From contig NC_086380.1 of NCBI RefSeq assembly GCF_036588685.1, positions 13,392,001 through 13,456,000 of the forward strand: a stretch of 64,000 nucleotides of DNA. Direction: 5' to 3'. Under the pieces are notes generated by a model. It was given only the letters and a program-made list of their open reading frames with translations, did no database searches and was not told the origin of the DNA. The DNA comes from Mytilus trossulus (lineage: Eukaryota). This document shows, piece after piece, positions 1 to 64,000 of this stretch. Numbering within the stretch: position 1 is the stretch's first letter; each line of letters opens with the position of its first letter. The position numbers were made by a program, and so were the translations under genes.

Positions 1-190
1 TGTCCCATAAAGTTGTCTTTTTCATTTATTCATTAAGGCTATAGTTTTTATTCATTTCATGTTTTTAATTCCAAGCACAGCTACACTGCATATTCCTGGT
101 ATAAACATGGAACTGAGGGCCAAAAAGTAAAATATTAAATACAGTTAATTATATTAAATTGTTATAAACTCAAATGAACAAAAGAGACTT

Positions 191-1065
191 CACAGATAAT
201 GTAGAGGGTATTGTCTGTCACAGATAATGTAGAGGGTATTGTCTGTCACGGATAATGTAGAGGGTATTGTCTGTCACGGATAATGTAGAGGGTATTGTCT
301 GTCACAGATAATGTAAAGGGTATTGTCTGTCTCGGATAATGTAGAGGGTATTGTCTGTCACAGATAATATAGAGGGTATTGTCTGTCACAGATAATGTAG
401 AGGGTATTGTCTGTCACAGATAATGTAGAGGGTATTGTCTGTCACAGATAATGTAGAGGGTATTGTCTGTCACAGATAATGTAGAGGGTATTGTCTGTCA
501 CAGATAATGTAGAGGGTATTGTCTGTCACAGATAATGTAGAGGGTATTTTCTGTCACGGATAATGTAGAGGGTATTGTCTGTCACAGATAATGTAGAGGG
601 TATTGTCTGTCACAGATAATGTAGAGGGTATTGTCTGTCACAGATAATGTAGAGGGTATATATATATTGTCTGTCACAGATAATGTAGAGGGTATTTTCT
701 GTCACGGATAATGTAGAGGGTATTGTCTGTCTCGGATAATGTAGAGGGTATTGTCTGTCACAGATAATGTAGAGGGTATTGTCTGTCACAGATAATGTAG
801 AGGGTATTGTCGGTCACAGATAATGTAGAGGGTATTGTCTGTCACAGATAATGTAGAGGGTATTGTCTGTCACAGATAATGTAGAGGGTATTATCTGTCA
901 CAGATAATGTAGAGGGTATTGTCTGTCACAGATAATGTAGAGGGTATTGTCTGTCACAGATAATGTAGAGGGTATTATCTGTCACAGATAATGTAGAGGG
1001 TATTGTCTGTCACAGATAATGTAGAGGGTATTGTCTGTCACAGATAATGTAGAGGGTATTGTCTG
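191..1065. repeat. Tandem minisatellite, 28-bp unit CACAGATAATGTAGAGGGTATTGTCTGT, about 31 copies
   Basis: Unit starts at 191, 219, 247 and onward. Copies are very homogeneous, with one (TA)n slip near 660. No unique spacers. Confidence 0.97.
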
Positions 1066-3109
1066 ATAACAACTTTTTCATTGGTCAACATGAAATCTTT
1101 TTTTCTGTTGAGTATAAGGTAACTTTTATATGTATTTGTTAGTACACTGCTGAGTAAAACGGTACTATACTAAGTATATCACTGTACGTTATATTTTTAA
1201 TTATGTTGGTAGCATAGTTGCAATATACTCGTGTTACTCTATAAGAAAAATAATTATTAGTCTATAGTGCGCCGTATTTTGTTGGTCAATACAAGATTTT
1301 GAATGTGGCGAGAAAAATATATTGATATAGGTGTATTGTTTCTGTAAAAAGTGATTGAAAAGTATTGATATTTTAATGTGATTGCTAGTTTATGTATTAA
1401 AGAACGTATATCTTACTGATAATAAAAGTACCAATGAACTGATTTCCATGTGTAAAACCAAAGTAAAAGCTCATATATATATGCATTTTCCAGTATAAAA
1501 TAAGATGATGTGATATGATTGCCAATGAGATATTTCTCCACCAGAGACCAATTAAAGTAAAAGTTAATAATATTAGGTCAAAATTTTTCTTTAACCCGAA
1601 TGATGACCTTATATGGTATAAAATGTTGCAAAACATCTAAATAATTGACAGAGTATGCATAATACGTATTATTCATTAAGCGTGTCTCTAGGGGCTTCTA
1701 AAAATATGTGTGATATTTGCATAAATGCATCTGTTAAAGTCATATGATTAACAACAACTCTTGTGTCCTACAAATAGACCATTACTAAATAAGAGTGTAA
1801 TCATTGCTCAACCTGAGAGGATGCACAACACCATTGGTAATTTCTGTTATAATTGTTCATTTAATTCTATATTAGAGAAACCAGACTGTCAATTGATATT
1901 GCTAGTTTTAGAATTGAATATTTATGCTTCAATATATATTTATTATATTGATACAACTGCATGACGTCCTCGTGTGCAACATGTTTTCTATTTCCAATAA
2001 ATGTCATTAGGTGCGATTTAGACTTAAAATATGGAAACTAATATAAAGAACACAAGAATCAAAACCGGCATAAAGAAAACTAAACAAAATCAACGCTGTG
2101 GTTCTAGTTCAGACACAGCTGTGATACCATTTTAGACAATATATTAAGAATGGTGTTTTCAATTTCAATCTTTGTCAACATTAGTTATTACTACCACGCA
2201 TCTTGATTGATTTTCAGAATATCATTGCATAATCTCAATGCAATAGATTTATTCCACAAGTCTGTGGTTCGTGCTAGACATTACTTACTTCAGATGATGC
2301 AATACCAGAGATGACGTTTTTTTAAATCATGAACTGGATGTCGCCGTAGCGATTCCGTGACATCAGGTCGTAATTTTCTCATCCCCCTAATTTGTCTGGA
2401 ACAATATTATGATAACCTTTGAAGTATTAAGACCAAAGACAATACAACTAAGAATAGAAGAGAAATATTACGAACTTGAAAGTGGGTAATTGATACGACT
2501 TAAATACTTTGCTTTGTCGAGTAATATCAGCTCATAAGCTTGATTTTGATATTTGGAACAAAATACTAACAGTACTTCTTTCTAATACAGAATGATGTCT
2601 TTTGTATTATGTCTAAATACCCCTATTGACGTTGACTTATTTGTTCTCATATCGCACTCTCTAATGACATAACTATGCATGAGGGACTTAAACAACCCTT
2701 ATGTAACCTCAACATTTAACGAGCTTGTGAAGACAATTGCTGTTCCCTTTATTGAAAATTAGTGGTTTAATTTCATATCGACAAGTGCCAAATCAATGTC
2801 TAATTAAATTTCCCATCAAATCATTGCTATTGACCAGGATATTGACCTATCAATAGATTACACGGTAAAGGTGGAATACCAATGAGCTATTTATTGTTCT
2901 TGTTATGTCATCGTAGTGGAGAAATCAGCCTATTATTGATAGTTAATAACCTGACATTCTCTTAATGACAATCAGTAAAAAGTCGTTAATCTTTAAACCT
3001 TTGATACAAAGTGTATTGTATGCAGAAATATTGCTAAAGTAAAAATAATTGAATAGTACTTCTGGTAGGTCGTGAGGATATGTTATGTCAACATCTTCTT
3101 TGCTTTCTA

Positions 3110-3665
3110 GAATAAGGTCCCCCTATTTTGATACTTCCTAAAATCTTTCCTTCTAATGTGTTTCTTTCTCTAAAGTGGTTGCCATATTTGTTGCTTTCAC
3201 ACATGTGGTCCCCCTATTGTGTTGCTTCATAAAATATGGTCCTTCCCACTTCGTTATTTTAGTCTCAAAAGTGATCGCCATCTTTGTTGCTTTCTAAAAT
3301 GCGGTCCCCCTTCGGTTGCTTTCTGAAATGTGGTCTCCTAATATGATTTCTACCTCAAAGTTGTTCCCCGTATTTTTTGTTCCTCGAATGAACACAGGCA
3401 AATTTCATGTAAATTTAAATTAATGTGAATCTGACGTGAAATTTCACCTCAAACAAGCTTATACGTGAAACTTACGTGATTTCAGTTCTTGTGAGTTAAT
3501 TCAATTTCACGTGAGTTTCATGAATAAACTCGTTTGAGTTGAATCTCACGTGAAACTTTCAACGTGAATTTCACGTGGGCAACATTTGCCTGTTGTCCCT
3601 CGTTTTGTTGCTTTCTACGATTTGATCCCCCGAATTTCTTGCTTTCTCAAATGTGGTCCTTAAAT
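3110..3665. repeat. Degenerate tandem repeat (GTGGTCCCC..TTGTTGCTTTCTAAAAT-like, ~30-35 bp) interrupted by a small MITE
   Basis: GGTCCCC / TTGCTTTC / AAATGTGG motifs recur on both sides of 3394-3593. Confidence 0.6.
3394..3593. mobile_element. ~200-bp MITE-like element rich in (C)ACGTGAA motifs
   Basis: 10-bp terminal inverted repeats ACAGGCAAAT (3394-3403) and ATTTGCCTGT (3584-3593). Internal CACGTG/ACGTGAA repeats. Confidence 0.6.
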
Positions 3666-4695
3666 ATTATTTATAGATGTTTTCTAGCTGTTTTTATGTT
3701 CAGATTAGACGCTTCAATACAGAAAGAACCCATATTTGTAGGACACTTATCGTTCCAGTATACGATGACATGTGGTATTAATGCGATAGCAACCGAACAC
3801 AAAACAAAACAACTTAAAAGACAATATTTTATCAGTGTATGATCGTCTACAATAGGGAAGTCTGGAGTTGTTGGGATGGTTTATTGCACGTTATCTCAAA
3901 AAAGAGCTTATTTCCTTCCGAGGTTAAGGGTTGTGGTAGAAAAGTTGATGAAATCAAGTTTTAAAAATCATTTTGAAGGTCTTCCAACAATTTTGCATAT
4001 TATCTCAAATTTTGAAATGTTATTCAGCCTTGCACTTTGCTTTTAATTCTGATAAGATCTTAAATACTTTAGAATTAAGATAATGAAAATGCACAACAAA
4101 ACACAGTTTAAATTTATTCGTATTTAAAAGAAAACAGCAAAAAGATAAATATCATTTTTGATAGGTATTTGGTATTTCCCTCATCAATTCTTAGATAAAT
4201 GCTTGCAATTTATCAAAATTACAGTTTTGTGCTACCGTGAGCATTTATTTCAAAATGCATTCGTCAGATAAAATATTTGTAAGTAGAAATATTATAACAT
4301 GCTATTGTCTGAAGATTAAAGTACATGCAGCAATAGTATACTTTTAATTTCAGTAAAGTGTACAAAATTTATGTTCGGTTATAACTTATAAAGGAGAAAT
4401 TAACCTATCCCTAGAGTTGTATGCTACTCTTTTACAGTTAAATTAATTTTTGTTAGACTTTAACAAATATTATTACATTGTTTGCAATGAATTACATTGA
4501 TTTCCCAGTTAGATAAATCCGATAATTTCACATGTGAAATAAACGTGGTTATTTCACTCTCTGACGTCATACAACAATAGGCGTTGTCAAGACGTCGATA
4601 ACGTCGAAACAAAACATGCGTAGGAAAACCATATAGTTCCTTACATTTTCTACATTTATTTCATAAAAAAAAAATAATTTGACAATGTAATAAAA

Positions 4696-4853
4696 AGTAT
4701 AACTAATCGCCGTATTTGAATATCAAAAATAAGACAACTTGTGACTGAACGCCGCTATGGATTAAACTCGTGCTGCGCACTCGTTTAATCCATGCGTCGT
4801 TCGGTCACGCGTTGTCTTATTTTTTATATTCAAATACGGCGATTAGTTATACT
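4696..4853. repeat. Long imperfect palindrome (~158 bp), probably the end of a non-autonomous element
   Basis: AGTATAACTAATCGCCGTATTTGAATA...TATTCAAATACGGCGATTAGTTATACT, centred on GTGCTGCGCAC near 4775. Confidence 0.9.
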
Positions 4854-6342
4854 ATAAATACTCATCAGCACAATGCAAATACGATATTTATCTAAATACG
4901 AAATGATTTATTTATACATAACTGTTAAATACCACTACATCTGAGAAGAATGATGTGCTTAATATTAAGAATTGGAGAAAAGTCCGTTCTACGTTTACAT
5001 GCACGGAATATAAATTTTTTGGTGAGTCACATTGTCAGCATGTAAATTATAATGATAGCGACCAAAAAGGCATGATGGTGACTGTTAAATTTTTTGAAAT
5101 GCTGATTAAATTAATTATCTCTACAAAAGTTTAAGTTATGAAAACTTCATTTTTGACATGTCACATCGACATATTATCAAGGAGCAAGACAAAACATACA
5201 TCTCTGTATTAGTCGATGACAGAAAAAAATATGTGCAGTCGAAACTGAACACAAGACAAAGGTCTCAGAAATCACATGATATGTATTGTCGGAACTTTAA
5301 AACATGTTAAGATAATGAGTGGTCTATGTATTCACATGAGACATAATTTCGGAGCTAGGTATAGACAGAGGTCTTAGAAATCCACGAAATAAGTACAGCC
5401 GGAAGTGAATTCGTACTTCACAAAAGCTTAAGCTTTATTCAATGAGTGAATTATGTATTGATATTGTCTTTGTTGTGCAATTCTATTGCTTAATGCATAT
5501 ACAGAAGAGAAAAATAATACAAGCAATAATTAGCACTTTCTTAACATCTGAATCAAAATTACAAATAAATAGAAATTGTTAATAGTAATAGAATTTAATG
5601 AAAGCCTTAGAAAATTTTCTCATAATGTAGAAATGTAAATTCAAAAGGAATCATCATGAATTTCCGTTGTACAAGAATTGCTTGCATCAATCTATTCCGC
5701 CATTAAGTCATCCTAATTAAACCAAAGCGTATTAGACGACTTTCGATGCAACAAACGTATTCCTAATATATTACGTCATGCTAGTATTTTCAAATCAAAC
5801 TTAATTTGTTTTCGCTTCAGTTAGTCAAGCGTAAATAAGGAGCAACTAACTTAAAGGATTGTAAGCTTAAATAGGAAGATGATATGACGACAACTGAGTC
5901 TTTATGCAGTAATCATTCAATATGTGCAGTCAACATAGTCAAAATGCGCTGACTGTGTAATTTTATTTGATATACCGTCAGTATTCGTTATAATGTTTTA
6001 AGTCAGTCCTATCAATCTATAGCTAATATTCGTATTGGAATTATCACATTTCCTCAAGTCGGTCACCGACAAAATCTTGTTTCTGGACATTTCTTTTAGA
6101 AAAAATTAAAACACAAGTTCTTGTTTTTGTTCTAACATATTGTTTATAAAATTGTATAGATTATTACTTTTATTGATGATAGTTGAAGTGGTTTTATGTT
6201 TTCATTATGTAGTCTTGATACATATGCTAGAGCTGGTTTGTTTATGCATGATCCTAAAGGTAATCTGCCAAACTCTGCACGAAAATGGATGCCTTTCTGA
6301 AAAGATTAATCAATAAACTTACATGAAGTCATGTTTTTATAA

Positions 6343-6535
6343 GGCCGTTAGTTTTCTCGTTTGAATTGTTTTAATACATTGTCTTATCGGGGCCTTTTAT
6401 AGCTATCTATGGGGTTTGGGCTTTGCTCATTGTTGAAGGCTGTACAGTGACCTATAGTTGTTAATGTCTGTGTCATTTCGGTATCTTGTGGACAGTTGTC
6501 TCATTGGTATTCATACCACATCTTCTTTTTTTTTA
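6343..6535 (-). repeat. Dispersed repeat family A copy (AAGAAGATGTGGTATGATTGCCAATGAGACAAC.. family)
   Basis: Reverse complement of the copies at ~13020, ~33180 and ~51060. Confidence 0.85.
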
Positions 6536-6906
6536 TATTTACAGATGTCAACTTCGGTGTTTCTCCTTTGTTGACTCAATCATATTTTAAATACAAATTC
6601 ATAATAAGGAATATCACCATCCGAAGTTCTTGTATATTAAATTTAGCTTTAAATAACGCAGTGGAGTTGGCGTTGTTTATTCTTTTGATTTCTATGTTTT
6701 GTATTCTGTACTTTTATTTGTCTGTATGTCTTTTTTTATTTTTAGTCATGTCGTTGTCAGTTTACTTGCAATCTATGACTTGGACTGTCCCTCTGGTATC
6801 TTTCGTTCCTCTTTTAAGTCAATGAAAATAATGATATTTACTAACTTTTAAAATATATATATGAATCCAAAAATATTAGAATAGGATATCTATAAAAATC
6901 AGGGAT

Positions 6907-7439
6907 GGTGTTCTCGAAAGTATCCTAAGATTCGTTCTTAGTCATAGATAAGACCAATTTTAGGACGGACTTAAGATCAACTTAGGACACTCTTAAGTTG
7001 TGTCTCGAAGCTATCTCAGACGAATCTTATGTTAGGACGTCCTAAACATATCCTAAGTCGAAATTTTAATTCGTTAAAGATATTTGTTGATAAAACATTT
7101 ATACTTTATAATGACGAAAATATTTAATAAAATTGTTTACGAATTTTATTATAACATGTACAGAATAAATTGCATAATTACCAATGTTATTATATAAAAT
7201 AAAGATTGTTTTTTTTAAAATGGAAAACAATTTGTTTTGAAAAGAGAATTTAATTTTTAGTATAATCGTATCGTGAAACACGAAGTTCAAAGTTTAAAAT
7301 CATGCACCTTTTCTTTATAAACGAGTTAATAACCGATGGTGCGTTTCATTTCATGTTTATTTTCACGTAAAATAATGAGCGAAAAGAGAAATCCAAACTT
7401 TATTACACTAGGATGAAGATAGGATGCTCTTAAGACACC
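6907..7439. mobile_element. MITE-like element with imperfect ~20-bp TIRs and internal TTAGGAC/CTTAAG repeats
   Basis: GGTGTTCTCGAAAGTATCCTA (6907) versus TAGGATGCTCTTAAGACACC (7420-7439). Confidence 0.5.
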
Positions 7440-8017
7440 TTGTTGGTGTCCTAAAGTTAGGACGAAAAATTCACCCCAGAGCTTTCCATATATATGTCTA
7501 TAACTATTATTATTATTTATATGATAAAATGCAATGTATATTAGTCTCAATAATAGTTGATATCGGAGATGATACACGGACACAACAAAACTAATAACTT
7601 TGTGAAGATAAACGACTGCTTATTTATTGTGATCTAACATTCCGACTTCGTTTATTAATTGTTGGCGTTGGTGTTGATTGATTTAATTCGAATCTAATTA
7701 TAAATGATTGTATGTGCAATTTATTATCATTATCCTTGATCTGTTTGACATGTGCTTGAATTAATGGCTTCTTAACGAGGCATATAGTGAAACGTTGTCT
7801 GCCTTAAATTATTGGACCAAGTTAGTAAAATGCAACCCAATGTTCAACTTAAAATACTATCATACATTTCAAATACATTTATTTATCTTAATAACATGGT
7901 CTTTTATTTGACTTTGCAATTTGTTAGTCTTTACGGTTGTTTTACGCCTTTGTCTTATTGTGCAATTATCACTTTGTGTGTTCTTGCTCTATGTTTTGAT
8001 AAGGTGCCTCGGTTTTT

Positions 8018-8258
8018 AGTAGTAGTTAGTACTGTAATCACAAGCCACTTTACACTGAGGTTGTGAGTTCAAACCCCGCTCGTGCTGATGTACTCGATTT
8101 CAATCTTAATTGACTAGAATTGTCAGTTTTCCTATCGAAGCTCGGTGGTTTTCTCCGGCACTCCGGCATTCTCCACAAATAAAAACTTGCCGCCACGAAA
8201 TAGCCCAAAACCGGTGTTCAAATGTGGCGTTAAAACACATAAAGTCAATTCAAATCAA
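8018..8258 (+). mobile_element. tRNA-derived SINE (V/Meta-domain-like), diverged
   Basis: B-box-like GAGTTCAAACC near 8065, central GGTGGTTTTCTCCGGCACTCCGGCATTCTCCAC, and 3' GTGGCGTTAAAACAC with an (AATC)-like tail. A related fragment lies near 61335-61367. Confidence 0.65.
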
Positions 8259-8269
8259 CTTATTTTTGC

Positions 8270-8625
8270 ATAAATGTGGTTTGTTGCAATGCCATTTTGT
8301 GTTTCTTTTGTTGACATATTTTATTGTTTTTAAAAATGGTGATGAAGATTATAACACTATGTTGACTGATATAATATCCCTATATTAATGACATTTTGTG
8401 TTCACACATCGTTGTCAATAGGATGGAATATAATGCAACTTTCATACAAGTGTTAGGTTTAGCTAGCTATAAAACAAGTTTAGTTCGCCATTTACCACAT
8501 AAACAAATGCCTGTACCAAGTCAGGAGTATGACAGTTGTTTGAGATTTTGCTTTTGCCATTTGATAAAGGACTTTCCGTTTGGATTTTCCTTGGAGTTTG
8601 AGATTTCTGTTATTATTCTCTTTTT
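8270..8625 (-). repeat. Dispersed repeat family E copy (AAAAGTAAAATAACAAAAATACCGAACTCCGAGGAAAATTC.. family)
   Basis: Matches 47600-47950, with partial copies near 20265, 35990, 49285, 54487, 55652 and 58430. Confidence 0.8.
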
Positions 8626-9349
8626 TATACATCGGCAGGTTAACTGTTTTTGGCTTGATCACTCTAGTCTATGGTGTAGGTAAATGTTAATCCTCAAAAG
8701 CGGCGCGTTGGATGTTGACGTACGACTTCGGGGTTAATTTTCGTCGTTAAATCTATTTACCATTTGTTTATGCACTGACTATTACCAGTTTGAAATCATA
8801 CATTTTTATACTTTCAAGCAAAACCAAATAATTGTGCTATTATAACTGTGCTAAGACGAATTTCTTTTTAGTATGCATCTTTATTGAACCCTTAACGTGT
8901 AGAAAAGTGCATTATTATGCCTTATTAAAATATTTTGTTGTCGGTTTCGGTGACCCAGATCCTCAGACAGATCTGGAGGCCACCAGCCAAATATGCTTCA
9001 AACACAAATACAATTTACACATTTTGAGCATCATATATGTAATAATTTCCCTTTATTTTTGAATATTTATGAGTGGTATATATCATCAACCTTTAACAGA
9101 TAGCAAACAATATCGTAATTAATTGCAGGCTCAATTCATACCGTACTACAACATATACATTTTGTATTACTCATAAAATAAAATTAGGACAATGCAGAGT
9201 ATTAATGCCAACGCGACAACTTTCCAATAGAGACCAAAATGACGTAAACATTAGTAATCATATGTCATCGTACGGACTATGACAATAAACAAAGCTTATA
9301 TCGTACAGAAATATGTAAATCAATGCAAACTAGAAAATAACGGATTATA

Positions 9350-9920
9350 CACTGTAAAAATGGTGTTTAGATCCTAAACACAATAATGAATTCTAAGCAC
9401 ATCTTTTGTGCACTTTTTTCATGTTTAGATCTCAACGTGTCTCAGTACAGTGTGTTAAGGATTGAGTTTAGAATCGTGTTTAGCTTAGAAAAATGTGTTT
9501 AATTTCTTTCATTTTTAAACGTGTTTAATTTCACGTCATGTGTAAGGTGGGAGGAGATAACTCTGTAAAACCAGCATAACGTTTTAATTACGTTGTGTTG
9601 TAAAGGGAATATTAAGCTTCTCAATGATCAAAATTGGTGCTTGTCAAACTGCTATATAACCAGTTTAATCTTTCTGACAAAAGGGTTGGTTCAAAATTTT
9701 TTAAATTTTTATATTTTTGTTAAAGGGTCAAAGTAAATACTTTGTCAACATTTTATGAAAATTAAACGAGCCCAATTAATTTGAGTGAAAGTGTTGGGTA
9801 CCACCTTAAATGTTATGTGCTTACTGAAAAAGTTGTTTAGAAATTAAACATAATCTTAAACACGTTTAGATCTAAACATGTATCACATGTGTTTAAATTC
9901 TAAGCACGATTTTTACAGTG
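9350..9920. mobile_element. Non-autonomous DNA transposon with CACTG..CAGTG ends (CMC/EnSpm-like), carrying a nested insertion
   Basis: CACTGTAAAAA (9350) and TTTTTACAGTG (9910-9920). Subterminal GTGTTTAG(A) motifs in both orientations. Confidence 0.7.
9546..9805. mobile_element. Nested, internally deleted Kolobok-like MITE
   Basis: GGTGG..CCACC ends flanked by GTAA and TTAA, a TTAA-type target. Confidence 0.5.
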
Positions 9921-11759
9921 ACGTTAAGCACGTTATTGCGTCAATGCCGTGAAATGCGACAGAGCAATTTGATAAATTTTAGCTCTTCTATGAAAACTTA
10001 CTAGTTCAGCTTTATGAAATTTATATCCATAGATTAGGCAGGTATTACTGTTTCCAAAAATATCAAAAATATTCTTTTACTTTTCATAATAGTTTCAAAT
10101 AATGATACAAATATTACCAAAACGTCAAAAATATGCGTGTCAGACGTAACAAATTATTCCCAAAATAACTATTGCGGGAATTTTTGTGGTCTAATAAAAA
10201 GTTTAAAATCCGCGAAAATTCGCATGAATGATAGACGTCTAATATAATTTATGACGCCATTGCTGTTTTTTGTGTTGGTCGAACGGTAAAAAAATATTTT
10301 TTCAAAAACGAATATTCCTCGCCATGGTCAGGTTTCTAAAAATGGTAAATTATCAAACTTTATCGCTTTTTAAAATATCAGATGATATAAAATTTTGGTT
10401 TTATAAATTATTCCTACAAATGTGCTTAGATAGACCATTTCATACCCGAATTTTACAGCACTCGCACCACAAATAAAAACGCATTGGCCTCGGGAAAATG
10501 TCTTGCAAGATTGTCCAATATCGAATTTCGCCGCTTTTTATAAAAACACTGTCAGTTTCAACGTAATTTTATTAAGTATTCAATTTGTAGCATATAAAAC
10601 AGTGCTTTTTCGTAATTGTGCTTTCACCCCACAATACGATAACATACTTTTTGATAAGCTGTTAAGTCGAAATGACTTCGTTTTTTAACAAATCAAATGT
10701 CTTGCAAGTTTGTCCACTGAGCAATTTTCTTACGTTTTGAACGTTTTCGATTCGGGACGCTATACATATATGTGTTTTCAAATTATTTCTAAAAGTTTGT
10801 TCTTTGTTTTGGTATTAAACACCACATCATGTATAAGCGACATTTGTTGTATTTTATTGACCTGTCATCAAAGGTAGGAGAAGCCGGATATCAGGCGACC
10901 TAAGTTAAAATAGTTGCAATAACTGTCGATTAGGATCGGAGTCGAACAAATCTCGCCACGAGCGTATCTTAAAATTACCATGCTTTTTATCACTTTATAT
11001 AAACTCATTAGGCCAATCATCCCCCTAGGCCATCGAATTCGAAAGCAGTTCGTATTATCATATGATATATGAACAATATTTCATTGTTTTTAAATAACAA
11101 ATACGGTTCGATTTTATGTTTTAAGATCAGAGGACAAAACAAAATAACCAAATTACAAATTTCGAAAATAGATAGAATCATAGATATGAGTGGCCGTTCA
11201 TGTCATTTGCGTGATTATATACGCGTATATGATTTTATACGCGTAAATATACGCGTATATTGTGGTTTTCAACGCGTAAATTGTGGTTTTCAACGCGTAT
11301 ATTGTGGTTTTCAACGCGTATATTGTAGTTTTATACGCGTATATTGTTAAAATAAACACGTTTATACTAAAATCCAATTTATTTATCATAAACGCGTTAA
11401 TATACGCGTATGCAATCATTATATACGCGTTTATATACGCGTTAATTGCATAAATATACGCGTTACTATACGCGTATGAAATCATTATATACGCGTAAAT
11501 AAACATTCGTTTGTCTTTTTGTTTTAACCAATGAAAACTGCGTTTTAAACTAGTTTGTATATATATCACAATTGTCAGAATGAAGTGCGGTTCTTTCGAC
11601 CAACATACGTAATTAATCTCAAGACTTTACACCGTCTTATTTAAATTTCATTTATATGAAAGTTTGTTGCCTATAATTAAAATAATATCTAACAGTGTTT
11701 TTGGAATATTTGCTTATACTATTAAAGCATGGGTCCCTTTTCAAAAGTCTCCCAACTAT

Positions 11760-12130
11760 TTCCTTGATTTAGCAAGGTATTCTTTGATTGTTTTGGTACG
11801 TTTATACGCTATGATAGGTACCTGGGTGAAGATTTCACTACATTGTTTGTCTTTTTGCAGATTGCTCATTTTTTTCTTATAACCTTACTTAGATTTTTGT
11901 ACCATTGGATTATGTTTAGTAAGGAGGGTGAGTGGAACATTTTTTGTCCTATCGGCCTTTAATAAGGTTGTTTTTCTGCTTGTAGTATTTCTAACGTTTC
12001 TAATAACATACTGTTTTATTTTTACAGTATCATCTTTCAATATAAACTTATCTTGTAAGTTAGTTAAATTTCTATCTAACTCCTTGGTGTCACTATTATT
12101 TCTAATATAACGTATAGATTCACTTGCAAA
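11760..12130 (-). pseudogene. Penelope-like RT C-terminal/linker relic
   Basis: Translates to SESIRYIRNNSD..NVPLTLLTKHNP..(frameshift)..EIFTQVPIIAYKRTKTIKEYLAKS, matching the recalled PLE pattern E.LRY.R.NS / PIIAYRR.KNL. Confidence 0.7.
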
Positions 12131-12186
12131 CTGTAATACTTGTGAATGTGTGTTTTCGGATGTGCACTAGTGATTGGTAAATATTG

Positions 12187-12440
12187 ATACGTTTCATTTT
12201 TTTTAATATGTGATCTAACATCAAGGATTGCATTCTTATTGCCTATGATGTAACGTCTATGTACTCAAATATGAACATTAATAACTAAGAAGAAACAGTT
12301 ATCAATGCATTAGAATCAATTGACACACAAGAATATACTTTAAATATTCCCATCAAAAAAGTTTTAACGGCATCTGTTAAATTTATACTAAGAAACAATG
12401 AATTTGAATTTAATAGACAATTATACAAACAAATTATAGT
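12187..12440 (+). pseudogene. Penelope-like RT core relic
   Basis: DTFHF..ILIAYDVTSMYSN..KFILRNNEFEFNRQLYKQII with an in-frame stop. The DVxSxYxN and NNxFxFN..YKQ motifs are typical of PLE RT. Confidence 0.8.
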
Positions 12441-12489
12441 GGTACATTTTCTCCGACATGCACAGATGGTGTCTTCAACATGGACGTCA

Positions 12490-12762
12490 AGTTGGTTACT
12501 TATTCCTTTTTCGTTACTTATTCCCTATTCGTTACCTATTCCTTACTCATTCCCTATTCCCTATTCGTTACCTATTCGTTACTTATTCCCTATTCCCTAT
12601 CCGTTACCTATTCGTTACGTATTCCCTATTCCCTGTTCGTTACTTTTTCGTTATTACCTATTCGTTACGAATTCCCTATTACCTGTTCGTTACTTTTTCG
12701 TTATTACCTATTCGTTGCCTATTCGTTACTTATTACTTATTCCTTATTCGTTACTTATTCGA
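12490..12762. repeat. Low-complexity minisatellite of TATTCGTTACC / TATTCCC units
   Basis: Visible 7- and 11-bp units. It explains three overlapping spurious ORFs. Confidence 0.9.
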
Positions 12763-13216
12763 TTTTTGATATCCTTCCCCCTTTTTAATTGTGTACATTC
12801 TTATCTCTGGTTATAGTTCTAAATTTGTTGAGGTAAAATTACCTTTTAATGACCTCTTTATATGTGTTTGTGCTCAACCGATCCTGTTGCTTTATGTTCG
12901 ATACTTATTTGTTTCTTATATTGTTTTTATACGCTCTACCTTTTAAATGTTTTATATTCGTATGTTTGAAGATCTGGTTCTCGGTTCCAAGAGGTAAAAT
13001 CACCTTTTACCGCTTGTATAAAAATGAAGATGTGGTATGATCGACAATGAGAAAACTCCCCCACAACAGACCAAAATGACACAGAAATTAACAACCATAG
13101 GTCAGGATACGGTCTTCAACAATAAGCAAAGCCCATACCGCATGATCAGCCATAAAACATGTTAGCGGGGTGTACATGCACATCGTGTCGGAGCTTGACT
13201 AATACCTTGTTTATAA

Positions 13217-13535
13217 CACGCGTATTATACGTTGCACCTTTTAGAAAATGATTTTCAATTGTGTTCTTGTCTCTGGCGGTAACTATGTGTTCTGAGAGAT
13301 AGCATAACCCTATTACCGCGTATGTACCCGTTCCAGCGCTCGGTTAATAACCTGTTACTTATTCGTTCCTTATTCGCTTTTAATACGCGGGGTATATGTT
13401 GCACCTTGAAATAAATCGATTTTGAATTAGGTGCATGTCTCTGGTGGTAACTATGTGTTCTGAGAGGTGAAATAACCCGATTAGCGCGTATGTACCCGTT
13501 CCAGCGCTCGGTTAATGCCCTGTTACTTATTCGTT
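13217..13535. repeat. Two diverged tandem copies of a ~168-bp unit inside the foldback element
   Basis: GCGTATGTACCCGTTCCAGCGCTCGGTTAAT occurs near 13318 and 13486. Confidence 0.85.
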
Positions 13536-14702
13536 GGGAGACTTTTGAAAAGGGACCCATGCTTTAATAGTATAAGCAAATATTCCAGAAACACTGTTTT
13601 TTATTATTTTAATTATAGGCAACAAACTTTCATATAAATGCAATTTAAATAAAACGGTGTAAAGTCTTGAGATTAATTACGTATGTTGGTCGAACGAACC
13701 GCACTTCATTACAATTGTGATATACAAACTAGTTTAAGAACGCAGTTTTCATTGGTTAAAACAAAAAGACAAACGAATGTTTATTTACGCGTATAATTTT
13801 TATAATGATTTCATACGCGTATAGTAACGCGTATATTTATGCAATTAACGCGTATATAAACGCGTATATAATGATTGCATACGCGTATATTAACTCGTAT
13901 ATGATAAATAAATTGGATTTAAGTATAAACGTGTTTATTTTAACAATATACGCGTATAAAACTACAATATACGCGTTGAAAACCACAATATACGCGTTGA
14001 AACCCACAATATACGCGTATATTTACGCGTATAAAATCATATACGCGTATATAATCACGCAAATGACATGAACGGCCACTCATACATAGAAACCACGATA
14101 AGAACTGCAATATATAAAATTAGTTATAATCAAATAGAAAATGAATAATTATCTAAAATGAAATAAAAAACATATATGGTAATTTGTCAATAAATAGGTA
14201 AAATATTAATTACAGAACAAAAGAATTTCATATCCGAGACAGAGGGAATTAAATATTGTCAAGAGATAAAGAAACTAAAAAGAAAAGAGCAAAAAAATAA
14301 AAGTTACAATAAATATAAAGAAAAATACAACACAAGCCAAATCAGAAGTCCGAAAAGTTCATTTGCTTGCGTATCTACCAGTAGCAAATATTTCATACAT
14401 ATTCAAGACTTTGAAGTATCCATATCGATCAAAAATGATTACAATCAAAACGAACAAAGTATACTCGATTACCGACGTAAAACGTCAAATTTTGACGTTA
14501 CCAATTGGGACACAATATCGTGCGTAACGTCAGTGTACAAAGAAAAGGACAGAAACAAATACAGCAACATACGACAACCATATAGTTATAGGCTCCTGAC
14601 TAGAGTTTTTTTACTCCAAAAACTGAATCTGAAATTGAACCAAAAATGTTCGTTGTTGTATTGGCGTAGCTATGATGATTCTGCTATTTATAGTAATTGG
14701 AT

Positions 14703-15314
14703 AATGAAATGTTAAAAAGATTCGGGAACTTTTACCCTGAGCGATAGCGAAGGTTAAAATATCGGCATAAAGGGACAACCCGTGGTAAAATCTAGATATA
14801 TTCAAGCCCCCATGAATTATTTCGATTCTAATAGGACAATTATGGCATTTGTTTTTGGATCAAAGCGCTCTAGGTAGATGCCATTATTTGCCGTTCCCAT
14901 AAATTAACGCACTTTTAGATTGGCGTAAAAGAACAGAGCAAACAGGATATGTGACATGCTCAAACTATTCACAGAACTTATTTAGATAGATTTGGATGAA
15001 TTTTAATGATAACTTACTTATATGTCTTCTATGTATATAAAAAAATGGGCTTATACCACATTTTAGCATCGTTTGTTTACGTTTCCTTCTTGTGATGATT
15101 TTCGGTATTAAAAGCGTGTATTTTTCCGTAAAATGCTAAAATTATAACGTCACCATTCTATGACGTCGGGTACTTCATTCATAAAAAAAACATATGACGT
15201 GGGAGTACGATCGGAACAGCCAATGCAATATATTCATATTTTACCACGGGTGTGTACTGAAAGCGTTTGAAGGACGTCATGTTAGAATGAAATGTTAAAA
15301 AGATTCGGGAACTT
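14703..15314. mobile_element. 612-bp element bounded by 29-bp direct repeats, with an internal 14-bp inverted pair
   Basis: AATGAAATGTTAAAAAGATTCGGGAACTT at 14703 and 15286. ACCCGTGGTAAAAT (14778) and ATTTTACCACGGGT (15238). Confidence 0.7.
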
Positions 15315-15780
15315 AAAAATAGCTTTAAAGGTTTCAATTTGTTTGGCACAAGATGCACATTTCCAACTGATGATCTGAACCAAAATATTGAAAATACAAA
15401 GCTTTAAAAAAAAATTGAAGAGCTTGTAAAGGACAACAAGTATAGCCAATGTCGGACAAGGAATCAAACTTTTGCATGAGGGAGATATATTTCTTAATAA
15501 AAAATAATTTCTAATTGCAAAATAAAAAACATTACAAATTCCACCACACTCTTGCGTTCTCGTTGGCAGTTTTATTTCATTGTTTCATTTGCCTTTTCAA
15601 AATATAAAGAACATTGTTCGTAAACCAAAATAATAAAAAAACAAGTAACTTCATTGCTGGATTTCAACTGTATAGAACGTTTTTAACCAATCAACATGTT
15701 TGGATTAACTCTTTTGAAAATATTACCCAGAATGCATTAAATTTTGAAACGGTGAATTATGGTCTATTCCTGACATTACA

Positions 15781-17771
15781 TCATATACTACCACTTGAAC
15801 GACTACACATTGAAAGCAAGCAGATGTATCGTGTAAATCCTTCTTGACCTTCATCTACAGGAAGCTTGTAAAGTGCTAATGACGTTTCTATGTAGTTATG
15901 TCTTACTGGAATCTCAATGCAGTTTATTACATACTTGTAATCAAATTGTGCAACAACGGTAGTGTTCTGGAATGTGTATTGGAATGATTTATATTTCTGC
16001 CACTTAAAACATCTTGTCATAAATTTCCTGACAGAAACCAGCATTATTTGATAATCTCACTTAGTTAATTTCGCGAGAGAAAATGGAAAACTTTGATTAG
16101 GAATATTAACGCTAGAACTAATACTTTAAATACCAATGTTAAATCAGCACCGTGGGTTTGTTGTTAGAAACTTGTAACAATTGCTGTGACTCTGTGGTAT
16201 ATTCGCTTAATCATTCCTATATGTTGATTTAAGATAACTAAATAATGTGTTGAAGAAGTGTTTCATTTAATCCAAATTTACGCTTATTACTTCATAAATG
16301 AACGACCTTTGATTACCGTTCGTTTTAATCTAAACATACATATGCTGCATGGAATTTTCTCATTGTTGGAGACTGAACTATTAACCTCGGACTATTTGCA
16401 AACGTAACTGCAAAACACGCCATCTTAAGTAAATACGGCAAATTAAAAAAAAAGAAATAAATAAAAAAACTCCAGACATTATATTTGCCAAAAAATAGCT
16501 TTCTTAATATTTTTTTATCTTTAAAACATTCGTGGACTTTACGGAAAATTGGACGAAAGCTCCTTCTGTCTAATTTTCCTAAAATACTATAATCGAACTT
16601 ATTGATGTGTACACAATTTGAACACTCTAGACTGTAAATTTTAACTGCAATATTCTAATACGCTAGACATTTTGCTCTTGCTTTCTTTCTGTCTAATTTT
16701 CGTAAAAGTTTGACAAATAAGTTAATAATGTCTAAACAAAAACAACTATATTCATATAGGTTGAGCCTAAATTAAGGCGAAACAGAAGACGCCGATGACG
16801 GAATATAGGACCGTTATCATGGTTATGTCACAAATTCTCGACTTTCGTTTCAGGTGCGACAAAAAACCTTACTACTCAAATAAATGTAAGAAAATACGTC
16901 ATTTAGTCAACACATAGCAAGTCAGAGAACAAATGGTCCAATGAAAAGAAGTTTTAGCTTGTAACACACACAAAAACACAAAAACAAGGAAGTGTGATAA
17001 CAATTTGTTTACGATATGTCACATGAAAAAGAACAATGTATTATAGTTTTATTTTTCACTTTCATCAGCATTTCCTTCTTGTTAGAAAAATAAGTCGGTC
17101 ATGCAGCGAACAATTTTAAAGCTTTCAACTCTGACATTCTGTTAGTATACAACACAGTAATATACTAGAGGTCGGTAATTTTCTCTTTATATGTTATGGA
17201 ATAAAATAAATTCTCTATTTCCAATAGCTGTCATTTTTAACGCGTTTTCAACGGTAGTTTGATTTGTTGTTATGTAAAAATCAATTTATCTAAATTGAGA
17301 TCAAAACTCTGCCATATACCGTTATAATATGATTCTGTATACAATACTATAAAATATAACAGCACTGTCATAAAATAGAGCATCAATGTCAGTCTTTGAT
17401 TTAAGAAATGATAACTTCGAAATTTATAACTGGGAAAATATGAGATACCAAAACCACAACCAACGCCTTGCGCATATTTTGTTCAGTTTCACTTACAGCA
17501 GACACATTATGTGGTAAATTGAACCGTCTAAAGAATGCGTCGTATATTTAAGTAAAACACACACAAAATACTCTACACAATTCAGCTTCAAATGTGATGA
17601 AATTTTACTTAAAAAAGAAGAAAAGCACACACAAGAAGTATTATAGATTAAGAAAAACACTATTAAATTGTCCAACTTCAGGGGCATCGTCGTAAATATT
17701 CGAAAATCACCACTTATCATTACGTTGATTTGAAATACGGCCGTAGGTACTGGCAAAAAAGGGACAACCAT
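15781..17771 (-). CDS. Candidate two-coding-exon orphan gene (17771-17497 joined to 16027-15781), 173 aa, function unknown
   Basis: CAG|ATG at 17771, CT|GTAAGT donor at 17496 and TCTGTCAG|G acceptor at 16028 are phase-compatible, giving 522 nt in frame. AATAAA at 15576-15571. No recognisable domain. Confidence 0.35.
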
Positions 17772-18672
17772 CTGTAATAAGTTCTCTGGAAGGGTTTAAA
17801 GATCCTATTTCACATGTGGCACTTGTAAATTCAATGCATATACATTTTCAACTTGTTAAAATCAACTGTGCTATACTTAAGATACATATCTCTGTTCAGT
17901 TATGATTTTGTTGAGGGTCTATCGCATTGATGTAAATCTAAAATTGATTTTTTTAAATTCATACAGAATTGTTTTGATTTATGATAGCAAATGCCTATTG
18001 TAATAGATTATACTAAAGGTAAATAAACCCCAACATGAAGGTTTAAGTCAGGTCATACAACTATTGTGGTATATTTGTAATTTGTTGTGATTGGAAAATA
18101 AAAGCGTTCATGCAAACATCACAATCTTTTTATTCTTTCAATTTTATATAACAAATGCCATTAAAATTAAGAACAGAAAGTTCGTGCATATAAGTGCAAA
18201 AGATTGCACCATCTTCATGTTAAAGAATGGCATGTCCTTGTATATAATTCTTTCCTTATTAACTAATGCTTAATTTAATTTCCTTGCTTATGCGCTTTGA
18301 GCACGATTGCTTTTAACACGATATATATGAATTGATTAAGTTTTTATTCTGTTAAGATGAAAGAAATGTTTTTGATGTGAAGTAACCGGAAGAAGTCGCG
18401 TTACTTCATTGTTTTTGCAGTACGACCGCATGACAAAACGATAGATGTCATATTTGAGTTACAGTCATCAAAGCTGTGAATTTACGATAAAAATATGTAA
18501 AATATTATACTCAAGGACAAACCCTCAAGGTCATACTACTTTTTTCATAAATGTTTTACTTGTAGTGTGTTTGTTCCTGTTTCAAGACCATTCAATCATT
18601 GATACCAACATTATAATAGTTTTTATATTTTCAATTTAATATTAAAGATGGCCACTAGAATTCAGTAAAAAA

Positions 18673-19544
18673 TTTCACTGCTATGCAGATGACACACAGG
18701 TCTACATGACAATCAAACCGCTCGATGACTGGAACAACTACGTTAAAAGACTTGAATTGTGTTTGGAAGAAATTGGCATTTGGATGTCAAACAATCTGTT
18801 GAAACTAAACCAGGATAAAACGGAACTGATCGTCTTTTCATCGAAACATCAGTCGAAGAACATGCCTGTTTTCCAACTTAAAGTAGGTGAAAATGTCATC
18901 AATAGTGTCACATCGGTACGTAATCTTGGTGTTTATTTTGACAGCCGTCTTACCATGGAAAAACAAGTTGCGTCTATCGTAAAATCGTGTAATTACCATC
19001 TGTGCAACATTGGACGAATCCGACATTTCATCTCTACGGATGCTTGTAAAACTCTGGTTAATTCCCTTGTAACTTCCAAACTTGACTACGCAAATAGTCT
19101 ACTCTTCGGCGTTAACAAGTGTCAAATTGAAAGGTTACAGAGAGTTCAGAACACTGGAGCCCGTCTTGTTACGAAAACTAGGAAAAGAGAACACATTACA
19201 CCTATTCTCGCTGGACTGCTCTGGCTCCCTGTTGAATTCCGGCCAAAGTTCAAAATCCTTGTCTATACGTACACGGCACTGCAAGGAACTGCACCGGACT
19301 ATATACAGGAACTATTACATCTCCAAACAACAACTAGGGCACTACGATCAGAGGGCAGCCTTAGACTCGAACTGCCACATGTCACCGAACAAAAACATAC
19401 GGTGAAAGACAATTTAATCATGCTGCCGTTACCCTATGGAACAATCTACCTGTACAAATTCGTCACTCTAAATCTGTTCAGTGTTTTAAAAAACAATTGA
19501 AGACATATTTGTACAGACTTGCGTTTAATAAGCTGTTATCTTAA
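18673..19544 (+). pseudogene. LINE ORF2 reverse transcriptase fragment with a frameshift near 19385
   Basis: The homologous C-terminus RTKTYGERQFNHAAVTLWNNLP..FKKQLKTYLY continues in another frame to TAA at 19542-19544. Confidence 0.9.
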
Positions 19545-19956
19545 TTCTTATTCTTTTTATTTGAAAATGTGCTGTGATTTTTGCTTTTTGTTTTCTTCGT
19601 ACAATTTTTATTCTAGCAAAAGTTTTCATGACCATTTCAATTATTTATTATAATCTTTCTGCTAAATTTTTAATATATTTTCGCTTTCTATGTTTTAATT
19701 TTAATTTTTTTTTTTTGTACTTATTATTGATTTTAATTCTATAATTTTTCTATCAATATAATTATTTATGTTCATATATCTTTCATATATACGTTTTAAG
19801 TTCTTTTAAACATAACATTTTTTATTCCATTTTGTTTTGTGATTAACTTATTATATTTATTTATTTTATCATGTATATATATATGTAAAGCGCCTTAGAG
19901 TGATTTTATTGTTATATAGGGCGCTATAGAAATTTTTACTATTATTATTATTATTA
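18673..19956 (+). mobile_element. 5'-truncated L2/CR1-group LINE (RT C-terminal half, 3' UTR, (TAT)n tail)
   Basis: FHCYADDTQVY at 18673, then WMSNNLLKLNQDKTE, VRNLGVYFD, LDYANSLL, LQRVQNTGARLV, HITPIL..WLPV. 3' stem AGCGCC..GGCGCT followed by (TAT)n. Confidence 0.95.
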
Positions 19957-20898
19957 AAAGGTTCGTATTATTTTCTTATATTTTCATTCTATCAAGCTTG
20001 TTCAATTTGATGTATTTGTGTATGCGTTTTTAGCACAACTCTTTCTAACAAGATATATTGAATATGAGTGAACGGCAAAGCTAAGACTATATTTGCCATC
20101 TTTGATTATCAGTTACCACAGCCAAATAAAGCAAGCCATATCTCATTATAAAGGATAAACGGGCATTAAAGATTCAACTAATATGTAGAAACCATCCAAT
20201 GTAATTGTAATCTTCTAAACACATACATACGTACGTGTTTCTTTGAACTTTATATAAAGATATAACAAAAATACCGAACACTAATGAAAATTCAAATTTG
20301 GAAGTCCGTTAAATCTGACAAAATCAAACGTAATCAAATAACGAGACATGTGATTTACAACTCATGACAATGATCAGGCATTTTCTAAAGAAAATATGGG
20401 TTTAAAAAAAAAATTATTCTTGTAGCTAGATGAACCACCCGCTTGTTTTAAAGTTGTTTATAGTTCCATTAAGTTCACAAAATTGAGCGAGCAAAGTTAA
20501 ACAGACAGACTTGGCTGATATTACAAAAATTGGGATTCAATAGTTAAAACTGTGTAAACATGCATCATGGACAAACAACACAACTGGCTAAAAATTTCAA
20601 ACAAGCATACAAATAAATTCCACAAAGAAGCCAATAAAGTACAAGTGTAATTGACAGTAAATTTGACACCAACAAAAAAATGCATACAGTTGATAGTAAA
20701 TTGACAAAGACGCTAATAAAAACGTTTTTGAAGTTGATAGTACATTTTACATGCCGTAAATAGTATTTAATTTCTCGATAAAGTACAAATTAAGTAAAAT
20801 ATTTGCATTTCAATCAAAAGAAAGAACATAGAGGAAAAGTAAAGAGAATTAATGACAATTTTAAGTTTTAAGTTTTAAATTACAACAAATAAACTTAC

Positions 20899-21035
20899 CT
20901 TTCACTTAAAATTTGAAGCGACGTTAATAGTTTCACTGTTTACTGCTAATTTATCCTGATCGTTGAGTAGCGATATCATCGGAGTATTGTGATGATTTGA
21001 TCGAGATCAATAGCATGGATCAGATATATTTATAC
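20899..21035 (-). promoter_or_regulatory. Candidate TATA box and non-coding first exon
   Basis: Minus-strand TATAAATATA near 21034-21025 and a consensus AAG|GTAAGT donor at 20899/20898. Confidence 0.3.
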
Positions 21036-21680
21036 CGTGTTGATAACAATATTTTACTCATTAAAGTTAATTTGAACTATATGTTTAACAGATGATCTGG
21101 TATAGTATATCAATAGATTCCATCAATACAATTTACTAGTATTCTTCTTTTACGTTTGAGAAAAATGAATTTTGTTTGAAAAAAGCATCTCAACTCGCCA
21201 CTTGGGACTGCGAACAACACATACGATAATTACGATACGATTCTTTTAATTCTTTTTATTTTTAATATTTTGAAAAGAGGCTTATTTCTTATTTCTAATT
21301 ATCAATATTGTCTATAAAAACTTAGTGCGGAAAGAGTTTTCAACCACCGAACACATCATTGAACTTGACAGATACAATTTACATGGCCTTCAGTAGTTAT
21401 TGGAATTAAATAAACAATTGGTTCTGTTGAAATAACAGAGGTATTTTACTTTACTGTATCATTATATATTATAGCTTTAAGATATTGTTTTCGGATTGTA
21501 AAGAAATTTTAAAACTATGATTACATGTAAATCATATTCAATAGAACTATAAAGGTCGGTTATGGTTCTAAAATATTAACCGTTATTGCCGCTAAACGGT
21601 CATAACAACTCCGAGGCTGTAAGATATAATGCATATCATTGTCACTCTTTAACTTTGTTGAATATTATTAACTTATATTA

Positions 21681-21990
21681 ATAAAATTGAGAATGGAAAT
21701 GGGGAATGTGTCAAAGTGACAACAACCCGACCATAGAAAAAAACATCAGAAGGTCATCAACAGGTCTTCAATATAGCGAGAAATTCCCGCACCCGGGGAC
21801 GTCCTTCAGCTGGCCCCTAAACAAATATATACTAGTTCAGTGACAATGAACGCCATTCTAATTTCCAAATTGTACACAAGAAACTGAAATTAAAATAATA
21901 CAAGACTAACAAAGGCCAGAGGCTCCTGACTTGGGACAGGCGCAAAAATGGGGCGGAGTTAAACTTGTTTGTGAGATCTCAACCCTCCCT
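21681..21990 (+). repeat. Dispersed repeat family B copy (ATAAAATTGAGAATGGAAATGGGGAATGTGTCAAAG..)
   Basis: Other copies at ~32015-32280 (+) and ~44330-44490 (-). Confidence 0.85.
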
Positions 21991-22499
21991 AAGACCGGAT
22001 TCAATTTCGTTAATAGTAAATCTGGCTTGTTTGTACAGTGTCTCATCCTGTCTTTCAAATTTCATCACCCCTCCCATAGAAATCCAATGGTAGTTCCCTA
22101 AATCCGAATTTTTAAGGTTAGTAACTTCTTAAAGTTTCAGTTTGTCATACCATTTGAATGAACTACACTTACGTATAGTGTAAGAGGCGAAATGATGACA
22201 TTTCTTATTTGCTATTGATGTTCCAAGGAATAAGTCATTCGTTTTCTGAGAAAGAAAGAAGAAAGAAAGAATAAGAAGACTAAGAAAAATAGCTACACCA
22301 ACAAAAAAAACCAAAGCATACAACAAAGAAAAATTAAGAACATTGAACGAAGATAGGAGTTGTGGAATGAACATAGTTTTTTTCGTGTTTCAATTTGCTA
22401 ATACCAAAGAATTATGGAATGACATTTATCCTAAAACATTTAATTCTTCCTAAAAGCCCATGCAATTTACCCTTTCCTGAAAACTATCTATACTTGAAT

Positions 22500-24720
22500 T
22501 GACACGTACTGTTGGGTTATTTTTCTCTTTTAAAAGATGCCATTATTTTGTATTTCCATAAAATTTAGTTCATTTGTACTCCCGTTGACGTTGAATTTTT
22601 CATGTTTCTATATTTTCTTGAAATAAGATTTTTTCTACGATAAGTCTAAATAAAATTCTGTCAAAAACAGAAAACGAAGTCTTCTGTATCTTATAAGTTA
22701 GTTATGTTTCTAGAAATATAAGTAATGACTTTTCATTTGACGATAAACTTGCAATGTCATAAATGACTGGTGAAAAATATTTGTTTGTTCTTATGATTGC
22801 ATTTTATTTTTCTTGTCAGATATATAGATTTCCTGTTTTTCGTATTCCATTCAATATTCCTATTCATGTACAATGAATCAAAACTTTGAAGACATGTTCA
22901 GTGACTATAAAAGAACAACGGTTTCATACTTTTACAGTAATAGTTTTTATTTTATTTCAAAGTTAGTAGTGGTATGATTGCCAATGACACAACTATTCAA
23001 GGGAATCTAAAAAAATTGACGAGGGCCGGTTTTCGGCAATTATAGAATACTATTAGGCCTTCAACAATGAGCAACACCCATACTATTTAAGTCAGCTATA
23101 AAAGGATCCGACATGATAAAATATAAAACAATTATAATGAAAAAGTATAACGGTCTTTATATTGATGACAAAACATTGATAACAAACAGCATCAAACAAC
23201 AAACACTGAATTTAAAACTCTCAAATTGTTATAAACGCAATTTTATGAAACATTATTTTAGTTAAAAATTATTGAGTCAAAACAGCAGGAATAATTTTCA
23301 TCATAGATCATCTTACATACGTTTCCAATTTCCATCGTATATAATACGGAATTGAGAATAAGATTGATTGATTGTTGGTTGCTTAACGTCCAGTGGCAAA
23401 TATTTCATGCATATTCAGGACGATTGAGAATAAGACAACTAACCACTGATACCAAAGGAGACTGAATATTTCAAGTTCAACTGCCCAGAGTAGCAGTAAC
23501 TATATAAGCCCGTTGGTTTTCGCGTTTGAATGGTTTAACACTAGTAATTTTGGAGTCATTTATAGCTTATTGTTCGGTGTGAGCCAAGGCTCCGTGTTGA
23601 AGGCCGTACATTGACCTATAGTATAATACTTTTATAAATTGTTATTTGGATGGAGAGTTGTCTCATTGACACTCACACCACATCTTCCTATATCTATGGA
23701 TGGAAAAATATATGTACAACTATTTCTATGAAAAAATTGTAGTATTCTGGCTAGAGCAAAAGAAATAAATTGTGTCACTTCAAACTTTTCGTTAACTTCA
23801 TTCTTTATACCACAGATCTCTCTTAACAATCTGATAATCGATTTAAAATCGCTGATAATTCACTTTTTATGAACAAAACCTTTCTTTAGTTGACAGCCAG
23901 GGTTATTGACCTCGGTTGAAAGTGGCCATCACTTAGTATATTAGTAATACCATTATATTAGTTATACTCCCATTGACGGTTGTAATTTTCGTGTTTTCTG
24001 TATTCTTCCCCAAAATAAGATTTTTGCTATGATAAATCTATATTAAAGCTGTCATATACAGAAAATAAAACCTTCTGTGTTTTATAAGTTAGTTAAGTTG
24101 CGGGAATTATTTCTAATAACTTTACAATTTGACGATAAACTTCCAATGTCAAAAATGACTGGTGAAAAATATTTGTTTGTTCTTATGATTACATTGGATG
24201 TCCTTGTCAGATACTATGGATTTCCACTGGAATTTAATTCAAAATTCTTCTCTTTGTATAATGTATTTAAACTTTAGATAAATTGCTTGGGGACCCTACA
24301 ACGTCACAGGTTTCATAAAGTTATAGTCATTAGAATTTTCTTTTCTATAAATGTATTTTGATAGTCATTTAGCAAAGCAAGCTATTACCGATATAACATT
24401 TGAAACAATTTAAAGGAAAACAAAGCAACCCGACTTTTGACATTAACACGATAACCGATAACTGATATAACAAAAAGCTACCAACATCAATCACCGAATG
24501 ACAGTATTAAGATTGTTGCGACTACCTTTTTAAGAAACTTCGTTTAAAATTAATGAAGTGAAACAGCATGAATAATTCTTTTTTTATTTCCACAAAACTG
24601 TTTGAACTGTACAAAAACTAGAAATTGCAAAAATCCAATAACCTTGATGACAAAAGGACAAAGATATAATTTAGTTCATTTGAACCAATTTCAAATTCAA
24701 CTGCTAGTAGTAGGTAGTTT
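22500..24720. repeat. Diverged local duplication (22500-23500 versus 23900-24720)
   Basis: AAATGACTGGTGAAAAATATTTGTTTGTTCTTATGATT and its flanks occur near 22761 and 24153. Confidence 0.8.
23364..23422 (-). mobile_element. 59-bp 5'-truncated retroposon 3' end with 13-bp TSD
   Basis: ATTGAGAATAAGA at 23351-23363 and 23423-23435. (AATC)n tail on the minus strand. Confidence 0.85.
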
Positions 24721-25307
24721 TTAGTACTATACTTTACAATATGATTATACCACATATGCAAAGCTTTGGTAAAAGATAAATGGTTTTTACAGCAACAAGC
24801 AATAATCTGCAGAAAGACTATAAATCACGTGTTAAATTAGAAGGCACGAGCTTATAATTAAGCCGCAAAGATGAAAGTTATTAATTGATCGCCCTTTATC
24901 TTATCGGAATGGAATGAGGGTTGGTTGTCCAATAAAACTGCTTTGGTGATTTATAAACGAATTAAGGAGTAAATTAATATCATTATTTGAAAGTTGTAAT
25001 AGAGGTTATAAATAATAAGCATATACAAAACACTTTAACAGTGTTTTCCTTCAATAAAAGGCTCTTCATCATAATCATTATAATGGTTTGAAAAATGAAG
25101 AAAAATAGATAAATAATTACAAAAATAATTAAAAACGATAAATTGATTCTTTTTTGTCATATGTTTATTTTCAGTACTCAGTGTAAAAACATATTCAATA
25201 TGTTTTATTGCTTTTATTCTCATCTGTTCTTAATTAAAAGTATACAATTGTTGTTGTCCTATGTCGATAACTGAAAATCATTTAATAAAAAGAAGACAAA
25301 TTATGTA

Positions 25308-25637
25308 AAAGAGGAGCAAAAGATACCAGATGGGACAGTCAAACTCATAGATCGAAAATAAACCTACAACGCCTTGCCTTGAAAATAAATAAACAAATAC
25401 TAGTCCACAAGACATAACATACCACCAACAACTTGGGGTGATCTCATGTGCTCCGGAAGGGTGAGCAGATCCTGCTCCACATGTGACACCCGTCGTGTTG
25501 ATCATGTTATTTCAAACCCAGGAAATAGTCTAATTCGGTAGGTCACATTCGTTGTGAAACGGGAAGTGGATTGTAGTTACGACATAAGGAACATATCCGA
25601 TATCATCTGTGAAACGGTTATTTTATAACGGTCAACC
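25308..25637 (-). repeat. Dispersed repeat family D, sharing the ACGACGGGTG..GCTTACCCTTCCGGAGCAC module with the PLE 3' end at 58935
   Basis: Module also at ~42645-42750 and ~58935-59020. Tail piece at ~6745-6815. Confidence 0.75.
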
Positions 25638-25686
25638 TAACTATACGGATGAGGATGAATAGTTTTAATCAGAATCAAATAATAAG

Positions 25687-25690
<4 letters not shown>

Positions 25691-25774
<84 letters not shown>
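25691..25774. repeat. (CT)n microsatellite, about 42 units
   Basis: Uninterrupted CT run. Confidence 0.99.
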
Positions 25775-25777
<3 letters not shown>

Positions 25778-28029
25778 TAAAGTATCTGGAAATAATTATT
25801 AACATCTAGAATTGTTTTCCTTTCTTTTCAAATCACTTATGTTGAAATATACCTGACATTTCTATAAATATCCAGTTTGAGTTAAGGATTAGATTATCTT
25901 TCTATTTTAAACAATTAAAACGAATATATGATATGATATAGTTAATTAAATATGACAGAGAATGTTATTATCTTATCCAGTTAACTTATATTGTTTATTA
26001 TGATGAAGCCGCGAACATCTGTTTCTCGGGCTAAAATAGACGATGTATTATTGGAGGTCTGCGTATATAATTCATAAAGCGAAAAAGAAAATAATAAGAA
26101 AAATATGGAATAGCAAAGGAAACCTTTATCGTTTGTCTGACGTTAACAGGCAAGAGATAGTTTACTGTATATTACATATGTTTATCATCCAAATATTTTA
26201 TATGAATTTAAATTTTCCGCAATGCATTTCTATAAACCGGTAGTTTATTTACACAAATGTGTCATTAAATGAATTAGGGTAATAGTACCATGCATGCACC
26301 AGAATCTAGTAAAACCAAACATTTAGATACAATTGCATATTTAGGATTCCACGCCTGAATTTTTAAAACCATCGTTTTGCTTTACTCGTACTATCTTGGT
26401 GTGAATTAGACATACCCAAAATTGCTAACACTCTCATGGACGTATCAGTACAAACAAATCGTTGATTTAGAACGAATATACATGTAGTTTTATATCAAAG
26501 ATTTGTTGTCAATTTGGGAATTGATAGATTGCTATTCCCTTTTCAGGATTGACCTTCAATAGAATCGTTCGATCCTAACTCGAAACTGAAGGATGTGTAA
26601 GTAAGTTGAAACCTTTAGTGCTATATGATCTACAGTGACCTATAGAACAACGAATAGTCAATTTTATTAAAGTTTAACTTTGCTTGAAATAATGAGTTGG
26701 AACCTAAGTTTCTTAAATTATCAATTTCATAGTAAGAAGTCGTGTCAAGTCACAGGACTGGCTGCTAATTATATAAGATGATGACACTTTCGTTGACTAA
26801 CAGTACACCAGCATTTATATCAACCCAATGCTAGTAACTGCAAATATACTCTTAATATATTTTCCGCTAAAACAAACATTTTCAAGTATTAGTATATGCA
26901 TCGTGATATGTATACACTAATAACTGACAAGTTGCATGGACATTACTTTTTTATTATTTAAAAGACCTTTCGTTAACCTGTAGATGTCGTTTGGTGTTTT
27001 CGTCGCGGGGTTTCTGTCGTATTGATGTATATCCCATAATTTCTTTTTATTCATTTCTAACTATTGATCTGATCTGGAAACAGGAAAAAGGAAAACAAAG
27101 CTTCAGCAAAAGTATACATGTTAATGACATTCTAATTCCTGCAAGAGATGGAGCATTTCAAATAATGGTATAACACTAATTCCTGTCTACGGATGTTAGT
27201 CTGTCAGTTCGGTACAAAGCCATGCATAAGTTGACATCACTGAACCAGCTATTCCGCATTGTAGATTACAATCAGAAGAATAAAGTCTTTATCTATACTA
27301 GCAGAATTACAATGTATATCTTCTAATAGACAATGAATGTACGGGTTAACCACTTAACTATGCATTATTTTTTTGTATATACATTATGATTGAAAGGTCA
27401 CCGTGGTAGATATCCTTTAATTTTTATAGGACACTAAATTGAATATATTAGACTTAGATTGTTTTATTACTTTACATATTGTTTTCCTATACAATATATT
27501 CTTTGTATACAGACTCTCAGGATTGTTTACATTAAAGTTTAAGTTTTGGTGCTGATAGTTCAGAAGTCTGTTTAAATTTCTCTACACAAGCAATGACAGA
27601 TTTTACTTTGAGGTGATTGTCTGCAAGAATCTTGTATATATTTCACTTTAAATTTGCTGTAGTTCACTAAACTATGTCTATTTCTTCATAGGAGGTAACT
27701 AATTTAAAAGAGGTTTACAAGAAAACAAATCATTCTTGACTCTTACCAGGACTGTTTAACTTTTATTTTTAATTTTTTCACCCGGAAATTAAAACTACTT
27801 TCGTTTCTTTCTTCAATAAGATATAAGTGTAACTTGTCTTTGTCTCTTAATAAATGTGTAATTGCTAAAAAATATTAAAAAATCATCATTCTCAAGAATA
27901 ATGAAATACTCGCCTTTGGACATAACGCAAGCAATAATCAAACAACACTGTATATATTTTTTAATCTCTTTTAATATATTTATTTCAATAGCATAAATAA
28001 CATTTTTTCAAACGCATAAATGTATAACT

Positions 28030-30330
28030 AAATTTCAGTAGTATCGATAATACCTTAATTTCTGTAGCATCGATAATACCTTCATTTCAGAATCATCGAT
28101 AATACCTTAATTTCAGTAGCATCGATAATACCTTAATTTCAGTAGCATTGATAATATCTTAATTTCAGAAGCATCGATAATACCTTAATTTCAGTAGCAT
28201 CGATAATACCTTAATTTCAGAAGCATCGATAATACCATAATTTCAGAAGCATCGATAATACCTTAATTTCAGTAACATCGATAATACCTTAATTTCAGAA
28301 TCATCGAAATACCTTTAGTTCAAGCATCGATAATACCTTAATTTCAGAAGCATCGATAATAACTTAATTTCAGTAGCATCGATAATAACTTAATTTCAGT
28401 AGCATCGATAATACCTTAATTTCAGTAACATCGATAATACCTTAATTTCAGTAGCATCGATAATACCTTAATTTCAGTAACATCGATAATACCTTAATTT
28501 CAGTAACAGCAATAATACCTTAATGTCAGTAACATCGATAATACCATAATTTCAGAAGCATCGATAATACCTTAATTTCAGTAACATCGATAATACCTTA
28601 ATGTCAGAATCATCGAAATACCTTTAGTTCAAGCATCGATAATACCTTAATTTCAGAAGCATCGATAATAACTTAATTTCAGTAGCATCGATAATAACTT
28701 AATTTCAGTAGCATCGATAATACCTTAATTCAGTAACATCGATAATACCTTAATTTCAGTAGCATCGATAATACCTTAATTTCAGTAACATCGATAATAC
28801 CTTAATTTCAGTAACATCAATAATACCTTAATGTCACCTTTATTTCAGAATCATCGATAATACCTTAATTTTAGTAACATCGACAATACCTTCATTTCAG
28901 GATCATCGATATTATCTTAATTTCAGAAGCATCGATAATACCTTAATTTCTGAAGCATCAATAATACCTTAATTTCAGAAGCATCGATAATATCTTAATT
29001 TCAGTAGCATCGATAATACCTGAATTTCAGTAGCATCGATAATACCTGAATTTCAATAGCATCGATAATACCTTAATTTCAGAATCATCGATAATACCTT
29101 AATTTCAGAAGCATCGATAATAACTTTATTTCAGTAGCATCGATAATAACTTAATTTCAGTAGCATCGATAATACCTTAATTTCAGTAACATCGATAATA
29201 CCTTAATTTCAGTAGCATCGATAAGACCTTAATTTCAGTAACATCGATAATACCTTAATTTCAGTAACATCAATAATACCTTAATGTCAGTAACATCGAT
29301 AATACCTTTATTTCAGAATCATCGATAATACCTTAATTTTAGTAACATCGACAATACCTTCATTTCAGGATCATCGATATTATCTTAATTTCAGAAGCAT
29401 CGATAATACCTTAATTTCTGAAGCATCAATAATACCTTAATTTCAGAAGCATCGATAATATCTTAATTTCAGTAGCATCAATAATACCTGAATTTCAGTA
29501 GCATCGATAATACCTGAATTTCAGTAGCATCGATAATACCTGAATTTCAGTAGCATCGATAATACCTTAATTTCAGAATCATCGATAATACCTTAACTTC
29601 AGTAGCATCGATAATACCTTAATTTCAGTAGCATCGATAAAACCTTAATTTCAGTAGCATCGATAATACCTTAATTTCAGTAGCATTGATAATACCTTAA
29701 TTTCAAAAGCATCGATAATACCTTAATTTCAATATCATCGATATACCTTTGATTCAGAAGCAACGATAATACCTTAATTTCAGCAGCATCGATAATACCT
29801 TATTTCAGAAGCATCGATAACACCTTAATTTCAGTAGCATCGATGATACCTTAATTTCAGTAGCATCGATAATACCTTAATTTCATAGCATCGAGAATCA
29901 TCGATAATACCTTAATTTCAGTAGCATCGATAATACCTTCATTTCAGAATCATCGATAATACCTTAATTTCAGTAGCATCGATAATACCTGAATTTCAGT
30001 AGCATTGATAATACCTTAATTTCAGAAGCATCGATAATACCTTAATTTCAGTAGCATCGATAATACCTTAATTTCAGAAGCATCGATAATACCTTAATTT
30101 CAGAAGCATCGATAATACCTTAATTTCAGTAACATCGATAATACCTTAATTTCAGAAGCATCGATAATATCTTAATTTCAGTAGCATCGATAATACCTTA
30201 ATTTCAGTAAAATCGATAATCATACTTTAATTTCAGAAGCATCGATAATACCTTTATTTCAGTAACATCGATAAATGATATCTAGATTTCAGTAAAATTG
30301 ATAAATGTCTAAATTTCAGTAGCATCGATA
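28030..30330. repeat. Tandem satellite, 26-bp unit TAGCATCGATAATACCTTAATTTCAG, roughly 88 copies
   Basis: ATCGAT recurs every 26 bp (e.g. 28095, 28121). Both edges are degenerate. Confidence 0.97.
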
Positions 30331-33179
30331 AGATGTTGATATTGAGTAAAAGACAAATGTAAAGGGTAGTATCATTTTTAATTCTGCTAATGGAAATAAG
30401 GATTATAGTTATAATGGGACAATCATAACTGGAAAAAAAGAGATTCGATGACAGGACCTAAAACGATTTACCAAAAATAAATCTGAGCAACACGAATCCC
30501 AAAAACGTTTTCAAAAGTCTAATTTGTAACATTTAAATTTTATTTCTGTACTTGTGTACACTATAGGACTACCTATGTGAACTAGTCAATAAAGGTACAT
30601 TTTTATAGACTTTCTTACATTAAAGTGTATATTTTTGGATTAACTGATTGATTTTCTATAATGATATTCATGCAGCACCAAATTAGAAAAGTTCGTCCTC
30701 AATGTAGTCAAATTTATAAATTGATCTTTCTTATATTGCAGAAACGGATCATTATGCATGATCTTAATTATATAATAATAACAATAACACACTAGTGCAC
30801 CATTAACCTCTGCATCCATAAATTATATAACCTGTTGTTTCATTAATGTAGTTATTCATCATATACTGTATCGAAACTCAACACTATAGTGCAAGTCCTG
30901 CTCATATATGCGCACGGAAGTGCAAGTTTAATAAACCATAAATGTTAGATATAGGTTATAAAGTTAACTATGCAAAATAAAAGCTTTCTTTTTCAAGAAA
31001 AAATAGCACATTAAATTAAGTTGGTTTAGGTACATTGTATATCTACCATTTACTGGGATACAATTAAACAGCAACAAGTTCACAACTACGACCACGTACA
31101 TGTACTGAATGGTATTTTAGAATATAGAAACAAACCTCTATGCATTGCTATGTAAATTATAAAAGAATCTTAAAGCCAGACATCGGCTTACCAAGTGCAT
31201 TGTTTTTGTTTTATTGTCTTTCCAAAATCTCAGTCCATTCTGAACCTGCTGTGAATAATTTCAGAAGCAGAAACGGCCACGCGCACTGAGATAAGTATCA
31301 TACTTTAGGATATTTTTAGAACAATTATATCTTTTTAACGAAGCAGATTTTCAAAGCTGTCATTTTATTTATTTATTCAAAAGCAAATAATAATCAGAGG
31401 ATTATTGAAACATTCAGGTTTAAATTGTAACCACCATGCTAATCTTGTGCGAATTATCCAGCTTTACATTATATAATCTTACGCCAGAAACATGCACCAA
31501 GAAAATGTTCCCTGTATTTAACTATCCTTCTCTATCTATACTCAGATCTTTGATTAATCTAATAGCTCAGGACTAATTTCATTTCATCAAAAATAGCTGT
31601 CGAGGGAATATGTTTTCCAAAATTAGTTTACTTTGAATAAATCTTCTATATAATCTGCTATCTTTTGGCCTTTTCACCTATGTCAGTTTGTCAGTAATAT
31701 CAATAAGGAACTTTATAAGATTGAAAAATTCTAAATATTTTTATCCAACGTATCAAAGTGATGTAATATGATAGCTGCTTGGTCCTAGATTTTATCTCAT
31801 TCTTAACCATTCTAAACAGTAAGAGTAAATTTGATTAAATTTCTCTCGTGGAGCTACCCGCCATATCCATCGAATCGACTTAGAAAAACAGACACCACTT
31901 TAAACCGTTGACTACACTGTTTATCCACTCGGTAAACCTCGTATTTAATGTTAGAAAATTGAGCTCGAGTAGATATCGTACTGGGGGTTTTGGTAGAATA
32001 ATTGTATATATGTCTTAAATTGAGAATGAAAATGGAAAATATGTCAAAGAGACAACAACCCGGTCAATGAGTAATTAACAGCCGAAGGTCACCAAAGGGT
32101 CTTTAACGCAGCGAGAAAATTCCGCAAACGGAGGTGGGCCTCAACTGGCTTCTAAACAAAACCGTGTAAAAGTACAGTGAAAATGGACGTTATTTCAAAC
32201 TCCAAAATATACAAATAAAGAAAATGAAGAAATAAAGAGACTAAAAACAGGCGCAAAAATGCAGCGGGGATAGAACATGTTCAGACAATGCTAATATATC
32301 GGGGTCGAATGTGTTTTCGTGCTTTTTTTGTAACTTTTGAACATTTTACAATCGTTTCTTTTATTATCTTGTATTGTATTTTCGAGCAGCTAGACAATTA
32401 AATGATACTGTAAAAAATGATAATTTAAAACATCTCATTATTAATGAATACAGTATATGCTTTCCATATTAATTGATAAACAACAAATACAATACGAATG
32501 TATGTTTCACGAGATTGACATTTGCACATTCGATTCACATCAGAGATATGTTTATACATAATAAAGTTAATTATTCAATTAAAGTTTAATGACCCAGGTG
32601 CAACCTTTTGGAAAAAACAATTAAGTGATACATGACTTTTACCAGAAGATCCCTGACCTTTCTAGTTTAGGAGTAAGTTGCTTGTAAAAACAATATACAC
32701 ATCAGCATTGCTCAAAACCAGATGATACGTTTTAACAGTAAACACGTTTTTTTTCTTGTTCTACATTTATTTCGTTTATTGTTTTTGTTGCTTTTATTTT
32801 ATTCTAATCAATGTGTTTCAAAGTAACGTTTATAAAACGAAACTCAAAATAATTAAATTACTAGAAAAAGATGGATTTTGGCAACGGCAAAAATATTAAA
32901 TGACAATATATTTTTAACGACAAAACATATTATAAATTTCCTAATTTCTTTCGGAACTGTATACCCGTACACCAATGCGAAAACAGAACATATTTACCTT
33001 CAAGTTGAAGAGTTTGTTTATTAATACGCATTCGCCTGAACTATTTCTGGGGACCACGGGTCCTATTCGAGCGACAGAAACTTCCTTCTGCATACCGTAC
33101 ACAGGTTTTGATGAATGATTGAATTTCTATTTGCATTTGTTTTTACCTTTTATTTGTCTTCTGGTCAATGTTATTATAA

Positions 33180-33730
33180 AAAAGAAGATCTGGTATGATT
33201 GCCAAAGATACAACTCTCCAAAAGAGACAAAATGACACAAAAATTAACGGCTATAGTTCACCGTACGGCCTTCAACAATGAGAAAAGCCCATACTTCATA
33301 GTCAGCTATAAAAGCAACCAGAGGACAAATGTAAAACAATTCAAACTAGAAAAGTACCGGACTAATTACCAAAAAAAAAATGAACGAAAACAAACATATA
33401 ACACATCAACAAATGACAAACACTGCATTATAGGCTCCTGACTTGGGACAGGCACAAACGTGCATAATGTGGCTGGGATAAACATGTTAGAGAGATCATA
33501 ACTCTCCCCTAACCTGGGACAGTGGTGTAACAGTGCAACATATGAATGAACTATAAAAAAGCAGTTGAAAAAAGGTTTAACTCATCGGATGGCAACACAT
33601 AGACATACTTCACAGTGTGGACGTGGTCGGGTACTTGTATATCCCAACAACAAAAAGACACTAATTACAGACCTGAGAGTACTCGTAGTTAATGACAGCA
33701 CGTTCAAAGCCACTAACAGCTAATTAAAAA
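33180..33730 (+). repeat. Longest copy of dispersed repeat family A
   Basis: Shorter copies at ~1500, 6343(-), 9190, 13020, 22970, 23505(-), 51060 and 59162. Confidence 0.85.
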
Positions 33731-35442
33731 AATCATGCCTTTAAAACTAAATGCATTTTTCTTCAACATTTTTAAACACCGTTGGTATGTTATAATATTA
33801 GTATATGCACTCACATGCACACTTCAAGAATTTCTATGGAGAAAACCTAACCTTTAGATTTAAAAATTATAAGAATATGTATATTAATTTGTTTGAAACC
33901 CATAGTGGCTTGTCGTGAAATGCTTCTGTATACCCAGACAATTATTATGTTTATAAAGGCGCCATGCAGCAATATTATATGTCAATGAAAGATATCACTA
34001 ATATTATTTGTTTTTTTTTATAATTAATCATGATAAACAAAAAGTGACATATTTTATGACCTCTAACAAAAATATAGGATTTTTGTCAAAATTACGCAAT
34101 GCTTCTATGTCCGTTATAAAGAAAACATGGAGTAATGTCACGTGTTGATTGTCCTAATAAATTGATCTGACATAATTACTGGTATCCACGATATTTTAGG
34201 AGACTTGAAAATATTTGAAGCGAAATTAATCAACTAATGTCAACATATTATGTCAAAGGTTAACCTAACAGTCGGTAAGGAAAAATCACAATATCTATAA
34301 AAAAACATTACAGTTTAGAGTTCACACACTCTTTTCACGAAAGCTAACGGGAAAATGATTCAATCATTTGACAGAATAAAGCCTTAAATGGATATTGAAA
34401 AACAAAACCGTTTTGGACATACATGTTTGCAGTAATTTTTCAAGGCTAATATCTCCCTTGAGCAGCATTCATAGTTTAGACCCGATAGTATAATACAGTT
34501 TCGTGTGACATTCACAATTTAATATATAACTTCAATATTGTGTTTTGTGGTCTATCTATAATTGATCATTAATCTGTCGCGTACAAATCACTTAATTACT
34601 TAAAATAATAAAAATAAAAAACGAAATTTGATACAAAACTTGTTAAAACATGAAACTTAAAGCTTATAATAACACTTACAAAGTTAAAGCTGGAAAGTAT
34701 TCCAATATCAATCTTCACAAGATCACATAATGTTATATAATCATATTTCTCAGATTTCTGATTGTTTAATTGCAGAAGGAAATGCACAACGATGCGATGA
34801 ATTTATTACAATAATTAACAGAAATATTGGCTTATGATGATCATTTGTGATAATAAACAAACATAATATACATGTAATTAAGTGTAGAATTCAGAATCTG
34901 TAATGAACTATGTAAACATTTACAGAAATAGAAAATCAAAAGGGAAGTTAAGTATTTGAAAGAGCTTTACCTTTTCGATTGAGTTTGTCAATTGATGAGT
35001 ACTGATCAGAGTGATCATCTAATTTTATATAAGTTAAACTTTTTTTCTTTTATTTGCTATTATGGCATTAAACTATCTTGCATTTGTCTTCATGCTATTA
35101 GGTTTCTTTTTGTCTTTTGACGTTAGAGTGATTCGGTATGTATATAGTCCTATAACATATGACCTCGAGGCCATTATTTACTATTTCTATTTGCTGTTCT
35201 GATATATTTTTTTTACTTTCAATGTGCCACCGACAAAAATAAAAACAATAAAAATATCAGCATGGACATGTTAAATAGTGGTTATATAATGCGAAGGCAT
35301 ATATTATAGGACTAAGTATGTTTGCAACCCGCAAATGGGTTTTAACTTTTCAACTTTGAGCATTCTTTGTCCAATTCGGACACAAAGGGTTGTTTCAAAG
35401 TTGTTATATTTGTTCCTTGTAATTCATATCTACATAATTTCA

Positions 35443-35730
35443 TTTTGGATGTAACGCGTCTTCTGATTGCCTGCCGTTATTTTGTTATGAGCCAATAGAC
35501 ATAATTTAGTCATGTGACCGTGACGTCATCAACGTTTTTCATGGTTTTCTACTGTTTCAAATGGGATTGAGAATTAAATTATCAGAAAAGACTGTAATAT
35601 TTTTTTCGGTCTATTCAAAATAACATAAAAAATATGGTGCACTCTGTTAAATAACCCGCGTTATTCAGTGTGAACCAAATTTTATGTTATTTCTTCATAG
35701 ACTGAAAAAATATTACAGTCATTTCTTAAT
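35443..35730 (+). mobile_element. Palindrome-ended dispersed element (TTTTGGATGTAACGCGTCTTCTGATTG.. family)
   Basis: Hairpin GACTGTAATATTTTTT..AAAAAATATTACAGTC. Other copies at ~54722-54952 and ~49985-50090. Confidence 0.8.
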
Positions 35731-37607
35731 CAATTTATTTTTTTCGAGAAAGTGTATATCATATACGAGATGAACTACCAACGACGATAGTGTCAACTTC
35801 AAATAATATCTATTACATCTTTCTTGTTGGCATCATTGATAGATTAAAAATTTGTATAAAACAATAAGAAGATGAATGTTTGTTATAAGTTCGTTGTGTT
35901 GTAGGTCTGTGTTGTTCCTTTAAACATAGTTCTGACTGCTTTGTCCCTCTTCTTGTCCGAGTACCCCATTATGTCTGTTTGGGTAAGCCCTACACGCAGT
36001 TTAGTCAATATAACAGAATTATTAACAACTGTCACGCAAGTGGAAGGTTTAGCTAGCCATAAAATTAAAACAATCCACCATTTTATACGGCTGTGCCTGT
36101 AGCTAATCAGAAATATGGAAGTTGGTTTTCACCTGTTACTTTGATTGTTAGCTTTTAATTTTCTAAGTTTTTGTAGACTTCACACATTTTGATTTGCCCT
36201 TGAGTTCGTTTTATTGTTATAATTTTTCAGAGAAGAATTCATGATCTATACATTGTTTCTTTCTGTATTGTTTTGTTTCTTTTGTCGTGCTTTGTTTCGA
36301 TCTAATGAACACCTGTTCAAAAGACTGTGACTGTTATAGTTATTCTTTTTAATGTATTGGCGAAACTATTTTGCACCTAGCATACCTTTTTGTCTGTTTT
36401 GAAAAGGGGAACCCGTCCTGGTTTCCATGTCATGTTTTGTCAATTACTAGTTTTTTATGTCATTTTCAGTGCCAGTGTTCAGAGCTGATGGTATAGCTTC
36501 CATAATCTCATTTGGCATTATCAATATATTTTATAATCCTAAACAAAGAACTCATGTCGATAATAGACCAATAGACATATTATGACAGCAGACAAATCCG
36601 CTAAGAAAACTACAACACTTGAAAGCAGATGCTCGCAAACAAAAAAAGATGGTAGTCACTAAAAAAATGAAACTGAAGTCGGTTATTCCTGCTCTACCCG
36701 TATTCTATACATTCACCTGTGATTAAATTTTAGTTGTTTCTCTAGTACTATAGACATGTGTAAATAAGTGGTATTCATTTTTATGACTATGACACACATT
36801 TACGCCCGGAGTATCAGCTTTATATACATACAATAAATCTACATCGAATGCTAGTATTTTAGAAATGTCACTTATGCAAGTATTTCATCGTTCTTAATGG
36901 CACGGAAATAAACTAAGATATGTATAGTACAAATGTCACGTCAGTAACGGTAGACCACTGTTAGTTAGAATATAAGCTTTGACAAGTGTCAGTCCTGATA
37001 CGAGTTCCTCTCTTCATTCCACTGCAAAATTAATATGACTATGTTTTTTTCTTTCTAGAAACAGAAAGTTTGGCAGTAAAAGCATAAACAATGGAAAATC
37101 AGACATAACAAAATAATTAAAATGAACAAAAACCAATGTACACAAAAGCAGTAGCCATAAAACCTTATTCTAATCTCTACGAGGTCGATTTCACCCACCA
37201 AAAACGGGATAGAACTCCAAAATGGTAATCAGTTTTAAAATAGTTGTATCATATTGACAATTGTGTTGATATAGAGTTATATGACAATTTAACTGACATG
37301 ATACGTATTACTTCACAAGTTACTTTTTTGATGCGTTTGAAACTGAAAAAAAACCCCAAAGTATGTCTAAAACAACTACATAAATCTGAAAGGTGAAGGT
37401 ATAATAATTGATTATTGCCCCTAGAAGTTAAGAATAAAAGCATCGGCTATAAATCTATCAAATAATATTCTTCGGATAATTACAAGACATTAAATTTTAC
37501 AGATATAATGATCAGTCTTAGTATTTTTTTGTATTGCGGTAGATATTTGCCTCATCGCTGCCTTCTTTCATCAATTGGGAAAATCCACAGTAGCCTGAGT
37601 TTTAGAT

Positions 37608-37893
37608 AAACTCAGCATAAATACCGGGATTACAATTTCATATTTACGCAGACGCGCGTTTCGTCTACACAAGACTCATCAGTTTAGCTCGATTCCAAAA
37701 GAGTTATAAAGGCTAAAACAAGTACGAAGTTGAAGAGCATTGAGGACCAACATTCCTGAAAGTTTTGCCAAATACAGCTAAGGTTATCTATTCCTGAGGT
37801 AGGAAATCCTTAGTTTTTTCAAAAATGCAAAGTTTCTCAACAGATAATTTATAACTATGAACATATCGATGATAACTCAAGACAACACAGAAG
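37608..37893 (-). mobile_element. Family C element carrying a hammerhead ribozyme (Penelope-LTR/retrozyme-like)
   Basis: Absent from the paralogous unit near 45100. Homologous copies at ~42053, 50095, 51575 and 52670. Confidence 0.8.
37644..37690 (-). ncRNA. Minimal type I hammerhead ribozyme motif (core intact, stem I degraded)
   Basis: Minus strand reads CUGAUGA-GUCU UGUGU AGAC-GAAAC-GCGC-GUC. Confidence 0.8.
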
Positions 37894-38599
37894 TTGATGA
37901 CGTCATTATTCTTTAGATAATTTTCATGGAAAAGATACTAGTTTTTATCGTACCTTCTCCTTTGTCTAAATCCAATTTATGCATTCATCAAACTATGCAT
38001 TTAGTACAATGTTTTTCTTCAAATTTAATTTATCAAAGTAAGAATAATATTATTAAACTATTTGATTTGAAAACCACATCTAAAGTGCAGCAAACCAACC
38101 ATATTAATAGAAATAGAAACAGATATGAGAAGTGGATTATTTGCTAAAGTTAAATACATTTTCGATGGGGTGTGCCATATACGGAGAGTAAACTGCTTAG
38201 TGAACAGTAAACCGCCAAAACATTGTAAAATTGCCTGCACTGTTTGTATCAGTTGACGTTTTGAATTTTCTATTAAGCAGAAGGGTATTCCATATTAGCG
38301 GTTACGTTGTTCGAACACCTTTTTCATTCACTGTGAGTAATATTGATGCGGTATCTTCTGCAGTTATTTTCTTTGTGCTTGTGGCTTTGCTCCTTATTAT
38401 ACCATCATTACACAGTTGAATCTACTCTTAAATAACGTTCCGTCGTGCAAGTCTGTTGTCGTCCTGTTGTAGCTTGGAGGTGCATACTTTTTATTGTGTG
38501 TTTTATTTTATGACATATGGTATAGATAGGTCAAGAGGAGACTTTTTCGTAAGGAAAATTGATTTAAACCACCACATTATATGGAAGATCAGGTTAACT

Positions 38600-41237
38600 G
38601 GGACAATACCCCTAATGCGCCTTGAAATGAGGAACACAAAAGTCACGTGTAAACAAAAAATCTCTGTGTAGTGATATTTGACCCATTTCTATGATACACA
38701 AATAACTGAGCTGAACCATTAGTGTTAATTTAGAAAATAAGAGAACACAGAATAAATGTGTAAAAACCATGGAGCTATGAAATGTGTTCAAAGTATTAAA
38801 ATTTCAAAGAACTTATTGTGTTAAAATTGGGATTTTTTACCATGAGGAGCGACATCGCAAAAGGATACTCGGGGTTTGCTAAATTACGGAAAAATGAATC
38901 ACACTTCGTACCCCGAAAATTTAACCACATATGTAAAAATGTCTCAGCTTCGAAACAAGCCATCATACATATACAAGTTTACGATATGGGCTGAGCAACA
39001 GAAGAAAACGTTACCATTACGGCCTATGGAATAACAATTGCGCATATTGCCCCATCTTGTGAGAAAAAATCCAGAGATGTCTTAAGCTTATTTCACCTTG
39101 TACACCACAGAAAATTGTTAAAATGATGGTTAGTAGTTTTTTATTTATACCTAGTTATCATAAATGATTTCAGATAAATATTATTGATAAAGAACAGCAA
39201 AAATTCAATAAAATTTTCACTTTTAAATGCATTACTGGCACGGGGCTGAACACTTTTTTTAGGCACAGTCATAACTTTGTTTACCCCCGAGAGATCCGAA
39301 ATGAATTGTTTATTCAATTGAAAAAGGCAAGAAAAAACTTACATGTAATATAAATAAATTGTAAGTAAACATGACACAATATAGTCTTTGTTATGCAATT
39401 ATCACTCTGGTCTACAGGAATAGCTTATAATCAAGGGAGATAACACACTTCACACGAGTAAAGTGAGATACATCATACATGTGCTTTTATCCAATGATTT
39501 GACCCTGGTCAGTAGATATCATATGCAAATAAACAGAAAAAAAACATGTACATGTATGAAGAAAATCACGAATTACTATTGTTAATGCACATGAGCAAAA
39601 CACAAGATATTGTCATTTCTCAATGAAAAAGGGGGAGGGTCAAACCTTCTTGAACACAATATTGCTATTCAACTACATGTATTAAGCTAGTTAGCTACTA
39701 CTCATTGCTTCTAATATAAACAGTTTAAATGAAGGTGGCTAAGCCACAAGGGAGAAGCATTTTTCTTTCTTTGTGATAAAATTTTCAAGAATTAGATTTT
39801 TCTCTCTCAATAATACTTATGTATTTAAATTAAATGATAACACAGTTTGAGTTAATTTTTTTTGTCTTATTTCAGTTCCAGACATATCATTACTTTTAAA
39901 TATGAGATGACAAACTAAAGGTTTTAAAAAGTCCTGAATAACTGGTAAGCATTTTGATTTATTAGGTAAGCTCTAAATTATTTATTTATGGTATTTGTGC
40001 AAATGAAATTACAGTCGGTATGTTAGAAATATGCTTATATGAAAACTGTTGCTATATATGGTCTTGCTATTAAATGAAAAGGCTTGGTTACTGGTCTTTT
40101 CGACTCAACATTTCGAGTTAAATCTTGCGTCAACTGATTCTCATGTAACACTGCAAACTCTATTTAGCACTATTTTGATCTGTCATTATTTAATGACGCC
40201 ATAATACGTGTGATGTCATGTGGATTTCTCACTGATAAAGGGTTTTCATTGAAAAACATGTAAAAAGCCTTTTTTTCTCAAATAGAATTATGTGAATGGA
40301 CAAGTTTTGAAAATTTGTACTTCATTGCACTCTAATTACATGATAAGAATTACTTTCCCAGTAGTTTTGAGGGGTTTCCACAGTATTATATACCAGATGT
40401 CCACTAGTAAGAATAGTTATTTTGCTGGTGTTTTTTTTATGAAATCTACATTTTTGCATAATTTCTCTGTCAAAATGCACTTTAAGACACAAGAAAATGT
40501 TATAGAATGCTTTAATAGGGTCTGTGTATTGTTATTTAAGGTTATCATCAGAAGTTTTGTCCTTGTTTTGACTAGTAAAGGTATACTGGAAGAAATTAAT
40601 TATACATGCACGTTGTATTAAAAATAAATGAATATAGCGATAAAAGTGTCATTGCCATATAGTGCTGAAATGACTTTATTTTTTTTCAGAAATGGACAAA
40701 AATACACAGATTTATTCAGAATGTCATACCGATGAAGATCACCTAAAAATATTTGGAAAAATCAGAACTATGGATTTCAATATGGGACAATACCCCTAAT
40801 GCGCCTTGAAATGAGGAACACAAAAGTCACGTGTAAACAAAAAATCTCTGTGTAGTGATATTTGACCCATTTCTATGATAAACAAATAACTGAGCTGAAC
40901 CATTAGTGTTAATTTAGAAAATAAGGGAACACAGAATAAATGTGTAAAAACCATGGAGCTATGAAATGTGTTCAAAGTATTAAAATTTCAAAGAACTTAT
41001 TGTGTTAAAATTGGGATTTTTTACCATGAGGAGCGACATCGCAAAAGGATACTCGGGGTTTGCTAAATTACGGAAAAATGAATCACACTTCGTACCCCGA
41101 AAATTTAACCACATATGTAAAAATGTCTCAGCTTCGAAACAAGCCATCATACATATACAAGTTTACGATATGGGCTGAGCAACAGAAGAAAACGTTACCA
41201 TTACGGCCTATGGAATAACAATTGCGCATATTGCCCC
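38600..41237. mobile_element. Composite element: two 454-bp direct repeats (38600-39053, 40784-41237) around 1.73 kb of cargo, AACT TSD
   Basis: Repeats differ at only two positions seen by eye. Each has imperfect GGGACAATA/TATTGCCCC ends. AACT at 38596-38599 and 41238-41241. Confidence 0.85.
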
Positions 41238-44200
41238 AACTCTCTGAACCGTGTGAAGTTCATTGTCGTTGTTTTTTAGTTTGTCTGTTTTCGGTTGAGT
41301 CAGGTGTACATGTTGTTCGTGGGGGTTGTCGAATGTACTTTCCAATATTTTGTTAATAAGTTGTATTATTTTTTTCTCTGTATTCTTATTTTACGCAGGT
41401 TCTTTTGTGATACTTTATCGAGATCAACTTGCTGGAAACTGGTTTGCTTTACAAGATTAGTGGGCAGACGATCGCAAACCTCTGTGAAATACAGTAAGAC
41501 AATAGACAAATCATTACAAAGTATAGGGAATTCGGTTATTTCTGCCTCACCTGTATTATTATATCTTCATAAGTGAACCCGATTTTTGTGACTATGACAC
41601 ACATTTACGCCCTGCAAATCAGCCGTATATATGTACAATAAATCTTCATCGAAAGGTAGTACTCATGGAATGTCACGTATGCAAGTATCTCATCGTTTTT
41701 TTTTATATTATTCTAAATATCATACATTCACTTAAAAAAGCTTAGATATGTGCTGACAAGTGTCAAGTATGTTAACGTATCCATGAACTGGCATTTGACT
41801 ACTGCTAATAATCAATGAACTTTGACAACTGCAAGTCGGATGGAGATATGTGTTCTTTTTCGTTTTAATTTTCACAGCTAAAAGTTATCATAATTATACA
41901 AAAACTAGAAAAGATACAAGGTAGACAGTACAAACAAAGGACAATTGAGCAACAGACATTTGAATGAACAAAAGGAAGAAAGTCGAATACAAAACAGTAG
42001 ACATGAACTAAACTTTGATCACCACGATTCCTCAATCCAAAAACGGGGTAGATAGTTATCAAAGGTATAAGTCTTATAATTTAATACGCCAGACGCACGT
42101 TTCGTCTTCATAAGACATATCAGTTACGCCTAGATCAAAAAAGTTATAAAGCCATCAAGTACAAAGTTGAAGGGCATTGAGGAACTATGAAATGTCAGAA
42201 AATTTTAACTAGTTTTACTATATTGACAATTGTGTTGATTATAGAGGTATATGACAATCTAACTAATTTCATACGTTTCGCCTTACTCGTTACTTTTCTT
42301 AATGTGTTTGAAACTGAAATTTACCCAAAGCGTGTATAAACAGGCTTTATAAATATATAAACGGAAGATATGTCCAGACCACTTAATGGCTCATGGAACT
42401 TAAAAAATGAAAAGCATCGATTTAAATAGCAAAATTATCTATAAAAAAACACCCTTCAGATATTTACAAAACATTTGATCCGACAGATTTTATGATCATT
42501 TTATATATCTTTTAATTAAACGTTAAACGTTTGCCTTTTAGCTTCTTTCTTCCATTGGTTGGAAAACTTCTACAGTAGCTTGATCTTTTTTTTTAGATAT
42601 TTCATTAATGTTTAGATAAATTTCACTATCATTTGACTATTTACAGGTGCCACATATGAAACAGGAGCTGCTTACCCTCCCGGAGCAATTGCGATCATCT
42701 TCTAGTTTTTGGTGGGGTTTGTGTTGCTTAGTCTTTAGTTCTCTATGTTGTGTCGCGTGTAATATTATTTCTCTGTTTGTCGCATATTATATACATAATC
42801 ACATTAATATTGTTAAAAAATGAACCGTATAGCTTATAGAAGCAAACATTTACAAAGTCAAAGCTGGGAAGTATTTCAATTTCAATCTTCAGACGTTCAC
42901 ATAATGTGATATGATAAGATTTCTCAGATTTCTGATGACTAAATGGAAGAGGAAATGCACAGTGATGCGATGAATTTATCTCAATAGTTTTAGAGTAATA
43001 TTGGCTTATCATTTTGTGATAATAAACAAACATAATATATATGTAATTAAGCGTAGAATTTAAAATCCGTAATGGTCTGTGTCAGCATTTACAGAAATAT
43101 AAAAGCAATTCAAATGGGAGGTTAATTATTTGCCAGAGTTTTACATTATCGGTTGGATTTATAATTTACAGAGTGTAAACTTCTAAGTGGACAGTAAACC
43201 GTCAACACATGGTGAAATTGTTTGCCAGGTCTCACGGCCACAAAACTTTCAAGCATGTTTTTTACTCAGACTCGAAAATCAACCATTCAAATTGCTCGAT
43301 TTCATTTTTCGAGCATGATTTTTGTGCTCAGTGCATTGAGCAAAGTTTTATGCCTTCAAGGCCAGAACTTTGATGTTTTGACTCTTTTCTAGATCACAGC
43401 TACCAATATCAAGATTACAGGACGGTATATTTTAACATGTGTGGTTTAGTTGTTGAATTCACTTTTTATTCACTGTTTATTTTTGTTTATACGTTTTTAG
43501 TTTTTGTTTTTTATTATGTCATTATAATTAAGTTGGCTCTGCTTTCAAATATCATTTTGTCGTTCAAGACTGTAGTCATCCTATTGTAGCTTGAATGTGA
43601 ATAATTTTTATTGTGTTTCATTTTTATGACATATGGCTTAAGGAGGACTTGTTCCTGACGAAAACTGTTATACCCCTTCCACATTTTATATAGATACATA
43701 GTCACACTATCGGACTCGTGTGCTGTGCATTGGTTATAGTTTCGGAAGATTCTGGTGGTTGTGGTCGAATGTACTTTCCAATACTTTGGAAGTTATAGTA
43801 ATCTTTAGTTGTATCATTTTTACTTACTGATTCTAATTCTACAGGAATTCTTTTGTGTAACTTAATCGAGATTGACTTGCGGGATAATCTCTAAACTGGT
43901 TTGCACTACAAGATAAGACAGCAGTCAATCGCAAAACTCCGCAAAAGACGATAGACGATAAACGAATCATTACAAACTGAAAGTAAAATCGGTCATTCTT
44001 CCTTCAAATATATTATACATATTCACATGTGATAACCTTGTAGTTCCGCTAGTACTACATGCATTTTGAACATGTATAAAAACGTGGTACCGATGTATTG
44101 GTCTATTGTTTTTTTTTTTCACACACATTTTCGCCCTGATTACCAGCCTGATATGCATAAAACAAATCAACATCAAAGGGTAGTATTTTTGAAATTTCAC

Positions 44201-45827
44201 TTATGCGGGTATCTTCTCGTTTATTTGACACACGCGTTCTTAATTGCAAGAAAATAAACTAAGATATGTACTGTACAAATATCAACTCAATGATATCTGT
44301 AACGTGTGAATATCAGTATACCCGGTATTATCATTGAACTAGTATATATTTGTTTCGGGGCCAGCTGAAGGACGCCTCCGGGTGCGGGAATTCTCGTTTC
44401 ATTGACGACATGTTGGTGACCTTCTGCTGTTTTGTTTTCTATGGTCGGGTTATTGTCTCTTTGATACATTCCCCATTTCCATTCTCGATTTTATCACTCT
44501 TACTACGAATATACAATTTGACAACTGTGAATATAGATAGGTGTTCTCTTCGTTATTTCACAGCAAAGTTACCATTTATTTATAATTTTTGAAAAAGAAA
44601 AAGCATGAAACAATGGAGAATCAGACCAGTTGATGAACAAAAAAAACCCAATCACACAAAAACAGTAGTCATAATACCAATCACCACTAATTCACCAACC
44701 AAAAAAACGGGGTAAAATTCTGTTATGGTCAAACTATTTGAACTAGTTTAACGGTATTGACAACTGTGTTGATAATAGAGTTATATGACAATTTAAATAT
44801 AAACACTAGTTACTGTTGATGTGTTTGAACTAAAAATAATCCGAAGCATGTATAAACAGACTTAATAGATCTGAAAGGTGAAGGTATAATAATGACACTT
44901 TATGGCCCCTAGAACTTACGAATAATAAGCATCGATTGTAAATCGATCAAATACTACCCTCGAATAATTAAAAAGACATTGGATTTGACAGATATCATGA
45001 TCTGTGTTTGTGGTTTTTTTTTTATTTTGCTAGCTGTTTGCCTTATGACTTCTTTCTTTTATTAATTTAAAAACTTCCATAGTACCTTGTTGTTTTAGAT
45101 GTTGTCATTAATCTTTAGATAAGTGTCAAGGGCTAGATATGAGTTTTTATAGTACCTTCTTATTTGGCTAATTCCAATGTATGCATTCATCAAACAATGC
45201 ATTTTATAGAACAATTTATTTTTCTTCAAATTTTAATAATTAATCAAGGTAAGAATATTTTACTATACTACTAATATTGAAAACCAAATACAAAGGGCAA
45301 TTCACGAACGCTACAAAGCAAAAATATAAGAAAGTGGACGAGAAAAAGTACCAGTTCATACTTTTTTTTGCTTAATAATACAGATATGGTCAGACACATG
45401 TTTTGAAATTTACTAAGGAGTCTTCCGCCTTTTATACTTCAAATAAATTGCGATACTTTGGCGACTGGACATGCTTGATGCAGAATGCATGTTACTGCAG
45501 ACAGTTTTGAAATCAGAAATAGATTATGCGTGGTATTTATAGTTTCTGGTGCTTTCCATTTTGCCCTTTTTGAAAAAAGATTAAAAAAAGTAAGAGCAGT
45601 TTAGCTAACACGTAAAGTCCTCACCAGAACACTTATAGAGAAATATAAGCAAATTATATTACACGTTAATTCCTGAACAGAACGCTTATAGAGTTGATTT
45701 AATTTTCATTTTCAATAAAACGATATTTAAATGTGTTCTTATAAAAACAAATGACTAAAAGTCGTTATTTTATATATCCAAATGTAGAATAATTAGGTGA
45801 CTATGTTCTGGATTATGCATGTGATCA

Positions 45828-45961
45828 TGACGTAATAAATGTTATTTGCATATCATGTGACTAATTCCTTCATTTCTCATGTAAATTCTTCCTGACGTAA
45901 TAATGTAATTTGCATATCATATGACTATTTTCTTCATTTCTCATGTAAATTCTTCCTGACG
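45828..45961. repeat. Two tandem ~65-bp units, each with TGACGTAA and the octamer ATTTGCAT
   Basis: TGACGTAA at 45828 and 45893. ATTTGCAT at 45844 and 45908. Confidence 0.85.
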
Positions 45962-48900
45962 CTTGTTATGAGTGCAATTTATATATATCACGTGACACGT
46001 TTTCTGAACTAACTAGCTAATCTGCTCGTCTTTTTTTTCCTTATTTTTTCTTCTTCATTAAAGCAAAATGGTCAGCATAAAAAACAGTAAATACAACACA
46101 AAAGCAACACGTAATGTTCTGAAAGTACACTTATAGAATTGATTTAATTTCATTTTCAATAAAACAAATATTCAAATATATTTTCATAAAAACAATTGAT
46201 GAATACTATAACTAACACAAAGTCTTCAGAGTTTGGACTAACTATTGGCAAAAGGCACTTTTTTATGACATTAACACTTTAACGTAAATCATTAGTGTGT
46301 TTTGTGGTCTACCTGTCTTGTCTCATATTATAAACGATCATACAAATTGTATATATCGCATATAATATACCTAATAACATTTGTTAAATATTGTTAATAA
46401 ATGAAAATTATAACTTATAAAAGCAAACACTTACAAAGTTAAAGCTGGAAAATACTCCAATATCAATCACACAATGTTATATGTTCATATTTCTCAGGTT
46501 TCCGATTATTAATTGCTGAAGGAAATGCACAGTGATGCGATGAATTTATCTCAGTAATTTTAGGGTAATATTGGCTTATCATTTTTTGTAATAATAAACA
46601 AACATAATAGACGTGTAATTGAGCGCATAATTTAGACTCAGTAGTACACTTTGTAAGTATTTACAGAAATAGAAAGGAAATTGGAAGTTATTTATTTGCA
46701 AGGTTTTTACATTTTTGGTGGGGTTTGTCATGTAAAGAGTGAAAAATAAACTGGCAAAAACATTGAAAAGATGTCTGAATTGAAAAAACAAAATGAACGT
46801 GAATTCGGTTATTCCTACTTCACCGATATCCTATATATTTATCTGTGATTACATTGTAGTTACTCTAGTACTATAAACATGTGAACATAATTGATACCGA
46901 ATTTTGCGACTATAACATATAGGGCGTAAATGTGTGTCATAGTCACAAAAAATGAATATAAAATGAATCTACATCGAATGCTAGGATTTGCGCAATGTTA
47001 ATTCTGCAAGTATCTCAACGTTCGTTTGACACAAGCGTTTTTTACATACAAGGACATACAATAAGATATGTCCAGTACAAATGTCAAGTCGGTGATATCT
47101 TTAACGTATGAATACTGGTATACCACTGTTATTAAGAATATGCACGTTGACACTTGTCCTTTCATATACTAAAATGTGTTCCTTTCGTTACTTCACAGCA
47201 AAGTCACCATAAATTTTGTGTGAACAGATGCAAGGTGGGCATAAATAGCATAAGGCACATGTGGATAAACAAAGGAAGAAAGACGAAGAGAAAAGAATAC
47301 GAAAGACATAATATTTAATTTGCATCAAAACTAATCCAACTAAAAACATGATCGAAACAGTCAGAAAATTGAATTTTATTGTACCATATTGATAATTGTG
47401 CTAAAATTAGAGATAATTTAATAACAAAACCGTCCTTAGTCCAATCGTTTACAGATTGTTCGTTATCCTGCTCTTCATTTGAGTTAATGGGGCATACTTA
47501 TGTGGAAGCAGACAAAAGAAAGCTGATTATTACATCAAATAGTAATATCATATTTTTTAAGACTCCTAAAACATGCTTCAACAAAGTCAGTGTATTCGTA
47601 GATAGTAGATGTGTTTGTGTTCTGTTAAATTGTTCCCTGTAAAATTGTTATACGATGATGAATGATGTACCCATATTTAGACTATTTTAATCATTGTGTC
47701 TGTTTAATTTACGCATCAATGTAAATAAAACGGAATTTGACGAGACTGTTATTAAAGTGAGAGGGTTAGCGCTATTGAACCAGGTTTAATCCACCATTTT
47801 CTACATTTGAAAATGCCTGTGCCAAGTCAGGAATATAACAGTTCTTTTTCATTCGTTTTTGATGCGTTTTGTTATTTGATTTTGCCATGTCATTACGGAC
47901 TTTCCGAATTGATTTTCCTCTAAGTTCAGTATTTTTGTGATTTTACTTTTTAATAGTACCAATGCATCAGATTAAAAAAGTGTATGTATATAACAACAGA
48001 CAAAACAGAACATGTGTCACATGGTAAGGCGGACTCAGATGAAGCTTGGTACCAATAAAAATGCTCTTATTTTTAGTTGCTAAGTAAATTTGACGAAAAA
48101 AGTATTTTACATGTCGAAAAAAACCCAAGTATGAGACAAAAACTCTGTTGATTAGTAACAATAATAAAAAAAATAGTCGCGCATAATAAGTAACTAATAA
48201 AGAGTTTTGATTTGTAGCTTAAAAATGTGACAAAGATATGTTGAGCTTTAAAGCTTGTTGATCGTGACCTAAAACTGAAAAGCTTTTAATTTTTTTATTA
48301 CATTTAATTGAAAATAAAACAAACTGTTTAAAAGCTATACGAAGGCCACAATATATAAAAAAAGAATATAATGAAAAGAACATATCTGAGGTTAGATTTT
48401 TGTCTATATACTAATCACCTGCAAAACACAATACTTACTTATTCTGACACCGATATAGATGTACCTGTCGATTACAATGTATAGCCAATTATGATTGCGG
48501 GGGAGAGATAAGTATGCATAATAATAATCATCATTCTGGCATGTAATGTTAAACATACCACCCTGGCTGATCTTCAAATAGATTAAAGAACTAACCTAAA
48601 ACATTTAGATAGGTAAGTAAGATGTAATGATCCAGTTTGTTGGTGAAGGAAATATATAATGGTTAAAAAGTGAAGAAAAGTAGTATACAATGAAGCTATA
48701 ATCCCTCTTAAAATTAGAAAATGTGAACAAACATCAAGGTTCACTTAGGGCATAAAAACACCTATAAGTTTCAGCTTTATTATAAAATTTGAAACTGACA
48801 TATTTGGTTCTTAACTGGAACTATTTCAAAAGCAATACTACTTTTTTAAAATAAATCTCTTCATAGAAGTACATATGGCTTCAAAATTTGTACATTTTGA

Positions 48901-50124
48901 CCAATTTGTCAAAAAAGAAGTTTAAAGTAAATGCGAGTACTCTTAGAACTACATATTGTGTACTATGTCTTTTTGCTTTTTTTGTACTTCATACCTGATG
49001 ACTCGACGTATTTACATCTGATTTAACATTTTAGTTTTACGTTGTGTTGTTACACCACTGTACGAAATTTAAGCGTTCTGAACTTGCATTATCTAATATT
49101 GGAATCAGTAATTCAGAGTTTGATGTTTATTGCTGTGTATCATAATATGTTTTTTTTTTATCATATATATTATATATTGCACGAAGCAAGATATCCTATA
49201 AAGGAATAAAAAAAACAAATACAACTGGTCATAATGCAAAGGAAAATCAGCAAAACATAATGAAATCAATTTGGTCAAGAATATTACAGTTGCCATCCAT
49301 TCGTTTGATGTGTATGAGCTTTTGACATTTGATTAGGGACTATCCTTTTTGAATATCTCTCGGAGTTCAGTGTTTTTGGAGTATCATGTTGGTCATTCAT
49401 TCCATGTTGAATATGTCTAAGTAATGCTGATGTATCAATGAGTAATGCACTGAGCTAGTAACACTCTTCGAATGCTGATTTGTTTTCAACAAATGTAAAA
49501 GTAATTTGTCGTAGACGACCAGACAATATCATGACAAGAAAAAACGACGACCAACAATTTAAGCTTCAGGCTACGACCTACTTCAAATAAAACTTAAGAT
49601 AACACAATTTAAATCCACAATAAATCGGATAGCGTGGCGAAGTTAATGTTTCGTTTAAAACAATCGGTACTAACAGAATAGGATTAAATGTCTGCAATTG
49701 TGATGGGTGTGAAAGTTCTGTTATGTATACGATAAATAATTGATCTCTATTTATCTATTGTTCTATTACGATTGAAATTGCCATGGGACTATTTTGTGTG
49801 TTCTTCAATTAACCCTTGTCATTCTTTTTTGTCATTTCAATGAAATTTCACTGTAAGCACAAAAGACAAGCTAATCAGTCTGATAATATGTTGTCTATAT
49901 GCATAAGTTTGGATTAACTATTTAGGGCATGGTTATAAGAGTACGAATGAAAACGTACAAATGTGGGTAGAATTTTGGGTTTAAAATGTGGTGCACACTG
50001 TTAAATAACCCGCTACGCGCGTTATTTACTGTGCTTCAAATTTTTTATGTTATTTCTTCATAGACAGACAAATATTATAGTCATTCCTTTATTTGTTATC
50101 AAAAGTACCAAGATTATAATTTAG

Positions 50125-50170
50125 TATGCCCGACGCGCGTTTCGTCTACCTATGACTCATCAGAGACGCT
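50125..50170 (-). ncRNA. Minimal type I hammerhead ribozyme motif (core intact, partial stem I)
   Basis: Minus strand reads GCGUCU-CUGAUGA-GUC AUAGGUA GAC-GAAAC-GCGC-GUC-GGGCAU. Confidence 0.8.
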
Positions 50171-52955
50171 TATATCAAAATAGTTATAAAGCCAAACAAG
50201 TAAAAAGTTGAAGAGCATTAAGGATCCTTTAAATAACTTTCTTTGTCTTTATATACTAGTATATATCATAGTCTACCCTTGGGTTCGGAATGGAAAAGAG
50301 TCGATACCGATATCTTCTATTGACCTGAGTCGGTACATTTGTTAGAGACATGTTGCAAAACATCATATCCAACTTATTATATTTTCAGTAGCAGTTTAAA
50401 CTTCTTTGGCCTCATAAGTTAAATCACCTTTGAAGAACCTATATTGGTATTATTGATCGATTGTCATTTTAAACTTGTATTTTTGCAAAATTATGGTTTT
50501 TGGTTTATTCATCAATATTGCAGTGTTTAAAGCAACTATTATTATAATTCAAAAATAAAACTTACGCTTTCTCAGTATTTGATTTAGTGGTTGGAGGAAG
50601 GGCGTTTATATATTCGTTTTTGTGTGTACATGTTGAGTTTCTCCCCTAATGAATCTTACACTTGTTAAAAAATGCCTTTTTTATAACATAAACATTTGAA
50701 ATTAAACATTGCACTCGCTAATGATAAGTAATTTCATAGGGTTCTTAAAATGAAACATGTTCTTTCAGGATTAATTTTATGAAAAATAATTGCTCAAATA
50801 TATAAATGCGGCAACACTATGGGTATAATTATAGCAATTAATCACTCTGCACTCTAAAGTGTCTTAAACATTAGATCTATTTAATTTTCTTATGTTAGAT
50901 GTTCAATTAATTTTTACAAAAATAGATATAATTTTAGTTTATAATTCTAATTCCCTCATGAGGAGATTACTACTCTAAATAACTATGAGCTAAACTTGAT
51001 TCAGTATTATATTAAACTTAAATGTGTTTTAAGCAATTAAATCGAAGACAAAATATAAAAAAGAGAAGATGTGGTATGATTGCCAATGAGACAACTATCC
51101 ACAAAAGACCAAAATGACACAAACATTATCAATTATAGGTCACAGTACGGCCTTCAACAATGAGCAAAGCCCATACGGCACATAGTCAGCTATAAAAGGC
51201 ACCGATAAGACAATGTAAAACAATTCAAGCGAGAAAACTAACTGCCTTGTTTATTTAAAAATATGAACGAAAAACAAATATGTAACACATAAACAAACGA
51301 CAACCACTGAATTACATGCTCCTAGTCAATGGAGGACCAAATTGAACAAAACATTTTATGGCTTAATAATATATATGTAAAGACGTTTTAACAGACCTCA
51401 CACATATGTTTCATTGAAGCTAAAGACAACTAAAATGTTATGAAAAACACAGAACTTATACACAATCCCGATGCACGCTTAAGGACAACCATAATCTAAT
51501 CAATATATTAATTAAAATGATAAATTCTCATGTCAAGAGGTAAAAATGTGCCTGATTATCGGCCAACTGTTTTGATAACTCATCATAGATACCAGGATTA
51601 CAGTTAATACTTACGCCCTCGCCCGTTTCGTATTAAAAAAACTCATCAGTGACGCTGGAATAAAAAAATGTAAAAAAGGTCAAACAAAGAACGAAGTTGA
51701 AGAGCATTGAGGACAAAAAATTCCTTAAGGTTTTGCCAAATACAGTTAAGGTAAATTATTCCTGAGGTAGAAAAGCCTTAGTTTTTCAAAAATATCAAAG
51801 ATATTTTTAACCGTTTATTTATAATTATGAAATTATCAAGTTCTGACTCATCATGCTCATGGGCTAATGCTATTAACTTGTAATATACGATTTTAGATTA
51901 CACACGGTATGCATTGTTGTACCTTCTTCATTGATAGGCTTAGATCACAGCAATAGCTTCATACAATAATTTTTATATGAAATATGTCTGTATTCAATAG
52001 AAAATGTGGGGTTTTGTTAAAATAAATAGCTTTACAGTAAACATATCAGGTATTTTCATAAAAAAAAAAGATCGAGCTTGCATGCTAGTTAAATAAGCGT
52101 GTCACTGTTTCTGAATTCCTGTTGTGTCTGCCATTGATTGAATATGTTGGTTGTTGTTCTGTTGTTTGCATGTTGTGTCGACTATAACATAATATGTTTG
52201 TGTGCGTTTCTCAGTGATATTTGTCCTTACGTGGGTTTGTGCTGTATTTCTATCACGTAGTATTGTCATTTACGCGATATTGTTTTAACATTGTCATAAA
52301 ACGGCAAGTTTAGCTAGCCAATAAACCAGATTTTACCACCAGTTTTTTTCTTTCTATAAATGTCTGTACCAAGTCTGGAACACGGCAGTTGTTGTCAAAT
52401 AGATCGGTTATATGTATGTTTGCGTCTTGGTTTTTTGCACTTCAGTTTTCATGTTGTCCCTTTGTTTCCTTCTTATAGTTGATGTGTTTTTTCTTGGTTT
52501 TAGTTTGTAACCCGGATTTATTTCTCTCACTCAATTTATGACTTTCAAACACCGGAATACTTCTGTTATATTAATATACAACACAGATGATCGATTTTCA
52601 TATACATGATCGGTTTGTGCGCACGTACGTGTACATGTAAATAAAAGTCACCAACATTACCTTGCTAATAATTGTGTACGCCAGACGCAAGTTTCATCAA
52701 CAGAGAACATACGATAGATGTTTGAAAACATGTAAATGAAACGCCATATTGAAGAGCATTTAGGAGAAAAAATCCGAAAGCCAAATAAAGACAGCTACGA
52801 CTATCTATTCATTGGGAGAAATAACATTGTTTGTACTAATTCATCCTATCTAGAATGACAAAAATCTTTAAAAGATACAGAAACAATAAAATATCTCTCT
52901 TCAGTACTGAATTCTCCAAATACTCAAGAAATACAAATTGACGGGGTTTAACTAG

Positions 52956-53172
52956 TTTTTAGCAGTATATCGTTTATCTCACTTCTATAACTTAGACAGA
53001 CGAGGTACTATAATACCTCCTCAATCTGCACCAATGTACTGATAACGGTGTGCTATACTCTGTTGTTTTAGCAGTATATTGTTTTAATATCTCTCTACTA
53101 TAACTAAGACAGACGAGGTACTGTAATCCCTCCTCAATCTGCACCAATATATTGATAACAGTATGTTATACA
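52956..53172. repeat. Two diverged tandem ~110-bp units
   Basis: AGACAGACGAGGTACT..CCTCCTCAATCTGCACCAAT occurs twice. Confidence 0.85.
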
Positions 53173-56100
53173 TTTATATTACAAGGGAGAAACACGTAAG
53201 CATAATCTAGATATGAGATTAGCTTTGGCTTTATGATACTTTCATCGTGGCTGAATTACTAATGTTTTCAGCAAATAGATTTCTATTCACACTGCACTGT
53301 TTCTTTTATTTATATACGAACTTTTAATGGAGTGATATTGATGCTAGTGTACTAAACTGTTTAACCTCAAATTGATCATTTTCTTTAAATCATTAATACT
53401 TAGCATGAAAATTTTTAATACTTACATTTAGTTAAAAAATAACTTTTCACAAATGGTTTGAAAGGGTGAACTAAAAACTCATCAATCTGTTTTGAAGGAG
53501 AAGAAATAAACGTTTACATTTATCAAAAGGTCAGACATGGATATAACGTTTTATTGATCATGTCTAATGTACTTTATAAATCATTTATACGCTTTGTGTA
53601 GATCATTTAACATCAACCGTACCCCTATGGAAATAACAATAGATCAAAACATATGCTAGGTGCATTTGATATATTGTACACATATATCAAAAAATATGTT
53701 ACTTTATCTATCGATATTTTGACTTCAATGTTTTTGCTAACAAGTAAAATAAACTAAAGGGCTTTAGACCTCACACATTTACCAATGCATATTGTATGTA
53801 ACTGAAAATCCAACCTGATTTGGTGGGGGTGGGGATGGAAATACATGAATGTACATTATAAAAATGTCCAAATCATACTTTGAACTAAAAACTTACATTC
53901 TTCAATTTATAAAATATCATACTAGTATAAAAGTTGACTACCGACCTGCTTTAGAACTTCCTGGTATTGATTCTTCAGTGGAATATACCGCATTGGTACT
54001 AATACAAGATTACAAGATACCAGGAAGGCCAGACTTCGATGTGTTGTTTACTGCGTCGGCGACATCGTTAACAATTTGTGATCATGTCAATATAAGAAAA
54101 ACTAACTATCATAATGGTTATACAAGAAGATGATGTTTTTTCATAGAGCTAAACAAAGACCACTATCAAAATGCTGAAATCTGACACTCCTTCATATGCA
54201 TTTGACTGCATGCACCATGTATATGTAGAGTAGTATGAAAAACTGTGGCTATATTATGTTTTGCGCTTGCATCAGATGGACTGTTTTAGTCTACAAATAA
54301 TTCGTATTTAATGAAAAGTAAACCTGGGAACAGTATATATGTTCCTGAGTAAACTAATGACTTTTCCTGAAATAGGATTGTTATAATGACATTTTAGAAT
54401 TTAAAAAAAAATTGTTTTATAACACACAATGATGTTAGATTGTTATCAATAAGGAACTAAGAAATTTTGAAAATTCGTTTTTTCCATAGTTGTTTCGATC
54501 TAGGGAAAAGTAAAATAACAAAAATAATGCACTCCGAGGAAAATACAAAACGGAAAGTCCTAAATCAAAAAGGCAAAATCAAAAGCTCAAACACATCAGA
54601 CGAATGGATAATAATTGTCATATTCCTGACTTGGTACGGGAGCTTTTCAGTTTGAAGTTGATCTCGATTATAGTGCATCGATAGATATAAAACAATGTGT
54701 TAAGTACTGAGATATAATTAAATTTTGGATGTAACGCGTTTTGAATGGCTAACGTTATTTTGTTATGAGCCCATGGACACAATTGTGGCATGTGACCGTG
54801 ACGTCATCAACGTTTTTTCATGGTTTTCTACGGTTTAAAATGGAATTCAGAATTAAATTATAAGAAATGACTGTTATATTTTTTCTGTCTATTCGAAATA
54901 CGCGCGTTATTCAGTGTGCACCAAATTTTTGATGTTATTTCTTCATTCCTTAACAGTACAATTCCACTGAGAGAGAATCCTCACAGAAGGCGATTAAGCT
55001 GTGTATGAAATGATGTCGCAGAGATACCTCATCGAAAGTGTAGATTGTATTGGAATTACGAATTATTCAAAGTGTGTGCCATAAACAAGTGCATTTCTTA
55101 TGCCAATCTTTTCTATCATCCTTTGCACATGATGATGTTACAAAAACATGCATATTAATTAACATAATACTTTTGTGATAGTGTGCCTTCATTTCGAAAT
55201 AACAAAATATTGATATGTTGAAAGTATTTAGAAATTAAATAAATTAACACAACTGTAAATCTGCTACCCTATTTGTCGTTGATTTACGTTTGGTATTCAG
55301 TTGATCAATATTAGCAAATAGCATCATATTCATTTAGATATCATTTGGTTGTTTCCTCTCAAACTTGTTTTTTTTTATATTCAACTGGTATGTTATTGAC
55401 ATTTTAATTATCAAAATGACATGCAGGTGTAGAATAACTGTCAAAAATTGGTGAATAGCATTTTCTCATTTTTTAATTGTATCAGATAAAGGGTCTCTAA
55501 TCTTATCACTAATAACTCAAACACAACTGCTACATAAAACATTTTAAATTATATGATGAAGGACAGTCTTGTTAGTTATTTAAGATGAGGAAAAGCAAAG
55601 TCTGTTTTTTTCTTTCTTTTTATTTGAGTTTTGTTTTAAAAAATTGTTTGTTAAAAGTAAAAAAGCAGAAATACCGACCTGCGAGGAAAATTCAAAACGG
55701 ATAGTCCGTCACCAAATTGCAGAGTATAAAGCTTAAAAAGAATAGATAACAACTGACTTTCAACAGGCATTTCCTTTGATAGACAGTGGTGGATTAAAAC
55801 TGGTTTTATAGCTAGCTCTTACATGTCTTACTGATACACAAAATCCATTTTATGGAAAACAGTGTGTTCTGATATGATTCGTCATAGTCAACTAAAACAA
55901 TTAATAATCACATTATATGCGGATAAGGTGCCTTTTTCTCTCTGGATTTCCTATAATCAAAATTTTTGAGACTATTTTTTATTTCGTGGTAAGCACACTT
56001 TACCCTTTAAATTATTTGTCGATGAATACTTTTGTTGCATGTTATTATGCAATGGGTAAAATACATGTTTGGCATTAGATTTGCACTTGATTATGGCAGA

Positions 56101-57048
56101 TAATTTGATCATAGTAATTTATTCTCACAGCATGATTTTAAATTTGTAAGTTTTATTGAGAAACAATGGACACTTTCTGTACGTAATCTTCGCGACATGA
56201 TAGTGAGTAACATCCCTGTGTGAGGATAGGCTTTTGGTTCAATTGTACTATTGAGTAATCAGATATTTGCCAGACATTAACTGCTGTACTGGAATCAAGT
56301 TCAAATTAGAAATAAAATGCTTCCAAAATCATAACAAATTGAAAGTATATTTTGTCCCTGAAAAAAAGTACCCGACTATACCTCCCTTAAAATAGCACGT
56401 GCTATGTTAAGGTATTTAGTTAAGCAAATTTTCAGAGACAAGTGCCTCTGATATGATATTAATGGCAACTACAATCTATGAACCGGAGACAAAAAAGTTG
56501 AACGTTCTTTAACATAAGTATAGATGGGGTCTGTTATGCAAAGGGTAATAGTATTTATCCCTTCTTTCACGTAGATCTAGGTTTAAGTACTAGTTGAGTG
56601 ATGAGATTGACATATGACAGCAACACTTCAATATCATTGGTTTCATTCGTTTCCAAATTTTCAAATCGTTAGAAATGTTGAAATACATTAGAACTTCTTG
56701 CAAATTTACTCTGTCAAAACCTCCCTATCTATATGAAGATGATTATCAGTTTTAATTATTGTATCATCATGAATTGACACCACTTGCATTACTTTAATTA
56801 TTTGAAAAATTTCTTTTAATATATTATAATGAAAAATTGAAATATATCTTAAGATGCTTCACAAAATTATAATGTATTGCGTGATGAGAGATCTAACTGA
56901 GATACATTCTAATAAACCAATGTGTTATCGTAAGCGTTAATAGGAATAGAGGAAAAGAAATGTAAAAACTTTAAATCTATTTTGTGTTTGCAAAACAAAG
57001 AAATTGTACTGGGTAAACATTGAGCTTTCTTTGGGAGATGTTGTATAT

Positions 57049-57300
57049 AAAGGCAACAGTAGTATACCGCTGTTCAAAACTCATAAATCCATGGACAAAA
57101 AACTAAATCGGGGCAACAAACCAAAACCGAGGGAAAAGCATTAAATAGAAGAGGAGAACAACGACACAACAGCACACAGAAACGGACCAAGCAACAGACA
57201 ATACACCACGAGAATAAAAAATATAACATCAAAACCAAATACATGAATATGGGATAGACAAGTACCGTGCCACGTCTTATCTCAAAAATAAGAGAAAACA
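57049..57300 (+). repeat. Dispersed repeat family F (AAAGGCAACAGTAGTATACCGCTGTTCAAAACTCATAAAT..)
   Basis: A diverged reverse copy lies near 52440-52570. Confidence 0.6.
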
Positions 57301-58039
57301 GAAACGTATATCATTAGGTTAACTAAGACGTTTTCTATTTCATTTTTTACATGGTACATCAAAACACATACTTGAACGTATTTCCGTCTAGAACAAGTAA
57401 TTATTCTATTTCACACATATAATCTGTACTACCCTCCCAATGGAAGGAATTATACATTACCAAACGTACAACAAATATTTAGGAATTATGTAAATGCTTC
57501 AACATTCCGGCAGAGAAAAAATATATAGCTCAATTTGATAATTATGATATTAAGCATCAAGTGATCATTATAAAGTTTCATGTTTTTTATTGATCAGTTT
57601 TATTGCTGTAGCATGTGTAGGTCAGATTTAATTGATATTGTTTACGAGGGAAAGGAGGATTGGTATCATTCTTTTGATCTGTCGTTCATATTACAGTTCG
57701 TCAAAATTCAAGGCTATCTTAATGGGTAAACTATTTTTGACCTTTTCTGTTTTAATACTGTAAACTGCAACTTTTTCATCCTATATGATAAATAGAGGAA
57801 AATAGCAAACAAGACAGTTGTTTTTTTAAATTCGTAAAAGAGGACAAAACACAAAAACACGTTTGATTATGGGGAAACTTTATCAAAAAGGATTAGTCTC
57901 CTGAAAACTTTACCTGTCCATATTTATATTTTATTTCTTCCCGTTTATCTAGTTCTTTTCCCCCTTTTCTATCTCTCTTTTAAATATTTTTTTCAAATTT
58001 TGTTTACCTATGTACATACAGAATATGAATACTTGCCAA

Positions 58040-59600
58040 AAAAAAATTATAACTAAACATACGTTTAACGAACTATTTGGTACTTTATGTACACGTTTAT
58101 CTAGAAAAACAACTTCAACTTTAACTGGTGCATGTTCGTTTGGAAACATTATTACCTTTAAGCCTGTACTGTTTGTCTAAAACAACATTATAATGGAAAA
58201 TATATAAGTATCTTTTACTTGTGATACTGCAAATACTGTTGCTTCATAAAAGTGAAAATCGCTTGTGATAAAAAGAAGAAGTTTATGAGAATTAACCAGT
58301 GTATTATCTAGTCGTTATGAAGTATACAGAAACATGGGGTTTAGGTACGAAACACAAAAAAGTATGAATAAGAACTGTACATACAATTGTTACATAATCA
58401 TATCAAATATAGATAAATTAATGCTATCTGATTAGGACTTTCCGTTATGAATTTTCGTTTGAGCTCGACATTGTTGTGATTTTACTTTGTAGTAGAATGG
58501 GAAGTTTCTATTGAACAAAAATAAAATACACTTAACAAAAATCAGCAACATCAATTTAGACCTTTTTTTCTAGAAATGACTACTGATGGTAGATTGAACT
58601 TTAAAATTTATGACAAACGCGATGATTTAATTGTCCATTTCTGTATAGCAACATCTCAGCGGCACCATCATTTGGAGTTTATGTGTCTCAATTGATACGT
58701 TACTCTAGAGCTAGCTCAAGGAAGCTGCTTTTATTGAACGAGGAATACTGCTTTCTCAAAAGTTGCTAAGACATGGCTATGAATCAATCAAATTAAGGTC
58801 ATTTCTCAAGATTTTCACTGTCGCCATCATGAGCTGATTGGCTATTATGACAAAAGTGTGTCAGAAATCATGTCTGATATTCTTCCTCAGTCATAATAAC
58901 CTTCCACCATTACCGAACTGAACAAAGAAATAATACGACGGGTGGCGTATACGGTGCAAGAAATGCTTACCCTTCCGGAGCACCTGATTTCACTCCCAGT
59001 TTTTAGTGAAGTTCGTGTTGTTCCTTAATTATTATTTATAACTGTTGATGTAAATGTCCTTTGGTTTTGTGAGTCTTTGTTCACTCCTTGGTTTTGATTG
59101 TTATTGCTTTTAACCGGAACAGTTCGACTTGAAACAACAAAACTCTTAAATACTTACATATAAAAAAAGAAGATGTGGTATGATTGCCGTGTCTGCCTGA
59201 AAACACGACAACGTTTAACTTTAACGTGTTCAACCTAAAACAACAATACCCTTTAACCTGTAGATATTCATTAAGAAACAACCAAAGGAATTAGTGGTAA
59301 TTGTTCGATTAGAAACTACACATAAAGGCGATAATGTTGGACTGAAACAAAACGCAATGATGGGAAATATGTTGGGAACTGATACTTTGATACTGTTATT
59401 ATTGTTTGCTTGATAAAGGTGAGAACAATTATGATAATAATCAGCAATTTTTGAGAGGTAACCAGTGGAGTAACTGATCGTTTAAAAATATAATACTATT
59501 AAATAATTACATAATAGGTACGAAACACAAATAAATATGGAAAAGAACTGTATATACAATTGTTACATAATCTTATCAAATATAAATAAATAACTGCCAA
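58040..59600. repeat. Diverged local duplication (58040-58425 versus 59205-59600) flanking the PLE relic
   Basis: TAGGTACGAAACACAAA..AAGAACTGTA.ATACAATTGTTACATAATC occurs near 58342 and 59515. Confidence 0.75.
58553..59110 (+). pseudogene. Penelope-like retroelement 3' fragment (RT thumb region plus 3' end), frameshifted
   Basis: LDL..GRLNFKIYDKRDD..PFLYSNISAAPSFGVYVSQLIRYSRAS..FIERGILLSQKLLRHGY..RHHELI, matching the PLE YDKRDDF / GVYxSQLIRY motifs. Confidence 0.85.
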
Positions 59601-60326
59601 TGCTTTCGTCAGCACAAACCACTATCTGATGATTCTAAAGAACAGCAGTGGAAGCATTGAGATAGGACACATGATTTACAAAACACAAATTGTATTTGTA
59701 CTGATTACTATTTAAAAGGTGGAAAAGACGAATTAATCCTGTATAATTAAATAGTGACTAAAATATCAGACTTTTCTTTATCTGCCAGTTGATTTTTTCA
59801 AATCCTTTTATCTATTTATTATAACGAAACTCATCAGTCTATTATCTGAAACGATTTCATATATTTTGTTGGTGAATTATGCTTTAAATCCTGCCGTATT
59901 ACACTGGAGAATTGCAAGCTGTCTTTATGGTGATAAATTACAAAGAAGAGACAAATGCTTTTCATGAGATTTTCTCTAACTTTGATCATGTTGAGGTTGT
60001 TTATATTTTATAAAAGAGATGATATTGTTCTGTAAATTGGCTGCAAATTGCCTATTGAAATAATGAAGATACATTTCTCTAACTCTATGGAAATTTATCC
60101 CTTTCCGAACCCATTGTATAAAAAATTTTAATCAACGTGTGGTTGCTGGTGATCTCAAAAGATCATTGGATGATTTTAAGGGTCATGACCTTTTTAGCTA
60201 ACTGAATGAATCAAAATATGATAACAGGTGTTAATGAAATTTACAACTTCGTGCAATGTGAAAGGCACTCGAAGGGGATTTTCGGTTAACAAAAAAAGAA
60301 AATGTCTTTTTAATCATTAGAGAAAC

Positions 60327-60489
60327 AGATTCTTACATAGTTACTCGTGGATTATCGGATTTATCCAATCTCGATAGTTAAATTATAAATTTTAAAGTCC
60401 TCGCCGAGGCGTCTCGGACTTTAAAATTGATAATTTAACTATCTCGATTGGATAAATCCGATAATCCACTGGTATCAATGTAAGAATCT
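60327..60489. repeat. Long imperfect palindrome (163 bp)
   Basis: AGATTCTTACAT..GTGGATTATCGGATTTATCCAATC / GATTGGATAAATCCGATAATCCAC..ATGTAAGAATCT, centred on CCGAGGCGTCTCGG. Confidence 0.92.
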
Positions 60490-62023
60490 ATATGTATACA
60501 AAACGCTTTATTTTAATATCGTATAAAAAGCCATATCTATGACCGCACTTGTTATCCGTGACAACGTTACGGCAATGTTCAGATAAACAAACACACTGTA
60601 GGCTTGATTTGAATGCCTCTTGTAATTATACAGGGTTGTAAAAGCGTTAAACGTGTGCAATTGTAGTATGAATCGGTTTTGCATTTCCTCAAAGTAAATA
60701 AAATGAAAGGAGAAACACATGTAACGAACGACTATCTTTCTTTACAATTTGAAACAATGAAATGAACACTCCAACATTTACAAATAAAACAAAACTTTCA
60801 AAGGAAAAGAACAGAAAAGAAAAGAAAAACACACATGACCAACAAAGAAGAATGCGTCCTAACTTGGAACCGGTGCAAAAATGAGAATGTGTCCAACCCT
60901 GCCTTGATAGCTTTAGCCACACTTAAAATCAACTCACAACGACGCCGTGTAAAACATAGTTCGACAGATAATTTTTCCATCATATCCGCCCAATAAGGGT
61001 TCACTATCATGCCATCATAAGTTATGCAAGATACGAAGAACATAACACGTATCATGCCAACAACTGGTATTAAAATAATTGTGTATGTTCCGATGTATAG
61101 ACCCTTTGATAAAATCGAATTTGATTTCAAGATATCTTTATGAGAACATATGTCTGTTTGAAGCTTTTGTTAGCTTTTGAGGTTTTTAAGGTAAATGACA
61201 ATTACCCGGGTTTTTTTTGTTTATATTAAAAAAATAATTACAATAAAAGATTGGATGTTAAATATCTGAACGTATAAGCTTATTGACATTGCTGCACGTT
61301 TATCTATATTTACGAATGATGTGTTTCAGGTCATTTCCTCCACAATTAACAATAAAACTGACCGCCGTTTAATTGTGAATAATTTAACATTTCTGTCTCA
61401 TGCATGCTAATATATTATGATTTCCTGGTGTTGTAAACTGCTATCTTAATGATATCTATAACACATATAAGATTATTTATATTTCTTTAAGTTAAACAAT
61501 TAATTTGATAGAATTAGTTCTACTGTTTTGATTTCGACAATCACATTACATCTTGTGTGGGCATTTTATAATGTACTTACACACATGTTGGTGATTGATG
61601 ATTTGAAATTAAAGTTATTTATAAATCAACCTGTAAATTGACCACTGTTAAACTAAATACTGACGAATGAGTGGTCATATATCTTATAAAGAAACCATCA
61701 GTCATTATATTATATGCTCTAACAACATGCGTAAATAAACTGTCTCGCCTTGATAATGACAGTTATAGAAACCAGTCATCATAACCGTACTATAACAATT
61801 GTATAACATGTGGTATATATAATCATGAGGGATTTGTTTTTGAAAGGAAAGTAATGTTGTCTTACTGGTAATAAAACTAAATCCAAAAGAATATGTTTCG
61901 TTTTTGAAGACAGTTAAAGATTTATTCATATATATATGCACTCCTTCTCCTGATATGTACACAATGACCCTGGTAACTTCATTTATAAAAAATATCAAAT
62001 GAATATCTGATATTCACTGTTCA

Positions 62024-62603
62024 AAGGTAGGTCCGATAAGGGCCTATTTTGGCCTCAAATTTCAGGTTCATCAAACGAAAGATTTTGGACACTTTTTAAA
62101 CACTTAAATGTCTATTTCAATTGATTCGATTACTTTATTTGAAAGATTTTAACTGGTTTAGTAATTAAAAACACCCTGTGACAAGCTTGAATATGAAAAA
62201 AACTATCAAATATGCCAAAAATCATAACTTTTCAGATGGTTTTTGTCACAAATGAAAGTGGCCACATCCGTGTTGATCTTCAATCTTTATATATGTTTTG
62301 TATTATCATTAAATACAATCTATATTTCAATACAATGAATGAACACGAATGCAGCCACTTTCGTTTTAGATGGAAATCGTCCAAAATTCAACTAAAATGC
62401 TAAATTTGTGAAGATTTCAGTAATTTAGCATGACTTAATGATGCTAGTACGCGATATGTGTGCATTGTATTGTCAACAACAGCCCATATATATGTAACAG
62501 AAGCATTTTACTTTCCAAAAAGTAGCTTAAAGATTACATTTTCACAATTTTGTAAAACTGCTATATTTTGGGGCCAAAAAGGGGTCTTACTGAACCAACT
62601 CTT
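62024..62603. mobile_element. ~580-bp MITE with ~35-bp imperfect TIRs (Kolobok-like)
   Basis: GTAGGTCCGATAAGGGCCTATTTTGGCCTCAAA versus TTTGGGGCCAAAAAGGGGTCTTACTGAACCAAC. TTAA at the right end. Confidence 0.65.
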
Positions 62604-62885
62604 TTAAAAAAAATCTGATTATTTTGTGATTGCCTCAAATATAAACATTTAATAATGACTATGGATATTTTATTCCTACAAGTCATATTTATGTGATTTA
62701 TCAAATTGTCTATCTAACTAAAATACATATTTGAACTAGGATACAATAGCGAGAAATGCATAAAAAATATTTAAAATCATTAATAATGCATGATGTTGAA
62801 AAAGTAAGTTGGCGTTATTTCTAAAATGCACAATATTCTACATTTAATAGTGATTTAGGAAAACAAAAACATATATACATATATA

Positions 62886-64000
62886 CACATGGAAAAAAGT
62901 ATTGCAACACCTTGATTTTTTAAAACTTGAAAAGTCAGCCTCTTTTTTGGGATGAAATATAATAAAATATGTGTTTTAAATTATTGAAAAATAGTTTATG
63001 ATAACATTGGCATTAGAACGAACAAAAAATGTTTGAAAAAAAAATGATTAATATAACCACAATTTTAATAACAAAATGAAGTGATTTTTGTACAAAAAAA
63101 TGCATTTTACAAGTTTTACTGTAGTCGAACTTTACAATGCTTGACATTTCAAAATTAATCTTCAGATGACTGTTCACATCATGGTTGATCGTTATACGCC
63201 AAATAATTAGTAATTTGTGCGCAGCCTCCATTCAAACGGATAACCGCATTTTAACGTCTTCTGATTCCTGCCATAAATCGACTAATTTGTTGCTAAGGTA
63301 GCAGCAACCATTTCTGATTAAGGGCATTGTTTATTTCATGAAGTGTTTGAACTGGGGTGTCCTTTTGCACACTTTCCGCCCAATAGTGTCCCATATATGC
63401 TCGATATTGTTATAAGCCGGGCTACGATCGGGCCAAGGAAGATGAACCAAATTCCATTTGAACATTGGATCTTCCTCCACAATGCTAATTTCCAACTTTG
63501 GCGAGCTCTGCACTACATTGGATACGGCAAACTGTGTGTCTGTTCGTTAGCAAAGGTCTCCGAAATGGTCTTATTGCACGGTAACTAGTAGCGATGAGTT
63601 GATCTCGAACAGTTCTTGTGAAAAGGCTCCTGTATGGCCACCACTCTCTTTTTAGGATTGTCTTGTATGCAATGGGTTTCCTTCTGACCAACCTTCATTA
63701 TGCTTGATTTTCTCTAGCAAATGGTATAGGGGGTCTTCATTATCTCGGAAGGTCTCTAACAGCGTGATTGCCTCATTTTTATTCTCAAAACGACTATAGT
63801 GGAATGGTGATGACCAACAACGCGTGCAGTTGTTACAGCGACATCCCTGCTTCTCTTATGCTGATAATCTGCCATCTTGCTGCAGTTAAGAGTTGTCAAG
63901 GACCCATTACAAGGTGTCAATCACATAATTTAAAAAACTTGGTTATTTAAAGTGTTGAAAACAATGAGGATAAAAACATCTGTTTTGCTGTTTACGGGAA
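62886..64000 (-). mobile_element. Degenerate Tc1/mariner transposon, probably running off the window
   Basis: TA followed by the TIR-like CACATGGAAAAAAGTATTGCAACACC. Minus-strand LPWPDRSPAYNNIEHIWD resembles the Tc1 WPxxSPDLNPIEHxW motif. Confidence 0.85.

Follow-up and report, generated by a model that had tools for sequence, protein, structure and literature searches.

The five minus-strand hammerhead copies in the 64,000-nt stretch of DNA analysed here (hereafter the window) are, as we read them with reasonable though not strong confidence, 5′-truncated and mostly decayed insertions of what is likely a mussel retrozyme, laid down by Penelope-type reverse transcription that would have begun some 45 nt beyond the point of ribozyme cleavage, on circular RNA. 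A permissive BLAST search, with a natural stretch of the outside tandem locus L002 as query, placed minus-strand copies of the family in exactly five places in the window (Table 1), all on one strand and within 15 kb. The window is AT-rich animal-type DNA (31% GC) rich in dispersed repeats, and no host gene accounting for the common strand was found among 117 of the 122 frames of at least 52 codons beyond 30.4 kb, which yielded just a weak DUF and a piece of a Tc3 transposase. The pieces are 130–290 bp long and 62–86% identical to parts of the L002 unit, with c37 at 79.7% over 290 columns and c50 at 85.7%.

Table 1. Copies of the hammerhead family in the window, their ribozyme cores and the empty sites of two insertions.
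Feature	Position	Strand	Remarks
c37	37608..37895	-	288-bp 5′-truncated retrozyme piece, subfamily B
c37 core	37651-37682	-	intact; stem I broken (2/6 pairs)
c37 predicted cut	between 37651 and 37650	-	
c42	42053..42181	-	129-bp piece, subfamily A
c42 core	42092-42123	-	CUGAUAU; 2 catalytic positions changed
c50	50095..50227	-	~133 bp, subfamily A
c50 core	50132-50163	-	intact; stem I 5/6, stem II 3/4, stem III 2/2
c51	51575..51837	-	~260 bp, subfamily B; 5′ end uncertain by ~25 bp
c51 core	51618-51649	-	GUC triplet lost; stems II and III damaged
c52	52636..52810	-	old degenerate piece; core 52684-52715 at 7/12
c37 empty site	45098..45100	+	single GAT
c37 second empty site	42596-42598		
c42 empty site	37212..37213	+	single GA; also empty near 44714 and 47300

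All five copies claimed in the preliminary description of this DNA exist where it placed them and in the core states that it gave. The two cores reported as intact, those of c37 and c50, agree with the hammerhead at 12 of 12 core positions each; the core called mutated, at ~42090–42123, and the one said to have lost its cleavage triplet, at ~51615–51650, where GUC is replaced, each keep 10 of 12; and the copy near ~52685, described as degenerate, keeps 7. The copy c37 combines its intact core with a ruined stem I, a feature missing from that description. Copy c42 retains 5, 4 and 2 pairs in stems I, II and III, but has a dead core, and the stem I count of 1/6 obtained for c51 in a fixed register is too low, since a one-base loss moves the register. 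The 5′ end of c52 is uncertain, as a permissive alignment extends to 52873 at 62% identity. The window copies are mostly dead or decayed, and at most one of them, c50, could plausibly still fold, to judge by its letters.

A descriptor combining core and stems recovered two sites in the window against none in each of 100 random sequences drawn from a dinucleotide model. The remaining 8 of 11 loose CUGANGA..GAAA matches in the window, including one at 8945–8966, fail this stem descriptor and lie outside the family. The core and helix III letters equal the consensus of the Rfam model Hammerhead_1 (RF00163), and the scores of 24–33 bits fall under its gathering score of 34 bits, with matches at 50126–50169 (31.1 bits, E 0.001) and 37646–37689 (24.3 bits, E 0.18) in the window and values of up to 33.3 bits in outside copies. 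The full core (CUGANGA / GAAA / UH, 12/12) is present in c37, c50 and five of eight outside copies, and is degraded in c42, c51 and c52. On the evidence of its helices, the motif belongs with the canonical metazoan type I hammerheads and not with the minimal ones, because intact copies (L002a, L002b, L004 and L005) have helices I, II and III of 6, 4 and 2 bp (at best 5, 3 and 2 in the window, in c50), and the part of PMC4209133 that defines these classes gives the canonical motif a helix I of 6 bp, a helix II of 4 bp and a helix III of 1–2 bp with a palindromic loop, and the minimal hammerhead no helix III, a helix II of 7–8 bp and a helix I of 4–5 bp. The term minimal used earlier is thus wrong by the published definition, while the proposed stem I, GCGUCA/UGGCGU, is fully paired in the outside copies L002a, L004 and L005. 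Nor is the suggested cleavage as a dimer needed: in the mussel experiments presented in the main text of PMC7229834, the construct Mg353, a cloned 353-nt monomer, is cut as a single motif, co-transcriptionally and at ~0.1 per min, and the mussel motifs are described there as being without most of the nucleotides of the loop 1–loop 2 tertiary contact.

Differences among the five window copies were no rarer in the core (9/60) than in the flanks to a significant degree (101/430, p 0.19, a flank figure inflated by subfamily differences), nor after leaving out c52 (4/48 against 64/344, p 0.10), as is expected of dead copies. When contigs were mapped to one unit chosen as reference by an exact ribozyme match, one of the 40 variable sites listed fell in the ribozyme, in loop II, with other stretches equally invariant. 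Minimum-energy folds of c37, c50 and L004 contain no hammerhead; such folding commonly misses the hammerhead fold and is uninformative for the motif.

Copies outside the window came from a scan of metagenome contigs (five loci) and a scan of prokaryote genomes (three loci, one a real copy). Two of the latter, L007 and L008, are chance 20-mers in DNA of 68–69% GC and were dropped; the third, L006, is genuine and sits in an AT-rich stretch within a cyanobacterial bin, probably as contamination. Pattern scans of viral contigs gave no match. The locus L002 consists of ~2.4 head-to-tail units with a cut-to-cut distance of 355 nt and 39% GC, and no ATG frame of at least 30 codons starts inside the array, an 83-codon frame entering from the flank. 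No tandem copy occurs within the window. On the 40 nt 3′ of the cut, the copies fall into subfamily A (c42, c50, L002, L003a, L004, L005 and L006) and subfamily B (c37, c51, L001 and L003b), with c52 too decayed for firm placing. In two DNA runs from different organisms 78,678 and 58,743 contigs map to one unit, as do 631 and 487 in two RNA runs, in whose libraries DNA may be present, and both DNA runs and one of the RNA runs have joints that lead back 343–354 bases. The retrozyme family is very abundant and present in RNA libraries, contigs being blind to whether an RNA is circular.

Animal non-LTR retrozymes have repeats of 150–450 bp with one type I hammerhead per unit; L002 has head-to-tail repeats, a single type I hammerhead in each unit, no coding capacity and a GC content below 50%. 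The elements described earlier as short and dispersed are indeed dispersed, but are really 5′-truncated pieces of a longer, tandem 355-nt unit, and their assignment to the non-autonomous hammerhead retroelements of the retrozyme class is borne out by that non-coding unit together with two clean insertions. The family is very probably the known Mytilus non-LTR retrozyme of PMC7229834, matched by description and not by letters, because unit length, the presence of two families, tandem form and host all agree; the earlier suggestion that it may be uncharacterised is therefore probably wrong. According to that main text, Mytilus galloprovincialis carries ~5000 type I hammerheads in two similar families, mostly in repeats of 350–390 bp, to be set beside the 355 nt found here, a length taken from L002 and hence from subfamily A, the unit length of B not having been seen. 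A reverse transcriptase (RT) fragment at 12289–12438 in the window is 87–88% identical to three proteins, two of them named Mytilus edulis, which makes a Mytilus mussel the probable source of this DNA.

All 11 dispersed copies (five in the window, six outside) share sequence to a point +37 to +52 past the cut and then diverge, with ends taken from pairwise extension, x-drop ends being unreliable for subfamily B, while the two tandem L002 units continue beyond this boundary. The six outside copies were picked by an exact ribozyme pattern, and their 3′ ends played no part in the selection. Leaving aside copies truncated by a contig end, the 5′ ends lie between −47 and −249; c37 follows the unit for 249 nt upstream and enters the hairpin of the preceding repeat, and no dispersed copy has the stretch from +45 to +105. 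Among the mapped pieces listed, a small selection of the mapped contigs, 14 of 32 start at L002 positions 250–266 (+34 to +50) and 9 of 32 cross the boundary; 3 of 16 listed RNA pieces cross it at +45. Depth rises 4–7-fold at the boundary in all four runs, a rise that is confounded because the reference unit has seven private changes shortly after this point. Since 5′ truncation and a fixed 3′ end are common to all target-primed elements, and a LINE-type RT fragment lies at 18646–19500, the copies might instead belong to a SINE-like element moved by the reverse transcriptase of a LINE, which would start at the 3′ end of a linear transcript. We consider this very unlikely, because the 3′ end of the copies falls within a unit that goes on in tandem copies, and neither a poly(A) or simple-repeat tail nor a long duplication was found at the two mapped insertions. 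Still less credible is a scatter of satellite fragments at the DNA level, through recombination, extrachromosomal circles or capture at breaks: the microhomology-like junctions at both mapped sites and the confinement of five copies to one strand and 15 kb would suit it, but the truncation is strand-asymmetric, and the chance that 11 of 11 3′ ends fall within 16 nt of a 355-nt unit is, as a rough figure, ~1e-12.

Strong folding is confined to one part of the unit, immediately beyond the boundary: a long stem with a cUUCGg hairpin from +48 to ~+135 (−40.4 kcal/mol, z −3.8; windows z −2.4 to −3.3). Folded as a circle, the entire monomer does not exceed shuffled sequences in stability (z −0.7). 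At all seven sites where the second unit of L002 departs, the family majority has the folding letters (85–99% of depth, run X1), and two listed variable sites in the hairpin stem keep pairing as G-U. The predicted stem-loop domain (+48..+135) is conserved, and it is lost from all dispersed copies. Neither a fixed 3′ end nor a priming domain is described in the main texts of PMC7229834 and 10.64898/2026.07.22.740005 or in excerpts of PMC7761336 and a 2019 preprint; supplements and repeat databases could hold one.

The region from 34.5 to 47.5 kb is made up of three to four diverged paralogous units, which supply empty sites for c37 and c42; mapping of insertions is limited to these two, the other three copies being without a paralogous site in the window. 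The c37 insertion is missing at both paralogous sites and that of c42 at all three, which upholds the earlier claim that two copies are independent insertions. Copy c37 is flanked by a GAT duplication (37605–37607 and 37896–37898; 3 bp) and c42 by GA (42051–42052 and 42182–42183; 2 bp), the latter a duplication or microhomology, and these 2–3-bp duplications may partly be microhomology with the element. GIY-YIG nucleases, as known from I-TevI, leave a 2-nt 3′ overhang, which two-base duplications would fit. The main text of PMC7229834 treats target duplication as optional and gives it, when present, as more than 4 bp, longer than the 3 bp and 2 bp observed here. Both mapped targets read TCTA in the direction of the element. 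Of the eight template bases that follow, the nicked end could pair with 7 at one site and 6 at the other (background 0.14% and 1.3%), values that come from two sites with a register picked afterwards, c37 being scored against the template of the other subfamily; we regard this end–target pairing as a weak lead, and one unlike the Poseidon element PAc of Anolis.

Because the copies span the cut site, while cleaved linear RNA would end there, the template had an intact cut site, and from the letters of the copies would have been either a ligated circle or an uncut multimer. Were it an uncut linear multimer of the same family, with the same internal start, the ribozyme and the circles would be bystanders to mobilisation. 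We hold this to be unlikely, although such copies need only an intact site and not a circle, and although in PAc, as reported in the main text of PMC11167929, hammerhead mutants left insertion unaffected and unprocessed RNA was the dominant substrate. Against it stand the mussel data, in which co-transcriptional monomer cleavage is accompanied by abundant circles that make up most retrozyme RNA, linear forms accounting for under 5% to 25% (main text of PMC7229834), and the finding that the ribozyme segment is the highest-depth bin in all four runs, as would follow from its being the best-conserved part.

Under initiation on a circle, the course of events may be pictured as follows. Tandem arrays elsewhere would carry the whole unit, as seen in L002, and their transcripts would self-cleave after GUC and be ligated into circles, as published for Mytilus galloprovincialis and assumed by extension here. 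A GIY-YIG/RT protein could then nick AT-rich DNA, at TCTA in both mapped cases, bind the stem-loop domain at ~+48 to +135 and prime immediately 5′ of this domain, perhaps with the aid of a few base pairs that the nicked end forms with the RNA. Copying would proceed back over the sealed cut site and through the hammerhead; if it stopped early, pieces of 130–290 bp would be left, and continued copying round the circle would give tandem arrays. The pieces are predicted to be dead on arrival, because they hold a single ribozyme and no stem-loop domain, and to decay neutrally, which fits what is seen.

Penelope-like elements (PLEs) were proposed as the mobilisers of retrozymes by Cervera and de la Pena 2020 (main text of PMC7229834), and Xenopus retrozymes are presented as sister to PLE pseudo-LTRs (pLTRs) in the main text of Li, Clavereau and Pollet 2026 (10.64898/2026.07.22.740005). 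A broken PLE-type RT with an inverted part occupies 11.2–14.1 kb of the window. Tested as a candidate partner, it proved to have no DNA in common with the unit and no CUGANGA. Its relatives have no C-terminal nuclease and carry a basic block upstream, and by these features the remnant appears to resemble the Naiads as described in PMC8557442. Neither the window nor the outside loci yielded a PLE with sequence in common with the unit, and the window and six loci gave no ORF with RT and GIY-YIG domains joined to a hammerhead repeat.

That the pieces are ordinary 5′-truncated pseudo-LTR tails of an autonomous Penelope-like element, and not a separate retrozyme, is improbable in our view. A fixed 3′ end with a variable 5′ end is a PLE signature in PMC11167929 and PMC8557442, retrozymes match pLTRs in Xenopus, and c42 and c50 are too short to tell; but the head-to-tail units of L002 follow one another with no RT frame, c37 runs back into the hairpin of the previous repeat, the ribozyme is canonical and not of the minimal PLE type, and the 117 frames scanned of the 122 beyond 30.4 kb include no RT.

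The retrozyme papers cited here do not settle what primes the RNA or which enzyme copies it. With a fixed start ~45 nt past the cut, beside a conserved folded domain that truncated copies lose, retrozyme circles would be tied to Penelope-like internal initiation in a testable way, and the geometry would explain why dispersed copies are dead ends and tandem copies sources. If this is true, dispersed truncated copies record the RT start on the circle, and the domain offers a handle for finding the partner protein. The broader proposition, that the circles of animal retrozymes bear an internal priming signal of Penelope type, consisting of a conserved ~90-nt domain from ~+48, and that the nicked end pairs with the eight bases next to it after a 2-nt staggered cut, seems to us an evenly balanced one. 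The retrozyme class, a mussel family and their connection to PLEs are in print, and the family seen here is most likely that published one, so that the value of this DNA beyond the known family is a modest mechanistic lead on the priming site.

Compared with the Mytilus galloprovincialis retrozyme of PMC7229834, as its main text describes it, the family is alike in its probable mussel host, two type I families, tandem arrangement, GC content below 50% and absence of coding capacity, and its 355-nt unit lies close to the 350–390 bp repeats and Mg353; it differs in that the window has only truncated single pieces with 2–3-bp duplications, and the fixed 3′ end and downstream stem-loop domain are absent from that main text. 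With the minimal hammerheads of PLE pseudo-LTRs (Cervera and de la Pena 2014, PMC4209133) it shares type I topology, a palindromic helix III region and dispersed multi-copy occurrence, whereas those motifs are without helix III and have a helix II of 7–8 bp, against 6, 4 and 2 bp here. For vertebrate non-LTR retrozymes, the main text of 10.64898/2026.07.22.740005 likewise sets out tandem masters with dispersed monomers seen as non-transposing offspring and proposes a PLE partner; that study sampled no mollusc and counted full-length monomers only, and its main text does not analyse ends or the priming site. The closest parallel for priming is PAc (Frangieh et al. 2024, PMC11167929), which in that main text nicks AT-rich DNA and begins reverse transcription inside its RNA at an AC-rich stem-loop downstream of the hammerhead cut, with genomic ends falling on RT start sites and uncut RNA as template. 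The two are alike in a fixed end past the cut beside a stem-loop, AT-rich targets and a template with an uncut site. PAc, however, is autonomous, starts ~85–92 nt past the cut inside its ORF and needs no target homology, whereas the family here would start ~45 nt past the cut, is non-coding and possibly uses short pairing with the target.

The five hammerhead copies, probable 5'-truncated pieces of a retrozyme, all lie on the minus strand and are confined to 15 kb (37608-52810) of the 64-kb window. Calculated after the fact, the probability of so short a span arising by chance is 0.013 and that of a shared strand 0.06. No host gene that would account for an orientation bias was found among the open frames scanned beyond 30.4 kb (117 of 122). 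The region 34500-47500 comprises three to four diverged (67-80%), non-coding-looking paralogous units, and includes a recent 459-bp duplication (38599-39057 versus 40783-41241, 99.3%). Splice-like signals (AG and GTAAG) are conserved on the plus strand in some blocks of these units, but reading frames in those blocks are not conserved.

Two scans recovered copies of the 355-nt retrozyme unit outside the window. An additional unit fragment lacking the ribozyme occurs in the metagenomic contig L001 (2015-2078), where it follows the 3' end of the first copy after ~30 bp and shares its orientation. A copy of this animal repeat was also observed at 182-275 of L006, a contig from the genome bin of an uncultured cyanobacterium; its presence there probably reflects contamination or a chimera.

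The window holds several other repeats and transposon fragments (table below). A second dispersed repeat family, which lacks a hammerhead, is also found in L001 and in a further metagenomic contig, L003. Weak Rfam microRNA matches in the window are attributable to the palindromic hairpins.

Other repeats and transposon-derived fragments in the window
Feature	Position	Strand	Evidence
LINE-type reverse transcriptase (RT) fragment	18646-19500		Pfam RVT_1, E 8e-5
Tc3-type transposase fragment	63488-63694		Pfam HTH_Tnp_Tc3_2, E 4e-4
Penelope-like element (PLE)-type RT remnant, first piece	12223-12438	+	
PLE-type RT remnant, inverted piece	12234-11759	-	
Minisatellite, 28 bp, 31 copies	190-1065		
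Minisatellite, 26 bp, 88 copies	27972-30349		
(CT)42	25691-25774		
Palindromic MITE-like hairpins	3442-3545, 4696-4853, 9823-9919, 35584-35726, 60327-60489		
Second dispersed repeat family	6340-6540, 13017-13157, 23060-23690, 33175-33440, 51051-51323		

A broken PLE-type RT remnant occupies 11185-14084, within which no hammerhead was detected. It contains a 570-bp inverted repeat (arms 11185-11756 and 13533-14084, 92%) that itself harbours short ACGCGT-rich repeats. The remnant appears to be Naiad-like.

Follow-up and report, generated by a model that had tools for sequence, protein, structure and literature searches.

The 64-kb stretch of Mytilus trossulus DNA that was analysed (the window) contains at 38600-41237 a 2,638-bp element in which two 454-bp direct repeats (LTDRs), at 38600..39053 and 40784..41237, enclose an internal region (INT) of 1,730 bp, at 39054..40783. 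All three parts are assigned to the minus strand; in the published orientation of such elements, the left repeat is the 3′ LTDR and the right one the 5′ LTDR. The repeats lie at an offset of 2,184 bp and are identical except for two internal positions, 38697 and 38742. Each has its own short, imperfect inverted ends (GGGAC.. and ..GCCCC), in which 8 of the first 9 bases pair, with weak pairing beyond; the element starts with GG and ends with CC, in agreement with the 5′-RR..YY-3′ termini of KolobokP transposons. Since repeat identity extends one base beyond each side (T before, A after), TG..CA ends can also be read. The 4-mers outside the whole element are both AACT (38596..38599 and 41238..41241), a match with a probability of 0.007 at the local base composition, while the inner ones, ATCT and ATAT, differ; in this one copy, AACT/AACT represents a duplication of the 3-5-bp class outside the whole element.

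After in-silico removal of the element, keeping one AACT, the joined flanks align to 43503..44032 on the plus strand, with 67% identity over 576 columns (E 5e-60). Because this alignment spans the junction, the region represents an old, element-free paralogue of the target, i.e. an empty site. An identity of 67% cannot set the duplication length, and the TG..CA reading with a two-base gap aligns about equally (by eye); moreover, the paralogue carries no information on insertion age. The initial annotation had already recognized the two repeats with about two mismatches, their imperfect inverted ends, the match confined to the outer flanks and an empty site near 43680-43730, and all of these are confirmed here.

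No transposase or His-Me nuclease frame is present in the INT, nor was a His-Cys-box motif found in the frames of the element, the longest stop-free one being 111 aa; unlike in autonomous KolobokP elements, only a decayed transposase start (a 10-mer at INT 693) and a decayed promoter are retained. A spliced RNA, identified in one RNA run (X15), is transcribed from the strand opposite to the transposase, i.e. antisense. On the plus strand, it comprises a 747-bp GT..AG intron (39129..39875), based on one contig joint and a loose end, with the donor inferred from the letters of the contig, a middle exon of 68 nt (39876..39943), delimited by the RNA and by splice signals, and a second GT..AG intron of 746 bp (39944..40689), based on one contig joint. 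The last exon contains a 35-codon frame, which enters the right repeat (40692..40799, plus strand) and has no relatives outside element copies. In the window no tRNA was found, and no Rfam match was obtained at E 0.1 in 38000-42000.

As the transposase is absent, the superfamily was assigned from DNA homology, counted for the most part by eye. KolobokP transposons with direct end repeats of about 450 bp comprise 228 families, many of them in mussels (Kojima & Bao 2022, Mob DNA 13:24, PMC9587614). Six terms were searched in the consensus file of that paper (1.06 million characters): three repeat motifs, of 23, 12 and 11 nt, occur exactly twice each, in KolobokP-2_MyGa-LTDR and KolobokP-H1_MyEd-LTDR, while two of the six terms gave no match, both straddling line breaks in those entries. 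In all three elements the shared motifs are located at LTDR positions 41, 103 and 148 (partly by eye). The minus-strand repeat is homologous to the LTDRs of both families; an ungapped comparison by eye with KolobokP-2_MyGa-LTDR gave 120 identities in the first 140 bases, 44 in the next 70 and 33 in the last 38, i.e. about 78% over the first 210 bases for the two families, whereas there is little likeness in mid-repeat, and none that is clear to any published family at about 240-415 (by eye). The terminal 11-mers match KolobokP-2_MyGa-LTDR at 10 of 11 bases at both ends, in accordance with the Repbase rule for non-autonomous elements (at most one mismatch in the terminal 11 bases).

Homology extends into both ends of the INT. 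Its start, ATATT, and its end, TCACAAGAT, resemble those of KolobokP-2_MyGa-I, and the 5′ part (40082..40783, minus strand) is homologous to KolobokP-1/2_MyGa-I, with 45 of 54 ungapped identities to KolobokP-2_MyGa-I at INT 63-116 (both by eye). A cluster of TGACGTCA-like motifs at INT ~566-605 matches the published INT at about 33 of 44 positions by eye, once a 22-bp insertion is allowed; the insertion is common in run X1. This cluster and the transposase start are found at similar INT positions in KolobokP-2_MyGa and KolobokP-H1_MyEd. The middle of the INT (~39229-40080) differs from that of the two families and has no clear likeness to any published one (by eye). A weak similarity to the start of the nuclease gene of the relatives is seen at 39198-39233 (24/36, by eye), too thin to be counted.

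KolobokP-2_MyGa (autonomous, 5,108 bp) and KolobokP-H1_MyEd share with this element the LTDR-INT-LTDR layout, repeats of about 455 bp with homologous ends, GG..CC termini and the way in which the INT starts and ends; their inverted ends are unusually short, 7 bp in both, compared with 8/9 here. KolobokP-H1_MyEd is 2,664 bp long, with a 455-bp LTDR, a 7-bp TIR and a 4-bp TSD as in this element (PMC9587614), but it keeps a nuclease frame (by eye), which is missing here. KolobokP-1_MyGa (5,127 bp, 456/455-bp LTDR, 4-bp TSD, 6-bp TIR; PMC9587614) is autonomous and, in a count by eye, agrees with this repeat at 116 of its first 140 positions, while the 3′ end of its INT and the middle of its repeat differ. 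Among the rows listed in the coordinate file of the same paper, KolobokP-1_MyGa LTDR pairs occur about 2.2 kb apart, which suggests short derivatives of similar size. The inverted ends of the relatives span 6-7 bp, the 454-bp repeat belongs to the ~450-bp class, and the total length falls within the range of non-autonomous families, 1,738-3,261 bp in oyster (PMC9587614). Searches for the exact motifs of the ends and of the INT gave no match among the KolobokP supplement entries listed, whose lines wrap at 70 letters, and no autonomous partner with exactly this repeat was found in the consensus file; the absence of the exact end sequences from that file indicates a sister family.

The same INT is found beside the same repeat elsewhere, in an independent contig and in all four runs. 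A pattern scan of metagenome contigs gave one match, L001, with an INT-repeat-INT arrangement, the same inner flanks and 97.8-99.0% identity; it is INT-LTDR-INT, though possibly a collapsed assembly. The whole INT is covered in all four sequencing runs (X1, X7, X5 and X15), and in X5 and X15 it is present with the flank absent. Relative to the flank, its summed contig depth is about 390-fold in X1 and 136-fold in X7, values that are not copy numbers and that, at 85% likeness, include sister families; with the same families included, the repeat to INT ratio of summed depth is 7 and 21, versus 2 expected. Contigs leaving the repeat end into dissimilar sequence numbered 17 in X1 and 18 in X7. Pattern scans gave no matches in viral contigs and, in prokaryote genomes, only five, to an 18-mer, which were attributed to chance, their likeness being limited to 18-19 bases. 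Neither L001 nor the four runs showed a further copy complete with its two outer flanks. One X7 contig departs from the left flank at 38587, and its next 69 letters disagree with the repeat; this may hint at an empty allele and was not counted.

Overall, the most probable reading (about 0.93) is that 38600-41237 is a non-autonomous KolobokP element related to KolobokP-1/2_MyGa and H1_MyEd, which likely arose when an autonomous element lost the genes for its transposase and nuclease, and which a Kolobok transposase acting in trans likely inserted as a single unit. According to the description of the family, the transposase would pair the two outermost short inverted ends, and only the outer flanks would gain a fresh 4-bp duplication; the inner flanks, ATAT and ATCT, would be inherited, family-wide INT ends. 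Solo LTDRs and multimers would arise when the repeats recombine or one of them is excised. PMC9587614 also names an equivalent route, in which a solo LTDR resident at the site takes up an LTDR-INT circle; it would give the same resulting sequence. According to PMC13565253, the unequal-crossover model of PMC9587614 still awaits experiment. The supposed cargo is the repeated inner part of the element itself and probably not captured host DNA, and the element is therefore an ordinary repeat. Its composite-like architecture was already published in 2022, while the family, judged against the consensus file of that paper, is apparently unlisted and abundant; it is useful for repeat annotation, with little wider import as it stands.

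The KolobokP reading is compatible with a possible, although less probable, origin of the middle ~850 bp of the INT (~39229-40080) by Pack-type capture from another transposon or a host gene. By eye, that part resembles neither KolobokP-1/2_MyGa-I nor H1_MyEd-I, and some of the INT may thus have been captured; furthermore, it includes a spliced exon and, at 39239..39340, an asymmetric hairpin, which is truncated, with 10 other bases at the junction, and is complete (arms of ~45 bp) in L001 at 12-150. The hairpin possibly represents the ends of another transposon, a Crypton being one candidate. Passages of PMC3212892 speak neither for nor against a Crypton origin. Against capture, no donor was found, and non-coding sequence changes rapidly within this clade (even the repeat is unalignable in its middle), so that an undescribed autonomous parent could explain the INT middle. 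The 35-aa frame has no relative outside the element: it gave one match among longer proteins and two among 1.84 billion representative proteins, both element-like (one match comes from a contig as long as L001, and one is 86% identical, on a 951-bp contig), and no related host gene was found in the latter set.

More speculatively, and rather doubtfully, this KolobokP clade might produce a spliced RNA from the nuclease strand, crossing the whole INT and ending in the far repeat. Its last acceptor (INT 94-97) would lie at the same place in the autonomous KolobokP-1/2_MyGa, where splicing out the intron would eliminate the antisense version of the transposase gene. The RNA could represent an undescribed control layer, or a micro-peptide still expressed by a gene-less high-copy family, in which DNA from another element may have been captured as well. 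If true, an antisense spliced RNA with an acceptor shared by autonomous relatives would be the one lead of broader use, offering a handle on KolobokP nuclease expression.

The initial annotation proposed a composite transposon of two MITE-like units, fitting Sola2, moved together with cargo; this is read here as a chance composite, in which two independent Sola2-type MITEs mobilized the single-copy host DNA between them. The outer-only 4-bp duplication and the GGG ends speak for it, the latter fitting the GRG terminus rule of Sola2. A literature search gave no description of GRG termini with a TSD for Sola2. PMC3627910 describes AT-rich 4-bp duplications made by Sola2 elements, like the one found here, a feature that is not diagnostic; no Sola2 transposase or homology was seen in the element. 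The repeat is instead homologous to KolobokP LTDRs, both INT ends are homologous to the KolobokP internal region, and the INT occurs in many copies that keep these inner flanks, both in L001 and in the four runs. The Sola2 assignment is unsupported and a chance composite, now highly improbable, is largely refuted. What stands of the proposal is a composite-like structure that likely moved as one unit; two independent MITEs with chance cargo do not, the inner flanks being conserved INT ends shared with KolobokP-2_MyGa-I and L001. Likewise, the proposed shuffling of host DNA is unsupported, because the inner part is present in many copies and stays linked to the repeat. Bacterial composite transposons (IS-cargo-IS) are similarly bounded by two direct repeats, each with inverted ends, and are moved by the outer ends, but their flanking IS encode a transposase and their cargo is opportunistic, whereas the inner part here is constant and inherited within the family. 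Among the papers listed by a literature search, long direct end repeats on DNA transposons were described for KolobokP only, the others concerning, by title, LTR retroelements or general surveys.

A non-autonomous LTR retroelement of the TRIM or LARD type at 38599-41238 is likewise highly improbable, as the initial annotation had suspected: repeat identity reaches TG..CA and the spliced RNA covers the inner part, but the flanks of TG..CA are not duplicated, neither repeat is followed by a TGG primer site, the purine fractions at the expected position of the polypurine tract are 0.47 and 0.33, the DNA retains both introns that are spliced from the RNA, and the homology is to KolobokP.

The architecture is unlikely to stem from an assembly error, and duplication of the repeat by such an error, raised initially, has hardly any probability: no read or contig was seen crossing the whole element, but the repeat copies differ at two sites, both inner junctions are present in the independent contig L001, contigs of runs X5 and X15 connect the inner part to the repeat start, and the outer duplication and the empty paralogue agree with a true insertion. 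A recent insertion appears plausible, given that the repeats differ from each other by 2 positions and from the L001 copy by 4-6.

The element lies in AT-rich, animal-type non-coding DNA (about 31% GC across the window), and a frame scan of the window found no long frames in its vicinity. Two 454-bp direct repeats (38600-39053 and 40784-41237), which differ at 38697 and 38742 and have inverted ends pairing at 8 of 9 bases each, enclose an internal region (INT, 39054-40783). The 4-mers outside the element are AACT on both sides, an agreement with a chance probability of 0.007 here, whereas those on the inner side of the repeats are ATCT and ATAT. The flanks, joined in silico, match 43503-44032 through the junction (67%, E 5e-60); this segment is an old empty paralogue of the target sequence, too divergent to set the duplication length or the insertion age. 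The initial annotation was right about the repeats with about two mismatches, the matching of the outer flanks only and the empty site near 43680-43730. The copy sits within one of four old, degenerate tandem paralogous blocks at about 36050-47060, 67-85% alike, spaced by 2.5-4.8 kb and without visible coding frame.

The accessible part of Kojima and Bao (2022; PMC9587614) describes 228 KolobokP families in which two direct repeats of about 450 or 660 bp flank an INT; each repeat has short inverted ends, the termini are RR..YY and the duplications measure 3-5 bp. Many of the families are non-autonomous, and solo repeats and multimers also occur. The minus strand of our repeat has three exact motifs (23, 12 and 11 nt) in common with the long terminal direct repeats (LTDRs) of KolobokP-2_MyGa, an autonomous mussel family, and KolobokP-H1_MyEd, and a term search found them in no other entry of that paper's consensus file (1.06 million characters); they start at positions 41, 103 and 148 both here and, by eye, in the published LTDRs. 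In an ungapped comparison by eye with KolobokP-2_MyGa, the repeat agrees at 120 of its first 140 bases and at 44 of the 70 that follow; at its other end 33 of the final 38 agree, and its middle is unalignable. Both terminal 11-mers are identical at 10 of 11 positions, which places the element with KolobokP under the Repbase rule for non-autonomous elements (accessible part of PMC4455052). The INT begins with ATATT and ends with TCACAAGAT, as does KolobokP-2_MyGa-I, to which its bases 63-116 are identical at 45 of 54 positions (by eye); in both, similar distances separate the INT start from clustered TGACGTCA-like motifs and from a 10-mer of the transposase's first codons. Since the INT ends are homologous, the unmatched inner flanks would be inherited INT ends. 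No transposase or His-Me nuclease frame is left in the element by frame scan, and its exact ends are absent from the consensus file by term search, which suggests a sister family of the published KolobokP; KolobokP-H1_MyEd is nearly equal in size, but its internal region is different. Judging only from this homology to KolobokP, the host would be a mussel of the Mytilus type. On these sequence comparisons, the element is classed as a non-autonomous KolobokP, an additional member of an already described kind of transposon.

The proposal of a composite-like transposon was a fair guess as to structure; a Sola2 or chance composite carrying host cargo is contradicted by the KolobokP homology of repeat and INT, and by the repetition of the inner part elsewhere. 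The only contig of the metagenome collection with the first 22 bases of the repeat (L001, 1,787 bp) carries the repeat between two stretches of the inner part, 97.8-99.0% identical to the window and with the same inner flanks, ATAT and ATCT; it lacks about 540 bp present in the window and diverges past 39228. At least half of the sampled words of 38300-41550, only 28% of which is made up by the two repeats, were found in 12 of the 24 runs listed, which bear several organism labels and some of which are very small. Contigs of four of the 24 (X1, X5, X7 and X15), mapped to 38150-40810, covered the entire inner part in every case; the flank was absent in X5 and X15. Median summed contig depth of the inner part was about 390x (X1) and 136x (X7) that of the flank, with the repeat a further 7x and 21x above the inner part; such depth is not copy number, mapping at 85% likeness lets in sister families, and no more is read from it than that the element sequence is highly repeated. 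Deletions of 40108-40650 (as in L001) and of 39203-39763 recur in three of the four mapped runs, and 17 (X1) and 18 (X7) contigs pass from the repeat end into dissimilar sequence. The inner part does not represent single-copy cargo. A TRIM/LTR element could be read from the TG..CA ends, but no duplication lies beyond them, and primer site and purine tract were not found. Duplication of the repeat by assembly error is countered by independent data containing both inner junctions.

About 850 bp of the middle of the INT show, by eye, no likeness to published relatives; an undescribed parent may be their source, or they may have been captured. An asymmetric hairpin within this middle part (arms of about 45 bp, 25-bp core), whole in L001 (12-150) and cut in the window (39239-39340), where the left arm is mostly missing, perhaps represents the joined ends of another transposon.

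Architecture, duplication, homology, gene loss and repetition are direct observations on the element. As to its movement, the accessible part of PMC9587614 suggests that a Kolobok transposase supplied by an autonomous relative would act on the two outermost inverted ends, the entire LTDR-INT-LTDR being inserted as one with AACT duplication, while solo repeats and multimers would arise by unequal crossover, recombination or one-repeat excision. Alternatively, identical sequence would result if an LTDR-INT circle integrated at a solo repeat already present.

In the RNA run X15, one single contig connects 39943 to 40689 (GT..AG) and one, from its letters, 39128 to 39876; both junctions carry good splice signals, and the GT..AG introns so defined, within 39129-40689, measure 746 bp and 747 bp, respectively. 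The last acceptor has the same place in KolobokP-2_MyGa-I and KolobokP-H1_MyEd-I, and is one base off in KolobokP-1_MyGa-I (by eye). A 35-codon frame (40692-40799, plus strand) extends into the right repeat; a protein match, P0002, is a second version of it, 86% identical with mild substitutions only. As a lead only, these data point to an RNA of three exons on the strand which bears the nuclease in autonomous elements: neither strand nor start nor level can be told from RNA contigs, a single run provides the evidence, and the relatives' consensus does not preserve the frame. In the accessible part of PMC9587614, and among 12 of 19 matches listed from a term search of it, no discussion of KolobokP transcripts was found.

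Elsewhere in the window, a 2.9-kb element rich in ACGCGT repeats (11185-14084) has inverted ends of about 570 bp (91-98% in pieces) that terminate in TAT..ATA, and is flanked by CATAGA as a perfect 6-bp duplication. The 6-bp duplication and TAY ends are reminiscent of IS3EU, whose fungal members have TAYGG..CCRTA ends (accessible part of PMC12730594), whereas the window element has TATGA. Satellite arrays with units of 28 bp and 26 bp occupy 69-1216 and run from 27896 onward, and another common interspersed repeat is dispersed on both strands (6375-6537, 9175-9307, 13017-13157, 33172-33314 and 51050-51217). At 284 aa, the plus-strand frame at 18646-19500 is the longest in the window without a stop.
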